A stretch of 63,843 nucleotides of DNA, the filler included, from Folioceros fuciformis (lineage: Eukaryota), in the NCBI GenBank assembly GCA_049999805.1. It is 6 parts of 6 records of this genome, joined end to end, with 100 filler letters (N's around TTAATTAATTAA, not from the genome) between each part and the next. Parts side by side here need not be neighbours in the genome. Positions count along the whole stretch, not along the records: positions 17,879 to 32,697 come from JBNGIO010005490.1; 5 more parts are not named here. The stretch is one strand, 5' to 3'. Positions 1-63,843 of this stretch are shown piece after piece (the first letter of the stretch is position 1; each line of letters opens with the position of its first letter). The position numbers were made by a program, and so were the translations under genes. The notes beneath the pieces were generated by a model. It did not search any database. It saw only the letters and a list, made by a program, of their open reading frames with translations, and was not told where the DNA came from.

Positions 1-1080
1 CTTGGACTTATGCACAAATGCCTTGCACCCAAAGACATGCAAATGAGCAATGGAAGGCTTCCTTCCGGTCCAGCACTCTTCGGGTGTGATGCCCTCCAAT
101 GATGCAGTCACACTCCTATTTGTTAGATACACAGCAGTTGCAATAGCCTCACCCCAAAACTCATATCCCAATCCTCCATGGTGCAACATACTTCTTGCAC
201 ATTCTACCAAAGTTCTATTTTTGCGTTCTGCAACTCCGTTTTGTTGAGGACTATAAGGTGCTGAGAATTGATGAACAATTCCGTGCTCCTTGCAAAACAT
301 CTCAAATTCCTTGGACATGTACTCCCCTTCATTGTCACTTCGTAGAGTCTTGATCTTTCTCCCAATTTGGTTCTCCACAAATGCTTTGTACTCCTTGAAT
401 TTGGAGAAGCATGCCTCCTTGGATTTCAAAAAATACACCTTCGTATATGTAGACTTATCATCCGTGAAGGTAAGAAAATACTTAGCACCTCCTATGGATG
501 TAGTCTTCATGGGACCACAGATGTCTGTATGCACCACCTCTAACAAATGATTGGATCTACTTCCTTGCTTTGGAAATGGAAGGCGGTGTTGCTTACCCAT
601 AATACACCCTTTGCAAAGGCCAGTGTCTTTGTCTTCACCAAGATCGAGTCCTTGCACCATTTTCTTACGATCCATGAGCTTGATGTTTTGAACGCCAAGA
701 TGTCCTAGCCTTTGGTGCCATAAGAGCAACTTGTTAGTGTTCTTTTGTACCACATTTGCCTCCTCAATGCTCGACCTCGGCATGACAACGCTCCCACTCA
801 AGCAATAGAGCTTGCCAATCTTTTCTCCTTGTGCCCTCACTTCTCCGTGCACATTAGTGAAAGACACATTAGATCCTTCAAATCTCACTACCAATCCTAG
901 AAAGGTGGCTGCACTCATGGAAAACAAGTTCTTCCCCAAGCCTGGTACGTATAGCACCCTTTTCAACATCCCACGCACTACTCCGTTAGGTGTGGTCATA
1001 TCCATTGCCACAACACCTTCCCCCTCACACATTTGGATTGAATTATCACCCAAATAGATCTTGGTAGCAGCAATGGACTT
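1..1080 (-). pseudogene. Copia protease C-terminus, GAG-pre-integrase and integrase core (truncated by window edge)
   Basis: Minus-strand translation gives WHQRLGH, CKGCIMGKQHRLPF, VHTDICGP, FTDD, LRSDNEGEY, PQQNGVAERKNRTL. It is separated from gag by a TAA inside a duplicated 33-bp unit. Confidence 0.9.
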
Positions 1081-1119
1081 GAAAGATTAGAACCACTCAC
1101 GCCTATTGGTCATGAAAGA

Positions 1120-2057
1120 TTAGAACCACTCACGCCTGTTGGTCATGTGCTCCGTAGCTCCCGAATCAATGTACCATTCTTCGACTTGCTTGGAGGGATG
1201 ATGTGTGCACACAAAAGCTTCCTCATACTCTTCCACGAAGTTTCCTTGACTCTTTGCCTTCTCATCTCGATCTCTCTTGAAGCAATTCCTTGCAAAATGT
1301 CCAACCTTGCCACAGTAATTGCAAGTGAGATTAGATCTACGATTTCTCCCCGTGAATGAAGAGGCCTCCGTTTGTTTCACAAGGTTGGCTGATCCGTCGC
1401 CAATCTTCTTGGTCACAAAGGCTGATTCTTCCGATGTCTTCCCCTTCTCCTTTCGTTTGGTCTCCTCGTGGAGTAGTCTTCCCACAACAATCTCAAATGT
1501 AAGAGCATCTACTCTTGATTCTAAAGCTACAATCAAATTGTTATATGACTCCGGCAAGCTTGCAAGAAGAGTCATCAGAAGGTCATCATCCGTCACAGGA
1601 GCTCCAATGACTGCCAATTGTTGGGAAAGACTCCTCACCTTGTCTACGTGCTCAATCACACTATCACTCTCACCCATTTGAATGGAAAAGAATCTACGCC
1701 TTAAGAACAAGCGATTCACAAGGCTCTTGTTCTCATACAAAGCCTCTAATTTCAACCAAGCCTCTCTTGCTGATTTGCAAGTGGTCACATGCATCAATTG
1801 TGCATCTTCTAAGTTGAAACAAATATTTGCAAAGGCCTTGCCTGCAAGCTCATCCCACTTGGGCTGTCTCTCCGCTTCATTTGGACGCTCCTCGGTCCCC
1901 GACACAATTCTGCAAAGGCCTTTTTCAGCCAACAACATTTGCATCTTGAACTTCCACAAGTTGAAGTTGTCACCTCCAAACTTTGAGATAACTTGTAGAG
2001 TGACGGTCCCTTTGAGATAACTTGTAGAGTGACGGTCCCTTGGGTGTGTGGGCCCAT
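1120..2057 (-). pseudogene. Copia gag plus protease N-terminus
   Basis: ORF 1120-1959 has a Copia gag (UBN2-type) region, CCHC knuckle and WYIDSGATEHM. The N-terminus MGPHTQGTVTLQVISK starts at 2057 and is frameshifted by a 29-bp tandem duplication. Confidence 0.9.
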
Positions 2058-2061
2058 AACC
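2049..2061 (-). promoter_or_regulatory. Primer binding site complementary to an internal (half) fragment of initiator tRNA-Met
   Basis: GGTTATGGGCCCA directly after the LTR 3' CA. This matches the half-tRNAiMet PBS type known from Drosophila copia and the plant Osser/Bryco lineages. Confidence 0.85.
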
Positions 2062-2466
2062 TGTTGAGATGTCACCCCCGCCATGCTCAAAGGAGGTTAA
2101 AACAAGTTAGTTGAAGCAAGATGCAGAATCCCAAAACTAAGAGCACTATAACAAGGCTCTTAAACTCAAATAAAAAGGAGAATTACAAAAACAACACAAT
2201 ACAAGTCAAGAGGGAGTTAGACTACACATAGAGGGAGTTAGACTACACATACTAAGTGGGTTCATCCCTTCTTTTATGGACCTATGGGTGGCACTCTCAT
2301 TTCGTGCTCAATATGGGATAAATGACCCCAAACCCTACAATACTTTTTTTGCCTAACATAGCAAAGTCTAATAAGCTATATATATATATTAATCATAACC
2401 TTAATCACTCTTACCACTAATTAGTACAAACTCAATAAGCTGGATTAGCACTAATTAATCTCAACA
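2062..2466 (-). repeat. 5' LTR of the Copia element (405 bp)
   Basis: TGTTGAGAT...ATCTCAACA 9-bp inverted termini, adjacent to the PBS. Confidence 0.85.
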
Positions 2467-2480
2467 TTAATTATGCTTAA

Positions 2481-4721
2481 CACTAAGGTCCAACAACAAC
2501 TAACATACGTCCATTCTAGGCTTCCCTACCATACGTCCATTCTAGGCTTCCCTACCATACGTCCATTCTAGGCTTCCCTAAGGTCTCTAACATACGACCC
2601 TAAGGTCCAACAATAACTAACATACGTCCCTAAGGTCCAACAACAACTAACATACGTCCATTCNNNNNNNNNNCTAAGGTCCAACAACAACTAACATACG
2701 TCCATTCTAGGCTTCCCTACGTACCGTTGGGCTTACAACTAACAGACGAGTCTCAATTCTGCGTCCATTCTAGGCTTTCCTACGTGCCGTTGGGCTTACA
2801 ACTAACTGGGCTTCCCATTCTAGGCTTCCCTACGTACCATTCTAGGCTTCCCATTCTAGGCTTCCCTACGTAGGAAGCCCAGGCTTCCCTAAGTACCATT
2901 CTAGGCTTCCCTACGTACCGTTGGGTTTACAACTAACTGGGCTTCCCATTCTAGGCTTCCTTACGTACCGTTGGGCTTACAAGGATCTGAGCTTCCCTAC
3001 GTACCGTTGGGCTTACAACCAACTGGGCTTCCCTACGTACCGTTGGGCTTACAACCAACTGGGCTTCCCTACGTACCGTTGGGTTTACAACTAACTGGGC
3101 TTCCCTACGTACCGTTGGGCTTACAACTAACTGGGCTTCCCTACGTACCGTTGGGCTTACAACGAACTGGGCTTCTCTACGTACCGTTGGGCTTACAACT
3201 AATTGGGTTTATGGCTTCCCGTTTCGGGCTCGTAGGGCTTACAACATATGGCTTACAACTAACTGGGTTTATGGCTTCCGTTTCGGGCTCGTAGGGCTTA
3301 CAACATATGGCTTACAACTAACTGGGTTTATGGCTTTCCGTTTCGGGCCCGTTGGGCTTACAACATATGGCTTCCCGTTTTGGGCCCGCTGGGTTCCGGC
3401 TGGGTTTACAACAACTACTAACTGGGTTTATGGCTTCTCGTTTCGGGTATGTTGGGCTTACAACATATGGCTTACAACTAAATGGGTTTATGGCTTCCCG
3501 TTGGGCTTACAACATATGGCTTACAACTAACTGGGTTTATGGCTTCCCGTTTCGGGCCTTGGCTGGGTTTACAACAACTAATTGGGTTTAAGGCTTCACG
3601 TTTCGGGCCCGCTGGGTTCCGGCTGGGTTTACAACAACAGCTAACCGGGTTTATGGCTTCCCGTTTCGGGCCCCGGCTAGGTTTACAACAACAACTAACT
3701 GGGTTTATGGCTTCCCGTTTCGGGCCCCAGTTGGGTTTACAACAACTAATTGGGTTTATGGCTTCCCGTTTGGGGTCCGCTGGGTTCCGGCTGGGTTTAC
3801 AACAACAACTAATTGGGTTTATGGCTTCCCGTTTCGGGCCCGCTGGGTTCCGGCTGGGTTTACAACAACAACTAAATGGGTTTATGGCTTCCCGTTTCGA
3901 GCCCACTTGGTTCCGGATGGGTTTACAACAGCAACTAACTGGGTCTATGGCTTCCCGTTTCGGGCCGGCTGGGTTTACAACAACTAACGGACGGGAGCTA
4001 GGTTTATGACTTCCCACTTCGGGCCCGCTAGGTTCCGGCTGGGTTTACAACAACTAAAAGACGGGAGCTGGGTTTATGGCTTCCCGTTTCGGGTTCCCGT
4101 TGGGTTTACAACAACAACTAACTGGGTTTATGGCTTCCCGTTTCGGGCCCACTGGGTTCCAGCTGGGTTTACAACAACTAACGGACGGGAGCTGGGTTTA
4201 TGGCTTCCCGTTTCGGGTTCCGGCTGGGTTTACAACAACTAACNNNNNNNNNNTTTATGGCTTCCCGTTTCGGGTTCCGGCTGGGTTTACAACAACTAAC
4301 GGATGGGAGCTGGGTTTATGGCTTCCCGTTTCGGGTTCCCGCTGGGTTTACAACAACAACTAACTGGGTTTATGGCTTCCCGTTTCGGGTTCCCGCTGGG
4401 TTTACAACAACAACTAACTGGGTTTATGGCTTCCCGTTTCGGGTTCTCGCTGGGTTTACAACAACAACTAACTGGGTTTATGGCTTCCCGTTTCGGGTTC
4501 CCGCTGGGTTTACAACAACAACTGGGTGGCAACTAACCATAGCTGGGTGGACGGGAGCTAGGTTTACAACAACAACTAACCATAGCTGGTTGGACGGGAG
4601 CTGGGTTTACAACAACAACTAACCATAGCTAGGTGGACGGGAGCTGGGTTTACAACAACAACTAACCATAGCTGGGTGGACGGGAGCTGGGTTTACAACA
4701 ACAACTAACCATAGCTGGGTG
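2481..4721. repeat. Composite tandem repeat / satellite array with units drifting through 36, ~63, 54 and 43 bp
   Basis: Units such as GTACCGTTGGGCTTACAACTAACTGGGCTTCCCTAC (36 bp) and GCTTCCCGTTTCGGGTTCCCGCTGGGTTTACAACAACAACTAACTGGGTTTATG (54 bp) share an ACAACTAAC core. Confidence 0.95.
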
Positions 4722-4821
4722 NNNNNNNNNNNNNNNNNNNNNNNNNNNNNNNNNNNNNNNNNNNNTTAATTAATTAANNNNNNNNNNNNNNNNNNNNNNN
4801 NNNNNNNNNNNNNNNNNNNNN
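4722..4821. other. Artificial scaffold-joining spacer
   Basis: 44 N + TTAATTAATTAA (stops in all six frames) + 44 N. Confidence 0.97.
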
Positions 4822-6378
4822 AATCTAACGTGTTAGGGACAGTATACGTGCACACACACACCTCCCTTATATTTTATACAATTGATACATATTTCATACG
4901 TATATAGTATACATATTCCCGTGTTTCTTTTCTTTTTATTTTCCTAATTTCCTTTTTCTATTTTCACCCCTATTTTTTGGAGTTTATTCCAGAAATTCCA
5001 ACTGAGCTCTATTTCACCTGCTTTCTTCTCCTCACGGTTCGGGATCAGCTTTCCATGGTCGAGGAACCATTTTGGCTGGAAACCAATTCTACTGAATAAG
5101 TTGCCAATTTCAGGCCCAATTCCGGCTGCTAACCCCACTTCTTCCCACCTCTTCTCTATCTTCTCCCACTGCGCACACTCCTCCTGTGCAGGCAGGCTCC
5201 ATTATTAAGTGGGAACAGTTGCAGGGGAAGGCTTTGCGGGCAGCCATCCAGCAAGGAAGAGGCGGCGTCCGCTAGAACTTTGAAGATTAGGCATCCTTCA
5301 AAGTCTCAGGGTTGTTTAAGAGGTGGTAGATACTTGTGGTGGTAGGGTTAGCAAGTTGTAGGGCCAACTCATTGGTGGCAGGATGTGCTAGGAAAGTCTA
5401 TATAAGTGGTTGGTCACAGCTGGCTAGGCTAGTGATCCTATTAAAATAATATTTTCATGCTAGAGAGAGGTGAAGTTAGAGAGAGAGAGGCTTCTTTAAG
5501 ATTAGGTGAGCCTGTAGGAGGCAGGTTGTCACTTTGCGAGTTCTCTCAGGCTGTCCCTACTTGGAGACAGTAGTGTGTGCCGGTTGTGCATGTGTGCAGC
5601 GTTTGGTAAAGCTTTGAGAAGTGGTGGCCAGGGTTAAGAGCGGGGTCCCTTTTAATTCTTGATTGTGCTCTCCGTGTTGTGTTCCCATGATATGTCATTC
5701 TCGTTTCCTCGTAGGGCTAGAGTGAGTGCCGACCATGCTTGCATGGTGTTTGGTAGGATCGTGGGTGGCGGCATGCTTTTCTTTGGGGTTAGTCTAGTGA
5801 CTCTTGCTAGGTAGGGGGAGTGAATAGGGACATGTAGGAGGTAGTGGTGACGTTGCTGATTGCTAGTTGCTGGTGTTGAAGTGAGTGAAGTGAGTGATGA
5901 AAGTTGCAGATTTAAGAGGTTAGTGTCGTTGTAATGATTGGAGTGAGTTTGTGGGCACCAAGAGAGGTGCAATTTACCGCTGGATAGCAAGGATTGTCCC
6001 ACACCTTATTGGAGCTGGAGGGGAGCCCTCGAATCCGTCATTGAGTCGATTGAGTCCGACCCTCCATCCACAGCAGCTAGGAACCCCATCGCTCCTTCGT
6101 GGGAACAAAACTCAATGTCTCAACAACAATGGGATAAGTGTGGCCGCTAAAGGTTGAACCCGTTGGCAAACAATGCCCGGGGTTTTGCCACCACAACAAG
6201 ACCATGGGTCAGTAAATATACTTGTAGACAATTTGTCTAACCTTATTGCTAACATTCTGTGACTCTGTTGTTGAAGATACATGTGCCGGAGGTCTAGATA
6301 AACAAACCCATAAAGGTTAGTCATTTTTAGTATCTTAGTGTTTTGGGAGTAGCTAACCTAGAATACAAAAGAGGAAAA

Positions 6379-8272
6379 ATGGTTGATCCCTCATCTAGCT
6401 ATGGTGGGGAAGGGTTTAGGGAAAATGATAGATTTGGTGGGTATGATTACGATATATGGGTAATCTGAATGCGTGGAGCTTTACAAAATAAAAAGCTTTG
6501 GAAGATAGATGTTAGTGATGAAGACTTCCCAACTACTACCACCACACCTACCACTGCTGAAAAGATTAAACAGGACGAATGGGTGGCTAAAGATGAAGCT
6601 GCCATGTTCCTCGTCCAGAGTGGTTTAACCTTTGATATGCTGAGGCACACATCCAGATGTAAAACCTCAGCAAAAATCTGAACACAACTTCGGGACCTAT
6701 ATTCAGGTAGCAACACAATGAGTCAGTTGAAAGCCTTGCGTAATTTACAGAATTGCAAGATGAAAGATGGAGAATCAGTAGAGAAGCACCTTGGTCATTT
6801 CAGAACACTTGTCTCCAAACTGGAGAGTGCCTCAAATGAGAGTGTCAAAGAAGATATGCTAACCTTATACTTCTTACTATCTCTCCCAGAATCAGGGTCA
6901 CATTTTGTGACATATTTTAATGCTTCATATCTTCAAACCTCAAAACTGGCAAAGGCAGCGAATGCTACACTTCCTGAAACCACCTTTGTAGAGGTAGTGG
7001 GAGCATTGCTCCAAGAAGAAACAACAAGAGGTTCTAGTAAATGTTCTGGAAAACAGCAAGCCCTCTACACATCCAATAGGGGTCATGGGGGAGGAAAACC
7101 CTACAGTAGAGGTGGAGGCAATACATCTAGAGGTGGTGGCTCACAAGGATAAGGAGCCAATGAAAGAAAACTCAAAAGAACAGGAACTTGTAACTGGTGC
7201 AAGTTACCTGGTCATTGGGAACATGAGTGTAGAAAGAAGCAATCTAGTGTTCCTCACAAGGAGGGTTCATCAATTGTTGAGACTCATGAGGTTGTGAAGA
7301 AACAACCTACCCCCTCTGCCCTCACTATAGGTACGAGAGTCTTTGCAAGTTCATACTTGCATCCTGCTTGTCTGTCAACAAAATTGAAGGTAAGCCAAGC
7401 TGTAGATTGGTACTTAGATACAGGTGCTATAGCACACATTTGCTTTGACGAAGGATCTTTTCAAACATATTAGTCAGTTAAGGATCAATACGTTTAAAAC
7501 ACCTGGGAGATGACAGATCCTTAGTATCACCTAGCCGTGGCACAATAGACTTATTAGTTCTGTGAGGTGCAGTACTAATACTGCATGACGTTTACTATGT
7601 GCCAGACATGACTAGAAATCTAATCTCAGTCAGAAAGTTGAATACTGACAATAACTGTCACATGCTATTCACGAGAACTGAGTGTCAACTGCTGGATGCA
7701 TTTGACCATAGAATAATACTTGCCTATGGTTCTGAAGATCATGATTTATTTCGTCTTCATACAAGTAGTGGTCCTCCAACCTCTCACTTCGCTCAAGATG
7801 TCACCACTGTACCTACACAACAAATAGACAAGTCTAAGTTATGGCATGCAAGACTAGGTCACCCTCACACAGCAGAACTACATAGGTTAGCTGTTAGTGA
7901 CCTATATCAAGATGGACCAATTGGAACGTTGGCTCCACTCCCACTTTGCAAGTCCTGTGTTCTTTCTACAAGACATCAAGCTGCTTTTAAGAATAAAGCA
8001 CCTCACAGGGCTTCATAGGTTTTAGAACTTGTGCACACACATTTGTGTGGCCCACTTTCATAAGAATCCATAGCAGGTGGGAGATATTTCCTTACTTTTA
8101 CAAAGGACAAAAACATGTTTGTCACTACCCACATTATGAAACAAAAAAGTGAGTGCTTTAGACATTTCAGAGATTATCTAAAGTATGCTGAAAGGTGGAC
8201 TGGAAAGCGGCTAAAAACCTTGAGATTATATAATGGGGGAGAGTTTACCTCCAATGAATTTCAGGCTTTCTG
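6379..8272 (+). pseudogene. Degenerate Copia gag-protease-integrase (N-terminal half)
   Basis: MVDPSS..FRENDRFGG..YDIW, knuckle CNWCKLPGHWEHEC, WYLDTGA, LWHARLGH, VHTHLCGP, LRLYNGGEF. Several stops. Cut at 8272 by an LTR. Confidence 0.88.
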
Positions 8273-9533
8273 TGTGGTTGAAACCACCAAGGGGCCACAC
8301 TTCCCCTTATTATCGTTGCAGTCTTATGATTCGCTCCCAAGGGAGTGAACTAATGTCAAGGTTACCTACATCTCCCTAATCTCACCCTATCTATCAGCAC
8401 ATACCAAGTGCTATAGCAATAGGTCATAATTCTCGGTCCTGTCTTCGGCTCCTACCACAAAACCAACCCCAGCCTCAACAAAATGAGAACTCCAGCATTN
8501 NNNNNNNNNNNNNNNNNNNNNNNNNNNNNNNNNNNNNNNNNNNNNNNNNNNNNNNNNNNNNNNNNNNNNNNNNNNNNNNNNNNNNNNNNNNNNNNNNNNC
8601 TTCCAAAATCTGCAACTCAACCCTTCTCTCCTGCAATTTGGAACACAACAGCCTTCCCTCTTGCAGCCTTCAAGGCAAAGGCGAGGCCTAGGGCTGGGTA
8701 GCCTCCTTGGCTCACGGCCCTGCAACCTCACCTCAGCCAGCATGCAAGGTGGTCAGCCATTGCGGATCCGGCCACACGAATCTTGGCAGTCTTGGGATCC
8801 TCCACGTTCCCCTAGTGGCAAGGGAAATCAAGACCTTGGTTTAGTCTCAACCAGCTCAGCGCCCTAAGCCAGGAGTTCTGCACCCAAGGTCCAGGGAAAT
8901 CGCACCGTAGACAGCCCCTCCTCAATGGCAGGTCTAGCCTCTTATACTACCTTGGCCCAAACCTCCATCTCTATCTCTTAGGGTTAGCCTCAATCAACCA
9001 CCCAACAATCTCTCTCTGACCTAAGCCGGCCCTAATTCTGACCTAAACCTAACTCTGACCTAAGCCGGCCCTAATTCTGACCTAAACCTAACTCTGACCT
9101 AAGCTGGCCCTAATTCTGACCTAAACCTAACTCTAACCTAAGCTGGCCCTAATTTTGACCTAAACCTAACTCTAACCTAAGCCGGCCCTAAGTCTGACCT
9201 AAACCTAACTCTGACCTAAGCCGGCCCTAATTCTGACCTAATAGGTGTTGTGTCCCATGGACACCACTGGGTGCCCTTACCAAAATTGACCAACCTCTGA
9301 AGACTACCAAAATGGTCAGTGCCTCTCAACACTCTCCCTCCTCTCTCAAATCATTCCATCCCTTCTCTCAGATCATTCCAGCAACCCTTCAAAGATGCGT
9401 CTCGCCTTACCATTAATCTAGCTACTACTCTAACCTAATCTTTTAACCATTTCACCATAGGGTTCCCTTAGAGATTCCCAAAAAGAGAAATCCTACCATT
9501 TTCCAAGGACCTATTCAGCATGTGGAGTCCACA
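8273..9533 (-). mobile_element. Gypsy LTR (family A, short version, contains a gap)
   Basis: TGTGG...CCACA termini. Both ends and an internal ~170-bp block match the LTR at 38911-44791. Contains a 39-bp tandem array at about 9017-9240. Confidence 0.85.
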
Positions 9534-10235
9534 GTAACCTAACATGAGAAGCTTTTTAGCCTTATCTGACAATTTTTTCCTCTTCTCCTGAGGTATGAAG
9601 GCATAAGCCACACAACCAAAAGTTCGCAAGTGTTGAACCGATGGTTTGCGACCTGTGAAGGCCTCATAGGGGGTTTTACCTACAACAAAAGTTGTGGGTA
9701 ACCTATTTCTAAGTTATGTTGAAGTCATAATGGCTTCTGCCCAATATGACAAGGGAAGTTGAGCAGAATGTAGCAGCGAAGATGTCATTTCCTGCAAAGT
9801 TAGGTTTAGTCAATTAGCAACTCCATTCTGTTAAGGGGTATAGACAACTGTTAGTTGTCGACCAATGCCTGGTGCAAGTTTCACTCCACAAGGCAACAGC
9901 AGACGGGAAAGGAAGCTCTTTTTGTTTGGCAAGCACGCAAGAATCACAGAAGGCAAGTTCTTTAAAGCACTTGGGCAAAGGCTCTCTGTAACATTCCGTG
10001 CTGGACATCTTAATAAGCTTATTCTTATTAGCATGTCCCAAACAAGCGTGCCAAAGTTGTGCTAGTGCTTACTGTGTTTTGGCAGCCACAAAAGCACTGT
10101 GAGGAGATTGGTAACATAAGTCCAATTGATATAAGTCATCGACCAAGAGCCCTTGAGCAACAAGATCACGGGCACCCTTATATTTGAGAGTGCAGCCCTC
10201 ATCTGCAACTAGAAGATCAAACTCACGAAGTCTGA
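9534..10235 (-). pseudogene. Copia GAG-pre-integrase/integrase fragment (its protease end is at about 11012-11150)
   Basis: LWHACLGHANKNKL..CDSCVLAKQKELPFP, NGVA, YWAEAIMT, TPYEAFTGRKPSVQHLRTFGC. Upstream piece reads HEKVWLGDELTRTGLK...DHVLYVP. Confidence 0.8.
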
Positions 10236-11154
10236 CATGGTATCAGAGCTCATGTCTAGATTTATATAGTATCCATATACACTCATATGTGATGACAAGT
10301 ATGTCGTAACTCCGAAGTCTAAACGTAATCCATATTTTATATTTTCTATGAAATATGGATTCCATGTAGAAAAGGAGACTACAAAATCGTCATATATATA
10401 GTTTAGGAGTTTTACTTATCAGAGATTAGGCAAAAATGCCTCATCGCAATTTTGAAAGGCGTATTGTGTTTTCCAAAAATGCCAGATTTGAATGTCCCGC
10501 GTTTTGGGAACAGAACCCCTGCATAACTCCGAGAACCACTAATCTCCATCGTGCAAGGAACCAACAACATCAGAATCGCAACTGTGCTTCACCTTGACAG
10601 CCTGAGAGATCTCGTTGATAGGAGTCCAACCAACAAGAGCCACCTTGTCTTTTCCTGCACCGACGATTTCTTCTCAGTCATCCGTAAAGAAGTCACTCTG
10701 CGACCAGGTGACATCAAAACCCTGCAAATTCAAGTGCAGAACCTTATCAACCGGAACGAAAGACATGATCATCTCACTTTTGGAGCGTCTTCTTCTGGGG
10801 AATAATCTCAGGATTCAACGTCGAGCCCACGACCTTGGATCAATTCATCATCAATCTCTGCTTTGAAACGCATGCCTGGTTGCGAAATCCAGCAATCATC
10901 ATCGCTGGAGAGCATACTGCAAAAAGGAGAGATGTGAAGAGGCACGATTCATTGCTCATGCCTCTCTGTCAAGTTACAGCGTGGAAGGCATTTTCCAAGC
11001 AAGGCCGAATCGGTACGTAGAGAACGTGGTCCAAGTGAAGCGTTGAGCCATCTTTGCGTCAGAAAGTGCAGGATCCTGTGCCGAAGATCTTCAAACCTGT
11101 ACGGGTAAGCTCATCTCCCAACCAAACTTTCTCATGAGTACGTGCTGGAGTGCA

Positions 11155-11460
11155 GGTTAGTCTTTTCAGAACTAGGGATTCCACTCCCCACATGCACGAC
11201 TATCTACACCAACAATCAAGGCTCAATGGCATTAGCCAAGAACCTTGTGTTTCATTCACGAACGAAGCACGTAGAAGTTGAATATAAGAGAACTGGTGGG
11301 AGTAGGAACCATAGCACTTGAGTATTTATCGACACAAAGCAACCCAGCAGACATTCTCACAAAGGCACTTAGTAGAGATGCTCACCAAAGACACATTCAA
11401 TGCTTAGGTATGGGAGAGTCAGAAGCTCTCTTATCCGACAGCAGCAGTAGTTCAGTATAA
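11155..11460 (+). pseudogene. Copia RNase H C-terminal fragment
   Basis: ELGIPLPTCTTIYTNNQGSMALAKNLVFHSRTKHVEV...NPADILTKAL. Confidence 0.85.
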
Positions 11461-11589
11461 TTCTCTAAGGCCTAGAAACGCGAGTCGAAGCTACCATGGT
11501 CAGAAGGGTAGCCAAAGTCCACTAATTGTCTAGAACGCATAGACTCGGGTTCGGACTCCTCCTCTTCCTCGTAGGAGTCGTGGCCATAA

Positions 11590-12321
11590 CTACTGGAAGG
11601 GGAAGAAAATTTTCTCATCTAGTCTTGGAGAGTTGCGGCGACAACGTTCTTCATACGAAATCCGTTCTTCAGACTCAAGATCAGCTTCTTCTTCAAGTCT
11701 TATGTTAGACCCTGTATAGAAGAAGTGGGAGCAAACGTAAGATATCATCACAAGATAGAATAACAGGAGCAACCAAAACAAGAAAGGTTCATAGATGCTC
11801 ACTATATATGCTAACAACATGATCTGGATCAAATTTGCAGCCATGCACGTGAACCCTTTTCATGGTGATCTCAGTACAACCTAGCCAAACCTTATACCAT
11901 ACAGGTGAGCGAGGATGCTTTATATTCCCACAACTGACAATTCTTGTTTCACAATTTGTGTCAGTAGGTTTAGGGAACACAACAGGTAAAGCAGAACGAG
12001 ACTCATCATCAAAATAGGTAAAATTAGGTTGCTTCGGCTTCGGAAGAGGTTTAGCCGTCGCCTTTGCCTTAGGCACAGGTGGGGTAGAAGGGCAACCCAT
12101 GTCGTAACCGGCTTTAAACGCAATAGCCTCAGTAGTCTTGCGCCGCTCCAGGAACTCCTTTGTAGTTCCCTTGGGTCTTCCCACTCCCCGCTTCACATCT
12201 CTCGCAGTAGTTGGTGTCGAAGCTCCAAGAGTTGTAGTTGTCTAGCGGCAAACCGTCCCTTGGAATCCCATGGCTAATGGCGCTTAGGATTGGGCCCGTA
12301 ATCGCAATATGAGGAAGACAT
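11590..12321 (-). pseudogene. Spliced antisense accessory gene downstream of Copia RNase H (copy 1; intron 11712-11802), unknown function
   Basis: GTGAGC donor and CTTCTTCTATACAG acceptor join ORF 11789-12196 to ORF 11590-11844 in frame (..KVWLG..HVVSIY-R-SNIRLEEEADLE..). AT-hook-like RGVGRPKG present. The 5' part has a stop and a frameshift. Confidence 0.6.
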
Positions 12322-12649
12322 GGTGACGAGAAGAAGAACAATCCTGAGTTGCGGCAGCTCAGAGTATGGGAGAAATGAAATGAAAAGGTCGGTGTTATAA
12401 GGGACGCGCACCTCATCTCTATCGACTTCACACTAGAGCGTAGCATCTTGATCCAAATTGACAGGAGTGCGAGAGTGTAACCAAGTACAGAAGATAATAG
12501 CCATAAAGCTCAAAATTGAAGGTGCAGCTGAACCACAGTCTCTCACGAGTAGCCACCAACAGATTGAAGACTGGATAAGAAATCATTACCAACAAGTGGG
12601 AGTAAAGGAATACATGTGTTGGATAGATGATTAGGGTTTAGTAGTCTAG

Positions 12650-14106
12650 TTAAGCTAAGAGCTTTAAAAGACATACCCAAGAATATGGCTTGCCTCTCCT
12701 AAGTCTGTCATGTCAAAATGACCATTCAACTTTGACTTCAACACTATTAGTCCCAGCAATTAGCATATCATCCACATAGAGGACCAGAATCAGCAAGCTT
12801 CCATCCTTAGCTTGCTTCGTATAGAGGCAATGATCCTCATCGCTACGTTTGTAGCCTCGCACCGGAATCCAGGTACCAGCTACTATAGTCATTAGTAGAA
12901 CTAATCCAGCAGGCAGTAAGTATCTTGACTGGCACCTTTGGTTCTCCAGGATGTTTCTCTTTGACAGCGGCATTTGCTTGAGACTGTTGTTGTGGCTCAC
13001 TTGCCTTCTTTTTACGGCATTCTCTTGCCCAATGGCCAGGGGTGCCACACCAGTTGCACAAACCTGGTCTTTTGGTGGAGGAGCTGGCGGAATGAGTTCG
13101 CTAACCAGAACCTCCAGGTGGGTTATTTCCACCTTTGAATTTTGTCTTGCCTTTAGAGAAACGGGAATTAACAGCTAACACTCTCTTGGCTTTGTTCTAA
13201 GAAGCAGCACCAGAGAGAGTGCGGGCCTGCTCGACCAGATAGAGTGTGCCGATGATGTCCTCAACAATGGGGATAGCAGCGATAGTAGCTCCAGCAGCCG
13301 GCTTAACAGGGCTGTTTTGAGCTGTGACGAAACTCTGATATGAAGGTGGGAGGCTGATAAGTAGCTGGGATACAACTTCGACCTTCGGCATCTTATGTCC
13401 AGTCAGCGACGTGATATGGGCTCTCAGATGTCGGAACTTGCTAGTATGTGTAGCTATCTTCTCTCCTTCCTTCATCTTTAAGGCATAAAATTCCATACAC
13501 ACAGCTGATAATGACATCATATTGGTGGAATGATAGGTGGTTTCTAACTGATTCCATATGTCTGTAGCTGAGTCCAGATTCTCAACATCAGGCACAAGAT
13601 CTGCATCCAATCCATTGATGAGTAGGCCCATGGCCACTCCATTATGGTTAACCCATTTGGAGTGATCATCAGGGTGAGTAACTGGGTCGTTCTTGAATTA
13701 TGTGGAGTCATGAATAGTGCTGATTCTTTGTTGTTGTGGCACAAGAGAATTTATGCAAGAGAAGAGTGCTCCAGTTCTCCATCTGAATAACGATTCCATA
13801 TTCTTTCCTCTCTTACGGCAACGCTCCTTGTACAGGCGTTCAATCTCCTGATTTTTATTGAGAGTGTGAGCCGATCCGCGAGGAGTGCTGCGCTGGGCCA
13901 CACGACGCCCAAGCCAAACTGCAAGATATTCGTGCTTGTGGAGGTCCAGAAAATCGATGATAGGAACAGTTGCTCAATGTCTTCGTGGGTAGACTTCCTG
14001 ATATTGATTTTTTGGAAGTGCACCACGTCAACTTCCCCTACGGTTGCCCTGCCTCGGCATTTTTAGAATTTGTCAGTAGGGCTTGGAGCACCATGCTCTG
14101 ATACCA
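12650..14106 (-). mobile_element. Internally deleted Copia (PBS, leader, gag, then protease start fused to RT middle)
   Basis: PBS at 14095-14106, gag 13197-13637, knuckle CNWCGTPGHWAREC, and WYLDSGA joined directly to RT LVLYVDDMLIAG and HFDMTDLGEA. Confidence 0.85.
14095..14106 (-). promoter_or_regulatory. tRNA-iMet PBS
   Basis: TGGTATCAGAGC on the minus strand, immediately after an LTR terminus (TGTAAT at 14107 on the plus strand). Confidence 0.85.
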
Positions 14107-15099
14107 TGTAATTTCTTGAGTAGGAGCCAGATAATTTGCTTGAGCTTTTCTGACTTGATTGATAATAATAACAAAAAACTTTTAAGTATTATGTCTACAT
14201 GACTCTTCATGTGTAACCCTCATTTGTATTACCACTATATGTGTGGTCCTGTGTTTAGGTTTAACTAAACGATACTAGTTTATCATAACACAACAGGTAG
14301 ACCTTGTGTAGACATGGATGAAATTTGCTCTAGAGCATCCTTGTACTAGTTTCAGCTTAGGTGGACATATTGGTATTTTTATCCACCCTTTTGTGAGAAG
14401 ACATGCTTGTTGGAGAAAGACCCTCATCCATATTTGCTTCCTTTGATACTTCTTGGTGAGAATGGCACCTCCTTGAAGACTTGTTACCACTCCTTCTTAC
14501 TCGAGCTGGTTTTGGAAAATGGTTTTTCCTTGGTCTTGCAACAATGTGTTCTCAAGAAATATTTTTCCCGTTCCCTCCTAATGATACAATGGTCTTGGAG
14601 TCAACACGGTGATTTTGAGTTGAGTGGAGTCCTCATACTTGCACATCAAAAAGCATCCCATGTTTCCTTCTGTCCAACATTCGAGTTGAGGGTTTTTGCA
14701 AACTTTTGGCACAAGATGTAATTGCAAAGTGGACAACATCTTCCTCTCTCCAGTTATTCGAGCAAATTTTCATGCACAAAAGGATGCACTAAGGATGCAC
14801 AGCCTTTGGTACTCAGGTCTGCATGTCAGAAGGCAACTTTTTGGTTTCCCAATCTAGCACTTGAGCAGCAAACTTCTAGACGCTCTTGATACAAAATGCC
14901 AATGCACGATCCTCAACAGCCCATTATTGCTGATCTTTCGAGCTGGATTTTGTGCAAAGGGAGCGCGATGAGGACTCACAACATTTGTAGGTGTCGTGCC
15001 TAACATCCCCTGATCCCCACAATTTAGTTTCCAGTACATTGAGGGTTTTGCAAAAGGTACCAAAGGAGAAACGTCGTGGGCAAACCGCCCACACGTGTT

Positions 15100-16330
15100 G
15101 CACAGCGGGACTCACGATGGATGAGGTTGGCACGAGGTCTGCCTCTTCCCTTTTTCTAAGGAAGATTTGTTGACGAGTTGTCCAGGTGTGATGCCATCGC
15201 CCCTCACGTCTACCAGACCTACACCAACCAACGTTTTGGGGAAACCATAACCACAAGTGCACAGGATCTCCCATTTTTCGATTATCAGCGGATGTGAGAA
15301 AAACGGTGCACTTTCACTATGCAAGCATATGACATGTCTGGTTTGAATTCAATATAAATAGGCTCTCTGGTTACCCCTAACACTTGTTCCTTAGTGCCAG
15401 CAAACGTCGCAGTCTTCACCGCACTTGGTTTTAGTTTGTCACCATACAGCTTTAGAGCTTGTTGCACTTGCATTCCTAATGACACGAGTTCAGCACCAGT
15501 GTCAACCAACACACATTCCGATGCAAAACCATTAAAGGTTATCTACCTGTTTAGGTTTTTTACCATGGCAATCCCACTTTTGCCCCTAATCTCAAGTTTC
15601 AAGTGTTCTCCACACAGGTTGACCAAACTAGCCACGGCCACCGGATTGCCATCTCTCCTCTATGGATTCGAACCAAGTGACTCGACTAACTCTTTATGGC
15701 ACTCTGGCCTCTAATCATCTATTGCTCTTCATACTTCCTTTCTCTCCACTCGCTGAGCTATTGCCCATGGCTTAAATACCAATATCCTCATCTTCTATTC
15801 TTGTATCGCTAGTTGGAACGTGACCATGCTAACCCCGAGATCCCGCAGACTCATCATGAGTAGATCCATTAGTTTTTCAAGCGTCATTTCCTCACTCAAT
15901 GTCTTGTGTGTTGCTTGGCTTTCATCGTCACCTTTAAGTTGGTTGAAGGATTTGGGCATTCGATGCTGTTTTCAATTTTCTAGCACCCGCTCCTGGACTC
16001 TTTCTCCAAAGTCTTCCTTCCCATGGTTGTCTTCGCCCAACTTGTTGGCAACTAGTGTGCACACGTCCACTTCATCTTCCGAGTCTTCCTCCTCTTAGCT
16101 TTCTCCAATGGGCAAGCTCATGCTCACACTCATGGCTAACTGTTCTTGCAATCGATGCACTTTGCTCAATAACTCTTTGCACGTATAGTTTGCCACCGAC
16201 TCCGTTTTTCCTACATATCATTCTCTGATGCCTTTGGGTTTGAGCTTTGGGTGTGCTTGCTAGCATACTGCTTCAATGTGGCCAGTCTTTCCACATGCCT
16301 TGTGTAGAGGAAAAAAATATTCGCGAACCC
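15100..16330 (-). pseudogene. Decayed Gypsy gag/aspartic protease, similar to the DNMT-bearing family
   Basis: CGKTGHIEAVC knuckle and FNGFASECVLVDTGAELVSLG protease resemble CQKTGHVEVVC and VNGFAPRVVLLDTRAKLVIIG at 26.6-27.8 kb. Confidence 0.6.
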
Positions 16331-16731
16331 CTTTTTTGAGTGACAAATTTGGTGGATTTTGATTTTTTTTTTTGTGGACGTGTGAGTGAAACGGCTTAGC
16401 TTGTGAATAAGACTTGGGTATTTGTACCCAAAGTCTCCTTGGACCATGGTACTTTGGGCAAATCGGTGGCCAAACCAAGTGTTGGGGGGTGGCTAGACGT
16501 CCTTGGCCTTTGGCGGAGAGAGNNNNNNNNNNNNNNNNNNNNNNNNNNNNNNNNNNNNNNNNNNNNNNNNNNNNNNNNNNNNNNNNNNNNNNNNNNNNNN
16601 NNNNNNNNNNNNNNNNNNNNNNGGGAGTAGGTAGTTGTGGACTTAGGCTGGTAAACAGGGGTGGCGATAGCAGGTAGCCAAAGCGGCTACCGGTACTCGA
16701 AGGACGACGCCGGTAGTCAAAGGGAGACGAT

Positions 16732-17335
16732 GGTTACCAAAGGGAGGTAGCCGAAGTTTGACGACGGTTGCCAAAGGGAGGTAGCCGAAGTTTGACGACG
16801 GTTGCCAAAGGGAGGTAGCCAAAGTTCGACGACGGTTGACGAAGGGGCTATCGGTAGTCAAGCAACAACGCCGGTTGCTGAAACCCCTACTTGCACTAGG
16901 AGGCCTGGAATAGCAATAATTGCAGCCAGAGTAACAGGAGGCAACTAGCATCTTGGGAAGAGAGAGAGTAGACGGCCAAGATGGGTCAGCCAGCAGCAGG
17001 AGTGAGATGGATATTTTTGGAAGGATTTGCCCAATCAACAGCATGGAAGGAGAGCCTAAAGATTTTGTGTGGTAGGGGAAGGTGGGCCAGAAGAATAAAT
17101 AGGAGGAGAGAGAGTGGCACCAAGGTAAGCCATGAGTGGTTGCATCTAGAAATAGTATTTAGATAAGATTTAGTAAGATGCTATTTTGACCTGGTGCTGC
17201 CTGCCATTAAGAGCATCTAGGAGGAAAGAGATTGGCGCTAAGGTAAGCTAGGAGTGGGTGCATCTGAAAATAGTATTTAGATAAGATTTAGTAAGATGCT
17301 ATTCTGACCTGGCGCCACCTGCCATTAAGAGCACC
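16732..17335. repeat. Short tandem and direct repeats in LTR-like sequence
   Basis: 34-bp unit GGTTGCCAAAGGGAGGTAGCCGAAGTTTGACGAC x3, and a ~95-bp direct repeat at about 17121 and 17239. Confidence 0.75.
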
Positions 17336-17778
17336 TTTTTTAATGTTGACTATTTTAGAGCTAGACTTTATGACGGGCCGTGGCTCCCACTCCTGGAAAC
17401 TTTGTACAAAGGGGGCCTATTGGTGCCTCTCTGATTAGCAAATGTTTGAGACTCCTCCCGGTTGAGATCCCCTACGCTGTCCATGGCGGGACTAGAGAGG
17501 TCTGGGTGAGGCAGTGAGTGCGAGACGCTCCTAAGGGGGGGTTGAGGACTTTTGCTCCACAAATAAAAAGTGAGGGGGACGAATCCACCGTTGCTGGAGT
17601 GGAAGGAGCACCTCCTTCCCTTATTCCCTGAACGGCCAGTTGAGTTTGTAGTAGAAAGTGAGGGGGACGAATCCATTGCTGCTGGAGTGGAGGGAGAGCT
17701 TCTCCTTCCCTTATTCCTTGAATTGATTGACTGCATTTTTAATCTGGAGTGTGTGAGAGAAGAGAGTGTGTTGAGAAG

Positions 17779-17878
17779 NNNNNNNNNNNNNNNNNNNNNN
17801 NNNNNNNNNNNNNNNNNNNNNNTTAATTAATTAANNNNNNNNNNNNNNNNNNNNNNNNNNNNNNNNNNNNNNNNNNNN
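17779..17878. other. Artificial scaffold-joining spacer
   Basis: 44 N + TTAATTAATTAA + 44 N. Confidence 0.97.
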
Positions 17879-18993
17879 GAGCTCTTCTAGAGGGTATAAA
17901 TACCCCCTTGAGCTCCTTTGCCAACTACTCTCAATGTGACCTCTTTTTCTCCTCTCCTCTCTACCTCCTCTTCTCCTTTCCTCCACCATGCTCCTCTAGT
18001 GATCCTACATGTACTGCTTGCACTTGGCCTTCACCACATTGTGCAGAGAGTGCAAAAGCAGAATGGAGCTCTTGGATGCCTACCTACATGCTTGGACGCA
18101 GGAGGAGGCTACTCCGTGGTCGTGGATAGGCATTTGCCTGCTTCGCTCTCTGTAGTAATGGGGGGGGGGGGGGGAGGGGGGGGGATCTGAGCAGTGCCTT
18201 AGGGACGTGTGTGTTGTGGGGTGAGACCATGTGTAGGTTTGCCAAGGTCTCATGGGCTGTGAAATAAATGTGCCCATTTCATTCCCCACTATCGTTTGTT
18301 TGTCCCTTTGTCCTCTCACATCGCATAGCGAGGAAGGCAAGAAGGAACGTCCCCTTGAGCAAGTTCTACATTGGAGTGGTGAAAACTCAAACAGGTAGGG
18401 GTGTGTATGGAGGCGACATATGTGTGCACAGTAGACAACACGGTGAACGCTGAGCTCTAAAGGAAGGATGCTGAACCCACATGGAGGAGACGGACTGAAA
18501 TGTGAGGGATAAAATAAGGGCACAAAGTAGATGTCCTGATTGGGACACCTACTTTGTGCCCCCTGATTGGGACACCTACTTTGTGCCCTACAACCGAAGC
18601 GGGCACAATGCAAGCTGCAACCACATTTCCCAGCCACATATAATAAACAACAGAGTTTAGGTCTCCAATCTCTTGCCACAGGCACGCAAATTTCCCCTAC
18701 TCAACTGCACTGCATGTACAAGGAAATGTACATCTGCCATCTCCTCCACCTAAAAGTAGATAGGTTATCTAAGTAGCCTAGCATTATAGAATTATTACAT
18801 AAAACAATAATTAAATGAGGGCGTTATGGATCACAAGATCCATAGCGCTAGATGTAAAGGGACGCAAACTGTGCCCTAACAAACTAACTCACGGGACACG
18901 AAAAAAGGACATACGGGCTCCAACAAACTAATCTTTTTTTATTCCCTCGCGCATCCTCTCCTTCCTTCCTCTCGATCCTGTGCAAAAGCTTCA

Positions 18994-21900
18994 TGGTATC
19001 AAAGCCATGACTGACCCAGTGACACCCCCCGGTCCCTCCAACACGTGCGCAACCTGCTGCAGCGCGAATTGCATCCAGAATCTTTCCCAAGATCAATTCC
19101 TAGCAACGTTTTTTTGCACTAAAGGGCGCATTTGCAAGATTTGGGAGCATGGCAGAGGATTTCCTCGCTGCTGCTGTTGAGCACTACAACGCCTAACACC
19201 TTCCAGCATGCTGCGACCAAGAGGAAGGGGCAATCGTGCCGTGAGTGATTCGTTTGCAACGAGACCTGGCCAATCTGTGGAGGAACAGCATCGCCGCCTG
19301 CCTCACTTCTTCTCAAATTCCTGCAACCACCCTGCATGTACACACGACACAAAGAACAGAGGGCAGGTTAGGCACATCTCTAAACCTAATCCTCTTGCAG
19401 GGCTACGCAACCAAATTAGGAGGGAGATAGCGCACTCATGTGCGATTTCTATTCAAGCTTCCATCCCTGCACGTTCATGCTCTTGAAGTATGTGCACTCG
19501 TGATCTTAACACATCTCCCTGTCCATTTGACCACCTGCTTAGTGAGATTAATGATTCAATAAAGTCTCATGCTGTCCAGACCAGACAGCACATTGCTGAG
19601 TTGAGAAACAAGGTTGAGAGCACAAATAATCACATTGCCCACCTTGCACATCAGGCTCACAATTTGTCATCATATAACCCGGCACACGTTGACACATGTC
19701 CACACATGCCACAATCGGACATGAAAAATGATTTTGGCACTGCAAAAAGTCTTTCCTAGGCATATTCATCAACTATCTAGATGCCTTGGAGGAGGAGGCA
19801 AGCATCCCACTGTGATTCTGTTTTTTTTCACTTGTCATATAATAACAGGAACCGAGGCAACAGTAATCCTTGAGGTAGAGGCTGTGGTAGAGGCGCGAAT
19901 AAGGGTGCTGCGCAAGGAAGAGGAGATCAAGACCCAAGCTTTCCCTTACCTGTAGATCCTCTGTCACTCTATAAGATCGAAGCACAGACTGACTCCTCAC
20001 AAGGCAGCACATCAACGTCACTGTCAAATTTACAAACAACTCAAATTCATCATCTTGCACAAACAACCCTGAGACCACAAAATACTTGGGCTGAATCCAT
20101 TGCACAAGCCACTAGGGCAGCCTTAGCAGCACAGCTAGTTAGCACTATGGCACAAGCACATCCAAATACAGTCACAAACAACACCACAGTGCATGATTTT
20201 AAGGTAGACATTAAAGAGAAAGACAGGTTTACTGGCACACACTTTGATATCTGGTCTCTTAGAGTCTAGACTATCTTAAAAGAAAATGATCTCTGGGGCG
20301 TTGTCACTAGGGCTGTACCAAAACCTCCTCCAATAGCAACATTTGCTGAGCAAGATGCTTGGGCCAAACGTGACGTTCGGGGTTTAAGTGTCATCCAATA
20401 TGCCCTTGATGGCACGATGATGCACCACACACGTGATGCTGAGTCCACCACAGCTGTGAGGGACTCCCTATCCCAAGTATATCAAGTAGTCAATGGTTTG
20501 TCCTTGGTCAGTGCAACCAGAGACTTCTACAACTGCAAAACGCAAGAGCAAGATTCAGTTGAGCATCACATCATCAAGTTCAGAACTTTGAGATCAAATC
20601 TCTCCTGAAGTGGCACAAAGACAACAGAGATGCAAGCAGCAGTTGCCTTATTACTATCTTTGTCAGAGAGCTATTGAACCTTTGTCAGCAATCAGAGTTC
20701 GATGTTGAGGAGCGCAGCACAGGTTGCACTAGCAAGTCAGCAGCCAACTGTGACACTGTCTGACATTATTGGAGCTCTTCTCGAGGAAGAGTCCACAAGG
20801 AAAGCAAGCAGAGGTACCTCCCACAGAGGAGAGTCATCGAATCGAGCACTTTACATGAACAAAGGCCCTAAGAGACAGCCTCGTCAGCCTTGGCAAGCAA
20901 ATTCCAATAGTGGAAACTCCAACACATTCAAGAAGCATCCCTCACCTACAACAGGAAAGAAGAAGAGACCATGTAACTGGTGCTTGATCCCTTGTCATTG
21001 GGAGGCAAAGTGCCGCAAGAAGAAATCCGGTGAGCCCAGGTGTTTGGCTCCTGCATCTGAGATCAATGTGGTACAGCGAAAACCTAATGCACTCCTCACT
21101 ATATGCATGATATCAACCTCTACAAACAAGAGTGTCTGGTTTATTGATAGTGGAGCCTCATCCCATTGTTGCCATGACAAGAATGCATTTTCTGAGTATA
21201 AGAATCTTCCACCTGGTCAGTTTGTCCTTCTTGGTGATGATAGTGGACTTCATATATAAGGCATTGGGACAGTGCCTATCCAGCTAGTTGACAGGACCAC
21301 ATTGCATCACTTAGATGTTCTTCATGTTCCTTCTATGGTTAAAAACTTAGTCTCTGTCCGCAAGCTCACAGTCCAACATGTCTTAGATGTGTCTTTTTCA
21401 AGCCTGCACTGTGTCATCACAGGTCCATAGCATAAGAACAAAATTCTAGCTAAAGGCACGCCTCGTCATGACCTCTATCAACTAAATGTCACATCTAAGC
21501 TAGGACACCAATTCCCCAAGGAGCAGGCACATGTCAGTCAAGCCACTAAAGCCAAGGACCAAGTCATGTTGTGGCACTTTCACCTAGCACACATCAACTT
21601 CGACAAACTTCAGAAAATGGTGAACAACAATGCGTTATACCAAGAGAAGTTCATGCGTCAGTTTGTCGAGAAACAATTCTGTGAAGCATGTGTCTTTGGC
21701 AAGCATCACTAAGCCCCGTACAAGGATGAGAATCCCACAAGGGCGCCTAAACTCTTGGAGCTGGTTCACTCCGACCTCTGTGGCCCTATGTCAGTTCCTT
21801 CACTTGGCGGTGCTCTGTATATGTTATCTTTTATCGACCGCTGTAATTGATATGCTATCATCTATCTTATCAAGCAGAAGAGCCAGACCTTTGGCTGTTT

Positions 21901-22074
21901 CCAAGAGTATGTTACCTTTGCTCAACGCCAGACTGGCGAACTCCTTAAGGCTTTGCGTATAGATGGCGGTGGTGAGTACAATTCCGGTGAGTTCAAAGAT
22001 TATTGCAAGGAGCTGGGGATAGCACGGCAGCTCACCGTGCCGTATATATCCTCGCAAAATCCCATAGCTGAATG
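18994..22074 (+). mobile_element. Degenerate Copia (PBS, long 5' region, gag, protease, integrase), cut by an LTR insertion
   Basis: PBS TGGTATCAAAGC at 18994-19005, IKEKDRFTG..FDIWS, CNWCLIPCHWEAKC, WFIDSGASSH, VHSDLCGP, RIDGGGEY, SQNPIAE. Confidence 0.88.
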
Positions 22075-23481
22075 TGTGGGGAAATATTGTACCTGGTGGT
22101 ACTGCGAGGTCCACACAAACCCTCTTTGTCGTTATAGCTCAGGGATTCGATCCCAAGGGAATGATTTGTGTTAAATAACATGGGTTTCCTTTAAAAGTCA
22201 GTAACTACCTAGGATAGACCTTACCTACCCCAGCTCTACTACCTGGTCCAACTACCCCTACCCCTCAATTGACCTAGCTACCGCGGACTCTACCTTACCT
22301 CTCTAGCCTCGCTTAGCTACCGGGGTAGGGAGCTCTACCGGGACCTCCACTATCGGTAGTCGATTCCACTACCGAGGCAGGACCCACCCCACCTTTTAGC
22401 TAACACGCGCTGGTCAAGTATTGCTCCGCGGTTCTATTAACAATTCCGGGTGGCGTTTTAGTCGTTCCTTGTTCTCCTCGGGACCACACACAACCTGACA
22501 CCCTCTCATTCACCACAAACCACACCACTACTTTCACGCGACGTTCCCCACACACACATGCCCGAAACCCACTCAGGTGGACGTACTCCGCAGTTACTTT
22601 CTCACTCAAAAGTCGGCGCTATCGCTTAGTAGCCTCACCGCACTTTCTCACGCCGTTACTTCCGATCAGTCCTACTCTTAGTCACACCACACTACGCAAC
22701 TTGCATTCACTGTTCCACTCGCGAGAATCTCTCGCGGCGCTTACAACATCCATGCAGCCCCTCACACTCTGGAGCTCTCCCGGCATTCACTCTTCATAAC
22801 CCGTCTATTCAGGGTTGGTTCCGACACACATACACAAGACGATCCCACACACGCAGACATAGGCAGTCACCGCCCAACAAAACTCAACTCCAACATCTCC
22901 TCAGACAGTACAACCCGACGTTCCGCCCCCGGGGCGCAGCCTCCACTGGCTTCTTTGCTCCTTCAGTGTTCTTGTCTCTACCTCGTCGCCACTCCTGTGA
23001 CTGCGTCACACACACTCACAAAGCCCGTTGGCTCAGCCCTCACGCTTCCTGATCATACACTCACTCTTCTCTCGACTCCTTCTCATTCACTCATCTCCCT
23101 CCCGATTCGCCCATGGAACCACTATCGCAGAGCAATGCGACCTCGATGCCACCACCTAGGAATGCTGCGTGCACTCGCCTGCCTGGATCTCCCTATCCAG
23201 CAGCGGTCATCGCCAAGCCCCTCGAGTTTGGAATGTCGGTTTTTTGCTACCTTTTGAGGCGCCAACAGGCCTCTTGTACATTGCGATGGCGGGTCTGCAC
23301 CCGCCATTAAGTTTGGTCCATGGACAGGGAGCCGCTCTTAATTACGAGTGGAGTCAGGTCCAAGAAAAAACATTACCTAGAGACTTTTCTAAGATTTGAA
23401 TCTAGGATGCAATTACTATCGCCGATTTTCATCGCCGCGCCCGCCTTCCTTCTGCCTGCCCACCTCTGGCTCTTCTTCCTC
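22075..23481. mobile_element. Gypsy-type LTR (family B), right end probably interrupted
   Basis: Starts TGTGGGGAAATATTG...GTCCACACAAACC...GATCCCAAGGGAATGATTTG, homologous to the start at 30176, and breaks the Copia integrase. Confidence 0.65.
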
Positions 23482-25676
23482 TGTCAGGCCATGCTGAGTA
23501 ATTAGGATATCTAATTAATCAAATATATGTAATTAGGCTAATTGTATGTAATTAGTCTGATTATGTAATTAGGTAGATCAGGGATAGCTAGGTAGGGTGG
23601 TGGAGAAGAAGCATCATTGTGCGAAATGGTGGAGAGGTTACGAGTGTGGGCGACATGGCGTCCAGAATTGTGCGAAATGGTGGAGAGGTTACGAGTGTGG
23701 GCGACATGGCGCCGCTGGAGAAGAGGAGGATTGGGGGCAACGGCCTGGGGCAGCGTGACAGATAAGTGTCGGAATTCTAGGCTCAGTCACGCGGTTGTTA
23801 GAAGTTCTCTCGTTGAGCCTAAGCCTGCGTTCAAGGTGGCTGGCCAAAGGAACTGCTTGTGAATCCCCTGCTCAAAAATCAGAGTGAAAGCGCTGATGAG
23901 TTGCATTGAGGTGGGAGCATGTGTGACTAACAATCTGAGCGTGCCACGCCGGGGCTAGGTGGAGGACTTACTACGAGTCACAAACCCAGTCGCTGTGATT
24001 GCAGGACTGAGATCTGGCTCACAAACCCCATGACTCGGCCAGGCAAGTTCACAAGGGCCGTGGTGCTTCATCGCGGGCATCAGCACGGCACCGGTGGACG
24101 ACAGTGCTGGACGTTGAGCTGAGACCCTCAGCTCAAGTACCAGGAGAGTTCATGCACGATGTAGTGTCCCGTCGCGAGCATCAGGGCAACACCAGTGCAC
24201 GGCGGCGCTGAGCGTTGGACTGATGGACAACAACAAACTGACGCGTGCGTGAGCGCCAGAGGTCAGGAGGGAAAGACTCATTGAGTGCGGGCTGAGGCTG
24301 TCGATGAACCCGAGCTGACTGTGTGGAAGGCCCGCTCACGAAGCTGAGGATATGACTGCACGGTCTATAGTCTACAGGGGGCACCCAGACGGATCTGAGC
24401 TCGTTCAGTCGTGAGCTGGAGCCGGCAGGAGTAGATTGTGTGTGGGTGTCGATGTCTGTGCGCACGCAAAGCCACAGCTGCCGTTTTCAGGACTGAGGAG
24501 CTGGGGGTCGTGGCGCTGTGCCTGGATCGTGGCGCTATACCTGGATCGCGACTGTGCCTGGATCGCGACTGTGCCTGGATCGCGACACTGTGCTAGGATC
24601 GCGACGCTGTGCCTGGATCGCGATGCTATGCCTGGATCGTGGTGCTGGCCTGGCTTGGGCAGGCTGTGAGCAGGGGAGACTTGAGTCGCGGACAAAGTTG
24701 TGGGGGCGTCAACGAGCACTGCCAACGCTGTTTGTAGAGGTCACCACCGGGATCAGAATCAACGCCTGCGGGACCTTCGTGGTGACACCGACATATGCAG
24801 TAATCCGTGTTGTGCACGCTGGGTGTGTTGGACAGTTGAGAGCCAGCCAGTTGATGCAGACAATTGCCCTGGCTGGACATCACTTGAACATGTTGTGAGG
24901 CTGAGACTGTGTGGTGACGCTTTTGTATGGGAAGCCATTTCTAACAACTGTCCTGAACTTTGTGGCCATCGATTTGGTATGCTGCAGGTTTTTGTCCATA
25001 AACGTATGTGGTTCTGGTTATGTACACTGGGAGACACCCGCCCTTCTTTGTTAGGATCAGGGTGTGGACTGACTGTGCTAAAGTTTTGGTGAGCTAAAAG
25101 AAGGACAGGATACTCACCTTGCTGGGTGTCAGGTTGAGATTGGTACACCGACTACTAAGCTGTAAGTACTGGTTTGGCCTAGATCCTAAGTGAGCAGAGC
25201 TTCAGGCTAGTGGACACTTAGTTGTCGATAGCGTAGTCCTGATGAAGGTCTAGCAGGGAGTCAGGGTCAGTCAATAGGCACAGGTTGCTGTGCACTCTTA
25301 CGTTCTCATTTTTCTTAACTCACTGCTAATTACCGACCTTGTTTGGTTTCTGCATGGACTATATATGCCATTTGATGGGAGTGATGAGGAGCCAGCCTAC
25401 CATCTGAGAAGTAGGACCATTCCACGGTGACCTTGGGTGCCTCGGCGGAGGGCACGGCGTCAATGGACTGCCAAGCCTAGTTCACCAGGGCAGAGACTAG
25501 CTGAGGAGTCGATTGACCGCCACCCTAGCCAGAGTGTCACAGACCAGGGTAGCATTGGGGAAGTGTTTGGATCTGCTAGGGCAGTAGGAGTAAGCTGGTT
25601 GCCTCTGTCGAACATTGTTCAGGCTGTAAGCGGAGACACCAGTTCGGAGGAGAAGGAGTCCAAGGAGTCTGACACC

Positions 25677-27100
25677 ATGGAGGGATCGGAAGCACCTGTT
25701 CACAAGTCTGAAAAGTTCTCTGGCAGGCCAGGGACGCAGACCCTCATGGATTTCAAGTTGTTCCATGGCTTCTTAACCAGCCGCGTTAAGTTTAAGCATG
25801 GAACTGCTTATACCCATAGGTACATGTTTGAATAGCTACCTGGGTATCTAGCTGATGAAGCTTTGGACCTGTTTGAGATTCATGCACCAAAGATGTTGGC
25901 GGTGGTAGAAAAGCTCAACCCTACTTACACAATAGCTCTTCAAGTGGCATACAACAGTCTGCTGGCCACTGTAGTGGCCACTCACCAAGCAGGAATTGCA
26001 GTTGGCACCATCGCAACATCAGTCCCACCACCTACGGTGGTAAACATGACTCAGCAGGAGAGCAGGAGATGGCCACTGCCACAGCTGGTATCCCGGACAA
26101 GTTGGACGTGCCCAAGCACGACAACCCCGTGGAGGATTTCTTTGCGATTTTGGATAGAGCTTTTCCAACCAAGACTGCGGAGAAGATTGCGGAGCTCGCA
26201 GCCTTTGCGTGCAAGAAAGGTGAGACTGTCCACATGGCCTTTAGGCGACTGCAGAAGCTAAGAGATGGTACGGGCATGCTGACCGACCAAGAGGTGGCTC
26301 AAAAGTTTCTGGCTGCCTTGGAGACTGATCCATTGTTTCACTATCAGCTGTTTACTACCTTGGTTGACAAGTATGGGGACAACTACACACTGGATCAAGT
26401 CTACCAAGAAGCGAAGAGGAAGGAACTGGCTTTTCAGCGTATGCTTCTCAGCATACAAAAGCCTTCCACCCATTACCAGCAGATGTTTTCAGGGAAGAGT
26501 AGTTCGGCAACCACTTAGGGTGTTGCCAGCCAGCAAGGGCAGGGAGGCTAAGCCCACCAAGGCTGGGGCAGCAGCTACTGTTACCACACTTTGTAACAGG
26601 TGTGGCAGTGCTGACCATCTCCTGCCTGCATGTAAGGTGGGTACTGACTCCTTACGTTGCACTCACTGCCAGAAAACCGGCCATGTGGAAGTGGTTTGTT
26701 TTTCAAAGTATCCGGAACAACGACCATGGAAAACAGGGACAGGTTCTAGTGTTACCACCACTGCTGCTACTAAGCCTAATACTAATGCGGGAGCAAGTGG
26801 TTCAGGAAGTGCTTCAGCAGGGGCAGCTACAGGAGGGAGTCATCTCAGCAAGAGCCAAGTCAAGCGTGACAAGGCTCAGCAGAAGACGGCTGCCCAAGTC
26901 GACAAATTGATGGCCCTGGAGACAGCCATGGCGGTGTTGACCACTCAGGTCAACACGTTGGTAGCCAGCTTGAATGCTGCTAAGTTTGCCAGTGTGGTAA
27001 AACTGGTGACTACCAAGACAACAGCTAACCTTGATGAAGATTATGGCCTCGTCATGGAAGCCTGCGCAACACACACGGAGCAGTCAAGGTTTGGGTTGTC
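25677..27100 (+). pseudogene. Gypsy gag (frameshifted)
   Basis: MEGSEAPVHKSEKFSG... and knuckles CNRCGSADHLLPAC and CTHCQKTGHVEVVC. Confidence 0.75.
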
Positions 27101-27629
27101 TCATGGCAGAGGCTTAGAGCAATTAGACCTGCCTAGGGTGGGTGAGCAGCTACCACAAACATGGTTGGGACATGCTTTGGGGACAGTTGCCGTTACTACA
27201 CGGCAGCAGGGTGCTAGGGTTGCAATGCCTAGGTCATTCCAGCAGCTTCCACCAGGGTCTAGCGTACTAGTAAGAGGGGCAAATCATTTGCCTAAAGGAG
27301 ATCAGGTGGAACAAGGAGCTGACCAAGTTTCCAACAAGCGTCACAGGCTGGAAACACCCAAGCCTGATCAAGCTGTCCGATTACTGACTATGGTGTTAAC
27401 ACACAAGGAGCTGCTGAAGAGGGTACACAACGCACCCTTACTCAGCCTGCAAGATGTGAGGGTTGAAGAAGACACTGTGGGCATCATGTTGCAGCCTTCA
27501 AAGGCTGAGATGCCGCTGCCTTGTCGTGATCAGTTAGGCTTGATTCCCTTATTGCAAGCAAGAGGGTGCAAGCTGCACTACTGGCTTGTGAAAGCCAGGG
27601 TTTCCCAGTCGTACAACCCACAAATCGGC

Positions 27630-28020
27630 GCAAGGCCACAATTGGCAATGTGCTGGTGGACAATCGTGGCAGCCATGCGCTGGTGAATGGGTTTGCGCCC
27701 AGAGTAGTGTTGTTGGACACAAGGGCAAAGCTAGTCATCATAGGAAAGGTTCTAGCTGCCAGGCTGCGACTGGAAGGGAGTGCTTTACAGCCATCTCCCT
27801 GGAATATTCACACGGCATCAGGGGCTGTTGAACCTGTCAAAAGGGGAAACCACCCAACCAGTCAAGATTACTCTGAAGCCCAACATAGTGGATGAGGTGA
27901 GCTTGACGGTGCGTTGCCTGGTCACAGGGGCCACCAATTATGACATCCTGTTGGGATAGGAATTTTTGTTCCCTCTAGGAGTTTCCATTGACAACTGGAC
28001 AGAACAGGCCTTTTATAGGC
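27630..28020 (+). pseudogene. Retropepsin-like aspartic protease
   Basis: VLLDTRAKLVIIG (DTG motif mutated) and C-terminal YDILLG*EF. Confidence 0.75.
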
Positions 28021-28449
28021 TAGATTGGTAGCAAGGGGGAAAGTGCATTGCTTACCTGCCTTTGGATTTGCATGGCGCCACACAAGCAGCCGAGGCCACA
28101 CTGGTGGTAAGGCAGGCTTGCATGGTGCAGATCCAGCCATGGGAGGATGGGACGCCACCCTCATTACCACAAGACCATCGCGCTCAAGTATGGCTAGCTG
28201 AGTGTGGAGAGGACGAGGATATTCTTGTTCCTGATTCTGAAGAAGATGCGCTGGGAGCGCAGCTGCACTCGTAGGCCCCATTTGGGGTTCTCACAGCCAG
28301 GAAGGAGTGTCTGCAGCAAGCTCAAGAGACCGTCACTCATGTCATGCAAGTACTGCAGCGGGCTCTCACAGACCCAGCCACAGGGGAGACAGCAAATGTT
28401 TCTCCTATTCAACAGGCCGGCCGTCATTGCTTGGCAAGCTACACCACAA

Positions 28450-29400
28450 GGGGTTACCTTGGTGGAGCTGTTTGGGGGCCTGTGCACTGGTCTAGAGGCA
28501 GTGCTGAAGTGAGGCATCACTATTTCTAGATACATCTACTGTAATGGCTGCCCAGCTGTTAGGCACATTGCAATCTATCGAGTGCAATTGCTACAGCAGC
28601 AGTTCCCTCAGCAATTTTCTCGGCAGGCCAACAAGAGCATGTGTAGTGCTGTTCCACAGAACATTCGGTATATCCAGCAAGCACACGTCCAGGTCATTGG
28701 GACTGTGGATTTGCTTATCGCAGGATGGGAGTGCCAGGGTCTGTCCCAAGTTGGGAAAGGAGCAGGGCTGCACGATAGCCGTTCAGGCTTATTTAGAGAT
28801 CTGGTGCAAGTACTGCGATGGCTCCAAGATCAGCACCCACCAGTGGCTTACTTGCTGGAAAATACATCAGCTCAACTGGACGCTCGTCCACAGTTACGCC
28901 AAGACATGGGTGTCATTCAGCAGGTCATTGGCACGCCATTCACCATGGATGCTGCCCAAGTGGGCAGCTATGCTCACAGACTTAGGAATTACCGGACAAA
29001 TCTGGCCCCATTGCCTGTTATGAACTTGGCCTTACAGGAGCCGCTGCGGGACCCTACTTGACTCCTACAAGATGTGCTGGATGACAATCACACCCCCAAA
29101 CCTGTCACAGCCAAGGAGAGGGCCCCATGGTTTCCTACCAACACACCAGGTCAGCCAAGGAGGACTTTGCCTACAGTGGTCAGTTATCTTGGTTCCCTAT
29201 GCATATAGGAATAACGGCCCTGGCATGCTCTTTAATGAGGATACCAAGGTGTGGGACGAACCTCCAATGGAGGAGAGAGAACGGATAATTGGTTTTCATA
29301 CTCACAGCACAGCAGCACCCCAAGCCTACAGGGCACAAAGATTTGCAGCACTTGGCCGTGCTATGGATGTGAGTGCTTTGACTTGGCTGCTTAGCCTTTG
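28450..29400 (+). pseudogene. DNMT3-like C5 cytosine DNA methyltransferase domain within Gypsy pol
   Basis: Motifs in order: I LVELFGGLCTG, IV VDLLIAGWECQGLS (Cys codon 28732-28734), V SRSGLF, VI YLLENT, VIII AHRLRNYRTNL, IX EERERIIGF, X QRFAALGRAMDV. Two TGA stops (28510, 29059) and one frameshift near 29195. Confidence 0.9.
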
Positions 29401-29639
29401 TTTGGCTTTCCAGGTGTTCACTAGACCTCGGGACTACGTTTCCCACATCCAGACCCTGTCCTATCATCCGGATGCAGTTCATTTGCCATTCCTTGGATTT
29501 CGTTACCAAACCTATCAGCTCGATGCCGGGGGGGGGGGGGTGGCGCACATGTCTCCAAAACTTGTTTTTGTTGCGTTGGAGCTGGATTCAGGACTAGGAT
29601 TGTCAGCAGCCGTCAAACCTCCACCTATTACGGAGGCCT

Positions 29640-30175
29640 TTGATTGGATTGGCCTTCGGAACCTGCTTTCACAGTACTCGGACTGTTTTGTCCTGCTTTC
29701 GCAGTACTCGGACTGTTTTGTCCTGCTTTCGCAGTACTCGGACTGTTTTGTCTTCAGCATGAAGGATTTGAAGAGGTGCAATGTTATGATGTTCAAGATC
29801 AACCTCAACACTACTGAGTCGATCTATAGGCGCAGGTATAGGTTGAGCCAATCTGAATGGGAGATTGTGGAAGCACGCTGCCAAGAGCTGTATCCGGCTG
29901 GACTAATCAGACCTTCCAGCTCTGATTACGCAGCCGCTACCGTCCTTCCACCCAAGAAGGACAGCCAAGGCTTTTGGACTGAAAAGCAAATGTGTGGGGA
30001 CTACCGTCCCATCAATGGAGCAACAGCACTTGATAGGTATCCTATGCCTACGCCAAAAGAGTTGCTTGACAACATTGGACAGTCCAAATTCTTCTCTACG
30101 TTGGATTTGCGACAAGGTTTCAACCAGGTGCAAGTGGCAGAGGAGGATATACCCAAGATACCATTTCATGGAGCT
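29640..30175 (+). pseudogene. Gypsy reverse transcriptase, N-terminal half
   Basis: YRLSQSE..GLIRPSSSDYAAATVLPPKKD..MCGDYRPIN..DRYPMP..FSTLDLRQGFNQ. Same ORF (29072-30265) as DNMT motifs IX-X. Confidence 0.92.
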
Positions 30176-31260
30176 TGTGGGGGAAAATATTGCACACGGG
30201 GGTGCAGCGAAGTCCACACAAACCGTCGTTGTAGCCATGGGATCGAATCCCAGGGAATGATTTGATTTGTGCTAAATAACACAGGTTTTCCCACAAAGTT
30301 AATTACTATCTTGGATGGACTTTAATTATCCCAGCTCCACTACCCCCTGGTTCAACTACTGCTACTTCCGTTGCGGCTCAGCTACCACAACCCTAAGCTA
30401 CCTTATAGACTCACTCAGGGGGGATCGCTTCAACTACCAGCTTTTCAGCTACCCCGGACTACCTGCTTTTCAGCTACCCNNNNNNNNNNACTACCAGCTT
30501 TTCAGCTACCCCGGACTACCTGCTTTTCAGCTACCCCGGACTACCAGCTTTTCATCTACCCCGGACTACCAGCTTTTCAGCTACCCCGGGGGCACCTCTA
30601 CTAACCTAGCTCTTGACTACCTCGGTGGTAGTCATTACTGCACGACGAGGTTTGTCTCCACTACCTCGGTGGGGGCCCACTCTCAATCTCTTTCTATCTG
30701 TAACCCAGGTCACCACCTGCGGAGTCTAAACAGTACTTTCGGGGTTTACGCAACCCTTGGCCAGTTACGGCCCTCCAATCACCTACTCTAGCCACCGCTA
30801 TCACTCTTTCGCCACGGCCTTCGCACCCTAGAGACTATTCCACGGATCACACCCCCCTATGGTCACAACCCGGCCCAACTATGATTGCACACCCCCCTAT
30901 GGTCACAACGTGGCCCAACTATGATTGCACACCCCCCTATGGTCACAACCTGGCCCAACTATGATTGCACTGGTTTCCGCTCTTTACCCTAAATAGCCCC
31001 CACTTGGTGCAAACCTCGTTCTCTGAGACAAGCATTCACCAAGACCAGTCATGGACTTGCATGTTTCTCTACCTCTTACCACTCACAAATTATTCAATCT
31101 CCAGCACATACAACAATTCTTACACTTCTCGTCACAACTCTCTTCCCAGCGTCCTTCGTATGTTCCTCCGGTTCCCACACACTCACACATGCACACTTGC
31201 TGTTCCTCCGGTTCCCACACACTCACACATGCACACTTGCTCACTCACCGGACACAAAGG
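30176..31260. mobile_element. Gypsy-type LTR (family B) inserted into the RT
   Basis: TGTGGGGGAAAATATTG start homologous to 22075. Internal ~23-bp and ~39-bp tandem repeats. The right end is uncertain. Confidence 0.65.
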
Positions 31261-32390
31261 TGTGAACCTCCAAAGTTTGGGGTAGTGGTTTGTTTTGGTT
31301 GAAAAAGGGTTAATAGAAGTATGGTTTTGTTTTCTTTTTCTATGTATTTTTCTAATTTTCCTTTATTTTTTGGTCATTTTTCCTATTTTTCTTCCTTCGT
31401 ATGTTCCTCCGGTTCCCACACACTCACACATGCACACTTGCTCACTTACCGGACACAAAGGTGTGAACTTGCGGTAGTGGTTTGTTTTGGTTGAAAAAGG
31501 GTTAATAGAGATATGGTTTTGGGGTAGTGGTTTGTTTTGGTTGAAAAAGGGTTAATAGAGGTATGGTTTTGTTTTCTTTTTCTATGTATTTTTCTAATTT
31601 TCCTTTATTTTTTGATCATTTTTCCTATTTTTCTTTGCGCTAATTAATTTAATTGACCAGGAAATAATTAGATTTTGTTATTAGAGTGGGTATAGGTTTG
31701 GTACTGACCTGAGAAATTGGGTCTGGTACCGGACCATAGGGTCGGGAAAGTTTGAATCTAGGCTTGGTGATTGGTTTATTATTAATTAAAGATATATAAT
31801 ATTAAATGATTAAATAATAATAATAGTATAATAATACTAAATAATATGGGTAAATATAATGGGGTATGTCAGGGTTAGAGTCTATGTCTGGTTGGACTAA
31901 ACGGTCATGGAGGCCGTGACCTGCCTGGGGTAGGGGCTGCGGCCGCTCCCATTCCTCCCTCCCTTTCTCCCTTCCTCTTCATTTTCCTCTTGCCCCATTT
32001 CTTCTCCTTCTGCTTCCCTCTCCATCCCTTTGTCCCTCTTCTTCTTTTGGATCCACATTGCAGGTAGGGGAGGGATCCACATCGCAGATAGGGAAGGGAT
32101 CCTCGAGTGTTGGGAGTGAAGGCGACCGTATACCGCTGCCCTAAAGTTTGTGTAAAAGAGTCCCTGACTATATTGGTATTCGCTGCCCTGTGTAAGTATT
32201 CGCTGCCCTAAAGTTTGTGTAAAAGAGTCCCTGACTATATTGGTGTTCCATACCATATCGTATCGGTATTCCATAATGCACTTAACGTTGACAAGCCTTA
32301 ACTGAAATTCTCTTTTTTCTTATGGCGGCTGACAAGCAATTATCTGTTTTGTATATCTAAACTGAAACATAAAGTTACTACCTAATATCC

Positions 32391-32490
32391 GTCACATGGT
32401 CGAGTGGTCTTAAGCACCAGTCCGACAGCTCGCCCACAGGTATTATAGGACGCTTCAGGCAGGACGGCTCACGGTTCACCCCTTCAGGCT
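32391..32490 (+). other. Possible tRNA-derived (SINE-like) head or tRNA pseudogene
   Basis: GTCACATGGTCGAGTGGTCTTAAG resembles a tRNA-Leu/Ser 5' end and Pol III A box. Degenerate B box GGTTCACCCC at 32473-32482. Confidence 0.3.
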
Positions 32491-32697
32491 GCTGTGGTCA
32501 TACATACGTACAATGTACCCGGCCGGGGATCTCCCTAGACGAGACTTTTGTTAGAGTCATCTTCCGACAGCGGTCCCTGAACGATGGCCACAGTATGGCA
32601 ACCGCACCTGTTGTGGACCCAACAAATTGGAATTGGTGTGTGTACAAGGACTCTACCAGGAACCCCCGCTCACCTCAGCTTCGGGAGTGAACCCTTT

Positions 32698-32797
32698 NNN
32701 NNNNNNNNNNNNNNNNNNNNNNNNNNNNNNNNNNNNNNNNNTTAATTAATTAANNNNNNNNNNNNNNNNNNNNNNNNNNNNNNNNNNNNNNNNNNNN
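32698..32797. other. Artificial scaffold-joining spacer
   Basis: 44 N + TTAATTAATTAA + 44 N. Confidence 0.97.
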
Positions 32798-33445
32798 GTT
32801 GGGGGTGTATTTTAAACAGAATTTGTATCCGCTAATGTTGGTGGGGGAAACATCCTACTCATGTTCACCGTCATTGCAGCTGGATTACTACCTTTGCTTT
32901 ATCACTAGTCTGAATTTCAAGGCTCTTCTAAGATTCGAAGGGGGTTGTTGTAAGGAGAGCAAACGCTAAAGATTCTTGCCTTTGATTTGTGTGTAAGATG
33001 CCATTCTTTTGTGCAGCATAGTAGCCAGCTATTGCTGGCAATGCTAGATAGTCAAATGAATGCCTCCACTATTCTTCTTGATATCCTCTTAAAGTTGCGC
33101 CTACAAGAGCATCTCCCTCATCTACTCTCTTTTGAACTCAGCACAATCACATGTAGCACTCCTTCCCATGGGTTTGTAATTTGCAATGACACTTTGGCAT
33201 GTTACACATGCCATACAAAAGTTAAAAACAGCTAGGCTGGTGAGCACTTAGCACAACCTAACTGAACACAAAAGCAACCTAGTTGAACATAAAATCATTC
33301 TGCCTAAACACAACATCAGCCTAGTTGAACACTACATCAGCCTGGTTGAACACAACATTAGCCTGGCTGAACACAAAATTAGTCTGCCTAAACAATACAT
33401 CAGCTGAACACCATCATAGCTTGATTAAACACCAAAGTAGCTCGG

Positions 33446-36170
33446 CTACACACCAACCAAGTCCTCACATCCAACAAACAAAAACTTAAACACCAAATGA
33501 GCTGAACAACCTCCTCCCCAAACTAGTAGTTTAAATAAAACCACTACAAGTATCATGACATAGTGGTATCCTCTACAATTGCCAAGTGCCTTTCTTCTTC
33601 CTAAGCCATGACCATTCTTCAATGCTCTAAATCGTACCATCCTGTTCGTTCCATCGTTTGGGACCAATTCCTGCATCCTTGTCATGCTGGTTGACACCTT
33701 GTCCATCTGAGCCGCAACCTTCCTAATATGATGTTGTGCTTGTTTCATTATTGAACAAACCTTAAACAGAATATCAAGCTTTGTTTCCACCACGCTTAAA
33801 ATACTCTTACATATTGCATCCAAGTCTTGACGTCTGTTTAGCTTGAACTCTTCTAAGTTTTCAGAGTGCCTCAAACTAGGTGTTTCAATGCAAGTCGTGC
33901 TTTACGACATTACATCCTATAGGTTATGCATTTATGGCATATTGGTCTAAACAACAACATTGACGTCAGGTACTGAGCTGGCCCCTTCCTCTACCCTAGG
34001 ATGATATCCATTGGTACACCATGTAAGGCGCAGAACATGAGAAGTATGTTCAAATACACCACAAACTTGTTGCACCTTCATAATATGTTTGCATAGAAAA
34101 TCTTTTTGCCCCAACGCATAACTATAAAATACCCATGGTGAGTGTGCTGCCTCAATAACATACATTCCGTCACTATCTTCAGAGGGCATGCAATATGCAA
34201 TAGTAGTTTGTTCTAATCTGAATTCCTTTCTTTGCGAAAAAAAAAAAATGCATTAGTAGACCTATCGTCTATCAAAAAATGTGAAAATTGTGTTTGAAAT
34301 GGTTCTTGCTGCAAATAGAACATGTTTATATACCTTCTTTAGCTTCAAATTTGGCTTGTAACCCCTAGCCTTAGTGAAATCAAGGTACCAATAATGATGG
34401 CCTACCTCATTCACTAGTTGATGCAAAAGCCAATCCATATATGCCCTCTTGGTCGTGTTGCTTTAATGAAAGAGACTCTTTCCTTCAAAAAGCCATAAAA
34501 GGCCTCCAATGCAAACTTGGTATCATGTCCAACGTGAGGATACAACTTGCAATTCTTCAACCACATATCTACTAAAATAAAAATATCTTTATACTCCTCA
34601 CCCAACGTACGTCTAAAAATACAACCTTTAAATTACAAAAACAACACTGCAACATGAGAGCAAGATTCACCCCACTATTTCTTGAAGTACTCAACAGATG
34701 TTGGTTGGCTTTTGTGCCACTCCTTATAGAAAAACTCTAATAATATACTACCCCATGCAATAGTATCCTTATATGTACCATAGTCTTTGACACACATAAT
34801 CTCTGCAAAAGTAGCCCAATTTTTTTTCTTTGCAATACTACATTTCATCTTCCTTAAAAGGTTTTGTTGCCAGGTCTTTCTAACATGCCATAAGCACAAC
34901 ACAACATGTACATGTGCTCCCCATAATTGTTTGAATGTACTTATCTTTACCAAACATTCATCAACTAAAAAACAACTAGGAACCCATGTTGCATATGTGT
35001 TGAGCGCTACTTGTTGAAGTGGCTTCAACCATCCATGACACTAGAGAAATGATAGTAGCCCCCTGTGTTAGTGCCCAAGCAACTGGAATACCATTTAGGT
35101 GTTGATAAAAATCCATCATAGTGAACAAGTGACACCAATACTTTCTCATAACAAATGTAGCATCTATGACTAAAACACTATTCATCCCATTCTTAACCAA
35201 TATTTGCTACATAAAAGGAGTTTGCAATCCTAAAACAAATGGTTGACCATGTTTTGACCTATAGAAGATAAGGTCAGCATTCACTTTCAACCACATCTCG
35301 GTGATCTTTGCATCGTCTGCATAGAATTTCCACTCGCCTGCTTCCACCTGCCGTTTCATGTTCAACACATCCTTGCGCTGCAGGTAGTCATCTTGAATGT
35401 CATCTCCAGGTCCATGTCCTATGTAGTGCCTTATCTTCTCGTACATAACTACAATATGTCGACACATTATCTTCGACACAGAAACCTTGCAATAAAGACA
35501 ATATTTCACGCAGTCCTTGTTCTCCTTCGAAAGCAAAGGAGCTCTAGACATTTTAGGATGACCCACATATTGTGGGCCATTACAAACCTCACGTCCATGA
35601 TCTACATACATTCCTTCACGAAGGAGGATATGAGCCACATTTGGAAATAAAAGCAACTACTTCACAACAAAATTTGCCATACATCCAGTTTTCATATGCC
35701 TTCTCTGAAATCTTATGTTCCACATGAGCACCAATATCTACAGAGGTAGTCAAAATATATATTAGGCAAGTGTACCCTTCAAATTGGTAACTACATCATG
35801 TCAGATTTAGTGGGAACATTACCTTTGCAAAGCAAAAGCCTTGTCAAACTTAAACACAAAAACATAAAATCATGTGGTCAGGAAAAGCTATTGAGTGCAA
35901 TAACTCTGAGGGGGAGACCAACCATACCTAATGTATGTGCTTGCAGTATCCAAGGATGGCACAATCGGTATAGGCAAGGAATTTTGACTCTTCGAATCCT
36001 TCCGATACAAGCTTGCAGCACATCTCAAGCCTTCTCGAGAAACGTAGTCATTCACCTACTCCAAGGGATATAAGCAAGCTTCATGTCCTTCAACACTTGC
36101 CAGCTTAGATCATTTGCACTAAACTGCCCAAGTTCTAGCGATTGAATGAACAATGGAGACTCCATGGACA
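33446..36170 (-). pseudogene. Mutator-like (MULE) DDE transposase with SWIM finger, degenerate, probably intron-containing
   Basis: VIDATF..LFTMM..NGIPVAWAL, FLVDEC..LCLWHVRKTW (CxxH), TKFALEAFYGFLK, and SWIM remnant LCKHIMKV. Confidence 0.85.
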
Positions 36171-36569
36171 AAGGCCTGCAAGCTTCTTCACCACTCTTTG
36201 CTTATGTTAGAGTAAGCAAACTGCGAAAATAAGCTTCATGAACTTGCTGCTTTGCTTTGTACATGTTTGGAGGGGAGTGATCCCATGCATGGGTTTAAAC
36301 CTGGTTTATAACTTATGCATGGATGTAAACACTGCACGGTTGAACCCACCAGGCAAGTTCTACTGAAAGTTATGCCACCGTTTGTTTGTGGCGAAACCTA
36401 GGTTGTATACAGGCGGGTTATACGGGTAGATAGAGAGAGAGAGTGACCAGTGCATGGTGCATGCCATGCCATATAGGACGCCAAACCGTTCAAAGCATTT
36501 ATTCTTTCGGAGATTGACATGCATGCCTAAGGGAGGTTGTCTGGAGTACGGCACCCTAGGGAGGGTGCT

Positions 36570-36950
36570 CGAAGTATCATGTCATAGGGAGAGTGTTTAA
36601 AGTGTGGCGTCTAGGGGAGGTGTGGAAGTGCAACATCCAAGGGAGGCATCAACATGTAAGAGTACAGCCTTCTCAGGGAGGGCGTGCAAGTGCAATCTTC
36701 CAAGGGAGGTGTCTCTAAGTGCAAACTTCCGAGGGAGGCATCCAAGCGCAACCTTCCGAAGGAGGTATCCGTGTGCAACCTTATGCGTGAGGCGGCCAAG
36801 TGCAACCTTCTAAGGAGGCATTTGAGTGCAATCTTCTGAGGGAGGCGTTTGAGTGCAATCTTCCGAGGGAGGTGTGCGAGTGCAACCTTCTAAGGGAGGT
36901 GTCCTAGTGCAATCTTCCAAGGGAGGCATCCAAGTGTGGGAGTGTGGCCT
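36570..36950. repeat. ~27-30 bp degenerate tandem repeat upstream of the MULE ORF
   Basis: Recurrent GGGAGGnRTnnAGTGCAAnCTTC units. Confidence 0.8.
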
Positions 36951-38353
36951 TTGAGAGAGACATATGGCATAAGTCCCAATATTGTCATAAGTCCTACTAC
37001 TGTAATTGTTAATGTTTTTTAGTACAAAAATCCACTAAGGCTATAGGATTGGTAAGGACCCCTATTTCTACCCTTTTTCTCTTATAACCAATGGTATGTC
37101 TCACTACTATATGTGCCAAAAGACAAGCATGTCTTTCAAACAAACACAATGGTTATCACACCACTCGATGGATTTTTGTCCCTTACTACCTAGCAATCCC
37201 TCCTTATAAAGACTTATGCAACATTAAGGGCTAATGATAAAAATTGGTTAGTAGCAAATTCGAATTCCAAAGACTGAAGCCCTATCTTGTAAAAACATGA
37301 AAACATTATGTTTCTTTCTCCCATTTGCTAAAGCCCAAGGAACTCCAAGCTATTTAGCTTGCCAGACCCCTCAAACTCTCTCCTTAATGTATCTTATGAT
37401 AGAACACATTGTTCAACAATAATCACTAAGAAATCCAAATGTGCTAAATGTTCTGAACAAGGTATTCATTGAAGTGGAGACATTCTCCATGCTTTGGAGA
37501 AGGGCCAAAAAGTAGTATAAAAAAGTGACTTTTGAAAACTTCAAAAGAGTATATGAAGTACTTTTTAGAAAATAGTGCATAAAAAATATTATCTTTTTCA
37601 TCTCTAACCTACAATTTTGAAGGCTTAGACTAGCATACCATAGTTTCTTTATTGTATTCATGGCACCCAAATCTCAAAACTTAGGGCTTTGCCTAAAAAT
37701 TTGAAGGTGCTTGCACAGACCTTTTTTTCTTAATTTTTAATTTTTTTTAACAATTCATTGTCTGTACATTTTTCTTCTATTTGTCCTAATAATTCCAGTA
37801 TGCACTCATCATGGGTTATAGTGTTTCATGGAAGCTAAAGGCAATAATTAATGTATGTGATCTAAAACTATGCAATCATTATGTCCATAAATAATAGTCT
37901 TACATTATAGATAAAGTGATACACCTTAATGTTAGCCTAAAATACCTATAGGAGCTCTACTCCGATAGTCCACTAGAGTTATTTTCCAGAGTCCAACCAA
38001 ATTAGGCGGACTAGAGAAAAGTTATAGCGGAGTTGAGTATACCGGACTGATAGGCAGGACAGTCTGATCAAGAACGAGTACTCTGACGTCATGCAGATGG
38101 CGAGGCGTAATCGCCATGGAAGATTGCAGGCGTACCTACGTTGGACCATAAGTGCTTACTCTTGCTTACGCTGGCCAATACGCCCCATCTCTCTTATCCT
38201 TCCTCTCGCTTCTCGCCCCTCACTCTTCTTTCATTCAGTCACTCCGACTCTCCGCGCTCTTCCTACTCTCGCGACATTTTCGTGCCTGCTTCCTGTCGTG
38301 TCCCAGCTACCTTCACCTTCACCCTCACCCTCAACGCCTTCCACACTCCCACC

Positions 38354-38910
38354 ATGTCGCCAGGGAAACTCTTGGACATTGGCAACCCCTAGAATCTCAA
38401 CGCTGAGCACATGCAGACGAGGTCCTACCTGAATTTGGCTCCCTAGATCACTGCGGCCGGCGACTTGATGGAGCAGTGGGAGCTTGGGGACTTCTAGCTT
38501 CCATGGGGCATTAATTCCCCTTCCACTGTTCGAGAGTTCACCAAGACCATGCTGGCTTGCGCTTGTGGGAAGGCTGTTTCGGCAAGAGTCTAAGACAACC
38601 CCGCGCTTTGGACGGTGCAAATGATGACAGAGGTATATAGGCAGCCGTCGAAGGAGCGCAGAGGCTTCTATCTCAACTTGCAGTGCATCAAGGACAAGGT
38701 TAAGAAGGTTTTGACAGCACTCCTGAACGCGAATTCCGCGAAGACTACCAACGGGTGAGTATTCTGGACCCAAGAATCCGAGGAGTAGCCAGGCTCATCG
38801 TCAACTGGCTACCCGTGACCAAGATGGATCACATCGCGAACGGAGTCCTGCTCCTCCTTTACGAGCTGGCATAGGGCAACCCCGTGGATTGGAGGAAGGT
38901 GGTAGCACAT
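38354..38910 (+). pseudogene. Decayed transposon-type ORF, target of the Athila-like insertion (continues 47434-47872)
   Basis: GNPVDWRKVVAH joins RLQSDVRKLR..SPFLFHIW across the CACAT TSD. Confidence 0.55.
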
Positions 38911-39709
38911 TGTGGAGTGATTTCTTGCACCCAAGAACCACCAACGGGCCACACCTCCCCTTATTGTCGTTGCAGCCTTATGATTCACTCGCAAGGGAGT
39001 GAACTAGTGTCAAGGAACACCTATAGCTATCTATTCACACTTCTACCTATCAGCCGGTCTATAGGCCTGAACACACACACACAACAAAGAGGCTAGAAGC
39101 CTAGCCTATCTTCAAATTAGCTCACACAGCTCACACTCCCTATCTTTAGTCCTTCAGCCCTTCATGATTCCCACTTCAGTCCTTCCTCCTTCACTTCAGC
39201 CCTTCACCCGTCACTTCAGCACACCCTTCACCCGTCACTTCAGCACACACTCCTGCACCTCAATAACTCACTCTTCACTTTTATGCACTTCACTCCAACT
39301 CTTCCTCTCTTTGCTTTAGCTATCCTCTGGAAATTGGGACACAACGGCTTCACTCCTTGCAACCTTCAAGCGTAGTGTGGATACTAAAACTGGATAGCCC
39401 ACCTGGCTCACGATCCTATCACTTCACTTCAGCCAGCCTGCGAATCATTCAGCCCTTGCAGATCCGGCCACACGGATCTTAGCAGTCTTGGGATCCTCCA
39501 CATTCCCCTAGTGGCAAAGGAAATCAGGACCTTGGTTCAGTCTCAACCGGCTTAGCGCCCTAAGCCAGGAGTTCTGCACACAAGGTCCAGGGCAATGGCA
39601 CCGTAGACAGCCCCCATTTTAATGGAAGGTCTCCCCTCTTATACTGCCTAGCCCTCCATCTTTGTCTACTAGGGTTAACCTCAGTCAATTACCTAACCAT
39701 CTCTCTCTC

Positions 39710-40430
39710 TGACCTAAACCATCCTACATCTAGTTCTGATCTACACCTGACCTAGGTATGACCTAACCTAATCTAGGTCTATCCTAACTTGGATCTGACC
39801 TAAACCTAACCTAAGTCTAACCTAGACCTAACATGGATCTAACCTAAACTTAACCTAGGTCTGACCTAGACCTAACATAGGTCTGACCTAGACCTAACAT
39901 AGGTCTGACCTAAACCTAACCTAAGTCTAACCTAGATCTAACCTAGGTCTGACCTAGATCTAACCTAAACCTGACCTAGATCTGACCTAAACCTAACCTA
40001 GGTCTGACCTAAACCTAACCTAGGTCTGACCTAGACCTAACCTAGGTCTGACCTAGACCTAACCTAGGTCTGACCTAGACCTAACCTAGGTNNNNNNNNN
40101 NGGTCTGACCTAGACCTAACCTAGGTCTGACCTAGACCTAACCTAGGTTTGACTTAAACCTAACCTAGGTCTGATCTAGACCTAACCTAGGTCTGACCTA
40201 GACCTAACCTAGGTCTAACTTAAACCTAACCTAGGTCTAACCTAGACCTAACCTAGGTCTGACCTAGACCTAACCTAGGTCTGACCTAGACCTAACTTAG
40301 GTCTGACCTAGACCTAACTTAGGTTTGACTTAAACCTAACCTAGGTCTAACCTAGACCTAACCTAGGTCTAACCTAGACCTAACCTAGGTCTGACCTAGA
40401 CCTAACCTAGGTCTGACCTAGACCTAACTC
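39710..40430. repeat. 22-bp tandem array inside the LTR
   Basis: GACCTAGACCTAACCTAGGTCT repeated many times, with a small gap inside. Confidence 0.95.
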
Positions 40431-40799
40431 CAACTAAGAACCCTAACTCTAGCCTACCCCTGCTTCTAATTGCTTGTTACCTCTGAACACGGTTAGCTAC
40501 CCTCTACTCCAAAATAACTACCACAAATCAGGGGTGCTTCTCATTCCCCCTTCTCCTCTCCCGGATGCGATCATCTCCTGCCCTCCGACCATCTGCATTC
40601 TTCAAAGTCTTCCAATCTTCAGGTTCCCCCTCCATTTTGCCAATCCCAAATCAATCCACCCGTAGCCTGTCGCCTGCTAGCCTGGCGGCTATGATTGGCC
40701 TGCTTGGATCCATCGTCTCCCAACCCGCTTGGTCTACCGATCCGATCTCCCGACCGGTTGGATCTGCTAGCCCATCCTTCCCGCTGAACCCGGCTAGGG

Positions 40800-41229
40800 C
40801 CTCCTTCTTGCTATCCTCGGGAAGCTTGATGTCAAGCACGGAAACGTTCTCCTCAAAATTGTGCACCTTAGTTGTTCCTGGAATGGGCACCACATCATCT
40901 CCCTTGTGATGGACCCACGCAAGCGCCAGCTGGCCGGGTGTCTTCCCCCTCCTCCACTAGCTTCTTCATCTCCCCTACCATGGCTTCGATGAGCACGATG
41001 GTGTCGACGCGGTGCTGATAGTAGGAACCGACGTAGTCAACACCCAGCCGCTCTGAACTCGCCTCCAGCGCCGCCCGCACATACTCCAGCTCCCCGTGTA
41101 TTCCACAATTCTGCGCGGCAGGATCCCGAGTGATGCTGAACTTGGTAGCCAGCTGCACCCTGTCCCGGATGCCCTTGATGGCCTTGCCAACCAGCCCCCG
41201 TTGGTGTGCGGCCCATAGACATCGGGCAT
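40800..41229 (-). pseudogene. Captured aldo-keto reductase fragment (plant AKR13 / perakine-reductase-like)
   Basis: [64 protein letters not shown] joined to [25 protein letters not shown]. Confidence 0.88.
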
Positions 41230-44200
41230 GCCCAGGAACTGACGGTCCTTGACTGCCTAGCCAGATCTGTTTGTCGCTGGTCCACCAGCCAACCCGGCTA
41301 GGAAACCAGCCGGCCTTCTGGCGCGGAGCCGGTGCCACTGGCCAGGCTGACTCCCCCAAGCCATCTGCCAGCTAACCTCCTGTTCCTGGCTCTGGTCTGC
41401 CCCGCCGACCTGCCACTACTTAGCTTGCTACACCTATGGATCCCTGCCATGCCGACAGCGCCTGCTTCAATCCTGCCCAGACCTTGACCAGTCTCCACCA
41501 CTTGCCATGCCGACAGCGCCTAGGTCTGCCAGCCTGTGGCCAGACCTGATCCATCCAGCCACGAATCCCTGGATTCTTCCATAGCCCGAGGCGCCCTGCC
41601 TGCTAAGGTCCCATCTGTCTGCCCATCGGTATGTGCCACCAAGCCTCAATTGACTCGAAGCGCCCAGCTTCGCCTGCTGCTGCGGATCCAGCTCAGCCGG
41701 CCACAACCCACCTGATCCAACTCGACTCGCTAGACCGACCAGCCAGTCTGCCTCCTTGCTGTGGATGCGCCACCAAGGCCGGCTGCTTGGCTCTAGTCGT
41801 GGGCAACCGTTCTTCTGCCTGCCAGGTTTCGTCAGCCTCCCCGTGTCGCGAGGCAGCGCCTTGCTCCTTGCCGGGTTGGCCTGGCCATGATCCAGCCAGC
41901 TTGCTAGCCCCACCGACCTGCTGTTGATCAATCCAGGTGCATGCAAGCCGGCCTGCCTTGCATCCTGATTCTGGACTGCCACAGCCCCGGAGCTGATCCT
42001 GACGCACCGGTCTTGTAACCAACCTCATCCACGCCGGCCAGGCTTCGGTGCTGCCTCTAGCATGGCTTGCTTTTGGCTCTGACCTCGCTGCTCTGCTCCC
42101 AACTGTGACCAGCCAAGCCGCTCGATCAGCCCGTCCTAGCCTGGCGTTGGCGGCCGAATCCGTTTGTCACCTGGTCCGCCAGCCAACCCGGCTTGTTGTG
42201 AGCTCCAGCTTGGTCTATTGTTCAGCCCGGCTGGATCCACCAACCGGCCTAAAGCCTTCCGGATCGACTAGCCGACCCACCTCCAGGGTGCCTGGCTGGT
42301 GGCGGCCCAGTCTGCTGGCCCTCCACCTGTGGTCATACCCGCCAGGACATCCTTAGTCACCAAGCCATGCCCGATCGATAGGCCCGAGGCCCTAACCTCT
42401 CGATCCAGCTAGGCACCTCACTACCCAGCTTCCTGATCCTACCACGCCACTAGCAGGCTAGCAACTGCCTGGTTATGACAGCCAGGCGGCCGTTGCCTGG
42501 ATTCTACCCAGCCCGCATGCATCCATCCCAGGCTCACGGTTGTCGAGACTCCTCAGCAGCCCGTCACCTTTCTTCTGCCTTTTGCCCGGACTTAGCTTGG
42601 CTGCTCTGCCTCTGTGGACTCCCAATTCATCCCGCTCCGGCCAGCCCGGCCGCTCCTAGTCATCGGGCTGCTGGTCCAAACCTGGCCAGCCAGCCAGGCC
42701 CCCAATCTCCCCGGCCTATTCTGAGCTCCAGCATGGTCTATTGTCCAGCCCGACTGGATCCACCAACCGGCCTAAAGCCTGGACCTGCAGGACCGCCTCC
42801 AATCAGCCCGGTTGCCTACCTGGCCAGGCTACTCCCCGGCTTGCAGGCAGCCCGTAAGCCTGGCTGCCTATGGCTTGCATCCGGCCAGCCCGGCTGGCCG
42901 AGCAGCCAGGCCAAACTGGCTGCGCCGACCTACTTCGATCCAGCCCCTGGCCGGCCTGCTTGCAGCTCGCCAGGCCGACTAGTCGGGCAGCCCCAACTAG
43001 CCATCCGCCTATCTAGCTCTAGCCAGCCCGCCATTAGGCTGCTGCTTACCTGTGTTCCGCCGCCGTTCCCTCAGCAGCCGCCCACCTGGCCTACATGACT
43101 GCTTGCTAGACAACCTGCCTGATCTGGCCAGGCCCCCGGCCCGGATCTGGCCTCGGGCCTCCTTCTTGCCACCAGCCCGGGCTGGACTGCTGGCTGGGTT
43201 CCAGCAGCCCCGCCTAGCTGCCTACCTTACTCCCTCCAGCGCTCCGGCGGCCTACTCGGTTGACTGCCTCGCAGCTCCGGCCAGGACCCCGGCCTGGGTC
43301 TGGCCATGCGGCCTGCCAGCAGCCAGGTCGCCTACCTAGCGGCTGCCTACTCCTCCCTCAGCCAGCCGGTTGCCTGGCCGCCCGGATGGATCCACCTACC
43401 AGTCACACCACGGACCCTGCTGGGACCTCAGCCCGACCCCGAATGCATCCAGTTCCAGGGCAGCTCACCTCGGCTGATCCCGGCTGCGACTCCTGCTGAG
43501 CCTGCCTTGACCGGTCTCCTGTCTCGATCAACTTGGCTGCCCAGGACGCCAGCGAACTAGCCTGGCCAGCCCCGCTTGCCGATCCTCCTCAGCAGCCCTC
43601 TCTTCTGCCTTCCGGCCCAATCTGCTCCTGTGGTTTGGCCTGGCTTCTAGATCCTCTGGCCCCAGCTGCTTGCCAGCCCATCCTGGCTGTTTGAGGGCCG
43701 GGCGATCGACTACCTAAGGCGGCCAACCAGGCCGCTGTCCCCAGCCGGGACTAGCCACGCCAACCAGCCGAACTCGTCCGCTGCAGCCGGCGCTCATCCT
43801 GGCTCCAACCTTGCTCCAAGCCCTCCGTCAGGCGGCTGCTGGCCCCCGATCCATCTGGTCCGACGCCCTGCTGTTGCTGGCCGCCCAGCCGGCCTGATGT
43901 AGCAGGTTGGCTAGATTCTACTGAGATCCCCCCAAACTTGGTAGCCAGCCTCCTTCCGATCGGCCCGCATGTGTTGGTGCTCGCAACCTGATCGCCATCT
44001 TGTTGTGCTGCTGGCCGCCTGCGTACAGCCCGATAGATTTCTCCCAGGCCGCCTAGCTTGGGCGGCCTACCGATTCGGTCAGGTTCCCGGTGGTCAGCTA
44101 CCAGCCTTTTTGTTCCTGTCGGCCGAGATCCAGCCATCAGCCCTGCCAACCAACACGTCCAATCCGGCTGCCGATCCAGCCATCAGCCCTGCCAACCAAC

Positions 44201-44849
44201 ACGTCCAATCCGGCTGCCGAGCCCGACTCCTGCCAGCGCTCCAGCAACTCACCTGGTTGACTGCCTCAGCCGCCACTGCCCGGTCTCGCCCAGGTCAAGT
44301 CAGCCGATCAGTGTGGCTAGCCAAACTGCCGGCCCATTCCTCATCCGGCTACCCTCCAGCCTACCTACCCTGAGCCGATGCTCCCCCTGACCTGGCCATC
44401 TGGCTGGCTAGCTTTCCCCGAATTTGATGCTCCCACAATCTTAAGCCCTCTCTGCGTGACCGCCTGCTCTCAGACCCTCGGTCCCAGGCACCTCCTCTAT
44501 CCCCGTCTCCCGCTTCCACCAACATCAGCCGGAGAGAGCCCCTGCTCACCTCCCATGACCCGTTCTAGGGTTCCTAGTCCTCTATTACCTTATCCTGAGG
44601 AACTACCTTATCCTGAGGAATTGGAACCCGTGTGTATCTACCACACACCCTCTAGACCCTATCGACTCACCATTAATTTAGCTACTAATCTAACATAATC
44701 TTCTAACCATTTAACTACAGGATATACTCAGAGATTCTAAAAAAAGAAATCCTACATTTTCCAGGGACCTATTCAACATGTGGAGCCCATATACTCCCCT
44801 TCTCATTTGTTGGCGTCCTCGCCAACTATTGATAATATTTTTTCACCCG

Positions 44850-46779
44850 CCAGCCATTAACCCCTAGTTGGCAAGTTAGGGTCGTTGAGGTGCTGCAGTT
44901 GGATGGACCCATTCTCATACACTTCCAGCACCCTGTAAGGTCCCATCCATCTCAAGTACAGCTTGCCTGGAAAGTGCATGTACCTCTTATCATATAACAA
45001 GGCTAAATCTCCAGGCACAACATACTCTTGTTTACGCAACTTCTAGTCGTGCCACTTCTTTCTCCTCCCCTTGACATCAAGGAAAACAGCCAATGCCCAT
45101 TCCATGTCCTCATCATGCTGCAAAAAACTGGTCAGCCTCTCCAGCTGGCTCTCCTCCACGGGCAACCGGTTGCTCTCCTGCATCCTCAAGGTGGGTACCT
45201 CAAATTCGATGGGCATGACTGGTGGGTGTCCATAGGTGAGGTAATAAGGGGTCTGCTGGGTAGTAACTTTCTCAGCAGTCCTATACGCCCACAAGGCTGA
45301 ATGGAGCTTCCTATCCCAGTCATGAGCATAGGTGACAGTGAGTTTGCTGAGAATCTTGCACAACAGCCCATTAGCCTTCTACGTGAGTCCATTGGCCTTA
45401 AGGTTGTAGGGAGTGGTCTTCCTATGACTGATATTGAAATATTCAGTCATGTGCTTGACTACTTCATTGATGAAGTGAGTCCCCCTATTACTCACCAACT
45501 CCAACGAACACCCATACCTTGTAATGATTTGCTCAAACAAAAATCAGGCCACCACATTTGTTGTGTCCATGGGCAAAGCTTGGGCCTCCACCATGCGCGT
45601 GTAGTAGTCGGTTGCCACCAAGATGTATTGGTTCTGCCTTCCCTTGGACTTGGGCTGAATTGGTCCCACAAAATCAATCCCCCACTTCTCAAATGGTGCT
45701 AGGGCTAGGATGGGGACCAATGGCCATTGTGTGGTCCTGGTAGGCTTCCCCACCCTTTGGCACGCGTCACACCTCCTGATGAACCCTTCACCATCAGCAT
45801 GCATTGTTGGCCACCAATACCTTGCTACTAGAATTTTTGTGCAGGTCACATGGGCTGTATAATGGCCCCCAGCCTCTCCCTCATGTAAGGAGCTGATAAC
45901 TTGCTCCACTTGGCCAGGTTTGACCCACAACCTCTCCACGCCATCAGCCCCTGTGCGATACAGCCTGCCCTTGTACTTAACCACCAGCCTTGTGAAGTAC
46001 AAGAATAGCCGCTGCTGCTGCCGTGAGAGATCAGCTGGAAATTCCCCCGTGCCTAAAAAATCAGACACCTCTTGGTAGGAAGGCTTACGGAACCCTCTTC
46101 GCCCCTTCTCATTTGGTGCTGTACCTTCACCTCTTGGTAGCCTAGCATTTGGTTTGGCCCTCTTCTTCTCCACTAGGTTTGCTAAAAATGCCTCATCCGG
46201 AAAATTATCTTCTTGGTCTTGAACCACCTTCTCCGTTTTAAGCCTGGACAGAAAATCAGCATTCATATGCTTGTGCCCTTCCCTTGTTTCCACGGTGAAT
46301 GTGAACTCCTGCAAGAGCAAGATCCAGCGGGCTATGCGGCCCGATAGGTCTGCCTTGTTGACCAGGTGCTTGAGAGCAAAATGATCAACATGGAAGACAA
46401 ACTCATAGGAGAGGAGGTAGTGGCGGAATTTACGACAAGAGTAGACCATGCCAAGTGCCTCCCTCTCGGTTGTGATGTACTTGAGTTCAGCCTCTGTAAG
46501 TTGACGTCCAGCATAGTAGATTGGGTAGTCCCTCCCCTTCTCATCCCGCTGGCTAAGGACTGTTCCAATGGCAAAGGCTGAAACATCCACGTACACATGG
46601 AATTTCTTGTCCCAATCAGGCCCCTTGAGTGTTGGTGCTATCACAAGAGTGGTCCTCAAGTCCTGAAACGCAGCCTCCCTCGGCGCTGTCCACTCCGAAG
46701 ATTGCTCCTTCCTCAATAGGCCCGTCAAAGGGGCAGCCCGCCTAGCAAAATTGGGCACAAACCGGCGGTAGTATCCCAC
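44850..46779 (-). pseudogene. Gypsy RT C-terminus, RNase H and integrase with GPY/F motif
   Basis: GYYRRFVPNF, YVDVSAFAIG, TTEREALG, HMNADFLSR, GGHY..CDACQR, KWGIDFVGP, ATDYYT, PGKLYLRWMGPY. No chromodomain. Confidence 0.93.
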
Positions 46780-47872
46780 CAGCGCTCCAGCAACTCACCT
46801 GGTTGACTGCCTCGCCGGCCGAAGCTCCCTGCCGGCCGGCTGCACCCATCTAGCTCCCCTCCCGCCGTCGATCCACCAACTAGCCTGGCCAGATCAACCA
46901 GTCGGTCTCCTATACCTTCTGCCCCAGCCGCCACTGCCTGGTCTCGCCCAGGTCAAGTCAGCCGATTAGTTTGGCTAGTCGAACAGCCGGCCCATTCCTC
47001 ATCCGGCTACCCTCCAGCCTACTTACTCTGATTCGACGCTCCCCCTGACCTGGCCATCTGGCTGGCTAGCTTTCCCTGAATTTGATGCTCCCACAACCTT
47101 AGGCCCTCCCTGCGTGACCACCTGCTCTCAGACCCTCGGTCCCAGGCACCTCCTCTATCCCCGTCTCCCGCTTCCACCAGCATCGGCCGGAGAGAGCCCC
47201 GGCTCACCTCCCATGACCCATTCTAGGGTTCTTGGTCCTCTATTACCTTATCCTGAGGAACTGGAGCCCGTGTCTATCTACCACACACCCTCCTAGACCC
47301 TATCGACTCACCATTAATCTAGCTACTAATCTAACATAATCTTCTAACCATTTGACTACAGGATTCACTCAGAGATTCCAAAAAAAGAAATCCTACCATT
47401 TTCCAGGGACCTGTTCAACATGTGGAGCCCACACACATCGGCTTCAATCCGATGTTAGGAAACTTAGATAGGAGAAGCCGCCCACCTCAGGGCTGTCTCC
47501 TTTCCTTTTTCATATATGGGACTATATTAGAGTCCTAAGCACCTCCAAAAAAGCATCTTTGGCCCGCCTTCCTCCTGCTCCTGTACCTCCAGCCCTCACT
47601 CCCAATCCTACCCCTAGGAAGAAGGCCCCAGCCTCGGCAACCCAGCCCAAGTCCCTTGCCACAGACCCAGTACCCCTCCCTGTCTCGGAGCCCTCGGAGG
47701 GTAGTAGCAGAGCCGAGCTAGACTCCCCCATGGCCTCAGCACCCAACTCCCCCACCCCTCGACCTTAGAAGGGGAAGTCGGAAGCACCGCCAGCCCAGGG
47801 ACCTTAGCCCAAGAAGTGGCAGCTCCGGGCGATGTCAACTGCAGGGAGGAGGATCCCGATCTGGAGCACCCC

Positions 47873-47972
47873 NNNNNNNNNNNNNNNNNNNNNNNNNNNN
47901 NNNNNNNNNNNNNNNNTTAATTAATTAANNNNNNNNNNNNNNNNNNNNNNNNNNNNNNNNNNNNNNNNNNNN
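47873..47972. other. Artificial scaffold-joining spacer
   Basis: 44 N + TTAATTAATTAA + 44 N. Confidence 0.97.
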
Positions 47973-48522
47973 GGGATGTGTGGCCCTTTGGTGGTTCTTG
48001 GGTGCAAGAAATCACTCCACATTTTGGCGCCGTTGCCGGGGAGTGACATTGTTGTCAAGGTTTGGAGAGGACTGGCCTGGATAGGGGACTGTACAAGGGA
48101 ATGTAGCAGGGTTGATGAATGCCCCGCATAGGAGCGGAAGATTTCAACTCTAGCTTTGAAGGGGGAGCTCAAGCTCAAGCAAGNNNNNNNNNNNNNNNNN
48201 NNNNNNNNNNNNNNNNNNNNNNNNNNNNNNNNNNNNNNNNNNNNNNNNNNNNNNNNNNNNNNNNNNNNNNNNNNNNNNNNNNNATTCAGCTGGAGCTGTG
48301 GTTGGCGTTGAAGACAAGGCTAAGGATTCTGATCTTTTTTTGCTGTAGTGAGACTAGGGCTAGGAGCCGGCTGATAGATAGGGTTAGATTAGGGCAGCGT
48401 GGGAAGATTGTAGAAAACCTTGACATTAGTTCACTCCCTTGGGAGCGAATCATAGTATTGCGATGATAATAAGGGGATGTGTGGCCCTTTGGTGGTTCTT
48501 GGGTGCAAGAAATCACTCCACA
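47973..48522 (+). mobile_element. Family A LTR 3' ends (at 48021 and 48522) with PBS, gap between
   Basis: GGTGCAAGAAATCACTCCACA occurs twice. It is the reverse complement of the 38911 terminus. Confidence 0.8.
48025..48042 (+). promoter_or_regulatory. tRNA-Asp PBS (Athila type)
   Basis: TGGCGCCGTTGCCGGGGA, three bases after the LTR CA. Confidence 0.85.
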
Positions 48523-49859
48523 CAAGGTCAGGAGTAGAGGGTCAATAGTTGAGTGGACAGGAGTTGTTGGGTTGGATGTAAGAGTTGTGAAGTTGTGGAG
48601 TTAGGAGAAGTCATCTCATACACTACAGATTGGGAACACCAGCCACTCTTTGGTGGGATTGAAACCCATTCTATATTAACAATAGTGGGATAAGTGTGGC
48701 CATTATAGGACAGAGCTCAAGGAGTCCCACTCCTTGAGATCCGGACTCCACAAAAAGATACCACCTCGACGTCAAGGCTTTCCTCCTCATTTTCCTTTAG
48801 TGGTTAGAAACCCTCCTCATTCCCAGGTTTCTCGACGTCAGCAGCCCTCTCAGCCTCACCTACACCCAAGCACACCAAGGTTCAAAACATTGCAGGCACG
48901 AAGGAGTTGCCCATGTCATCAAGAGGAGAATAGCCTCGACGCGTCAGAAATCTCACATCGTGATCACATGGTTGCTGAGATTCCGTTGCATCACTGCTTG
49001 TCAACCTAGGAGATCTTCAGGCTTTGCTAATTAGGCACATAGCAAGGAACCAAGCAATCACAGCCCAACTTTTTCTCGACATAGCTGCAATTTAGGCACA
49101 AGTGAACACTTTGATAAAACGGCTCAATGGAGCCTTTGCTTTGGAAGATGGCTTCGTGAGCGACGATTGCCATCACACCTTATTATGACCTCAATGATCG
49201 AGGTAGCATCTCACTGCTCAGCGAATCAATGCGTGAGCAACAGTAGATGTGAAGGGTTGCAAGCAAGTGACACAGAACGGAAGTGACACACCTTGGGGCG
49301 CGAATTTGGTGCCTCCTGTTGTGACGCTTTCTTATACCCGTGTCCCTTCACAACCAACGGACGTGACACCCCGCCTCATCAATCTCATCAATTTGACATG
49401 TTAGATTCCTTCCTGCTATGTGCTGCCATGGTTGAAAACTTTGGCATAGATGGTGCACAAGCACATAGCGCTGCCGGGTTCTCTTTGAAGATCCTGCAAC
49501 AGCGTCACTGAGGAATCAGGCGGGTTCAACATCCTCATCCGTAGGGATACGTTCAAGTTTATACTCCAGCCTGTTTTCGCACATCCCCGCCTTTACCACC
49601 CTTGCGCCAAGGACCAGAATTCATGCTTCAACGCCAGGTGCCGGACCTTCTGCCTCACTACCAAACCCAGGAGTTGTTTTTGGGAATCCTTTGCCTGCAC
49701 CAGGAGCTAGATTCGCCAATTCTCTACCTGGTTTTGGAGTTGGATTAGGAAACCCTCCACTTGGCCCTCAAATTGGATTTGGTCCTCCTCTGCCTCCCCC
49801 GCCAACACCAAGAGTAGGACTTGGCCAAGCTCTCTTGCCTCCATACACACAAACATACC

Positions 49860-52800
49860 AGCCCTCTTATACAATCGAGTTCAAGGAACGAGATAGGTTT
49901 AATGGCAATAAATACCTTGTGTGGAGCATTTGAATGAGAGCTACCCTTGATGCTAGACATGTGTGGATAGTCGTGAGCGGGCACTTTCAACAACCTTTAG
50001 TCATTGCCAGCCAACTTGACAAGGACAGGTGGGAAAATGCCAACAATGTGGCACGAGCCCTCATAATCAGTGGGCTTGACGAGGTACTTGTTCCAGATGT
50101 GGCTTATCTTGTGAAAGCAAAAGATATATGAATCAACTTTCATAGACCTATGATGTTAAAAACATTCTCACCCTTGTAGCTGTTAGGAGCAAGCTATTCA
50201 CCCTTTGCATGAGAGACAATGAAAAGGTTGTTGTTTTCATAGCCAAGTTTAGACACTTGCGTGCTCAAATGGCTTCCTTAGGTTCTCCCATGACTGAACT
50301 CGATGCAATAGCCCAACTTCTGACTAGCCTGCCTGCCAGCTACTAGCCTTTCGTTTCCAGCTATGGAGCATCCTTACGTGATGCAGGAAAAGCTGCAGCT
50401 GTAGGACAGCAAGTCCATATTAGCTTCACTAACATAGTGGGGGCTCTTTGTCAAGAGGAACAGTCACGTAGCAGTTTTCATTCCAACTCTGGGCGTACTA
50501 AAACTGATAGAGTTTTGTTTACCTCCAAGCCACGAATGTTCAACGAGAACAAGAATTCTCCTGTTGGCTCCTCTAAAGACACAAAACCAAGTCAGACTAA
50601 ACGAACTGGCTCCTGCAACTGGTGTGGTTCTCTCGGCCACTGGGAACGGGAGTGTCATAAAAAGAAATATGGAGAGCCTAAAAAGGCCGAGAGATCCCAC
50701 AAAGGGGCTGAGGCATACACGATCTCCAAGGACAAAACGTCACAAGGCAAACAACCAGTTGTGATGACAATCTGCCTGTCCACATTTTCCAAGACACACA
50801 ATGCTTGATACTTGGACTCGGGGGCCACAACCCACATCTGCCACAATCGGAGTTTAATGAGCAACTTTGTTCCTCTACATACATCTGAGAAGGTATTGCT
50901 TGGTGACGAACTCACCCGTTCAGGTCTCAAGACATTGGGGAAGGGCTCCTGCTATATCCTAAAATGAGACGACAGTCTTCTTTGTCTTGATAATGTTCAG
51001 TATGTCCCTTACATGGCCAAACATCTTATATCAGTTAGTCAGCTCATGCATATGAAATGTTTTGATCTAACCTTCAACTCTTCTGGCTGTCTCATCTCAA
51101 AGCGGGTTTTTTTATGTTTCTTTGTGGTGGCCAAAGATCTATTAGAGCATGATCTCTACAAGTTAGACTTATCATGCGTACGTGCTATAAGCAAACATGT
51201 TGCTACATAATCACAAGCTACACTGGCACAGCTTTGGCATGCTCGATTAGGGCATGCAAATAGGGACAAGCTTGTCAAGATGTCTCACCTAGAATGCTAT
51301 AAGGAACCATTGCCCAAATGTTTTAAGGAACTCCCTCCTTGCGATTCTTGCACAATTGCAACGCAGAAGGAGTTGCCTTTTCCTTCTACTGTTGCATTCA
51401 AGACTTCAAATGTCCTAGACCTTGTCCACACTAACATATCAGGGAAGATTCACGTACCATCACTTGGGGGCTCTTTCTACTACCTGACCATCACTAACAA
51501 CTACAGCCGTTATTCTTGGACCTATCCAATGAAGAAAAAGTCTTACACATTTCAGTTTTTTCAAGAGTGGCCGGTTATGGTACAAAGATAGACAAGGTGC
51601 TTCCTACGCTGCATTAGGTTAGACAATGGTACTGAATTTGTGAACTCCCCTTTTGATGAATACTTGGCTACTCAAGGAATCACTCGTCAGTTGAGTATCC
51701 CGTATACCCAGCAACAAAATGGGGTTGCTGAGCGGCAAAATCAAACCCTGCTCAGCATGACAAGAAGCATGTTAGCTTGGTCTGGATTGAGTAAGGCATA
51801 TTGGGCATAGGCTATAGTCGCTACCACTTACATCCTCAACAAACTTCTCACAAAATCCATCCCTGACCGAACACCTTTTGATGTCATATGGAAACGAAAA
51901 CCTAGCTTGCTACATTTATGGGTATTTGGCTCACCTGCCTATGCCTTCATTCACGCTGAGCAGCGCAAGAAGCTTGATGATCGGGCCAGACCCCTCATAT
52001 TTATCAGTTATGGCAAGGAGACAAAGGCCTATAAACTCTATGATCCACCTACCAATTCTTCGATATTTGCCCGTAGCATGACGTTTAAGGAGCTCGTCCA
52101 TTGAACACCTCGGCCCTTTGCCTTGGATTCTGAGTTTCTTAGCCCTCCTCTTCCTCCTGAACTCACAGACTTTGATGAGTCTCCTTCAGAATATCCTCAA
52201 GATGCTACCTATGAACCGCCTTCTGTTCCTTCTGTTTGGCGACAACAAGTAGTAGCCGGCAGTTCAGGGGGTGAAACTACAGCATCTCAACTTCAGCATA
52301 GAGTACAACAACAACTACTAGCACTACCAGTTATCCCCCTACCTGAAAACTGTGAATCTTGCAAACCTTGTTGCTGACACTGCTAATAGTTCTCATGCCA
52401 CACATTCTAGCTCAGAAATTGCTGATACTGCTGATACAGATATAGCTGAACATGCTGACGCGACTAACCCTCACCTTGAGATTGATGAGCCCATTGACAT
52501 GGCTAAAGCTGAGTCCACTGCTTCTGCACCTGTTATTGGGGAAAGGAGATATTCTAGCAAATCACGTCCATCTTGTGACCAATGGCAAGAGAAACCATAT
52601 CGGCCTGAAGACTTTAAGCAACCTCGCTCAACTAGGCTGTGTGAAGTTTTCTCTACAAGTACTACTCACCTTGCTCAGCCCCTACATACAAGGAAGGCAT
52701 TTTTGGTAACGACAAACACCACTGGCTACCTTCCATACAAGACAAATATGACTCACTCATGAAAAAAGAGGCAGAGTGGGAGGGACTTTCCTAGCAGGTT

Positions 52801-53108
52801 TGCACTTCACACAACAGGTTCCAACTACCATCTTCTGCGACAATATGTCGACCATAGCACTGGTAGGGAATTCATGTTTTCACGCTCGGACCAAGCACAT
52901 AGAGATTCATCACCATTTCATTAGACACTCTGTTGAGCACAAAGTGGTCTCAATAGAACACATCTCTACAGAGTTGAACACAGCAGACCTCCTTACTAAG
53001 AGTCTCCCTACTCTTAAGCACAATTTTCATTCAGAAGCCCTCGGCTTAGTAGATTACAATTCCTACTTTCTGAACGCATCTGTGAGACAATCATCATGGG
53101 GACCCTAG
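49860..53108 (+). pseudogene. Degenerate Copia gag-PR-IN-(RT deleted)-RNase H
   Basis: FKERDRFNGNKYLVWS, CNWCGSLGHWEREC, YLDSGATTH, WHARLGH, QQNGVAERQN. The RT start jumps at about 52765 to IFCDN..HARTKHIEIHHHF..ADLLTKSL. Confidence 0.9.
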
Positions 53109-53763
53109 TGATGCCTGCCGGATGAAGCTCAAAGACCCTATCCAATCGCCTGGATTCACCCTCAATCAATCTGGTAATGGCAACTTAGTTGTTGCTGCCA
53201 AGTGCCTTTCCAGCCTTCTACCCTGCTCCTCAACAAGTGCAAGATCTACTGGAGGCAACTTCACGTCCACCAATAAGACCAACTTGATTCTCCATCCCAA
53301 CATGTTCAGCTTCTACTCAATGGTGTTTTCCATGTCGTGAAATTGTCAGTGTGCGTCCTGTTCCTATACCAGGTGCACTGATCAGCAGCTCACACACCTC
53401 CTATCTGCCTACACACCAAGACTGAGCATTCACTCATCTTCCTAGCATCCTCCGATGTTGCCCACTAGTTGGCAATGTCCTCATGGCATCCTCACAAAAG
53501 CAGTGACGGTGAAGAAAAATGGGTTTATCCTAATTAAATTCAATGAAAGTTGAAAGGGTCCCACAGACAACACACAACACACATGTCATGTGAGTCACCC
53601 CGAGACCCCCGCGTTCTGGCCTTGGCCTCCACCACAGTAGTCATGACGAACACCAATGGCCAACCCCCAGGCTACTTGATACGCGCACTCAGCCGTTGGG
53701 TAGCACAAAAACATGAGCTGAAGTAAGTCATCCCCCTTTTGATCATCCCGACAAGGAGCCCCT

Positions 53764-54887
53764 CTAGCGGACTCAAACACATTCGTGCGCTGAGTCTCAG
53801 AGAGTGACCCTGACACAAAACTTCCAAAAACTCAATTCATGCTGGCATTAATTGTTCAGCTCCTAAGAGCACGACGGGTTGTGACATCGAATACTTGCAT
53901 ACAAGGTCCCATCAACTCCGTCAGGAGAACCCCTACGGCGCTAGCTTGCCAGTCTGCTCAATAGGAAAAGACTTCCCACAACTAAGGTTTCTCCTCGACT
54001 GCTCTGCACTTAGTTGCTTCGTCGCCACTTGTCCCGATGATGTTCTCCCCCTCATCCACACGCTTCACACCAGTGTTGCACTTTGCATCAGTGGCTCGTC
54101 CTTGCTCCAATGTGTCTTCACGTGTTCAGGTTGATCCAACCACTCCTCCACCTCGCTGCTCAAGCGTGAAGGCCATCTTGCAATTGCTTGTTGGTACAGC
54201 AAGTATTGGCTTAAGCATGCCTGTCAGCTGACCTTGTTCTCACGGCTTAATGAACTTCTAAACTAACAGCCAACCTAGCTTAACAAACTATTAAGCTAAC
54301 AGCCAGCATAGCTGTGGAAGCAAAACCCCGGGCACTGATTGCCGACGGGTTCCACCTTTNNNNNNNNNNNNNNNNNNNNNNNNNNNNNNNNNNNNNNNNN
54401 NNNNNNNNNNNNNNNNNNNNNNNNNNNNNNNNNNNNNNNNNNNNNNNNNNNNNNNNNNNCCTACAGCGGACTCAAACACATTCGTGCGCTGAGTCTCAAA
54501 GTGTGACCCCGACACAGAACTTCCAGAAACTCGGTTCGTGCTGACATTAATTGTTTAGCCCCTAAGAGCACAACGGGTCATGACACTGAATACTTGCATA
54601 AAAGTTCCCATCAGCCCTGTTAGAAGCACCCCTACGGCGCTAGCTTGCCAGTCTGCTCAACAAGGAAAGACTTCTCACAACTAAGGTTTCTCCGCGACCG
54701 CTCTGCACTTAGCTGCTTCGTCGCCACTCGCCCTGATAATTTTCTCCCCTCCATCCCCGCGCTTCACATCAGTGTTGCACTTCTGTTCAGTGGCTCCTTG
54801 CAGTTGCTTGCTGGTACAGTATATATTGGCTTAAGCATGCATGTCAGCTGACCCTGCTCTCACAGCTTAATGAACTTCTAAACTAAC
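53764..54887. repeat. Two diverged direct copies of a ~450-500 bp sequence (53764-54270 and 54460-54887)
   Basis: Shared from GCGGACTCAAACACATTCGTGCGCTGAGTCTCA to TGAACTTCTAAACTAAC. The second copy is cut by the LTR at 54888. Confidence 0.85.
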
Positions 54888-55134
54888 TGTAGATAAATCT
54901 AGGATCGATTAGGTGAGAGAGAGAGATTTAGGCAAAGAATTAATTATATTGTTTGAGCCGGTGGCTCTTTAAGCGCGGCCACGTGACGGTTGGTCGCGTC
55001 CCATGGCATGGATGCCGGTTAGGGTTTGGGGTGCGTCATTTTGACGCACCCATTACGATCTACCATTTCGGGGTTTTAATTTAATTTACCTAATTATGCT
55101 TTCTACTTAAATATGTGACCTAGCATTTTCTACA
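54888..55134 (-). repeat. 3' LTR (247 bp) of the minus-strand Copia, PPT at 55135-55144
   Basis: TGTAGA...TCTACA termini. TAAGTGGGAG precedes it on the minus strand. The left end coincides with the break in the flanking repeat copy. Confidence 0.8.
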
Positions 55135-55233
55135 CTCCCACTTAGGAAGCATAACTTGACGAACGTGTTCGTTGCTGCAGTTCCGTTGCGCCGCTAAGTT
55201 TCCGCTAGGGTTGCCGACGTTCTGCCACTGAAG

Positions 55234-55695
55234 ATGGACACTTTGACAGTTCTCGTTCTTGCTCAGTCCGCTGTTCTGGTGATGCTCGTCATCCACGCCT
55301 TGTGGCGCTCCAGGAGGCCGTGTCAACTTTGCGTTGATTTTTTCTAAGCTGCGATCCCTGGAGGATGAGCTTGAGGCTGCGCACTCGCGCTGGCGGCACG
55401 CTCAAGAGTACCCACAGCTAGTTCCAGGTGCTCCCTTCCGATATCTTCCCAACTGCTCCGACAAATTCATGTATGCAGGCAGCGAGTTTGCTGAAGACGG
55501 CAGGTTGATACTCCGCTACGGTGATTCCTTCTTGCCTTGCCTCCCACTGACTTGCTTTTCCACCCAGATTGCAGCTGACTTGGCTTGCTTCGTGTTCTTG
55601 CAGAACCTTGGTACAAATGCACCACTGTCATGCCCTTTCGCCGCTTCAGAGACTGGAGGACTGTAGGGTTAGGTGGTCAAGATGATGCTACCTAA
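55234..55695 (+). pseudogene. Spliced antisense accessory gene inside Copia (copy 2; intron 55521-55603)
   Basis: Hydrophobic N-terminus plus CQLC, one-base frameshift in a T6 run, then a GT..CTGAC..TTCTTGCAG phase-1 intron giving ..LILRY-E-PWYKC..QDDAT*. Stop is 14 bp from the pol stop. Confidence 0.55.
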
Positions 55696-55709
55696 GAATG
55701 GTGTGCAGT

Positions 55710-56598
55710 CTAGGTGTCAAGCCTTTCTACGAGCCCCATGGCCCGATAGAATTTTTCATGCTTGTCTCTTGGAAGAGCTTTTGTCAGTAGGTCGGCTACA
55801 TTCTCGTCTGTAGGGCAGTACTGCAGGTTAGCATTCCCCTCGCTAATGACTTGTCTAATAAAATGATGCTTGATGTCAATATGCTTTGTACGAGCATGCA
55901 TCATTGGATTTCTGGCTAGAGCAATGGCCGATTGGTTATCGCAAAGAAGTAGGGTTGGAGCAGTTTGTTGCTCTCCCAGAGATGCTAGCAGTCCTCTTGT
56001 ATAGACCACGTCTTGTGCTGCTTGAGCAGTAGCTGTGTATTCTGCTTCTGTTGAAGACAGGGCGACAACGTGCTGTTTCTTGCTATACCACCCGACTATG
56101 GTTGCTTCAAACTGGTTCTTCCCCAACATCAAGCAGTTTGCTGAGATTGAACGTCGGGTGTCACTATCTGCTGCCCAGTCAGCGTCGAAGAAGCAGGTAA
56201 GTAGCAGCAGCTCAGGTCTTTGCTTGTACAGCAGGCCCAAGCCTTGTGCTCCTTTTAGATACCTCAGAATGCGCTGTGCAGCTACCCAGTGAGCAGTCCC
56301 GTAGTTTGTCAAGAACTGCGCTGTGGCTCCCACTTCATGGGATAACTCTGGCCGAGACTAGTTTCTGCAATAGATGAGGGGTGCACACTACAGACCTGTA
56401 TGGAACAGACTCCATTTTCTGCCTCTCATCCTCTGACTTTGGGCACTGGTCTTGGGAGAGTTTGTCCCCTACAGCCATAGGAGTAGCTGCTGGTTTGCAA
56501 TCTTGCATTCTGACTAGGACTTGCTTGATAAACTGTGTTTGATGAATGTACACAGTATGTGTGGCCAGGTTCCAGATAATCTGGACACCTAGGAAGTA
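55710..56598 (-). pseudogene. Copia RT C-terminus and RNase H
   Basis: VPYRSVV, RILRYLKG, FFDADWAADSDTRRS, WYSKKQHVVALSSTEAEY, CDNQSAI, HARTKHIDIKHHF, ADLLTKAL. Confidence 0.92.
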
Positions 56599-56814
56599 GG
56601 TGAGTTTAGGGTTTAGGGTTCATGATGGGGTTCATTCAGGTCTATGGGTTCACCCTCCTCATGTACTAGGAAAGAACTGTATGTTAATGGGGGGTTTTGC
56701 CATTCACTTGGGGAGGAGGTATGTCTCCTTCAACCTAAGTTTGTGCCCCTACGAAATGCAGGTTCAGGTTCAACACCTTCTGTTGCAGCCTGCATGCTTT
56801 CAGTGCTTTCATTT

Positions 56815-56914
56815 NNNNNNNNNNNNNNNNNNNNNNNNNNNNNNNNNNNNNNNNNNNNTTAATTAATTAANNNNNNNNNNNNNNNNNNNNNNNNNNNNNN
56901 NNNNNNNNNNNNNN
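56815..56914. other. Artificial scaffold-joining spacer
   Basis: 44 N + TTAATTAATTAA + 44 N. Confidence 0.97.
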
Positions 56915-57196
56915 GAGCGTGAGGCCCGGTCGCGAGCCGCCAAGGCCCGGCGCCGCGCTGTGTGCAGCGACGCGGCTGCGAGCGTGCAACCCGCGGCCAC
57001 GCGACGAAGCACCGTGCGCGACGGGAATTTGGCGGTCGACGCGGCCGGAACTTCTGTCGCGATTTTGATTGCTGCTGCAGGTCTTCAGATTCTGTTGCGG
57101 CCATCAAAAATTCCTGATTCCAGAGCGCTTCATGTGGGCGCTCCCGCTGATCCACAAATTGTGGGCTTTTGCTGATTTGCAGATGGTAATCCGAAG

Positions 57197-58415
57197 ATGG
57201 CAATCGGTGAAGTCCCCGTCGATGGCGAAGCTCCTGCTGATTTGGAAATTCAACGTACTTGGTCCCTGGCCAACGGCGATGTGTGGGTACCGGGTGCCGA
57301 TGAAGTCGAAGCCGCTGCTGACCAAACGTGGGAGGAGACCAAATGGGGAGATGAGCTGGATTTTCCCACTAGAACTCCAAACAGATGGTACCCATCTCCT
57401 CTTCGTAGGAAAAGATTGTCGCTCTCGTCGCCTTCTAGGAGTCGGAGCTGGAGTGAAGATGAGAATTTGCCGGGTTGCCGACTTGAGGTCTCGTCGAAGC
57501 TGTCCTTCTCTTTTGACGAGACATGGTGTGATGACTTCGACATTGATGAAGAGGACTCCATGGTGGGAGTCCAAGCCGATGTTGAAGATGCTCCTCACAG
57601 ATCTGTGTGCGAAGGAAGTCCAAGCTGGTGGTCTGCTCCCGTCGTCAATGATGATTTCGCTGACGCCAAAAGTGCCAATGATCTCCACAAACTAGCCTCT
57701 GGTATGTTAACCTGTTTGCATATATGCTACAAAGTGATAGATAGCATGTATACTAATGGGATGATCCATTGGCAGATCTAGCGGCTGGAGGACTTCAGAT
57801 GGATGAAACTGAAGACACAAGGGGAAAATGGAAGGGCAAGAGCAAGGTGGTAGCAGAGAGTAGTGGAAAAGAAAGTAAGTAGGAATAGGAGGTAGGATGC
57901 TCCTATTTATAAGGATAAAGGTTTTTTTTTTTTTTTGCTTAAAAGAAACTATGTGGTTGTAGGGATGGACAAGTGTGTGGGCACGGATCACTTGAGGATT
58001 GCTATCCCACAAAGAGTGGTCCCTGAAGCAACAAGGACAGGATATGCAATACCTGGCTGCTATCTTCCTATGGGAAGTTTGATGAAAGCTACCCACTTGA
58101 TATGCCCTGGGGATAAGGATAGTTACTATGCCCCAGCAGAATATGTTTGCCATAAAAAAGGAATCAAAATGGTATGGTTGGGAGCTGCCCCATGTGTTGA
58201 GTATGAAGGGCACACTAAACATACTTATAGTAAGTACCCTAATGCCATTTATGACTTAAATAGCATTTATTTATTTATTTTTATATTAACATGACTCCTA
58301 AATTTTGTGAATAGGATCTGTCTGGGCATTGGAGCGAGAAGCTCAGGAATACTATGAAGACTATTTAGAAATAGAAGAGGAACTTGATCATTTGGACAAA
58401 CTGTGTGGCTTGTAG
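57197..58415 (+). CDS. Four-exon gene antisense to Copia pol (copy 3), 323 aa, unknown function; exons 57197-57701, 57776-57874, 57963-58229, 58315-58415
   Basis: Three GT-AG phase-1 introns (74, 88 and 85 bp; donors GTATGT, GTAAGT, GTAAGT; TACTAAT branch site in intron 1) give an uninterrupted 972-nt frame. The 5' end may extend further. Confidence 0.7.
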
Positions 58416-58465
58416 CCAAGGTTAACTTTTAGTTGCCCACTTATGTTCCTCTATAGCTAGCTGAG

Positions 58466-61400
58466 TTAGGGTGGCTTAGACTTGATATCTAGTATCCCTA
58501 AACTCTTCATGTGCTTGCTATGTAAATCACGACCTAATGACTTGGTTAATATATCGGCCGGATTTTCTTGAGTTTGGATGTAATTTATGTCTATTGTTTT
58601 GTTTTCTAGCATTTCACGAATGTAGTGGTATTCAATTGCTATGTGCTTTGTTCTGGAGTGGAAGACGGGATTTCTAGCTAGGGCTATGGCCCCTTGACTA
58701 TCACTGAACAAAGGTGTGGGATTATGTTGGGGGTGACCAAGTTCGCCCAAGGTTAACCTACACCAAACTATATCTTATGAGACTGAGGTTAGGACTCTAT
58801 ACTCAGACTCAGTGGATGACAAAGCAATTGTAGGTTGTTTCTTACTTGACCAAGAGATTGGAGCACCTCCCAATAGTAGAACATAGCCAGATACAGATTT
58901 ACGGGTGTCTGGATCACCGGCATAGTCAGCATCAGCATATGCTGTTAGGATTAAATTGGGTATGCTGGGTTTGTACTTGTAAGTCAATCCAGTGTGCATA
59001 GTTCCTTTTAGGTATCTGAAGATACGTTTGACTGATAGCCAATGTTCCCTTCCAGGGTTCTCTAGGAACTATGAACATGCACTAACTTCAAAAGAAATGT
59101 AGGGTCTTGTGAAGTTACTTAAGTAAATCAGGGTGCCAACAGCATGTCTATATGGTACTGCTGACATCTCATGCTTCTCCGTATCTGTTTTAGGGCTCAT
59201 ATCTGAGGTGAGCCTAATGCCACTAGCAAAGGGGGTAGTGGCCGGCTTGGCTTCTTCTAATCCAAATTTTGTTAAACTCTCTTTAAATATACTTAGTCTG
59301 AACTAAGCTTAGAGTTTTGTTGCCTCTATCCCTGATGATATTAACGCCAAGGGCATAAGTCATCTCTCCGAGATCAGTCATCTCAAAATGACTTCGTAAC
59401 CATGCCTTGATTTCAGCTAGGAGGGATAAGGCAGATGAGGCCATAAACAAGTCGTCGACATAAAGTAGAAGGTAAATTATATCACTTCCTGATTTCAATA
59501 TGTACATGCTAGCATCGGCTTTGCTTCGTTTGAAGCCACGATTAACTAGCTTGACATGTATGACGACATTCCATTCTTTGCCTGATTGCTTCAGGCCATA
59601 AATGCACTTAATAAGTTTGCACACCCAATTTTCTTTTCCCTTGACCTCATAGCCCTCAGGCTATCTCATATAGATCTCCTCTTGTAGACGTCCATGCAGG
59701 TAAGCTGTCTTGACGTCCATCATGTGGAGGTGAAGGTCATGTTGTGTGGTTAAGGCTAAGATCATTCTTAGGGAGGCAAACTTGGCAACTGGTGCATAAG
59801 TGGCATGGGGTGGATAATCTAAACCAGGGATCTGGGTAAACCCTCTAGCCACTAATCGTGCCTTGTATCTCTCAATGGAACCATCACCGTTTCGTTTGAT
59901 TTTGAATACCCACTTGCTAGTCACTATTTTTCTGCCCTTAGGTGGTTTCACCAATTCCCATGTCGAGTCTTTAACTAATGAGTTATACTTAGAATCTACT
60001 GCTACTTTCCACAAGTCTTTCTCTGGAGAGGAAAATGCTTGTTTCAAGGTCAGAGGCTCTTCGGGATCAACAGTGGCTTTATAGACAGCCTGGTGAAAAA
60101 GGGAGAAGGGAGAAATAGGATCATCAATGGTAGCAAGGTATCCCAGGGGTGGTTCTTTCCATCCTGCTGGTCCTGAAATAACTGGTCTAGTTCTCAGGTT
60201 GTACCTTGGTGCAGGTTGTTTCATCATCAACGGCGACCTCTTCATGAGCTGGTTCGTATATAGGAGAAGCAGGCTCATCTTCGACCAGATAATCATCCTC
60301 AAGAGGTTCTTCAGTATCCTCTGCATCGGGGATGTCCTCAAGGTGTTGAGGTTCTTCGGTATCGGGATCCGGAGTTGTGGGTCGACGAGGGCGTCGAGGG
60401 ATATGTAGCTCCTCCTCCTCCTGCAGTATAGGTGCAACAACAGGAACAGGAACAGGAGCAGGAGCAGGGACAATATGTTGAGTTATGAAATCATTATCAT
60501 CAAAAGAGGAGTACTCGGGGTTCTCAGGAGGAAGAACATCATGAGTAGTGTCCGCAGGAGCTCCCACTGAAGGTGAAAGTATGTGGGACTCATTAAAAGT
60601 GACACTCCTGGCATATAAGAGCTTCCTGGTAGCAGGATCAAATAGTTTGTATCCTTTGATGCCTTCTGTGTAGCCAATGAAAGTATACTTGGCTGCCTTA
60701 GGATCTAGCTTCTTTCGCTGTGCTTTAGGTATAAAGACATAAGCAGGAGATCCAAAAACTCGAAGATGGTCGATTGAAGGCTTCCGACCAATAAAGGCTT
60801 CATAAGGTATCATACCTTGGACTGCAGATGTCGGAAGTCTATTGATGAGATAGGTTGCTAAAAGCATGGCCTCTGCCCAATAAGTCTTGGATAATTTAGC
60901 TTGGGAGAGCAAGCAACCTGTGATCTCTTGAAGGCGTAGGTTCTTATTCTCTGCTACGCCATTTTGCTGAGGTGTATGTACAACGGTGAGTTGTTGAGCT
61001 ATGCCTTCAACTCGACAAAAATCAGCAAATTCATGAGATGTAAACTCTCCTCCATTGTCAAAACGGAGGGTCTTGAGTTTTTTGTCTGTAAGTCTCTCGG
61101 CCCACATCATGTAGTCCTTGAAAAACTGAAAGGCTTGGCTTTTGTGTTTCAGGATGTATGTGAGGACAAAACGAGAATAATCATCTATGAATGTTAAGAA
61201 ACATCTACAACCGGTAAAGGATGGTGCAGAAATAGGGCCGTAAATGTCTGTGTGGACCAACTCAAGGGGTGCTGTGGCCCACTGGGGAGAGTGGTTGTGG
61301 AAGGGAGCCTCGTGCCTTTTGGTGGTGACATAGGCTTCGCACCAGGATAGGGGTTCTATCTTGGATAGGGAAGGTGTTCTATAAAAATTTCCCTTAGACA

Positions 61401-62991
61401 TTTGGATGAGTTTTTGGCTATTAGGATGACCTAGTCGGCAATGCCAAAGTGTGGTGTTGGAGGAGGTGTCAGAATTGTGGGTGGCTACATTCATGCTATG
61501 TAAGGGACCCACTTGGACGGATAGTTTGTATAGGCCGTCCTCTAGTGTGCCGGAGCAGATAGTATGTGACTTACTTGTGAGATGGGAAATAAGACAATTA
61601 TCTGCATGAAGAATGACTAAGCTAGCAGCAGACACTAGATTTTTACACATGGATGGTACGTGAAGGACATGGGAAAGAGAGAGAACTTGGCCTGAAGAAC
61701 ATCTGAGAGCAACTGAACCTACACCAGAGATGGGGAGGTTGTGATCATCGCCCAGTAGGACAGTCTGGTGTCCTGTGGCTGGCGAATAAGACTCAAAAGA
61801 GTTTTTGTTGTGACAGATATGTGATGTAGCTCCACTGTCTAAATACCAATATTGGTTTGATGGCTTTGATGATGCCATGCAGACAGTGAGAGCTGCCGGT
61901 GTTGTGGAAGATTGTTTCTTCACTACAACATGCGCTCCAAAGGCGGCCTCCTTCCTAGGCTCGCCGTTCTTCTTTTTCTTGCAGTCCTTCTCCATATGGT
62001 TCGGAATTCTGCACCAATTACAAATAACTCCAGTCTTCTTATTACCTCTTGCAGGTGCTGAAGAAGACGAATATTCACCGCCCTGTGAATATTGGTTGGG
62101 ATTGGGTCGTGAAGAAACAGGTCCTCTGCCGCGACCTCGGCCTCGACCTCTTCCTCTACCCCTTCCAGTGAACATCACCTGCTGTCTGGTTGATCTGGAT
62201 TCATGTCGACGACTTTGGTCCTCCTGTATGATTGCTCCAATCAATTCGGTGACGCTTAAATCCAAACTGGCATCACCTGAGGCTTCATGATTTCTCTAAG
62301 CACCTCGGAGAACTGCATTTTGAGTAGTCACGAAAGCCCTGTAGGAGGGTGGTAGAGAGGCGAGAAGAGTCATAAAACAGGATTGTTCGGTCAACTTGGT
62401 GCCGAATGCTGCTTCAAGGTTGGACTTGGCCATTCGGAAAATGCTGATATGATTGTCAATGGAGTCATTCTTTCTCATCTTGAGATTATGAAAATTGCGG
62501 GTAGCTGACAACAAGCTCATTACATCCTTAGATGAATATAACTGGGCAAGGCGGTCCCACATATCCTTGGAGGAATCGGCTTCAGAAACTTGGCGAACCA
62601 TGGATTCAGTAAGTCCACTCACTAGAATATCTTGGGCCTTCTGATCCTTATTGTCCCATTCTTCTATAGAGTCGAATCCCCACATGGGACGATCATTGGA
62701 ACCACTCACTATATCCCATAGTTCATGCTGCCGCAATACTCCTTTCATGCGAATACTCCATACATCATATCCTTTTCCATTGAATCTATCCTTTTCCTTA
62801 AAGCTATCTCCATGAACCACTGTCGTTGACGTCTTTGGATCATATTTGAGTTTTTCTTTCTCTTTAGCCTTTTCGGCTTCCCAACTCTTCTTCTCATCTT
62901 CAAGCCATTTGGCCTTTTGCTCCTCTAGCCACTGCTTTTTAACTTTTTCAAGTTGATTAATATCGGAGTCGTCAACATTCACTCTAGCCAT
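58466..62991 (-). pseudogene. Near-complete Copia gag-pol (gag, PR, IN, RT, RH) with few disablements
   Basis: FKEKDRFNG, RG repeat, CNWCRIPNHMEKDC, WYLDSGATSH, WHCRLGH, PQQNGVAE, YKARLVARGF, MDVKTAYL, LYVDD, YADADY, RTKHI, ADILTK. In-frame TAG at 62296, frameshift near 60200. Confidence 0.95.
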
Positions 62992-63002
62992 CGCAGGTGA
63001 GT

Positions 63003-63698
63003 TCAAAATAGACGATTAATTTGTCCGATAGGCGCACTTGGTTTCCGATCGCCGCGGGCGGAGAAAGGACATGCACATTCGGAGCAGATCATCTCGGCTT
63101 GGTCAGCTATATTTACTAGAATATCTGTCTCATCATCAAAATCAGAATCTCCTTTGGGAAGGAGCCTATCTAGATGATCTCGAATATTGCTAATTTCTTG
63201 TTGCAAAAAGGCAAAGTTAGAATGATTGGATTTTTGGGTAAGTCTAATGTTACTCTTTATGCAACCAAGAGTTTCTAGCAAATTATTCAAGCCGGGAAAT
63301 GAAGGGCCAGCAACCAAGTTAGGAATATGTTGAAGAGTTAATTGGATTGCAGAAACTTGCAACAAATCAAAAGAGGTAAGTAGATCTTGTCTAGCAAGTC
63401 TAATCAAATTCCCTTGATCTGGTGACTTAATCAAAATAGATCCAATGAAATTAGCAACTTGTTTAGAGACTACTTCAAGCTCTTCACAGCCATGCACTTT
63501 GTTGTTTTTGTGGTCCTTCTGTCCCTTCTCTTGCCTTGCAGCCTTGATATTTCTCCAAACTCCTTGTTTAGTGGGATTTGGTGAATTCATGGTGCAAGGG
63601 CAAGGATTTGATGCACAATTTGTGCATCCTGAAAGTATGATGCTGAGCTTGATCCATTTGCTGCCAAAGGCGAGATCTCCAGCGCATAGAAGTTCCAT
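63003..63698 (-). CDS. Extra ORF (231 aa) between PBS and gag, unknown function
   Basis: Open frame in element-sense orientation, ending 11 bp before the gag ATG (62991). Cys clusters CTNCASNPCPC and CSECAC. Confidence 0.5.
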   Translation of the reverse strand: MELLCAGDLAFGSKWIKLSIILSGCTNCASNPCPCTMNSPNPTKQGVWRNIKAARQEKGQKDHKNNKVHGCEELEVVSKQVANFIGSILIKSPDQGNLIRLARQDLLTSFDLLQVSAIQLTLQHIPNLVAGPSFPGLNNLLETLGCIKSNIRLTQKSNHSNFAFLQQEISNIRDHLDRLLPKGDSDFDDETDILVNIADQAEMICSECACPFSARGDRKPSAPIGQINRLF

Positions 63699-63784
63699 TT
63701 AAAGATCTAATTGGAAAGGAGGCATAGGAGAATGGATGCCTTAGGAGAAAATAGGAAAGTAGCTCTAGCATCAAGAGCAAAGCT

Positions 63785-63796
63785 GCTCTGATACCA
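63785..63796 (-). promoter_or_regulatory. tRNA-iMet PBS (5' LTR begins at 63797, runs off window)
   Basis: TGGTATCAGAGC on the minus strand, abutting the LTR terminus. Confidence 0.88.
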
Positions 63797-63843
63797 TGAT
63801 GAAAATCATGCTAAGCTCTAGCATAAAAGATGCTTGCATTACA

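Follow-up and report, generated by a model that had tools for sequence, protein, structure and literature searches.

A candidate spliced antisense gene downstream of pol in Copia retrotransposons of Folioceros fuciformis

Introduction

The extra genes of LTR retrotransposons are the nearest equivalent to the accessory genes of retroviruses, and the antisense cases described are almost all from Ty3/gypsy elements. Among the retroviral genes, HTLV-1 HBZ and HIV-1 ASP lie opposite gag-pol near the 3' end and are driven by an antisense promoter in the 3' LTR, with HBZ being spliced. The antisense promoters of HTLV are mentioned also in the retrotransposon literature, in the part of PMC7264820 drawn on here. 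Some LTR retrotransposons are established as carrying antisense open reading frames (ORFs) in the stretch from pol to the 3' LTR, as set out in the relevant parts of three sources (PMC7264820, PMC11963269, PMC4093653). They are found in maize Grande, rice RIRE2, Silene Retand and fungal Boty, each in the region from pol to the 3' LTR (PMC7264820), and in 15 gypsy families of bean (PMC4093653). Within the Retand lineage, TRP28 is encoded by 97% of clusters (PMC11963269). In the portions of these sources that concern extra ORFs, all plant families named with such antisense ORFs belong to Ty3/gypsy (PMC7264820, PMC4093653, PMC11963269), and the extra ORFs of Copia elements are env-like and in sense orientation (PMC7264820, PMC4093653, PMC11963269). 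A limited search of the open-access literature found no Copia element with an antisense, intron-containing ORF, which is not proof of absence.

Here we analyse two loci, A and B, from the genome assembly of Folioceros fuciformis (GCA_049999805.1), at which an intron-containing reading frame stands tail to tail with the pol end of a Copia element. The two are candidates for the arrangement just outlined, in the other superfamily and with an intron at the same codon.

Results

The window and its transposon content

The window, by which we mean the whole stretch of 63,843 nucleotides analysed, consists of six scaffolds (1-4721, 4822-17778, 17879-32697, 32798-47872, 47973-56814 and 56915-63843) joined by spacers of the form N44-TTAATTAATTAA-N44, and loci A and B are situated on separate scaffolds. 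Its content is eukaryotic and transposon-rich, with pieces of Copia gag, protease, integrase, reverse transcriptase (RT) and RNase H (RH) in five scaffolds, together with one gypsy RH-integrase and one host-like exon of an aldo/keto reductase; there are no Rfam matches anywhere in the window. The Copia pol of the window is only 30-43% identical to its best public relatives, which come from plants, Microbotryum and an arachnid.

Two antisense readings with an intron in the same codon

The features of both loci and of the Copia sequence beside them are collected in Table 1.

Table 1. Coordinates of the features at loci A and B and of the adjoining Copia sequence (positions along the window)
Feature	Position	Strand	Description
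Locus A, stop-free frame	12241-11792	-	150 codons (ORF listing)
Locus A, exon 1	11803..12241	-	146 codons + 1 base; no stop
Locus A, intron	11802-11712	-	91 nt, GTGAGC, pyrimidine tract, ACAG; canonical GT..AG; phase 1 (A/GG)
Locus A, exon 2	11711-11593, stop TAG 11592-11590	-	39 codons after the split Arg; acidic, SNIRLEEEADLE...
Locus A, spacer to pol	11461..11589	.	129 nt between two converging stop codons
Locus A, 5' break	12242..12271	-	in-frame ATG 12271-12269, eight codons more, in-frame TAG 12244-12242
Locus A, putative TATA-like TTATAA	12395..12400	-	74 nt before ATG 12321 and 124 nt before ATG 12271
Copia RNase H C-terminal fragment beside A	11109..11460, stop 11458-11460	+	about the last 100 residues; one frameshift near 11285
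Locus B, main exon	57965..58229	+	ATG 57965; 88 codons + 1 base; contains MVWLG; end HTKHTY + A
Locus B, intron	58230..58314	+	85 nt, GTAAGT...ATAG, phase 1 (A/GA), in Arg of Y-R-S
Locus B, last exon	58315..58412, stop 58413-58415	+	32 codons, acidic, helix-like: SVWALEREAQEYYEDY...
Locus B, possible upstream exons	57197-57701, 57776-57874	+	uncertain
Locus B, putative TATA-like TATTTATAA	57904-57912	+	would fit a two-exon gene starting at 57965 instead
Copia beside B	58466..63796, pol stop 58468-58466	-	nearly complete, decayed; seven ORF pieces

Exon 1 of locus A begins with a basic N-terminus carrying KRGVGRPKG, continues through a Pro/Lys-rich linker into a Cys/His-containing part with KVWLG, and ends in ...HVVSIY followed by an A (11803), which is the first base of a split codon completed by GG at 11711-11710 to AGG, hence Arg. 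The AG that closes the intron (11713-11712), as read by eye, is apparently the first AG past the donor. As read, the protein has 186 residues and a pI of 9.25. Its first third is basic and holds the GRPKG motif, and a KR...RRK pattern in this third appears reminiscent of a bipartite nuclear signal. Since the sole in-frame ATG of locus A (12271-12269) is followed by an in-frame TAG, copy A is without an intact start as it stands; it is decayed at its 5' end, unless a further, weak intron with its donor at 12433 has this TAG as its acceptor. The start at ATG 12321 assigned in the first-pass annotation of this DNA falls away, the codon being in another frame that runs into a stop after 15 codons. 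The intron which that annotation had placed in the Arg codon of a Y-R-S motif, 91 bp in length and in phase 1, is present in the sequence.

At locus B the protein as read has 121 residues and a pI of 5.45, and it continues after the junction as SVWALEREAQE... The acceptor of the intron is forced, as the frame that follows does not open until 58309, five bases before it. The possible upstream exons would be separated by introns at 57702-57775 (GTATGT..CAG, 74 nt) and 57875-57962 (GTAAGT..TAG, 88 nt), both in phase 1; the DNA from 57197 to 57874 is open in several frames on both strands. A 182-codon ORF on the opposite strand covers the same DNA as locus B. In GC content the intron compares with the exons as 0.38 with 0.46 at locus A and as 0.24 with 0.44 at locus B, and introns AT-richer than exons at both loci would fit real introns. 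Locus B is best explained as an intact, strongly diverged homologue of A in a second Copia family.

The Copia neighbourhood

Both genes are found downstream of a Copia pol stop and tail to tail with it. The distance is 129 nt between stops for A, which the first-pass annotation had given as about 130 bp past an RNase H stop, and 50 nt for B, the parallel reading that it had noticed at 58 kb and which does have the same layout, its intron of 85 nt being in phase 1 within the Arg codon of Y-R-S. Both run opposite to gag-pol, A being on the minus strand against a plus-strand RNase H and B on the plus strand against a minus-strand Copia. The element beside B is continuous from an exact tRNA-iMet primer binding site (63796-63785, with an LTR end ...CATCA before it) through gag, protease, integrase, RT and RNase H to the pol stop. 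Its RH end, in tblastn, matches the fragment beside A at 11142-11285 and 11284-11412 with 50-53% identity (E 3.9e-22). The surroundings of A on the second scaffold are a mosaic of fragments in both orientations: the RNase H piece borders, at about 11150, on a Copia fragment of the minus strand, position 10238 has a primer binding site on the plus strand, and to the right of A there is a deleted minus-strand Copia (12676-14106) with a primer binding site at 14106-14095, gag, and bits of protease and RT.

No LTR pairs were found in the A or B regions, and no direct repeats of at least 40 nt pair the regions. None of the LTR ends at the three exact primer binding sites recurs, and between pol and the end of the scaffold or fragment, a distance of at least 1.2 kb for A and 1.55 kb for B, there is no copy of a known LTR end, and at B this stretch is also free of repeats; the scaffolds end, or other elements break them, before any LTR appears. 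The window has four Copia 3' ends; two of them are accompanied by a gene of the A/B type, and a profile search with A and B found no such gene at the remaining two, at 53108 (plus) and 55710 (minus). An ORF at 55283-55666 (127 codons, with LRSLEDELEAA), located tail to tail at 44 nt from the Copia stop at 55710, was considered as a third member and rejected, as neither tblastn nor the A+B profile gave significant similarity.

Similarity of the spliced readings

The proteins of A and B are weakly similar in blastp (20.8 bits), and no DNA-level match exists between the regions, each finding only itself in the window by blastn. Spliced and aligned by a procedure blind to the introns, they give 82 residue pairs with 32 identities (gap 8/1). 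An acidic stretch at the end is shared. Only one Cys and one His are aligned between A and B, so that zinc binding would be speculation. The alignment is better than that of shuffled controls: among 2000 shuffles that preserve composition, the observed Smith-Waterman score is reached by 14, 9 and 6 under the three gap settings used (z 3.3-3.9). When background ORFs are taken for comparison, the A-B score at gap 11/1 is reached by 1 of 762 with B as the query and by 5 of 762 with A, and by none at 8/1. Unspliced, the main exons of A and B come no higher than 78th and 79th among 361 window ORFs when gap costs are standard; lenient costs bring them to 6th and 13th. An unrelated pair of unspliced ORFs from the two regions, which is Arg-rich, scores 40 as compared to 43 for spliced A-B.

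Decoys were generated over the whole window by the same rules as the finding: an intron of 50-200 nt runs from a donor GT[AGT][AT]G to an acceptor [CT]AG, with 40 or more open codons ahead of it and 25 or more after it up to a stop. This yielded 733 two-exon models from 262 donor sites. With B as the query, a score of 43 is reached by 3 of the 708 models outside the B locus, two of which share the donor at 13816 and the third of which is A; 2 of the 708 have their junction at the matching column of the alignment, namely A (43) and one decoy (25). With A as the query, 4 of 719 models reach 43 and B alone matches in both junction column and phase. A and B are each the sole model to unite a score in the top 0.6% with an intron that agrees in column and phase, the rest of the high-scoring decoys having junction offsets of -36 or +17, or a junction outside the alignment. 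The earlier view that chance is unlikely is thus moderately borne out, A alone combining the coincident junction with a high score. The likeness of A and B is beyond chance, to a moderate degree, and their spliced readings are likely to be homologous.

Searches for relatives and tests of identity

In Pfam (hmmscan, E<=1) no family was returned for A (146 aa) and only BOP1NT for B (E 0.26); identity with Transposase_28/TRP28 (PF04195) was rejected, neither A nor B giving a match at E<=1. At E<=10, the 40 N-terminal residues of A and the last exons matched neither AT_hook nor another Pfam family. The AT-hook (PF02178) is built from a core of Arg-Gly-Arg-Pro with basic flanks. In A, the motif K-R-G-V-G-R-P-K-G has the G-R-P core and a basic flank, with Val in place of the first Arg; the pattern GRP[RK]G is found once among 845 window ORFs and is without counterpart in the 121-residue reading of B. 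Membership of A in the AT-hook family was rejected, given that the R-G-R-P core and the Pfam match are both lacking, though the GRPKG motif of A may still act like an AT-hook.

An origin from decayed Copia Gag-Pol read backwards was rejected, hhalign giving the A/B alignment a probability of 0.08% against a profile of 12 Copia polyprotein sequences, and tblastn found no match between the seven Copia pieces and the exons of A and B. On the same hhalign result, derivation of VWLG from the Copia beta-barrel domain (KVWLGDELT, 11062-11199, minus strand) was rejected as well. The env-like ORF3 of SIRE-type Copia requires sense orientation and was set aside for A and B, which are antisense.

A word-indexed search for protein homologues gave nothing for A (E<=0.01) and no candidate for B. 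The A/B profile, run against 1.84 billion representative proteins (HMMER, E<=0.001), had no credible relative; its sole match (P0001), a protein of 528 residues with internal repeats that was matched in 5 stretches, was judged spurious. In the ESM Atlas, B led to bacterial hypothetical clusters only and A to no usable match, and the PDB sequences held no match for A and four weak ones for B (E 0.39-0.98). JGI metagenome contigs returned nothing for the A/B alignment; a hit of B to a metagenome contig (L001) was rejected, the contig being GC-rich and bacterial-looking, with the 21 matching residues in an alternative frame of another gene. AlphaFold, used without an alignment, arrived at mean pLDDT values of 39.1 (B exon) and 45.1 (A domain), which amounts to no confident fold and is too low for a fold search.

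In the first-pass annotation a conserved family had been proposed, and what stands of it are two probable homologues and several variants of A in the same organism; the profile search suggested there brought up no further member in the window, among the 1.84 billion representative proteins or in the metagenome contigs. VWLG, part of the motif string suggested for that profile, is non-specific; it is present in 4 of 845 window ORFs, of which two are unrelated. The AT-hook-like RGVGRPKG is indeed there in the N-terminal part of A, and it is without an AT_hook match in Pfam or a counterpart in B. A DNA-binding function, which that annotation had proposed as possible, is hinted at by the GRPKG motif of A only.

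Copies of the A region in sequencing contigs

In Logan contigs from DNA runs under the same organism label, the A region is represented by several variants of 80-99% likeness. Contigs of run X1 cover it 6 times at position 11756, 3 times at 11888 and 3 times at 12421. Some of the variants lack 148 nt within exon 1 or have 1-nt indels. Coverage by several differing contigs implies repeated DNA as opposed to a single-copy host gene; A is multi-copy, and some of its copies are broken. One of the four runs has a strong excess of C>T/G>A, and its differences are not readable as divergence. From a run presumed to be RNA there were only 2 records, both on the high-copy RT piece 12677-13076 and none on the A gene.

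Discussion

Based on the collective evidence, we consider on balance that A and B represent an antisense accessory gene borne by Copia elements, composed of two exons and situated in the 3' internal region downstream of pol, with A a decayed copy of it. The position inside the element, as well as transcription, splicing, translation and function of the gene, are what we infer from this layout. To proceed in the manner envisaged, the gene would be transcribed from a promoter of its own toward the end of pol, and the transcript would converge on the genomic RNA of the element. The intron could outlast retrotransposition, for its splice signals would be on the antisense strand only and unseen in the genomic RNA. 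The product would be a small protein whose N-terminal part is basic (in A, resembling an AT-hook and an NLS), whose middle contains Cys and His and whose C-terminal helix is acidic. With low confidence, and by analogy, it might be a small nuclear regulator, associated with nucleic acid or chromatin, of the element's own expression; this suggestion is drawn from the proteins of Grande gene23 and Retand TRP28, as far as these are portrayed in the parts of the sources used (PMC7264820, PMC11963269). We propose more tentatively, at somewhat less than even probability, a Ty1/Copia lineage that has its own spliced antisense gene, encoding an orphan nuclear regulator and kept across families whose RNase H ends are about 50% identical.

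The main alternative to a protein regulator is a role in antisense RNA converging on the element, for example as double-stranded RNA with the 3' end of pol. The sequence would then be borne by the element without being a working protein gene, as part of a long 3' LTR, a relic or a transduced piece, whose role, if any, would be in the antisense RNA. The 3' LTR ends are outside both scaffolds and LTRs of more than 1.2-1.5 kb are possible; decay affects both elements as well as copy A, frame-breaking indels occur in some of the other A copies, and the AlphaFold values reported above are not those of a confident fold. Regulatory antisense RNA is, moreover, discussed as an alternative for such ORFs in the part of PMC7264820 considered here. 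Set against this is the fact that A and B are too diverged for a DNA match by blastn, yet remain similar as proteins, with frames that are open and a canonical intron that interrupts the same codon. Selection would be expected to leave such a pattern if it acted on a spliced coding sequence and not if it acted on an RNA duplex, and we regard the RNA or relic explanation as unlikely.

The next possibility is that unrelated open frames in decayed transposon debris were paired by chance, the shared motifs and the intron being coincidental and helped by the consensus of splice sites. A phase-1 junction with A before G tends toward Arg or Ser, acidic low-complexity tails align readily, the pairwise score is weak and the exon-only ORFs have a low rank (78-79 of 361). 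Two or three decoys equal or exceed the A-B score (45 to 49), VWLG turns up also in unrelated ORFs, and no relative was found in any database searched. The alternative two-exon models in the two regions number 12 and 15, implying that up to 180 pairs were implicitly on offer. Against coincidence speak the rarity of the common junction (2 of 708 decoys), which is absent from the other high scorers; splice sites that are essentially forced, not chosen; the unusual position and orientation beside a pol stop that A and B have in common; and the higher AT content of both introns. With the alternative models allowed for, we estimate the chance explanation to be quite improbable.

Least probable of all we consider a pair of real homologous genes from a separate repeat or host family that merely abut 3'-truncated Copia elements (by nested insertion or insertion preference) and are not Copia cargo: no 3' LTR or junction of polypurine tract and LTR was found beyond either gene, the second scaffold is a patchwork of fragments in both orientations and, among the contigs listed, none spans the RNase H piece together with the A gene, but the explanation requires that two elements were truncated independently, each 50-129 nt from the pol stop, at one and the same rare gene and in tail-to-tail orientation; at B the Copia is uninterrupted from primer binding site to pol stop, and known transposon and cellular proteins include no relative.

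Lastly, the Copia-borne gene, if true, would be of importance in several respects. An antisense intron, where conserved, would cleanly indicate expression from the gene's own promoter and selection as a spliced coding sequence, and the gene would offer a tractable small protein for studying the self-regulation of an element. If the link to Copia fails genome-wide, what is left is an orphan repeated gene of unknown kind. The finding, based on two loci on fragmentary scaffolds, would be a useful lead for transposon biologists.

Regarding the known systems, the closest analogy is with the aORF-3R genes of Ty3/gypsy elements (Grande gene23, RIRE2, Retand and ORF2 of PvRetro13), which like A and B are placed downstream of pol and opposite to gag-pol, as described in the pertinent parts of PMC7264820 and PMC4093653. 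Most of them, again like A and B, are without clear database relatives, and a nuclear or DNA-binding regulatory role is suggested for aORF-3R in the same portions of these sources (PMC7264820, PMC4093653). They differ in that they belong to Ty3/gypsy elements of plants and comprise roughly 200-900 residues, whereas A and B are associated with Ty1/Copia, comprise about 120-190 residues and have a conserved intron. The antisense ORFs of Retand that encode TRP28 lie in a long region between pol and the 3' LTR, a placement that A and B would match, and DNA binding is predicted for TRP28 in the part of PMC11963269 drawn on; they differ in superfamily and size, and A and B have no Transposase_28 match (E<=1). 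The antisense ORF of Boty (Botrytis, Sclerotinia) is likewise downstream of pol and provides an example outside plants, according to the section of PMC7264820 that treats it; Boty is a gypsy element, and the comparison with A and B is one of description only.

In Ty1/Copia itself, the nearest parallel is the env-like ORF3 of SIRE/Maximus, an extra ORF downstream of pol, as are A and B, in the accounts given in parts of PMC4093653 and PMC7264820. Unlike the antisense A and B it is in sense orientation, and it is larger, with 381-393 residues in bean according to the portion of PMC4093653 concerned. HBZ and ASP resemble A and B in being antisense to gag-pol and differ from them in the virus family and in having their promoter in the 3' LTR, so that the likeness is one of layout only. 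Should the tentative reading as a Copia lineage with its own antisense gene apply, A and B might be the Ty1/Copia counterpart of the gypsy aORF-3R genes and of HBZ, in which the intron would have been kept because it is invisible on the genomic RNA; we put this forward as a possibility, a little short of an even one.

Converging reading frames behind Copia pol

Locus B, the plus-strand two-exon gene lying tail to tail with a minus-strand Copia pol on scaffold 6, is opposed by a reading frame on the Copia sense strand, whose existence leaves the splice sites and B's resemblance to A, the corresponding antisense gene on scaffold 2, as the basis for the strand assignment at B. The opposing frame crosses a T16/A16 tract, matches no family in a Pfam search, and is probably a shadow frame. 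A further case of tail-to-tail arrangement is found on scaffold 5, where 44 nt separate the end of a plus-strand ORF from the stop of a minus-strand Copia (55710-55712). This ORF contains the motif LRSLEDELEAA; its similarity to A and B is not significant, by tblastn or in a search with the A+B profile, and a Pfam search assigned it to no family. In the F. fuciformis genome, converging ORFs behind pol may be more frequent than the family formed by A and B would suggest by itself.

At locus A, a polypurine run located 135 nt past the pol stop overlaps the last codons of the antisense gene. It is not directly followed by TG and so does not constitute a canonical polypurine-tract/LTR junction. 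Base changes in run X3 across 10400-13400 comprise 139 C>T and 107 G>A, as compared to 27 A>G and 24 T>C. Of the three DNA runs from this sample, X3 alone has the strong C>T/G>A excess, the other two being balanced. The pattern looks less like divergence than like the signature of strand-biased damage or a conversion-type library.

Features collected in the window
Feature	Position	Strand	Location or remark
Tail-to-tail ORF, 127 codons	55283-55666	+	scaffold 5
ORF, 182 codons, Copia sense strand	57710-58255	-	covers B main exon and its putative upstream intron
Polypurine run, 15 nt, GGAAGGGGAAGAAAA	11595-11609	+ (Copia sense strand)	
Exact tRNA-iMet primer binding sites (n = 3)	10238-10249; 14095-14106; 63785-63796	+; -; -	
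ORF, 231 codons	63006-63698	-	scaffold 6, Copia adjoining locus B
KKGRGRPR, canonical AT-hook-like, inside 43-codon ORF	15027-15155	-	motif count over window ORFs
Tandem array, 39-nt unit	8968-9279	+	Copia-rich part of scaffold 2
Further short tandem arrays	16712-16846; 17091-17326		
Region with methylase and RVT_1 ORFs	26283-30262	+	scaffold 3

Copia 5' ends and other elements

Three Copia 5' ends are marked by exact tRNA-iMet primer binding sites, and an LTR end in ...CA precedes each of them. By chance, ∼0.008 occurrences of the exact 12-mer would be expected in the window (2 × 63843/4^12). At the site starting at 10238, the LTR remnant measures at most ∼76 nt, up to where minus-strand integrase coding sets in. 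The 231-codon ORF on scaffold 6 is placed between primer binding site and gag in a frame different from that of gag; it gave no family in a Pfam search. On scaffold 2, a retropepsin-like frame with VLVDTGAE (15285-15542, minus strand) is close to the ORF carrying KKGRGRPR, and the 39-nt array shows up as a 117-nt register in 6 overlapping copies.

Lastly, the scaffold 3 region involves an ORF matching C5 cytosine DNA methylase (28513-29058, E 3e-8), directly followed by one that matches RVT_1 weakly (29024-30262, E 3.5e-4) and preceded by a 467-codon ORF for which no family was matched. The region looks like a retroelement with a DNA methyltransferase, a combination previously reported for retroelements.

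Follow-up and report, generated by a model that had tools for sequence, protein, structure and literature searches.

A probable Ty3/Gypsy-type retrotransposon copy with a DNMT3-like cytosine methyltransferase domain between protease and reverse transcriptase

Positions 25678–30175 of the window, i.e. of the whole stretch of 63,843 nucleotides analysed here, probably constitute the 5' two-thirds of a degenerate Ty3/Gypsy-type retrotransposon copy with the order gag, protease (PR), DNMT3-like cytosine methyltransferase (DNMT) and reverse transcriptase (RT), from a family whose intact members may methylate their own DNA. Transposons bearing the kind of enzyme by which hosts silence them turn the usual arms race around, which is rare; they have been documented to date in dinoflagellates and one charophyte. 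The element reported here represents a divergent branch of this kind that is present in multiple copies and has its nearest named relative in a liverwort chromosome.

Structure and state of the copy

The four domains are collinear on the + strand of the window (tblastn, Table 1), and none of its 18 runs of N falls between 25678 and 30175. Introns are absent; PR, DNMT and RT follow each other collinearly and the relatives hold the DNMT in single ORFs. The collinear tblastn matches thus bear out the claim of an earlier note on this DNA, which had placed an intronless DNMT3-like C5-methyltransferase downstream of gag, between the protease and RT of a Gypsy pol.

Table 1 Features of the element copy and its surroundings in the window
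Feature	Position	Strand	Remarks
Upstream non-coding part (5' repeat and leader)	23500–25677	+	X2 and X3 contigs at multi-copy depth
gag	25678–26984	+	ATG at 25678; CCHC-like knuckle at about 26592–26700; tblastn to P0002
Aspartic protease	27539–28196	+	tblastn of P0002 (675–854) and P0001 (2–199)
DNMT3-like C5 cytosine methyltransferase domain	28426–29420	+	motifs I–X in canonical order; PF00145
30-nt tandem unit	29662–29752	+	3.0 copies in frame (LLSQYSDCFV, three times); linker just 5' of RT
RT, N-terminal part	29720–30175	+	ends after ...IPKIPFH
Foreign, more abundant repeat (start)	30176–30365	+	terminates the element; not the element's own

Residues 11–411 of the relative P0002 align to 25710–26984 in three frames with 30–47% identity (tblastn), and gag frameshifts are located near 26060 and at 26431–26496. 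The gag start MEGSEAPVHKSEKFSGRPG mirrors that of P0002. The zf-CCHC match in gag is weak (Pfam, E 0.17). The protease was matched by PF13975 with E 0.0017 and 19.3 bits, which is under the cut-off of 28.2 (Pfam). It is frameshifted near 27839, followed by another frameshift region at 28196–28294, and reads DTRA, whereas its relatives have DTGA. For RT, residues 228–567 of P0003 align to 29198–30175 with 42% identity and residues 31–183 of P0010 to 29720–30166 (tblastn). The RVT_1 score (E 3.5e-4, 20.8 bits, Pfam) is under the cut-off because the RT domain is truncated. The tandem repeat has a period of 30, 3.0 copies and 98% matches (Tandem Repeats Finder); at the same site, P0003 features a single LLSQYSDCFV-type unit.

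RT breaks off at 30175, the end position that the earlier note had given. The sequence that follows repeats 22073–22261, where a Copia pol likewise stops, in direct orientation at 73% identity. This pair was considered as the LTRs of the element and rejected, the 73% match being that of another repeat family. Contigs of two DNA runs of the same organism (X2 and X3) and of a further run (X1, RNA by guess only; X1 contigs identical to the window were not counted as transcription) were compared with this region. Eight X2 contigs arrive at 30176 from dissimilar sequence and the summed depth climbs to 289–451, while one X1 contig passes 30173 into other sequence, in which a reading by eye recognises RT continuing.

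The C-terminus of RT, RNase H, integrase and the 3' end of the element were not found anywhere in the window (tblastn). With the 3' end missing, a repeat search found no flanking direct repeat or LTR of the element in the window. The upstream part shows multi-copy depth in both DNA runs from 23500 onward; as the window holds no second copy of it, the terminal repeat is not delimitable. A primer-binding site and a target-site duplication were likewise not identified for this copy. With none of these hallmarks identified and both RNase H and integrase absent from the window, the Gypsy class of this copy rests on its relatives.

Within the DNMT, TGA stops are present at 28510–28512 and 29059–29061 and a frameshift at 29196/29198, which are the two stops and the one frameshift that the earlier note had listed. 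As it had also noted, motifs IX–X share an ORF with RT; the ORF 29024–30265 holds both the motifs and the RT N-terminus. With stops or frameshifts in each of gag, PR and DNMT, and with everything after the first part of RT lost, protein cannot be made from this copy. That note had already recognised it as dead, but did not list the additional frameshifts, the DTRA protease and the missing 3' part; the copy is also without function. Decay is common in the nearest subclade, since all nine metagenome copies translated (L001–L008 and L010) carry 2–15 stops in the DNMT segment. An analysis of dN/dS on these nearest DNA relatives was given up because their DNMT segments belong to decaying copies.

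The only non-TE coding remnant in the window is an intronless, frameshifted aldo-keto reductase fragment that lacks profile positions 132–235 and is a pseudogene on these grounds; it was considered as a marker of the host and rejected. An intact host gene, Rfam families and tRNAs were not found in the window.

Copy number in the source organism

On 23500–31500, 1052 contigs of X2 and 1168 of X3 could be placed with 80–100% identity. The X2 contigs are distributed over the identity bands of at least 99%, 95–99%, 90–95% and below 90% with 331, 215, 277 and 229 contigs, respectively. Their summed depth is 81–120 in DNMT bins, 78–117 in gag bins and 92–113 in RT bins, and variant letters at single DNMT sites occur in 4 to 10 distinct contigs. 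The DNMT-bearing element is therefore multi-copy. A further run from the same sample (X4) has the look of a bisulfite library. A one-off insertion, which the earlier note had named as a possible refutation, is contradicted by the DNMT being covered like gag and RT in X2 and by the existence of uninterrupted relatives.

The methyltransferase domain

All six motif strings reported earlier were found in place and in the canonical order I-IV-VI-VIII-IX-X: LVELFGGL (motif I, starting at 28450), DLLIAGWECQGLS (motif IV, 28708–28746), YLLENT (motif VI, 28849–28866), AHRLRNY (motif VIII, 28972–28992), EERERIIGF (motif IX, 29270–29296) and QRFAALGRAM (motif X, 29336–29365). Motif IV contains GWECQ, with E-C in place of P-C; the Cys, the Glu and R-x-R are retained. 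The 182-aa middle ORF is matched by PF00145 with E 3e-8 and 33.9 bits at a cut-off of 22, a match that spans profile positions 43–113 of 324 only, while the read-through with X at stops yielded 7.8e-8 and 32.5 bits (Pfam). The best PDB match is DNMT3A (1.4e-8, phmmer), extending from motif I through motif VIII. Together, the motif set and these matches are far beyond chance.

Identity of the domain to its relatives is 42–49%. A profile of 20 family sequences was compared with solved structures and matched DNMT3A (1.5e-22), DNMT3C (8.8e-21) and DNMT3B (3e-20), followed by tobacco DRM (4.7e-16), DRM2 (9e-11), M.HhaI (1e-9) and DNMT2 (8.5e-7); DNMT1 gave no match at E ≤ 0.01. For the intact relative P0147, the AlphaFold model of the DNMT domain has a pLDDT of 91.8, and the best 50 PDB matches listed are all DNMT3A, 3B or 3C, with E values of 4e-18 to 1e-14 and target TM scores of 0.40–0.83 (Foldseek). 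A search of the ESM Atlas returned generic DNA-methylase clusters only. The resemblance to DNMT3 that the earlier note had stated thus holds among the matches listed, by sequence and by predicted fold. Judged against solved structures, the domain appears closer to DNMT3 than to DNMT1, DNMT2, DRM and bacterial enzymes. PWWP and ADD had no Pfam match in the ORFs of the window or in P0002, P0003, P0012, P0147, P0205 and P0278. By its sequence, the domain is best regarded as DNMT3-catalytic-domain-like, but not as a host-type DNMT3 gene.

Pro-Cys is the textbook catalytic dipeptide of C5-methyltransferases, in which Pro positions the catalytic Cys. In an alignment of 165 family rows (denominators are the rows with a letter at the position), the residue before the Cys is E in 110/163 rows and P in 42/163. 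The Cys itself is kept in 162 of 163 rows, the motif VI Glu in 164/164, the two Arg of R-x-R in motif VIII in 160/163 and 159/163, and the second Gly of motif I in 151/151. Of the 49 ORFs that reach at least 1500 aa, 34 carry the Glu-Cys loop, as do 83 of the 126 rows of the RNase H-DNMT-integrase (RH-DNMT-INT) type. On the tree, E and P switch at least 14 times. The WEC described in the earlier note is indeed present, but it is not unusual as had been suggested: Glu-Cys is the majority state of the TE-borne family and no peculiarity of this copy.

Relatives and phylogeny

The full-library search yielded 1097 representatives at E ≤ 1e-3, and the stricter threshold of E ≤ 1e-10 left 335. With these 335 sequence clusters the family is large; it has two pol architectures and mostly Glu-Cys for Pro-Cys. 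The uninterrupted PR-DNMT order is found in the ORFs of P0147 (1315 aa) and P0205 (2188 aa), and the complete order gag-PR-DNMT-RT-RH-INT is visible in P0205 and P0173. The single ORF of P0205 features zf-CCHC (530–547), protease (796–888), DNA_methylase (978–1226), RVT_1 (1421–1575), RNase H (1638–1766) and integrase (1895–2061) (Pfam). Named relatives with the domain order of the window come from Klebsormidium nitens (GAQ93235.1, i.e. P0278), Closterium NIES-53, -54 and -68, and Calypogeia fissa.

The DNMT trees cover TE-borne rows. In the 63-row IQ-TREE, the window falls into a 10-row group with P0001 of Calypogeia fissa (SH-aLRT 96), and the 165-row FastTree contains a corresponding group of the window and Calypogeia (support 97). 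This nearest named neighbour is a PR-DNMT relative on a 66.6-Mb contig of the liverwort, whose genome therefore already provides an embryophyte case of a Gypsy-borne DNMT in the databases. Literature searches returned no paper describing a transposon-borne DNMT in a land plant. In the 63-row IQ-TREE, a single branch (SH-aLRT 81) sets apart the 33 rows with the gag-PR-DNMT architecture, GAQ93235.1 among them. Rows with the RH-DNMT-INT order likewise form one side of a branch (support 91 in FastTree, 81 in IQ-TREE), and none of the 90 rows with this order is found among the gag-PR-DNMT rows. The DNMT tree tracks element architecture. Among the nearest DNA relatives of the window, L001, L006 and L010 have split repeats, ordered A - coding - B - A - B, instead of plain LTRs.

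Proposed mechanism and alternative explanations

In intact relatives, the polyprotein runs on with RNase H and integrase after RT. The methyltransferase would be translated within Pol and then either released by the protease or left joined to RT. Cytosines of the element's own new cDNA or of its integrated copies may serve as methyl acceptors. The Cys of G-W-E-C-Q would then attack as nucleophile, and the proton would be donated by the motif VI Glu (ENT). The likely gain for the element would be control over its own chromatin state, either by self-dampening or by mimicry of host-type CG methylation. That self-methylation is the purpose of the domain is an inference. To our knowledge, enzymatic activity has been shown for no Gypsy-borne DNMT, and the K. 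nitens domain is the only one ever tested.

It is highly improbable that the DNMT is foreign to the element and came to lie among retrotransposon fragments as a pseudogene of host DNMT3 or through chimeric assembly. The scaffold is rich in gaps and the element is truncated beside such a region, which would fit a chimera; however, PR, DNMT and RT are collinear in N-free sequence, a 1359-nt X1 contig bridges the PR-DNMT junction with zero differences to 27634–28992, P0147 and P0205 show the same order without interruption and the DNMT tree agrees with element architecture. A loss of DNA methyltransferase function is more credible, though still unlikely. Domains of the Glu-Cys type would then no longer be DNA methyltransferases and would act as DNA- or chromatin-binding or targeting modules, or on another substrate such as RNA. 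The replacement of P by E in most rows speaks for such a pseudo-enzyme, as does the negative yeast assay of the K. nitens Gypsy-borne DNMT (PMC5890265). This negative result is uninformative on Glu-Cys, however, because GAQ93235.1 has the canonical Pro-Cys. Moreover, the other catalytic and SAM-binding positions are kept to at least 97% in rows that are more than one change per column apart, a conservation not required of a module that does no more than bind, and the repeated interchange of E and P is expected if both residues work.

A further-reaching reading is put forward tentatively: the host may be a land plant in which a Gypsy lineage is present in multiple copies and has been active at least recently, and the Glu-Cys DNMT3-like enzyme of this lineage would be a working de novo methyltransferase. 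It is also possible, if somewhat doubtful, that the host is a streptophyte alga, e.g. a zygnematophyte or other charophyte, and the element a further algal Gypsy-DNMT3 of the type already published. Among named algae, K. nitens and the three Closterium strains have this architecture, but the DNMT of the window groups with Calypogeia fissa, apart from both. Its gag recognisably resembles that of the Calypogeia-type group (34–47% identity, tblastn), whereas P0012, the gag-bearing query from Closterium, had no gag match in the window (tblastn). The 702-aa Copia ORF of the window has best matches of 42% identity; among the 120 matches listed, the named ones (28–38%) are nearly all from seed plants, with one from the oomycete Peronospora. 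All named plants in this list are seed plants and no green alga is present, although the database contains Closterium TE proteins. These points bear on the host only indirectly, since a transposon tree need not mirror that of its host.

If the host is a land plant and the enzyme works, no earlier description of a transposon-encoded DNA methyltransferase in embryophytes would exist, and this one could write methylation on element copies or host chromatin. The supposedly lineage-specific capture in Klebsormidium would then be an old family that is spread over the green plants in two pol architectures. Given a land-plant host, a methylation writer borne by a transposon would need to be taken into account in plant methylome studies.

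Comparison with known systems

KnitGypsy-Dnmt3 was published from Klebsormidium nitens (de Mendoza et al. 2018, PMC5890265). GAQ93235.1 is presumably one of its copies, and the published domain order would then be gag-PR-DNMT as in this protein. Since the element of the window shares its gag-PR-DNMT lineage with this protein, from the species of the published element, its kind is already known. The K. nitens protein is, however, outside the subclade closest to the window. According to the paper, KnitGypsy-Dnmt3 has an intronless DNMT3-related domain inside a Gypsy-type pol, as the copy in the window does; its terminal repeats are in a DIRS-like arrangement (legend of Fig. 4c, PMC5890265), and split repeats are seen in L001, L006 and L010. 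The yeast assay of the K. nitens enzyme, in which no methylation was seen, is called inconclusive by the authors (PMC5890265). Like the window, GAQ93235.1 features zf-CCHC, protease and DNA_methylase in this order and falls among the gag-PR-DNMT rows. In contrast, its DNMT is only 31% identical to that of the window over 268 aa, its loop reads G-F-P-C-Q instead of G-W-E-C-Q and the two belong to separate subclades.

Another pol order among Gypsy elements, RT - RNase H - DNMT - integrase - PHD, is represented by Haematococcus lacustris QJQ45_005505 and many metagenome proteins. They share with the window a homologous DNMT (36–42% identity), the same motif set and mostly the Glu-Cys loop, but their DNMT is flanked by RNase H and integrase, and the integrase is followed by a PHD finger. 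The animal enzymes DNMT3A, 3B and 3C are the closest solved structures by sequence profile and, among the matches listed, by fold, and have the same canonical motif order, not the DRM-type rearranged one. Sequence identity to host DNMT3 in the structural alignments is 18–20%, the Pro of the S-P-C loop is Glu in the window, and the domain of the window lacks PWWP and ADD and is situated within a retrotransposon polyprotein.

SymbioDIRS-Dnmt3 and SymbioLINE-Dnmt of Symbiodinium are retrotransposon-encoded C5-methyltransferases located in Pol, and the SymbioDIRS-Dnmt3 enzymes methylate CG de novo in yeast, as stated in PMC5890265, where the authors regard both as independent captures. By these descriptions, a DIRS element with tyrosine recombinase and a LINE from another host lineage are set apart from the Gypsy-type copy reported here.

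Structure and preservation of the element

Based on tblastn with related proteins, gag, protease, the methyltransferase domain (DNMT) and the N-terminus of the reverse transcriptase (RT) are collinear on the plus strand, in the protease-DNMT-RT order that an earlier note had described. The protease carries the motif DTRA, compared to DTGA in relatives. Downstream on the plus strand, tblastn with relatives gave no match to the remainder of the RT, RNase H or integrase. Terminal repeats could not be delimited, since the upstream region has no second copy inside the window. A different repeat follows at 30176-30365 and is 73% identical to 22073-22261 in the same orientation (both on the plus strand). 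The terminus of this repeat family interrupts a Copia pol at 22072 and, at 30175, the RT of the Gypsy element. In public sequencing runs, this repeat exceeds the element two- to fourfold in summed depth. Eight contigs of DNA run X2 arrive at 30176 from unrelated sequence, and the repeat is joined to many different sequences in the DNA runs. The frame breaks, the stops, the missing 3' part and the repeat from 30176 therefore identify a dead, truncated copy. The earlier note had called it dead on account of two TGA stops and one frameshift; the damage is more extensive, including frame changes in gag and protease and the truncation at 30175.

Features of the Gypsy-type copy and of other elements in the window
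Feature	Position	Strand	Description
gag	25710-26984	+	tblastn, three frames; ATG at 25678
Protease	27539-28196	+	tblastn, two frames
DNMT	28294-29196, resumes past frameshift at 29198	+	tblastn, one frame with two TGA stops
RT N-terminus	ends at 30175	+	tblastn
30-nt unit	29662-29752		triplicated in frame
Tandem array, 11-nt unit	39662-40425		long; adjoins aldo-keto reductase fragment; at least 39 overlapping 300-nt copies
Aldo-keto reductase, two pieces	40654-41371	-	PF00248 profile positions 49-131 and 236-282
Other Gypsy fragment	45121-46827	-	RNase H and integrase zinc domain
Copia element	59661-63015	-	open frames of 702, 273 and 239 aa; gag, integrase and RT domains

Methyltransferase domain

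Inspection of the sequence located all six methyltransferase motifs where they had been claimed, in canonical order. A read-through translation with X at both TGA stops matches PF00145 at E 7.8e-8, while the middle ORF (28513-29061, 182 aa) reaches E 3e-8 and 33.9 bits, with a curated cut-off of 22; a chance match is excluded. DNMT3A was the top phmmer match among all PDB chains (1.4e-8), followed by DNMT3B, DNMT3C and then M.HhaI. The alignment to DNMT3A spans motif I to motif VIII and places W-E-C of the window opposite S-P-C. A profile of 20 family sequences, run against solved structures, yielded 1.5e-22 for DNMT3A, 8.8e-21 for DNMT3C and about 3e-20 for DNMT3B, compared to 4.7e-16 for tobacco DRM, 9e-11 for DRM2, 1e-9 for M.HhaI and 8.5e-7 for DNMT2. 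The AlphaFold2 model of the DNMT domain of an intact relative, P0147, was computed from a 20-sequence alignment (pLDDT 91.8, pTM 0.90), and the best 50 PDB matches listed by Foldseek were all DNMT3A, 3B or 3C (E 4e-18 to 1e-14, target TM 0.40-0.83, identity 18-20%). The profile ranking and the Foldseek matches thus support the proposed DNMT3-like label against solved structures, with these three proteins ranking first by phmmer, profile and predicted fold alike.

In a first set of 54 rows, motif IV could be read in 52 and was GWECQ in 39 and GFECQ in two; proline was found in eight (GWPCQ 3, GWPCE 4, GPPCQ 1), and the other three read GWSCE, GWSCQ and GWECS. The residue preceding the cysteine in a 165-row alignment is E in 110 rows, P in 42 (41 PC, one PY), S in 6, D in 4 and C in 1; two rows have a gap. 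The 49 ORFs of 1500 aa or longer include 34 with Glu-Cys (EC) and 10 with Pro-Cys (PC). The catalytic cysteine is kept in 162/163 rows of the larger alignment, the motif VI glutamate in 164/164, the motif VIII arginine pair in 160/163 and 159/163 and the second glycine of motif I in 151/151. The Glu-Cys loop is therefore a real feature of the family, and its presence here is not due to decay of the window's copy. The loop had been noted as unusual, which holds with regard to the canonical motif, but within the family it is the commonest state. The E/P state requires at least 14 changes on the FastTree phylogeny. No paper on such a loop was found in the open literature, subscription journals and supplements being outside the scope of the search.

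Since the catalytic residues are near-invariant across very divergent elements, we infer that intact members probably encode, within Pol, a cytosine methyltransferase with de novo activity. This enzyme would act on the cDNA of the element or on integrated copies. The main rival explanation, in which the EC-type domain no longer methylates DNA but acts as a binding module, is considered unlikely.

Related elements and phylogeny

A word-indexed protein search with the 182-aa DNMT piece yielded 24 proteins, 320-2000 aa long. The top match is an unnamed 557-aa product of the liverwort Calypogeia fissa (protease and DNMT, 45% identity), which is encoded on a 66.6-Mb contig. It is followed by metagenome proteins with gag-protease-DNMT (P0002) or DNMT-RT-RNase H (P0003) and, further down, by proteins of Closterium NIES-53 and -54 and one Haematococcus lacustris protein. 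An exhaustive search of 1.84 billion representatives gave 1097 matches at E<=1e-3, of which 335 reach E<=1e-10 and 9 reach E<=1e-30. The highest identities belong to partial matches (60% for P0190, 52% and 50% for two others), and the best near-full-length match is P0188 (49%).

The domain order of each match was typed by blastp against reference domain segments. Among 164 relatives covering at least 200 DNMT residues, 90 have the order RT-RNase H-DNMT-integrase, in most cases with PHD as the next domain, 21 have gag/protease-DNMT(-RT), 52 consist of DNMT alone and one is mixed. The order of the window recurs in P0205, a single 2188-aa ORF with zf-CCHC, protease, DNA_methylase, RVT_1, RNase H and integrase in sequence (Pfam). 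The second, larger Gypsy group has the DNMT between RNase H and integrase and a PHD finger 3' of the integrase; it includes P0010, P0011, P0013, P0020 and about 86 others, among them the H. lacustris protein. No paper describing this group was found in the literature searched.

A FastTree phylogeny of 165 DNMT domains splits into 39 and 126 rows (support 91 on each side). The former side contains all 22 gag/protease-DNMT rows, one of them the window, and no row of the other architecture; all 90 RNase H-DNMT-integrase rows fall on the latter. A short IQ-TREE search (LG+C20) used 63 chosen rows, namely 33 of the 39 (six near-copies or rows with a gap at motif IV being omitted) and 30 spread over the other side; here, too, architecture needs one change (SH-aLRT 81). 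The window groups with P0188, C. fissa and the metagenome proteins P0002-P0005 and P0147 (support 97 in FastTree and 96 in IQ-TREE), separate from the Closterium group in both trees. By cluster look-up, P0278 corresponds to the Klebsormidium nitens protein GAQ93235.1, and P0232 comes from Closterium NIES-68.

A metagenome scan found 80 loci, of which 11 (L001-L011) are 69-80% identical to P0147. Self-comparison of seven loci revealed the arrangement A-coding-B-A-B in the full-length L001, L006 and L010, with A of about 290 nt and B of about 175 nt (in L010, A 733-1022, B 11183-11355, A 11357-11650, B 11652-11824). Split direct repeats thus replace plain LTRs, although relatives encode an integrase. 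L003 and L005 have a B...B pair alone, and self-comparison of L004 and L008 gave no comparable repeats. All nine DNMT segments translated from these metagenome loci contain 2-15 stops.

Copies in the organism

The stretch is present in three runs of one organism, from two studies. At 80% likeness, 1052 contigs of DNA run X2 and 1168 of DNA run X3 were placed on 23500-31500 across all identity bands (X2: 331 at 99% or more, 215 at 95-99%, 277 at 90-95%, 229 below 90%). In X2, the summed depth of DNMT bins (81-120) equals that of gag (78-117) and RT (92-113); such sums over contigs do not measure copy number, and the assembly's own sample may be the source of the best DNA run. At 28543, 28547 and similar DNMT sites, nine (X2) and ten (X3) contigs have a different letter, encoding residues that relatives have there (codons read by eye). 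Length differences between the window and some contigs occur at 26053, 26433, 27839 and 29195, each a place where the frame of the window changes; thus, its frameshifts are absent from some copies. Changes between copies in X2 comprise C>T at 348 and G>A at 354 places, compared to T>C at 225 and A>G at 193, an excess that deamination of methylated cytosines would give. Taken together, the window's element belongs to a multi-copy family, and this copy is dead.

Run X4, from the same sample, shows 304 C>T and 161 G>A changes on 23500-31500, well above all other changes. Its loose ends are C-poor, resembling a bisulfite-type library, which could report the methylation state of the family. One X3 contig joins 27039 to 27195, with 155 element bases replaced by 18 letters that include two units of TTTAGGG, the plant-type telomere repeat.

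Remaining content of the window

The only non-transposon content is a frameshifted, internally deleted aldo-keto reductase fragment, which is a pseudogene or captured gene fragment. Its pieces are intronless, in different frames and in GC-rich surroundings, and they lack the central part of the domain. Neither Rfam families nor tRNAs were found in the window. The Copia element is far better preserved than the Gypsy copy (top database identity 42%). Among the 120 matches listed for its ORF, seed plants account for nearly all named entries and green algae for none. The window's gag has a recognisable likeness to the Calypogeia-type group, and a Closterium query gives no tblastn match. These two observations and the grouping of the DNMT with a liverwort are indirect hints that the host is probably a land plant. 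The other Gypsy fragment is flanked by direct repeats (44261-44760 and 46919-47401, 93-94% identical).

Comparison with known elements

The significance lies in the possible land-plant occurrence, the family size, the two architectures and the recurrent Pro-to-Glu change, not in the window's broken copy. No paper describing a land-plant element with a transposon-borne DNMT was found, subscription journals and supplements being outside the scope. Neither such an element nor a Glu-Cys loop was found in passages of PMC11982613, PMC6317226 and PMC6453930; PMC6317226, which surveys LTR retrotransposons of plants, uses neither the word methyltransferase nor methylase. A 2026 preprint (10.64898/2026.05.21.726589) and PMC12344493 both cite transposon-borne DNMT3 in 'streptophytes' with reference to the work in PMC5890265.

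According to PMC5890265, KnitGypsy-Dnmt3 was captured independently in the lineage of K. nitens; its DNMT showed no activity in yeast, a result the authors call inconclusive. The legend of Fig. 4c gives the K. nitens element a DIRS-like repeat structure, the same as in L001, L006 and L010. The K. nitens protein GAQ93235.1 shares zf-CCHC, protease and DNA_methylase in that order and is among the gag-protease-DNMT rows. However, it shares only 31% identity with the DNMT of the window over 268 aa, belongs to another subclade (IQ-TREE) and has the canonical GFPCQ loop, whereas the window has Glu-Cys. A Gypsy-borne DNMT is therefore a kind already known from K. nitens, of which the window's element is a further member.

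Follow-up and report, generated by a model that had tools for sequence, protein, structure and literature searches.

Antisense extra genes located between pol and the 3′ LTR (aORF-3R) have been described in LTR retrotransposons, including maize Grande (gene23), rice RIRE2, Silene Retand, Phaseolus PvRetro13 and Botrytis Boty (PMC7264820, PMC11963269). An earlier note on the DNA analysed here held that antisense extra ORFs are known mainly from Gypsy elements, and the available text of both papers agrees (Grande, RIRE2, Retand). No clear similarities are described for any antisense extra-ORF protein in the accessible part of PMC7264820, where the authors call for looking at 'antisense and spliced transcripts'.

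We analysed a 63,843-nt stretch of DNA from Folioceros fuciformis (the window), which consists of pieces of six contigs with five linkers between them and contains a four-exon gene lying tail-to-tail with a Copia element. Like an aORF-3R, this gene follows pol and runs antisense to it, and its product has no database relatives. However, the plant hosts of aORF-3R genes are Ty3/Gypsy elements (Tat/Retand-type) while the neighbour here is Ty1/Copia, and the gene has three introns, whereas no intron-containing antisense ORF is described in the available text of PMC7264820 or PMC11963269. In the sources as available, gene23 has been shown to have its own promoter, which is only presumed here, and a nuclear location has been reported for its protein, with which a basic cluster in the protein here is compatible. 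The gene is set beside gene23, RIRE2, Retand and PvRetro13 by description, not by sequence; library-wide protein searches gave no true match, but ORFs of this kind often lack annotation. A literature search for intron-containing antisense genes in Copia elements found no report, which is not proof of absence.

Copia elements with antisense promoters are known from apple (Mdoryco1-1) and Arabidopsis (AtRE1), and these are Ty1/Copia elements with antisense transcription, but the portion of PMC7264820 available describes promoter activity rather than a spliced protein-coding gene. Outside plants, the sources mention the antisense genes HBZ of HTLV-1 and APH-2 of HTLV-2, both deltaretroviruses (PMC7264820, PMC11963269). 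These differ from the gene here in belonging to animal retroviruses, in having their promoter inside the 3′ LTR and in lacking any sequence relation to it; HBZ is a bZIP protein, whereas the gene here has no bZIP or other Pfam domain. What they would share with it is an antisense gene that lies at the 3′ end of a reverse-transcribing element, has its own promoter and encodes a nuclear regulatory protein and, in the case of HBZ, splicing on the antisense strand as well.

Two further systems deserve comparison: gene transduction by LTR retrotransposons, as in maize Bs1 (PMC7264820), and the SIRE-type Copia lineage (named in PMC11963269). Bs1 resembles the locus in that a cellular-looking gene lies inside or next to an LTR element in one or few copies, but a sense-captured gene of this type loses its introns, whereas the gene here is antisense and has kept them. 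SIRE elements have a sense env-like ORF after pol. They are thus Copia elements with extra coding capacity downstream of pol, but their ORF is sense and membrane-protein-like, whereas the gene here is antisense, spliced and acidic.

The four-exon gene and its product

Four exons on the plus strand are joined by three phase-1 GT-AG introns into one stop-free frame of 972 nt (323 codons plus stop), within the span that the earlier note had given (Table 1). Its account of the product was equally accurate: the acidic, Ser-rich N-terminal half contains 36 D+E and 20 S in its first 168 residues, the Cys/His-containing C-terminal half contains 6 C and 6 H in its last 122 residues, and the quoted C-terminal peptide stretches are present as written. 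The exons have a GC content of 0.53–0.42 versus the lower values of the introns, and a TACTAAT motif lies ~20 nt ahead of the acceptor of intron 1. Codon-position bias (purine at position 1 = 0.65, GC1 > GC2 = GC3) is similar to that of the Copia ORFs. The locus has the canonical exon-intron structure and open frame of an ordinary host protein-coding gene.

Table 1. Features of the gene-bearing contig and its left-hand linker, in window coordinates.
Feature	Position	Strand	Details
Assembly linker	56815..56914	.	N44 + TTAATTAATTAA + N44; adjacency to left-hand sequence not demonstrated
GC-/CpG-rich 5′ flank	56915..57196	+	GC 0.62, CpG o/e 1.29; putative promoter and 5′ UTR
Exon 1	57197..57701	+	ATG at 57197; 168 codons + 1 nt; acidic, Ser-/Trp-rich; CpG o/e 0.83
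Intron 1	57702..57775	+	74 nt, GTATGT...CAG, phase 1, GC 0.37
Exon 2	57776..57874	+	99 nt
Intron 2	57875..57962	+	88 nt, GTAAGT...TAG, phase 1, GC 0.31, T15 tract
Exon 3	57963..58229	+	267 nt; 5 Cys and 5 His in 88 whole codons
Intron 3	58230..58314	+	85 nt, GTAAGT...TAG, phase 1, GC 0.24
Exon 4	58315..58415	+	acidic helix-like tail; TAG stop 58413-58415
Spacer between the two stops	58416..58465	.	50 nt
Copia pol	58466..62295	-	natural stop 58466-58468; 3 in-frame stops, 2 frame changes
Copia gag	62296..63015	-	ATG at 62990; Retrotran_gag_2 (1.2e-30), DUF4219
Extra sense ORF (uORF) between PBS and gag	63006..63698	-	231 codons; no family match
Primer binding site (PBS)	63785..63796	-	TGGTATCAGAGC, exact; directly after ...TCATCA
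Last 47 nt of presumed 5′ LTR	63797..63843	-	remainder outside window

We searched for the longest stop-free path while allowing only GTAWGT donors, AG acceptors and introns of 60–150 nt. On the plus strand of 56915-58465, the longest path is 992 nt with 3 introns, a length that 0/60 dinucleotide-preserving shuffles reach on either strand (largest 890, median about 335). GTAWGT occurs exactly three times on the plus strand of the locus, each time as one of the gene's donors; the entire window has 37 on the plus strand and 27 on the minus strand. Among 162 real strand-windows of 1,551 nt, the locus has the biggest splicing gain (387 nt; the next is 234 nt), and it alone gains from a second and a third intron. 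Chance does not come near this model, and as a model the four-exon gene is real.

The minus strand of the locus shows no splicing gain (587 nt with 0–3 introns), and ORFs of that size occur in about 4/60 shuffles. It has two long ORFs, one of 182 codons (58255-57707) beneath exon 3 and one of 195 codons (57691-57104) beneath exon 1; both are exactly codon-aligned with the plus-strand frame, as in the usual RNY mirror. For this mirror, purine at codon position 1 is 0.51, versus the higher value of the plus strand, and splice signals and AT-rich introns exist on the plus strand only.

Upstream of exon 1, the 5′ flank contains out-of-frame ATGs at 57132 and 57183, which would hamper translation if they are part of the 5′ UTR. 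An acceptor-like ttgcag in phase 1 ends at 57182, so an upstream exon is possible.

Protein searches were run exon by exon. None of the four exon peptides matched a Pfam family above the cut-off (only BOP1NT appeared, at E = 0.26, below it), and word-indexed protein searches found no relative among the candidates scored (0/4 for exon 3; 0/86 and 0/895 for exon 1). A full HMMER scan of 1.84 billion representative proteins with exon 3 returned 6 matches at E <= 0.001, each made up of 5–9 matched stretches. Four were fetched and all four are tandem-repeat proteins, the other two being Listeria-Bacteroides repeat proteins; we rejected the six because they are summed weak matches to internally repetitive proteins. 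A PDB sequence search with the gene found nothing below E = 0.39, the 288 pattern matches of exon 3 in metagenome contigs included none that was confirmed, and viral contigs yielded none with exon 3. In the Atlas, exon 3 was placed with bacterial hypothetical clusters (best 0.94) and exon 1 gave nothing usable. Exon 3 had a recognition score of 2981 and exon 1 a low 1051, to be read against a mark of 2300 that 91/100 known proteins reach and whose exceeding is weak evidence.

Orthologues or paralogues outside transposons were found neither in Pfam, PDB, the protein libraries, the Atlas and the metagenome contigs nor in the window. By sequence comparison, the protein is an orphan with no detectable relative in the databases searched. 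AlphaFold2, run without an alignment, gave no confident fold for exon 3 (pLDDT 39.1). The N-terminal half is probably disordered, and exon 1 encodes a single RRKR cluster at residues 70-73.

The Copia neighbour, the junction and related contigs

On the minus strand, pol carries Pfam domains in the order Pol_BBD protease, gag_pre-integrs, rve, SH3_retrovirus and then RVT_2 (matches at 1e-29 and 9.9e-28). Its last 199 codons have no Pfam match and are 45–53% identical to the pol ends of the other Copias in the window; this end is RNase H-like, and pol is complete to its natural C-terminus. A search of viral contigs with the pol end found one irrelevant locus (L001, 44% identity over 32 residues), and no member of the element's family turned up in metagenome or viral contigs. 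The order gag - protease - integrase - RT - RNase H is that of Ty1/Copia, as is the position of the primer binding site beside the 5′ LTR end (...CA); we take the TGGTATCAGAGC motif to be a plant-type initiator tRNA-Met site. The neighbour is a decayed Ty1/Copia LTR retrotransposon.

The damage to gag-pol that the earlier note had reported can be located. An in-frame stop at 62296-62298 divides gag from pol, further in-frame stops lie at 59661-59663, 59069-59071 and 58775-58777, and the frame changes within 60190-60482 and 59283-59302, so that there are four stops and two frame changes in all. That gag-pol is broken while the gene is intact was correctly observed, but the contrast between them is not significant. 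With six lesions per 4,550 nt of gag-pol, 1.3 are expected in 972 nt and the probability of none is about 0.28–0.34, and therefore an intact gene beside a broken gag-pol carries no weight.

The uORF is a second non-standard coding region that the element already has. A PDB search with it found nothing below E = 0.17, its 187 pattern matches in metagenome contigs included none that was confirmed, and AlphaFold2 without an alignment gave a pLDDT of 30.5.

The distance of 50 bp between the gene's stop and the pol stop, which the earlier note had given, is exact. With the gene on the plus strand and pol on the minus strand, the gene is antisense to gag-pol and downstream of pol, which is the aORF-3R position. 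Because only 50 nt separate the stops, the 3′ end of the gene's mRNA must run into pol antisense; past the gene, the plus strand has TGTAA at 58521 and 58579 and no AATAAA. Elsewhere in the window, a plus-strand ORF of similar appearance (55283-55666) has its end 43 nt away from where pol stops in a second Copia fragment. This ORF has no Pfam match and no similarity to the four-exon gene, and no splice structure was seen in it.

From the pol stop as far as position 56915, where the contig starts, we found neither a 3′ LTR nor a convincing PPT. The contig begins there because the linker occupies the preceding positions, and a 3′ LTR is not visible because this start is 282 nt upstream of the gene's ATG. 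A 37-nt LTR-end probe matched the window at up to 3 mismatches only at 63797-63833, no direct repeats of at least 40 nt involve 56915-63843, and no TG-start after a purine tract was seen on the minus strand of 56915-57260. Consequently, without a second LTR or a clear PPT, the Copia copy is either incomplete or extends beyond the contig. Two candidate boundaries were rejected. TGATGG at 57106-57101 on the minus strand mirrors the LTR end CATCA, a 5-nt match expected by chance about once per four such regions, and a PPT-like stretch of the spacer, weakly purine-rich on the minus strand (13/17), was not significant.

LTR-size direct repeats were sought in 54000-63843 and in three of the six linker-delimited contig pieces, one of them split at a plain 100-N gap (54360), and only tandem arrays were found there. 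Rfam at its gathering threshold gave 0 matches in 54000-63843, and short repeats within 56915-58700 included nothing meaningful. The window's remaining retroelements are all fragmentary and lack paired LTRs, and therefore truncated Copias beside unrelated DNA are common here.

We also compared the stretch with contigs from sequencing runs of two organisms, A (runs X1 and X2) and B (run X3). An X1 contig of 1,579 nt spans 57050-58628 with 0 differences and an X2 contig spans 57623-58628, which shows that the junction of gene and pol was not created by the assembly. The two contigs derive from the likely source sample, however, and are not independent of the assembly. Another organism A contig, common to X1 and X2 (depth 9.5 and 8.6), matches the stretch in collinear patches, first ending at 58386 (within exon 4), then at 58520-58555, at 58683-58720 and from 58817 on. 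This layout suggests a Copia copy that has diverged but still has exon-4-like sequence past its pol stop. Apart from this 36-nt patch, organism A has no other long contig at least 85% alike on the gene. Gene bins in organism A have a depth of 14.8–15.9 versus 14.8 for the source contig, but the bins of the uORF and gag N-terminus are equally deep (14.6–17.7) and therefore gene-bin depth does not discriminate, contig depth not being copy number.

Of the 274 X3 contigs aligned with the stretch, 38 match it at 99% or more. X3 contigs on 58070-58531 extend over exons 3 and 4, intron 3, the spacer and the end of pol; at least two forms occur, one with T>A at 58250 and one joining 58243 to 58362 with 8 other letters. 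Coverage is zero on 56915-57607, which includes exon 1, and also on part of gag (62459-62689), and the gap over exon 1 is evidence neither way. The patches and the X3 matches come from short contigs, and they give weak hints that exon 3, exon 4 and the spacer may belong with the Copia family. No run recorded as RNA contains the stretch; a further run (X5), guessed to be RNA, contained 9 short, unlike pieces, none of them informative for the junctions.

Origin of the gene

We tentatively favour the explanation that the gene is an antisense accessory gene carried by the element, comparable to those of Grande, RIRE2 and Retand but unusual in belonging to a Copia element and in having introns, and we place it slightly short of an even chance. 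The gene would sit in the 3′ internal region of the decayed Ty1/Copia element, past pol and ahead of a 3′ LTR that would lie beyond the contig start, and its own CpG-rich promoter (about 56915-57196) would drive it in the direction opposite to the element's genomic RNA. Introns that are antisense to such an RNA are not spliced from it. The three introns would therefore never be removed, because the gene is antisense to that RNA, and would survive reverse transcription; the earlier note had argued in the same way, and its reasoning is sound as general knowledge. The gene's mRNA would end inside the antisense of pol, and each transcript would consequently overlap the 3′ end of the element RNA.

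The predicted product combines an acidic Ser-/Trp-rich N-terminal half, the RRKR cluster, a small Cys/His segment and an acidic C-terminal helix, and it may be a regulator that works in the nucleus and affects how the element itself is expressed or silenced. The role as an anti-silencing factor suggested in the earlier note is speculation for a protein with neither relatives nor a confident fold. We infer the gene's membership in the element, promoter, expression, nuclear location and function. The tight packing of the two stops would favour an internal gene, since a random truncation and a random gene end must otherwise coincide within about 50 nt.

The first alternative, which we consider rather unlikely, is an orphan, lineage-specific host gene flanking a Copia from which the PPT and 3′ LTR have been lost, so that their contact is a deletion accident among many transposon remnants. 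CpG content bears on it in both directions. There are 64 CpGs in 56915-57664 (o/e 0.83–1.29) versus 3 in 57665-58529 (o/e 0.12). Exon 1 and the 5′ flank thus resemble a CpG island, as a host gene may, and differ from the Copia sequence (o/e 0.45). This 5′ part looks like an unmethylated island of the kind found at host genes, or like sequence of a different history. However, the gene's 3′ two-thirds are even more CpG-poor than the Copia, which argues against a host origin.

Further observations also fit a host gene: neither LTR nor PPT lies beyond it, organism A has no other long contig at least 85% alike on exons 1-3, the window holds no second copy of the gene, and every other retroelement in the window is fragmentary. 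Yet a deletion accident requires two breakpoints in a 50-nt interval with both stop codons spared, and a four-exon gene of 323 codons with no relative among so many representative proteins is uncommon. The contigs of the second organism, otherwise matching Copia at 99% or better, cover exon 3, exon 4 and the spacer, and the diverged organism A contig has its exon-4-like patch collinear with the pol end; both speak for the element.

An improbable alternative is a one-off or chimeric gene, in which either a single copy transduced a host gene, or exons 3-4 of the element were exonised onto an unrelated CpG-rich exon 1. Either way, the gene would not be general to the family. CpG and GC shift sharply at about 57665-57700, the border of exon 1 and intron 1, and the contig link to the Copia family reaches exons 3-4 only. 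Transduced genes occur in one or few copies, according to the available part of PMC7264820, and all three introns are in phase 1, so that exons are freely combinable. Against such an origin, three strong in-phase donors and a single open frame over a fortuitous junction are unlikely without selection, and neither the window nor the protein libraries contain a parental host gene or paralogue.

Least probable of all is that the locus is not a functioning protein gene but a decaying pseudogene, an untranslated antisense unit or a small minus-strand env-like extra ORF, for although the long minus-strand ORFs, the lack of relatives and of a confident fold, the low Atlas score of exon 1 and the upstream out-of-frame ATGs would agree with it, the minus-strand ORFs behave as a mirror of the plus frame, gain nothing from splicing and are matched in size by shuffles, and the Atlas score of exon 3 exceeds the mark, itself weak evidence.

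Returning to an element-borne accessory gene, we can draw a fuller picture that is conceivable but doubtful: a Copia lineage, at least 99% shared by two organisms, would carry both the uORF and a four-exon antisense gene as accessory genes. The latter would have an unmethylated, CpG-island-like promoter and introns that persist since they are antisense, its Trp-rich acidic product would act in the nucleus on element transcription or small-RNA silencing, and the tail of its mRNA would pair with the 3′ end of the element RNA.

Little is understood of the extra genes that LTR retrotransposons carry: in the account available from PMC7264820, their proteins lack known relatives and any established role. 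If the gene is a host orphan beside a truncated element, the finding is ordinary and adds another unannotated gene to those in unplaced, repeat-rich contigs. If it is an accessory gene of the element, it would show that a retroelement can carry a gene together with its introns and that Copia elements, like complex retroviruses, can bear regulators under promoters of their own; it would also offer a specific protein whose influence on silencing or transcription can be examined.

A spliced gene model on the strand opposite Copia pol

We confirmed the spliced antisense gene model proposed in the earlier note, with coordinates that are exact: on the plus strand, four exons and three phase-1 introns form a single 972-nt frame of 323 codons and a TAG stop, and its translation contains the peptide stretches that had been cited. 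The start ATG lies in a favourable context (A at -3 and G at +4), and the introns are far richer in AT than the exons (GC content of 0.24–0.37 vs 0.42–0.53).

Features of the gene, the neighbouring Copia element and one further retroelement of the window
Feature	Position	Strand	Details
Exon 1	57197-57701	+	
Exon 2	57776-57874	+	
Exon 3	57963-58229	+	
Exon 4	58315-58415	+	
Introns 1/2/3		+	74, 88, 85 nt; all phase 1; donors GTATGT, GTAAGT, GTAAGT; acceptors CAG, TAG, TAG
Mirror ORF under exon 1	57104-57691	-	195 codons; Copia sense strand
Mirror ORF under exon 3	57707-58255	-	182 codons; Copia sense strand
Presumed 5' LTR		-	first feature of element; last 47 nt, ends ...CA
Primer binding site (PBS)	63796-63785	-	exact TGGTATCAGAGC
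uORF, between PBS and gag	63698-63006	-	231 codons, stop-free, unexpected; stop 63003-63005
gag	start 62990	-	other frame than uORF; Retrotran_gag_2, DUF4219
pol domains, in order		-	Pol_BBD protease, gag_pre-integrs, rve, SH3_retrovirus, RVT_2
RNase H-like pol end		-	similar to pol ends of other Copias in window
Natural pol stop	58466-58468	-	50 nt from the gene's stop
In-frame stops breaking gag-pol	62296-98, 59661-63, 59069-71, 58775-77	-	four
Frame changes breaking gag-pol	within 60190-60482 and 59283-59302	-	two
Aspartic-protease-like ORF	27530-27892	+	weak; before methylase segment
PF00145 ORF	28513-29058	+	
ORF after methylase segment	29024-30262	+	weak RVT_1 match

The longest stop-free path was found by dynamic programming, in which every jump had to leave at a GTAWGT donor and land on an AG acceptor 60–150 nt downstream. 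Across 56915-58465, the plus strand supports paths of 626, 632, 956 and 992 nt when zero, one, two or three introns are used, and the minus strand supports 587 nt at every intron number. The 992-nt path was matched on either strand in none of 60 dinucleotide-preserving shuffles (largest 890 nt, median about 335 nt). GTAWGT occurs three times on the plus strand of the locus, each time as one of the gene's donors, and 37 and 27 times on the plus and minus strands of the 63.8-kb window. Among 162 strand-windows of 1,551 nt from the real window, the gene locus gained most by splicing (387 nt; runner-up 234 nt), and it alone benefited from a second and third intron. The runner-up, 2991-4009 (+), contains ORFs of 179 and 175 codons that one GTAWGT intron can link, for a path of 761 nt instead of 527 nt; no convincing Pfam family was found there (ATP1G1_PLM_MAT8, 26.0 bits, below the cut-off of 26.9).

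Codon positions in the gene are coding-like and similar to those of the Copia ORFs (purine at position 1 of 0.65; GC1, GC2 and GC3 of 0.57, 0.45 and 0.45). The minus-strand ORFs under exons 1 and 3 are in exact codon register with the plus-strand frame. An RNY-biased coding strand usually gives a codon-aligned mirror ORF on the opposite strand, and we therefore rejected both as genes.

The decayed Copia element and its upstream ORF

Read on the minus strand, the sequence from 63843 to 58466 constitutes a Ty1/Copia element. Its gag-pol is broken at six places, and its pol stop faces the gene's stop at the distance that the earlier note had reported. The note had also contrasted this broken pol with the intact gene; that contrast carries no weight because zero lesions are expected by chance with a probability of 0.28 (six lesions in 4,550 nt of gag-pol predict 1.28 for 972 nt), or 0.34 without counting the gag/pol stop. 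Its interpretation is partly supported, retaining the gene model, its position and the broken pol, but losing the argument from intactness.

A chance origin of the uORF is very unlikely because the sequence is only about 40% GC. Searches of the uORF yielded no Pfam family, PDB relative, confident fold or metagenome relative, and contigs from the public sequencing run of organism B (X3) cover it densely.

Relationship of the gene to the element

At somewhat below an even chance, the gene may be an element-borne antisense accessory gene, lying after pol and ahead of the 3' LTR. Two points count for this reading: pol extends fully to its own stop, with the gene's end packed tightly against it, and the element already holds one non-standard ORF upstream of gag. 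We aligned contigs from public runs to 56915-63843. The gene–pol junction is bridged by contigs of two runs of organism A, both from the likely source sample (X1, 1,579 nt, 57050-58628, 0 differences; X2, 1,006 nt, 57623-58628), and an assembly artefact was rejected. Another contig, common to X1 and X2, shows a patchy, collinear alignment that breaks off within exon 4, at 58386, and resumes at 58520-58555, 58683-58720 and from 58817, a hint of a diverged Copia copy that would keep exon-4-like sequence after pol. Besides this contig, with its 36-nt patch, no other long contig of organism A is at least 85% alike on the gene; the uORF and the gag N-terminus likewise lack one, so this absence is not discriminating.

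Two more hints of an element-borne gene come from X3. Of its 274 aligned contigs, 38 are at least 99% alike to 56915-63843. Its contigs also span 58070-58531, which reaches from exon 3 into the end of pol, and they do so in two or more forms: one has a single difference at 58250, and another has 8 letters replacing 58244-58361. At the PBS/LTR end (place 63789), organism A contig depths, which are not copy numbers, sum to 234.8 in X1 vs 14.6 over the uORF. Together, this depth and the 38 organism B contigs could point to shared recent activity of the Copia family or to its transfer.

An orphan host gene adjoining a truncated Copia is the unlikely but better-placed rival. All other retroelements in the window are fragments without paired LTRs, so truncated elements abutting unrelated DNA are common here, which counts against an element-borne gene. 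From the pol stop to position 56915, where the contig starts, neither a 3' LTR nor a convincing PPT could be placed, and DNA to the left is not physically adjacent because an N44-TTAATTAATTAA-N44 linker lies there. It counts against a host gene that the PPT and LTR would have had to be lost through breakpoints inside the 50-nt interval, with both stops spared.

It is improbable that the gene was captured as a one-off, or that exonisation joined a CpG-rich exon 1 to element-derived exons 3–4. CpG dinucleotides number 64 in 56915-57664 vs 3 in 57665-58529, with observed/expected ratios of 1.29 in the flank, 0.83 in exon 1, 0.12 in 57665-58529 and 0.45 in the Copia. This sharp split counts among the points against an element-borne gene. 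It would fit two sequences of different history meeting near the border of exon 1 and intron 1, and also an unmethylated promoter island, which could belong to a host gene or serve as an antisense promoter carried by the element. That the locus is not a functional protein gene is quite improbable.

Elsewhere, five linkers of N44 + TTAATTAATTAA + N44 (4722-4821, 17779-17878, 32698-32797, 47873-47972 and 56815-56914) introduce stop codons into every one of the six frames. The window appears to string together separate contigs of about 9–15 kb each, so neighbours across a linker need not adjoin in the genome; plain N runs of 10 and 100 also occur. A second, unrelated Copia fragment at 55710-56619 (-) has a pol end 45–50% identical. 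A 127-codon plus-strand ORF, 55283-55666, ends 43 nt from its pol stop, and 54900-55499 is CpG-rich; the ORF has no Pfam match, likeness to the gene or evident splice structure. Tandem arrays occupy 8968-9279 (39-nt period, about 310 nt), 17091-17326 (a 118-nt unit, twice) and 31276-31635 (118-nt units at 31276, 31468 and 31518). The retroelement at 27530-30265 (+) carries a C-5 cytosine DNA methylase segment (PF00145, E = 3e-8, 33.9 bits vs a cut-off of 22) after a 467-codon ORF without a family, and is reminiscent of the Gypsy-Dnmt3 elements of the charophyte Klebsormidium nitens described in passages of PMC5890265.

The protein, its possible action and known systems

In the databases searched, the protein's sequence matches nothing known. 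None of the four exon peptides matched a Pfam family; a word-indexed protein library gave no scoring candidate (exon 3, 0 of 4; exon 1, 0 of 86 near and 0 of 895 longer); and no relative of the exon peptides was found in the PDB, the Atlas, metagenome contigs or viral contigs. A full HMMER scan of 1.84 billion representative proteins with exon 3 returned six matches, all rejected as relatives since each sums 5–9 weak matches to an internally repetitive protein. AlphaFold2 on exon 3 alone was unconfident (pLDDT 39.1).

Residues 1–168 include 36 D+E, 20 S and 9 W, vs 3.6 W predicted from base composition (Poisson P = 0.011), and a single basic cluster, RRKR, lies at residues 70–73. An acidic, helix-like tail closes the C-terminal 122 residues, among which are 6 Cys and 6 His. 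DDFDIDEED and other acidic-hydrophobic stretches resemble viral acidic activation motifs, and Trp within acidic, Ser-rich disorder is reminiscent of Argonaute-hook regions; both are leads only.

The gene's position, orientation, structure and lack of relatives are shown; the possible mechanism that follows is our inference. Transcription would start from the CpG-rich region 56915-57196, and the introns would survive by being antisense to the genomic RNA undergoing reverse transcription. The mRNA would end inside antisense pol and overlap the element's RNA; no AATAAA follows the gene's stop, and TGTAA occurs past it at 58521 and 58579. In the nucleus, the acidic, Trp-rich protein with its basic cluster and Cys/His segment would influence how the element is expressed or silenced.

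Passages of PMC7264820 and PMC11963269 describe antisense extra ORFs between pol and the 3' LTR in Grande, RIRE2, Retand, PvRetro13 and Boty, a nuclear protein with its own promoter for Grande gene23, and one or few copies for transduced genes. Parts of a 2025 review place extra ORFs in most LTR lineages (PMC12786077), and Copia elements with antisense promoters, Mdoryco1-1 and AtRE1, are named in a portion of PMC7264820. The literature searched, mostly at listing level, held no account of a Copia carrying an antisense gene with introns. The locus offers a gene model that is clean, unannotated and suggestively placed. Were the gene not the element's own, the finding would be ordinary; if it is, the novelty would lie in finding together a Copia as host element, three introns in the gene and possibly another extra ORF towards the 5' end.
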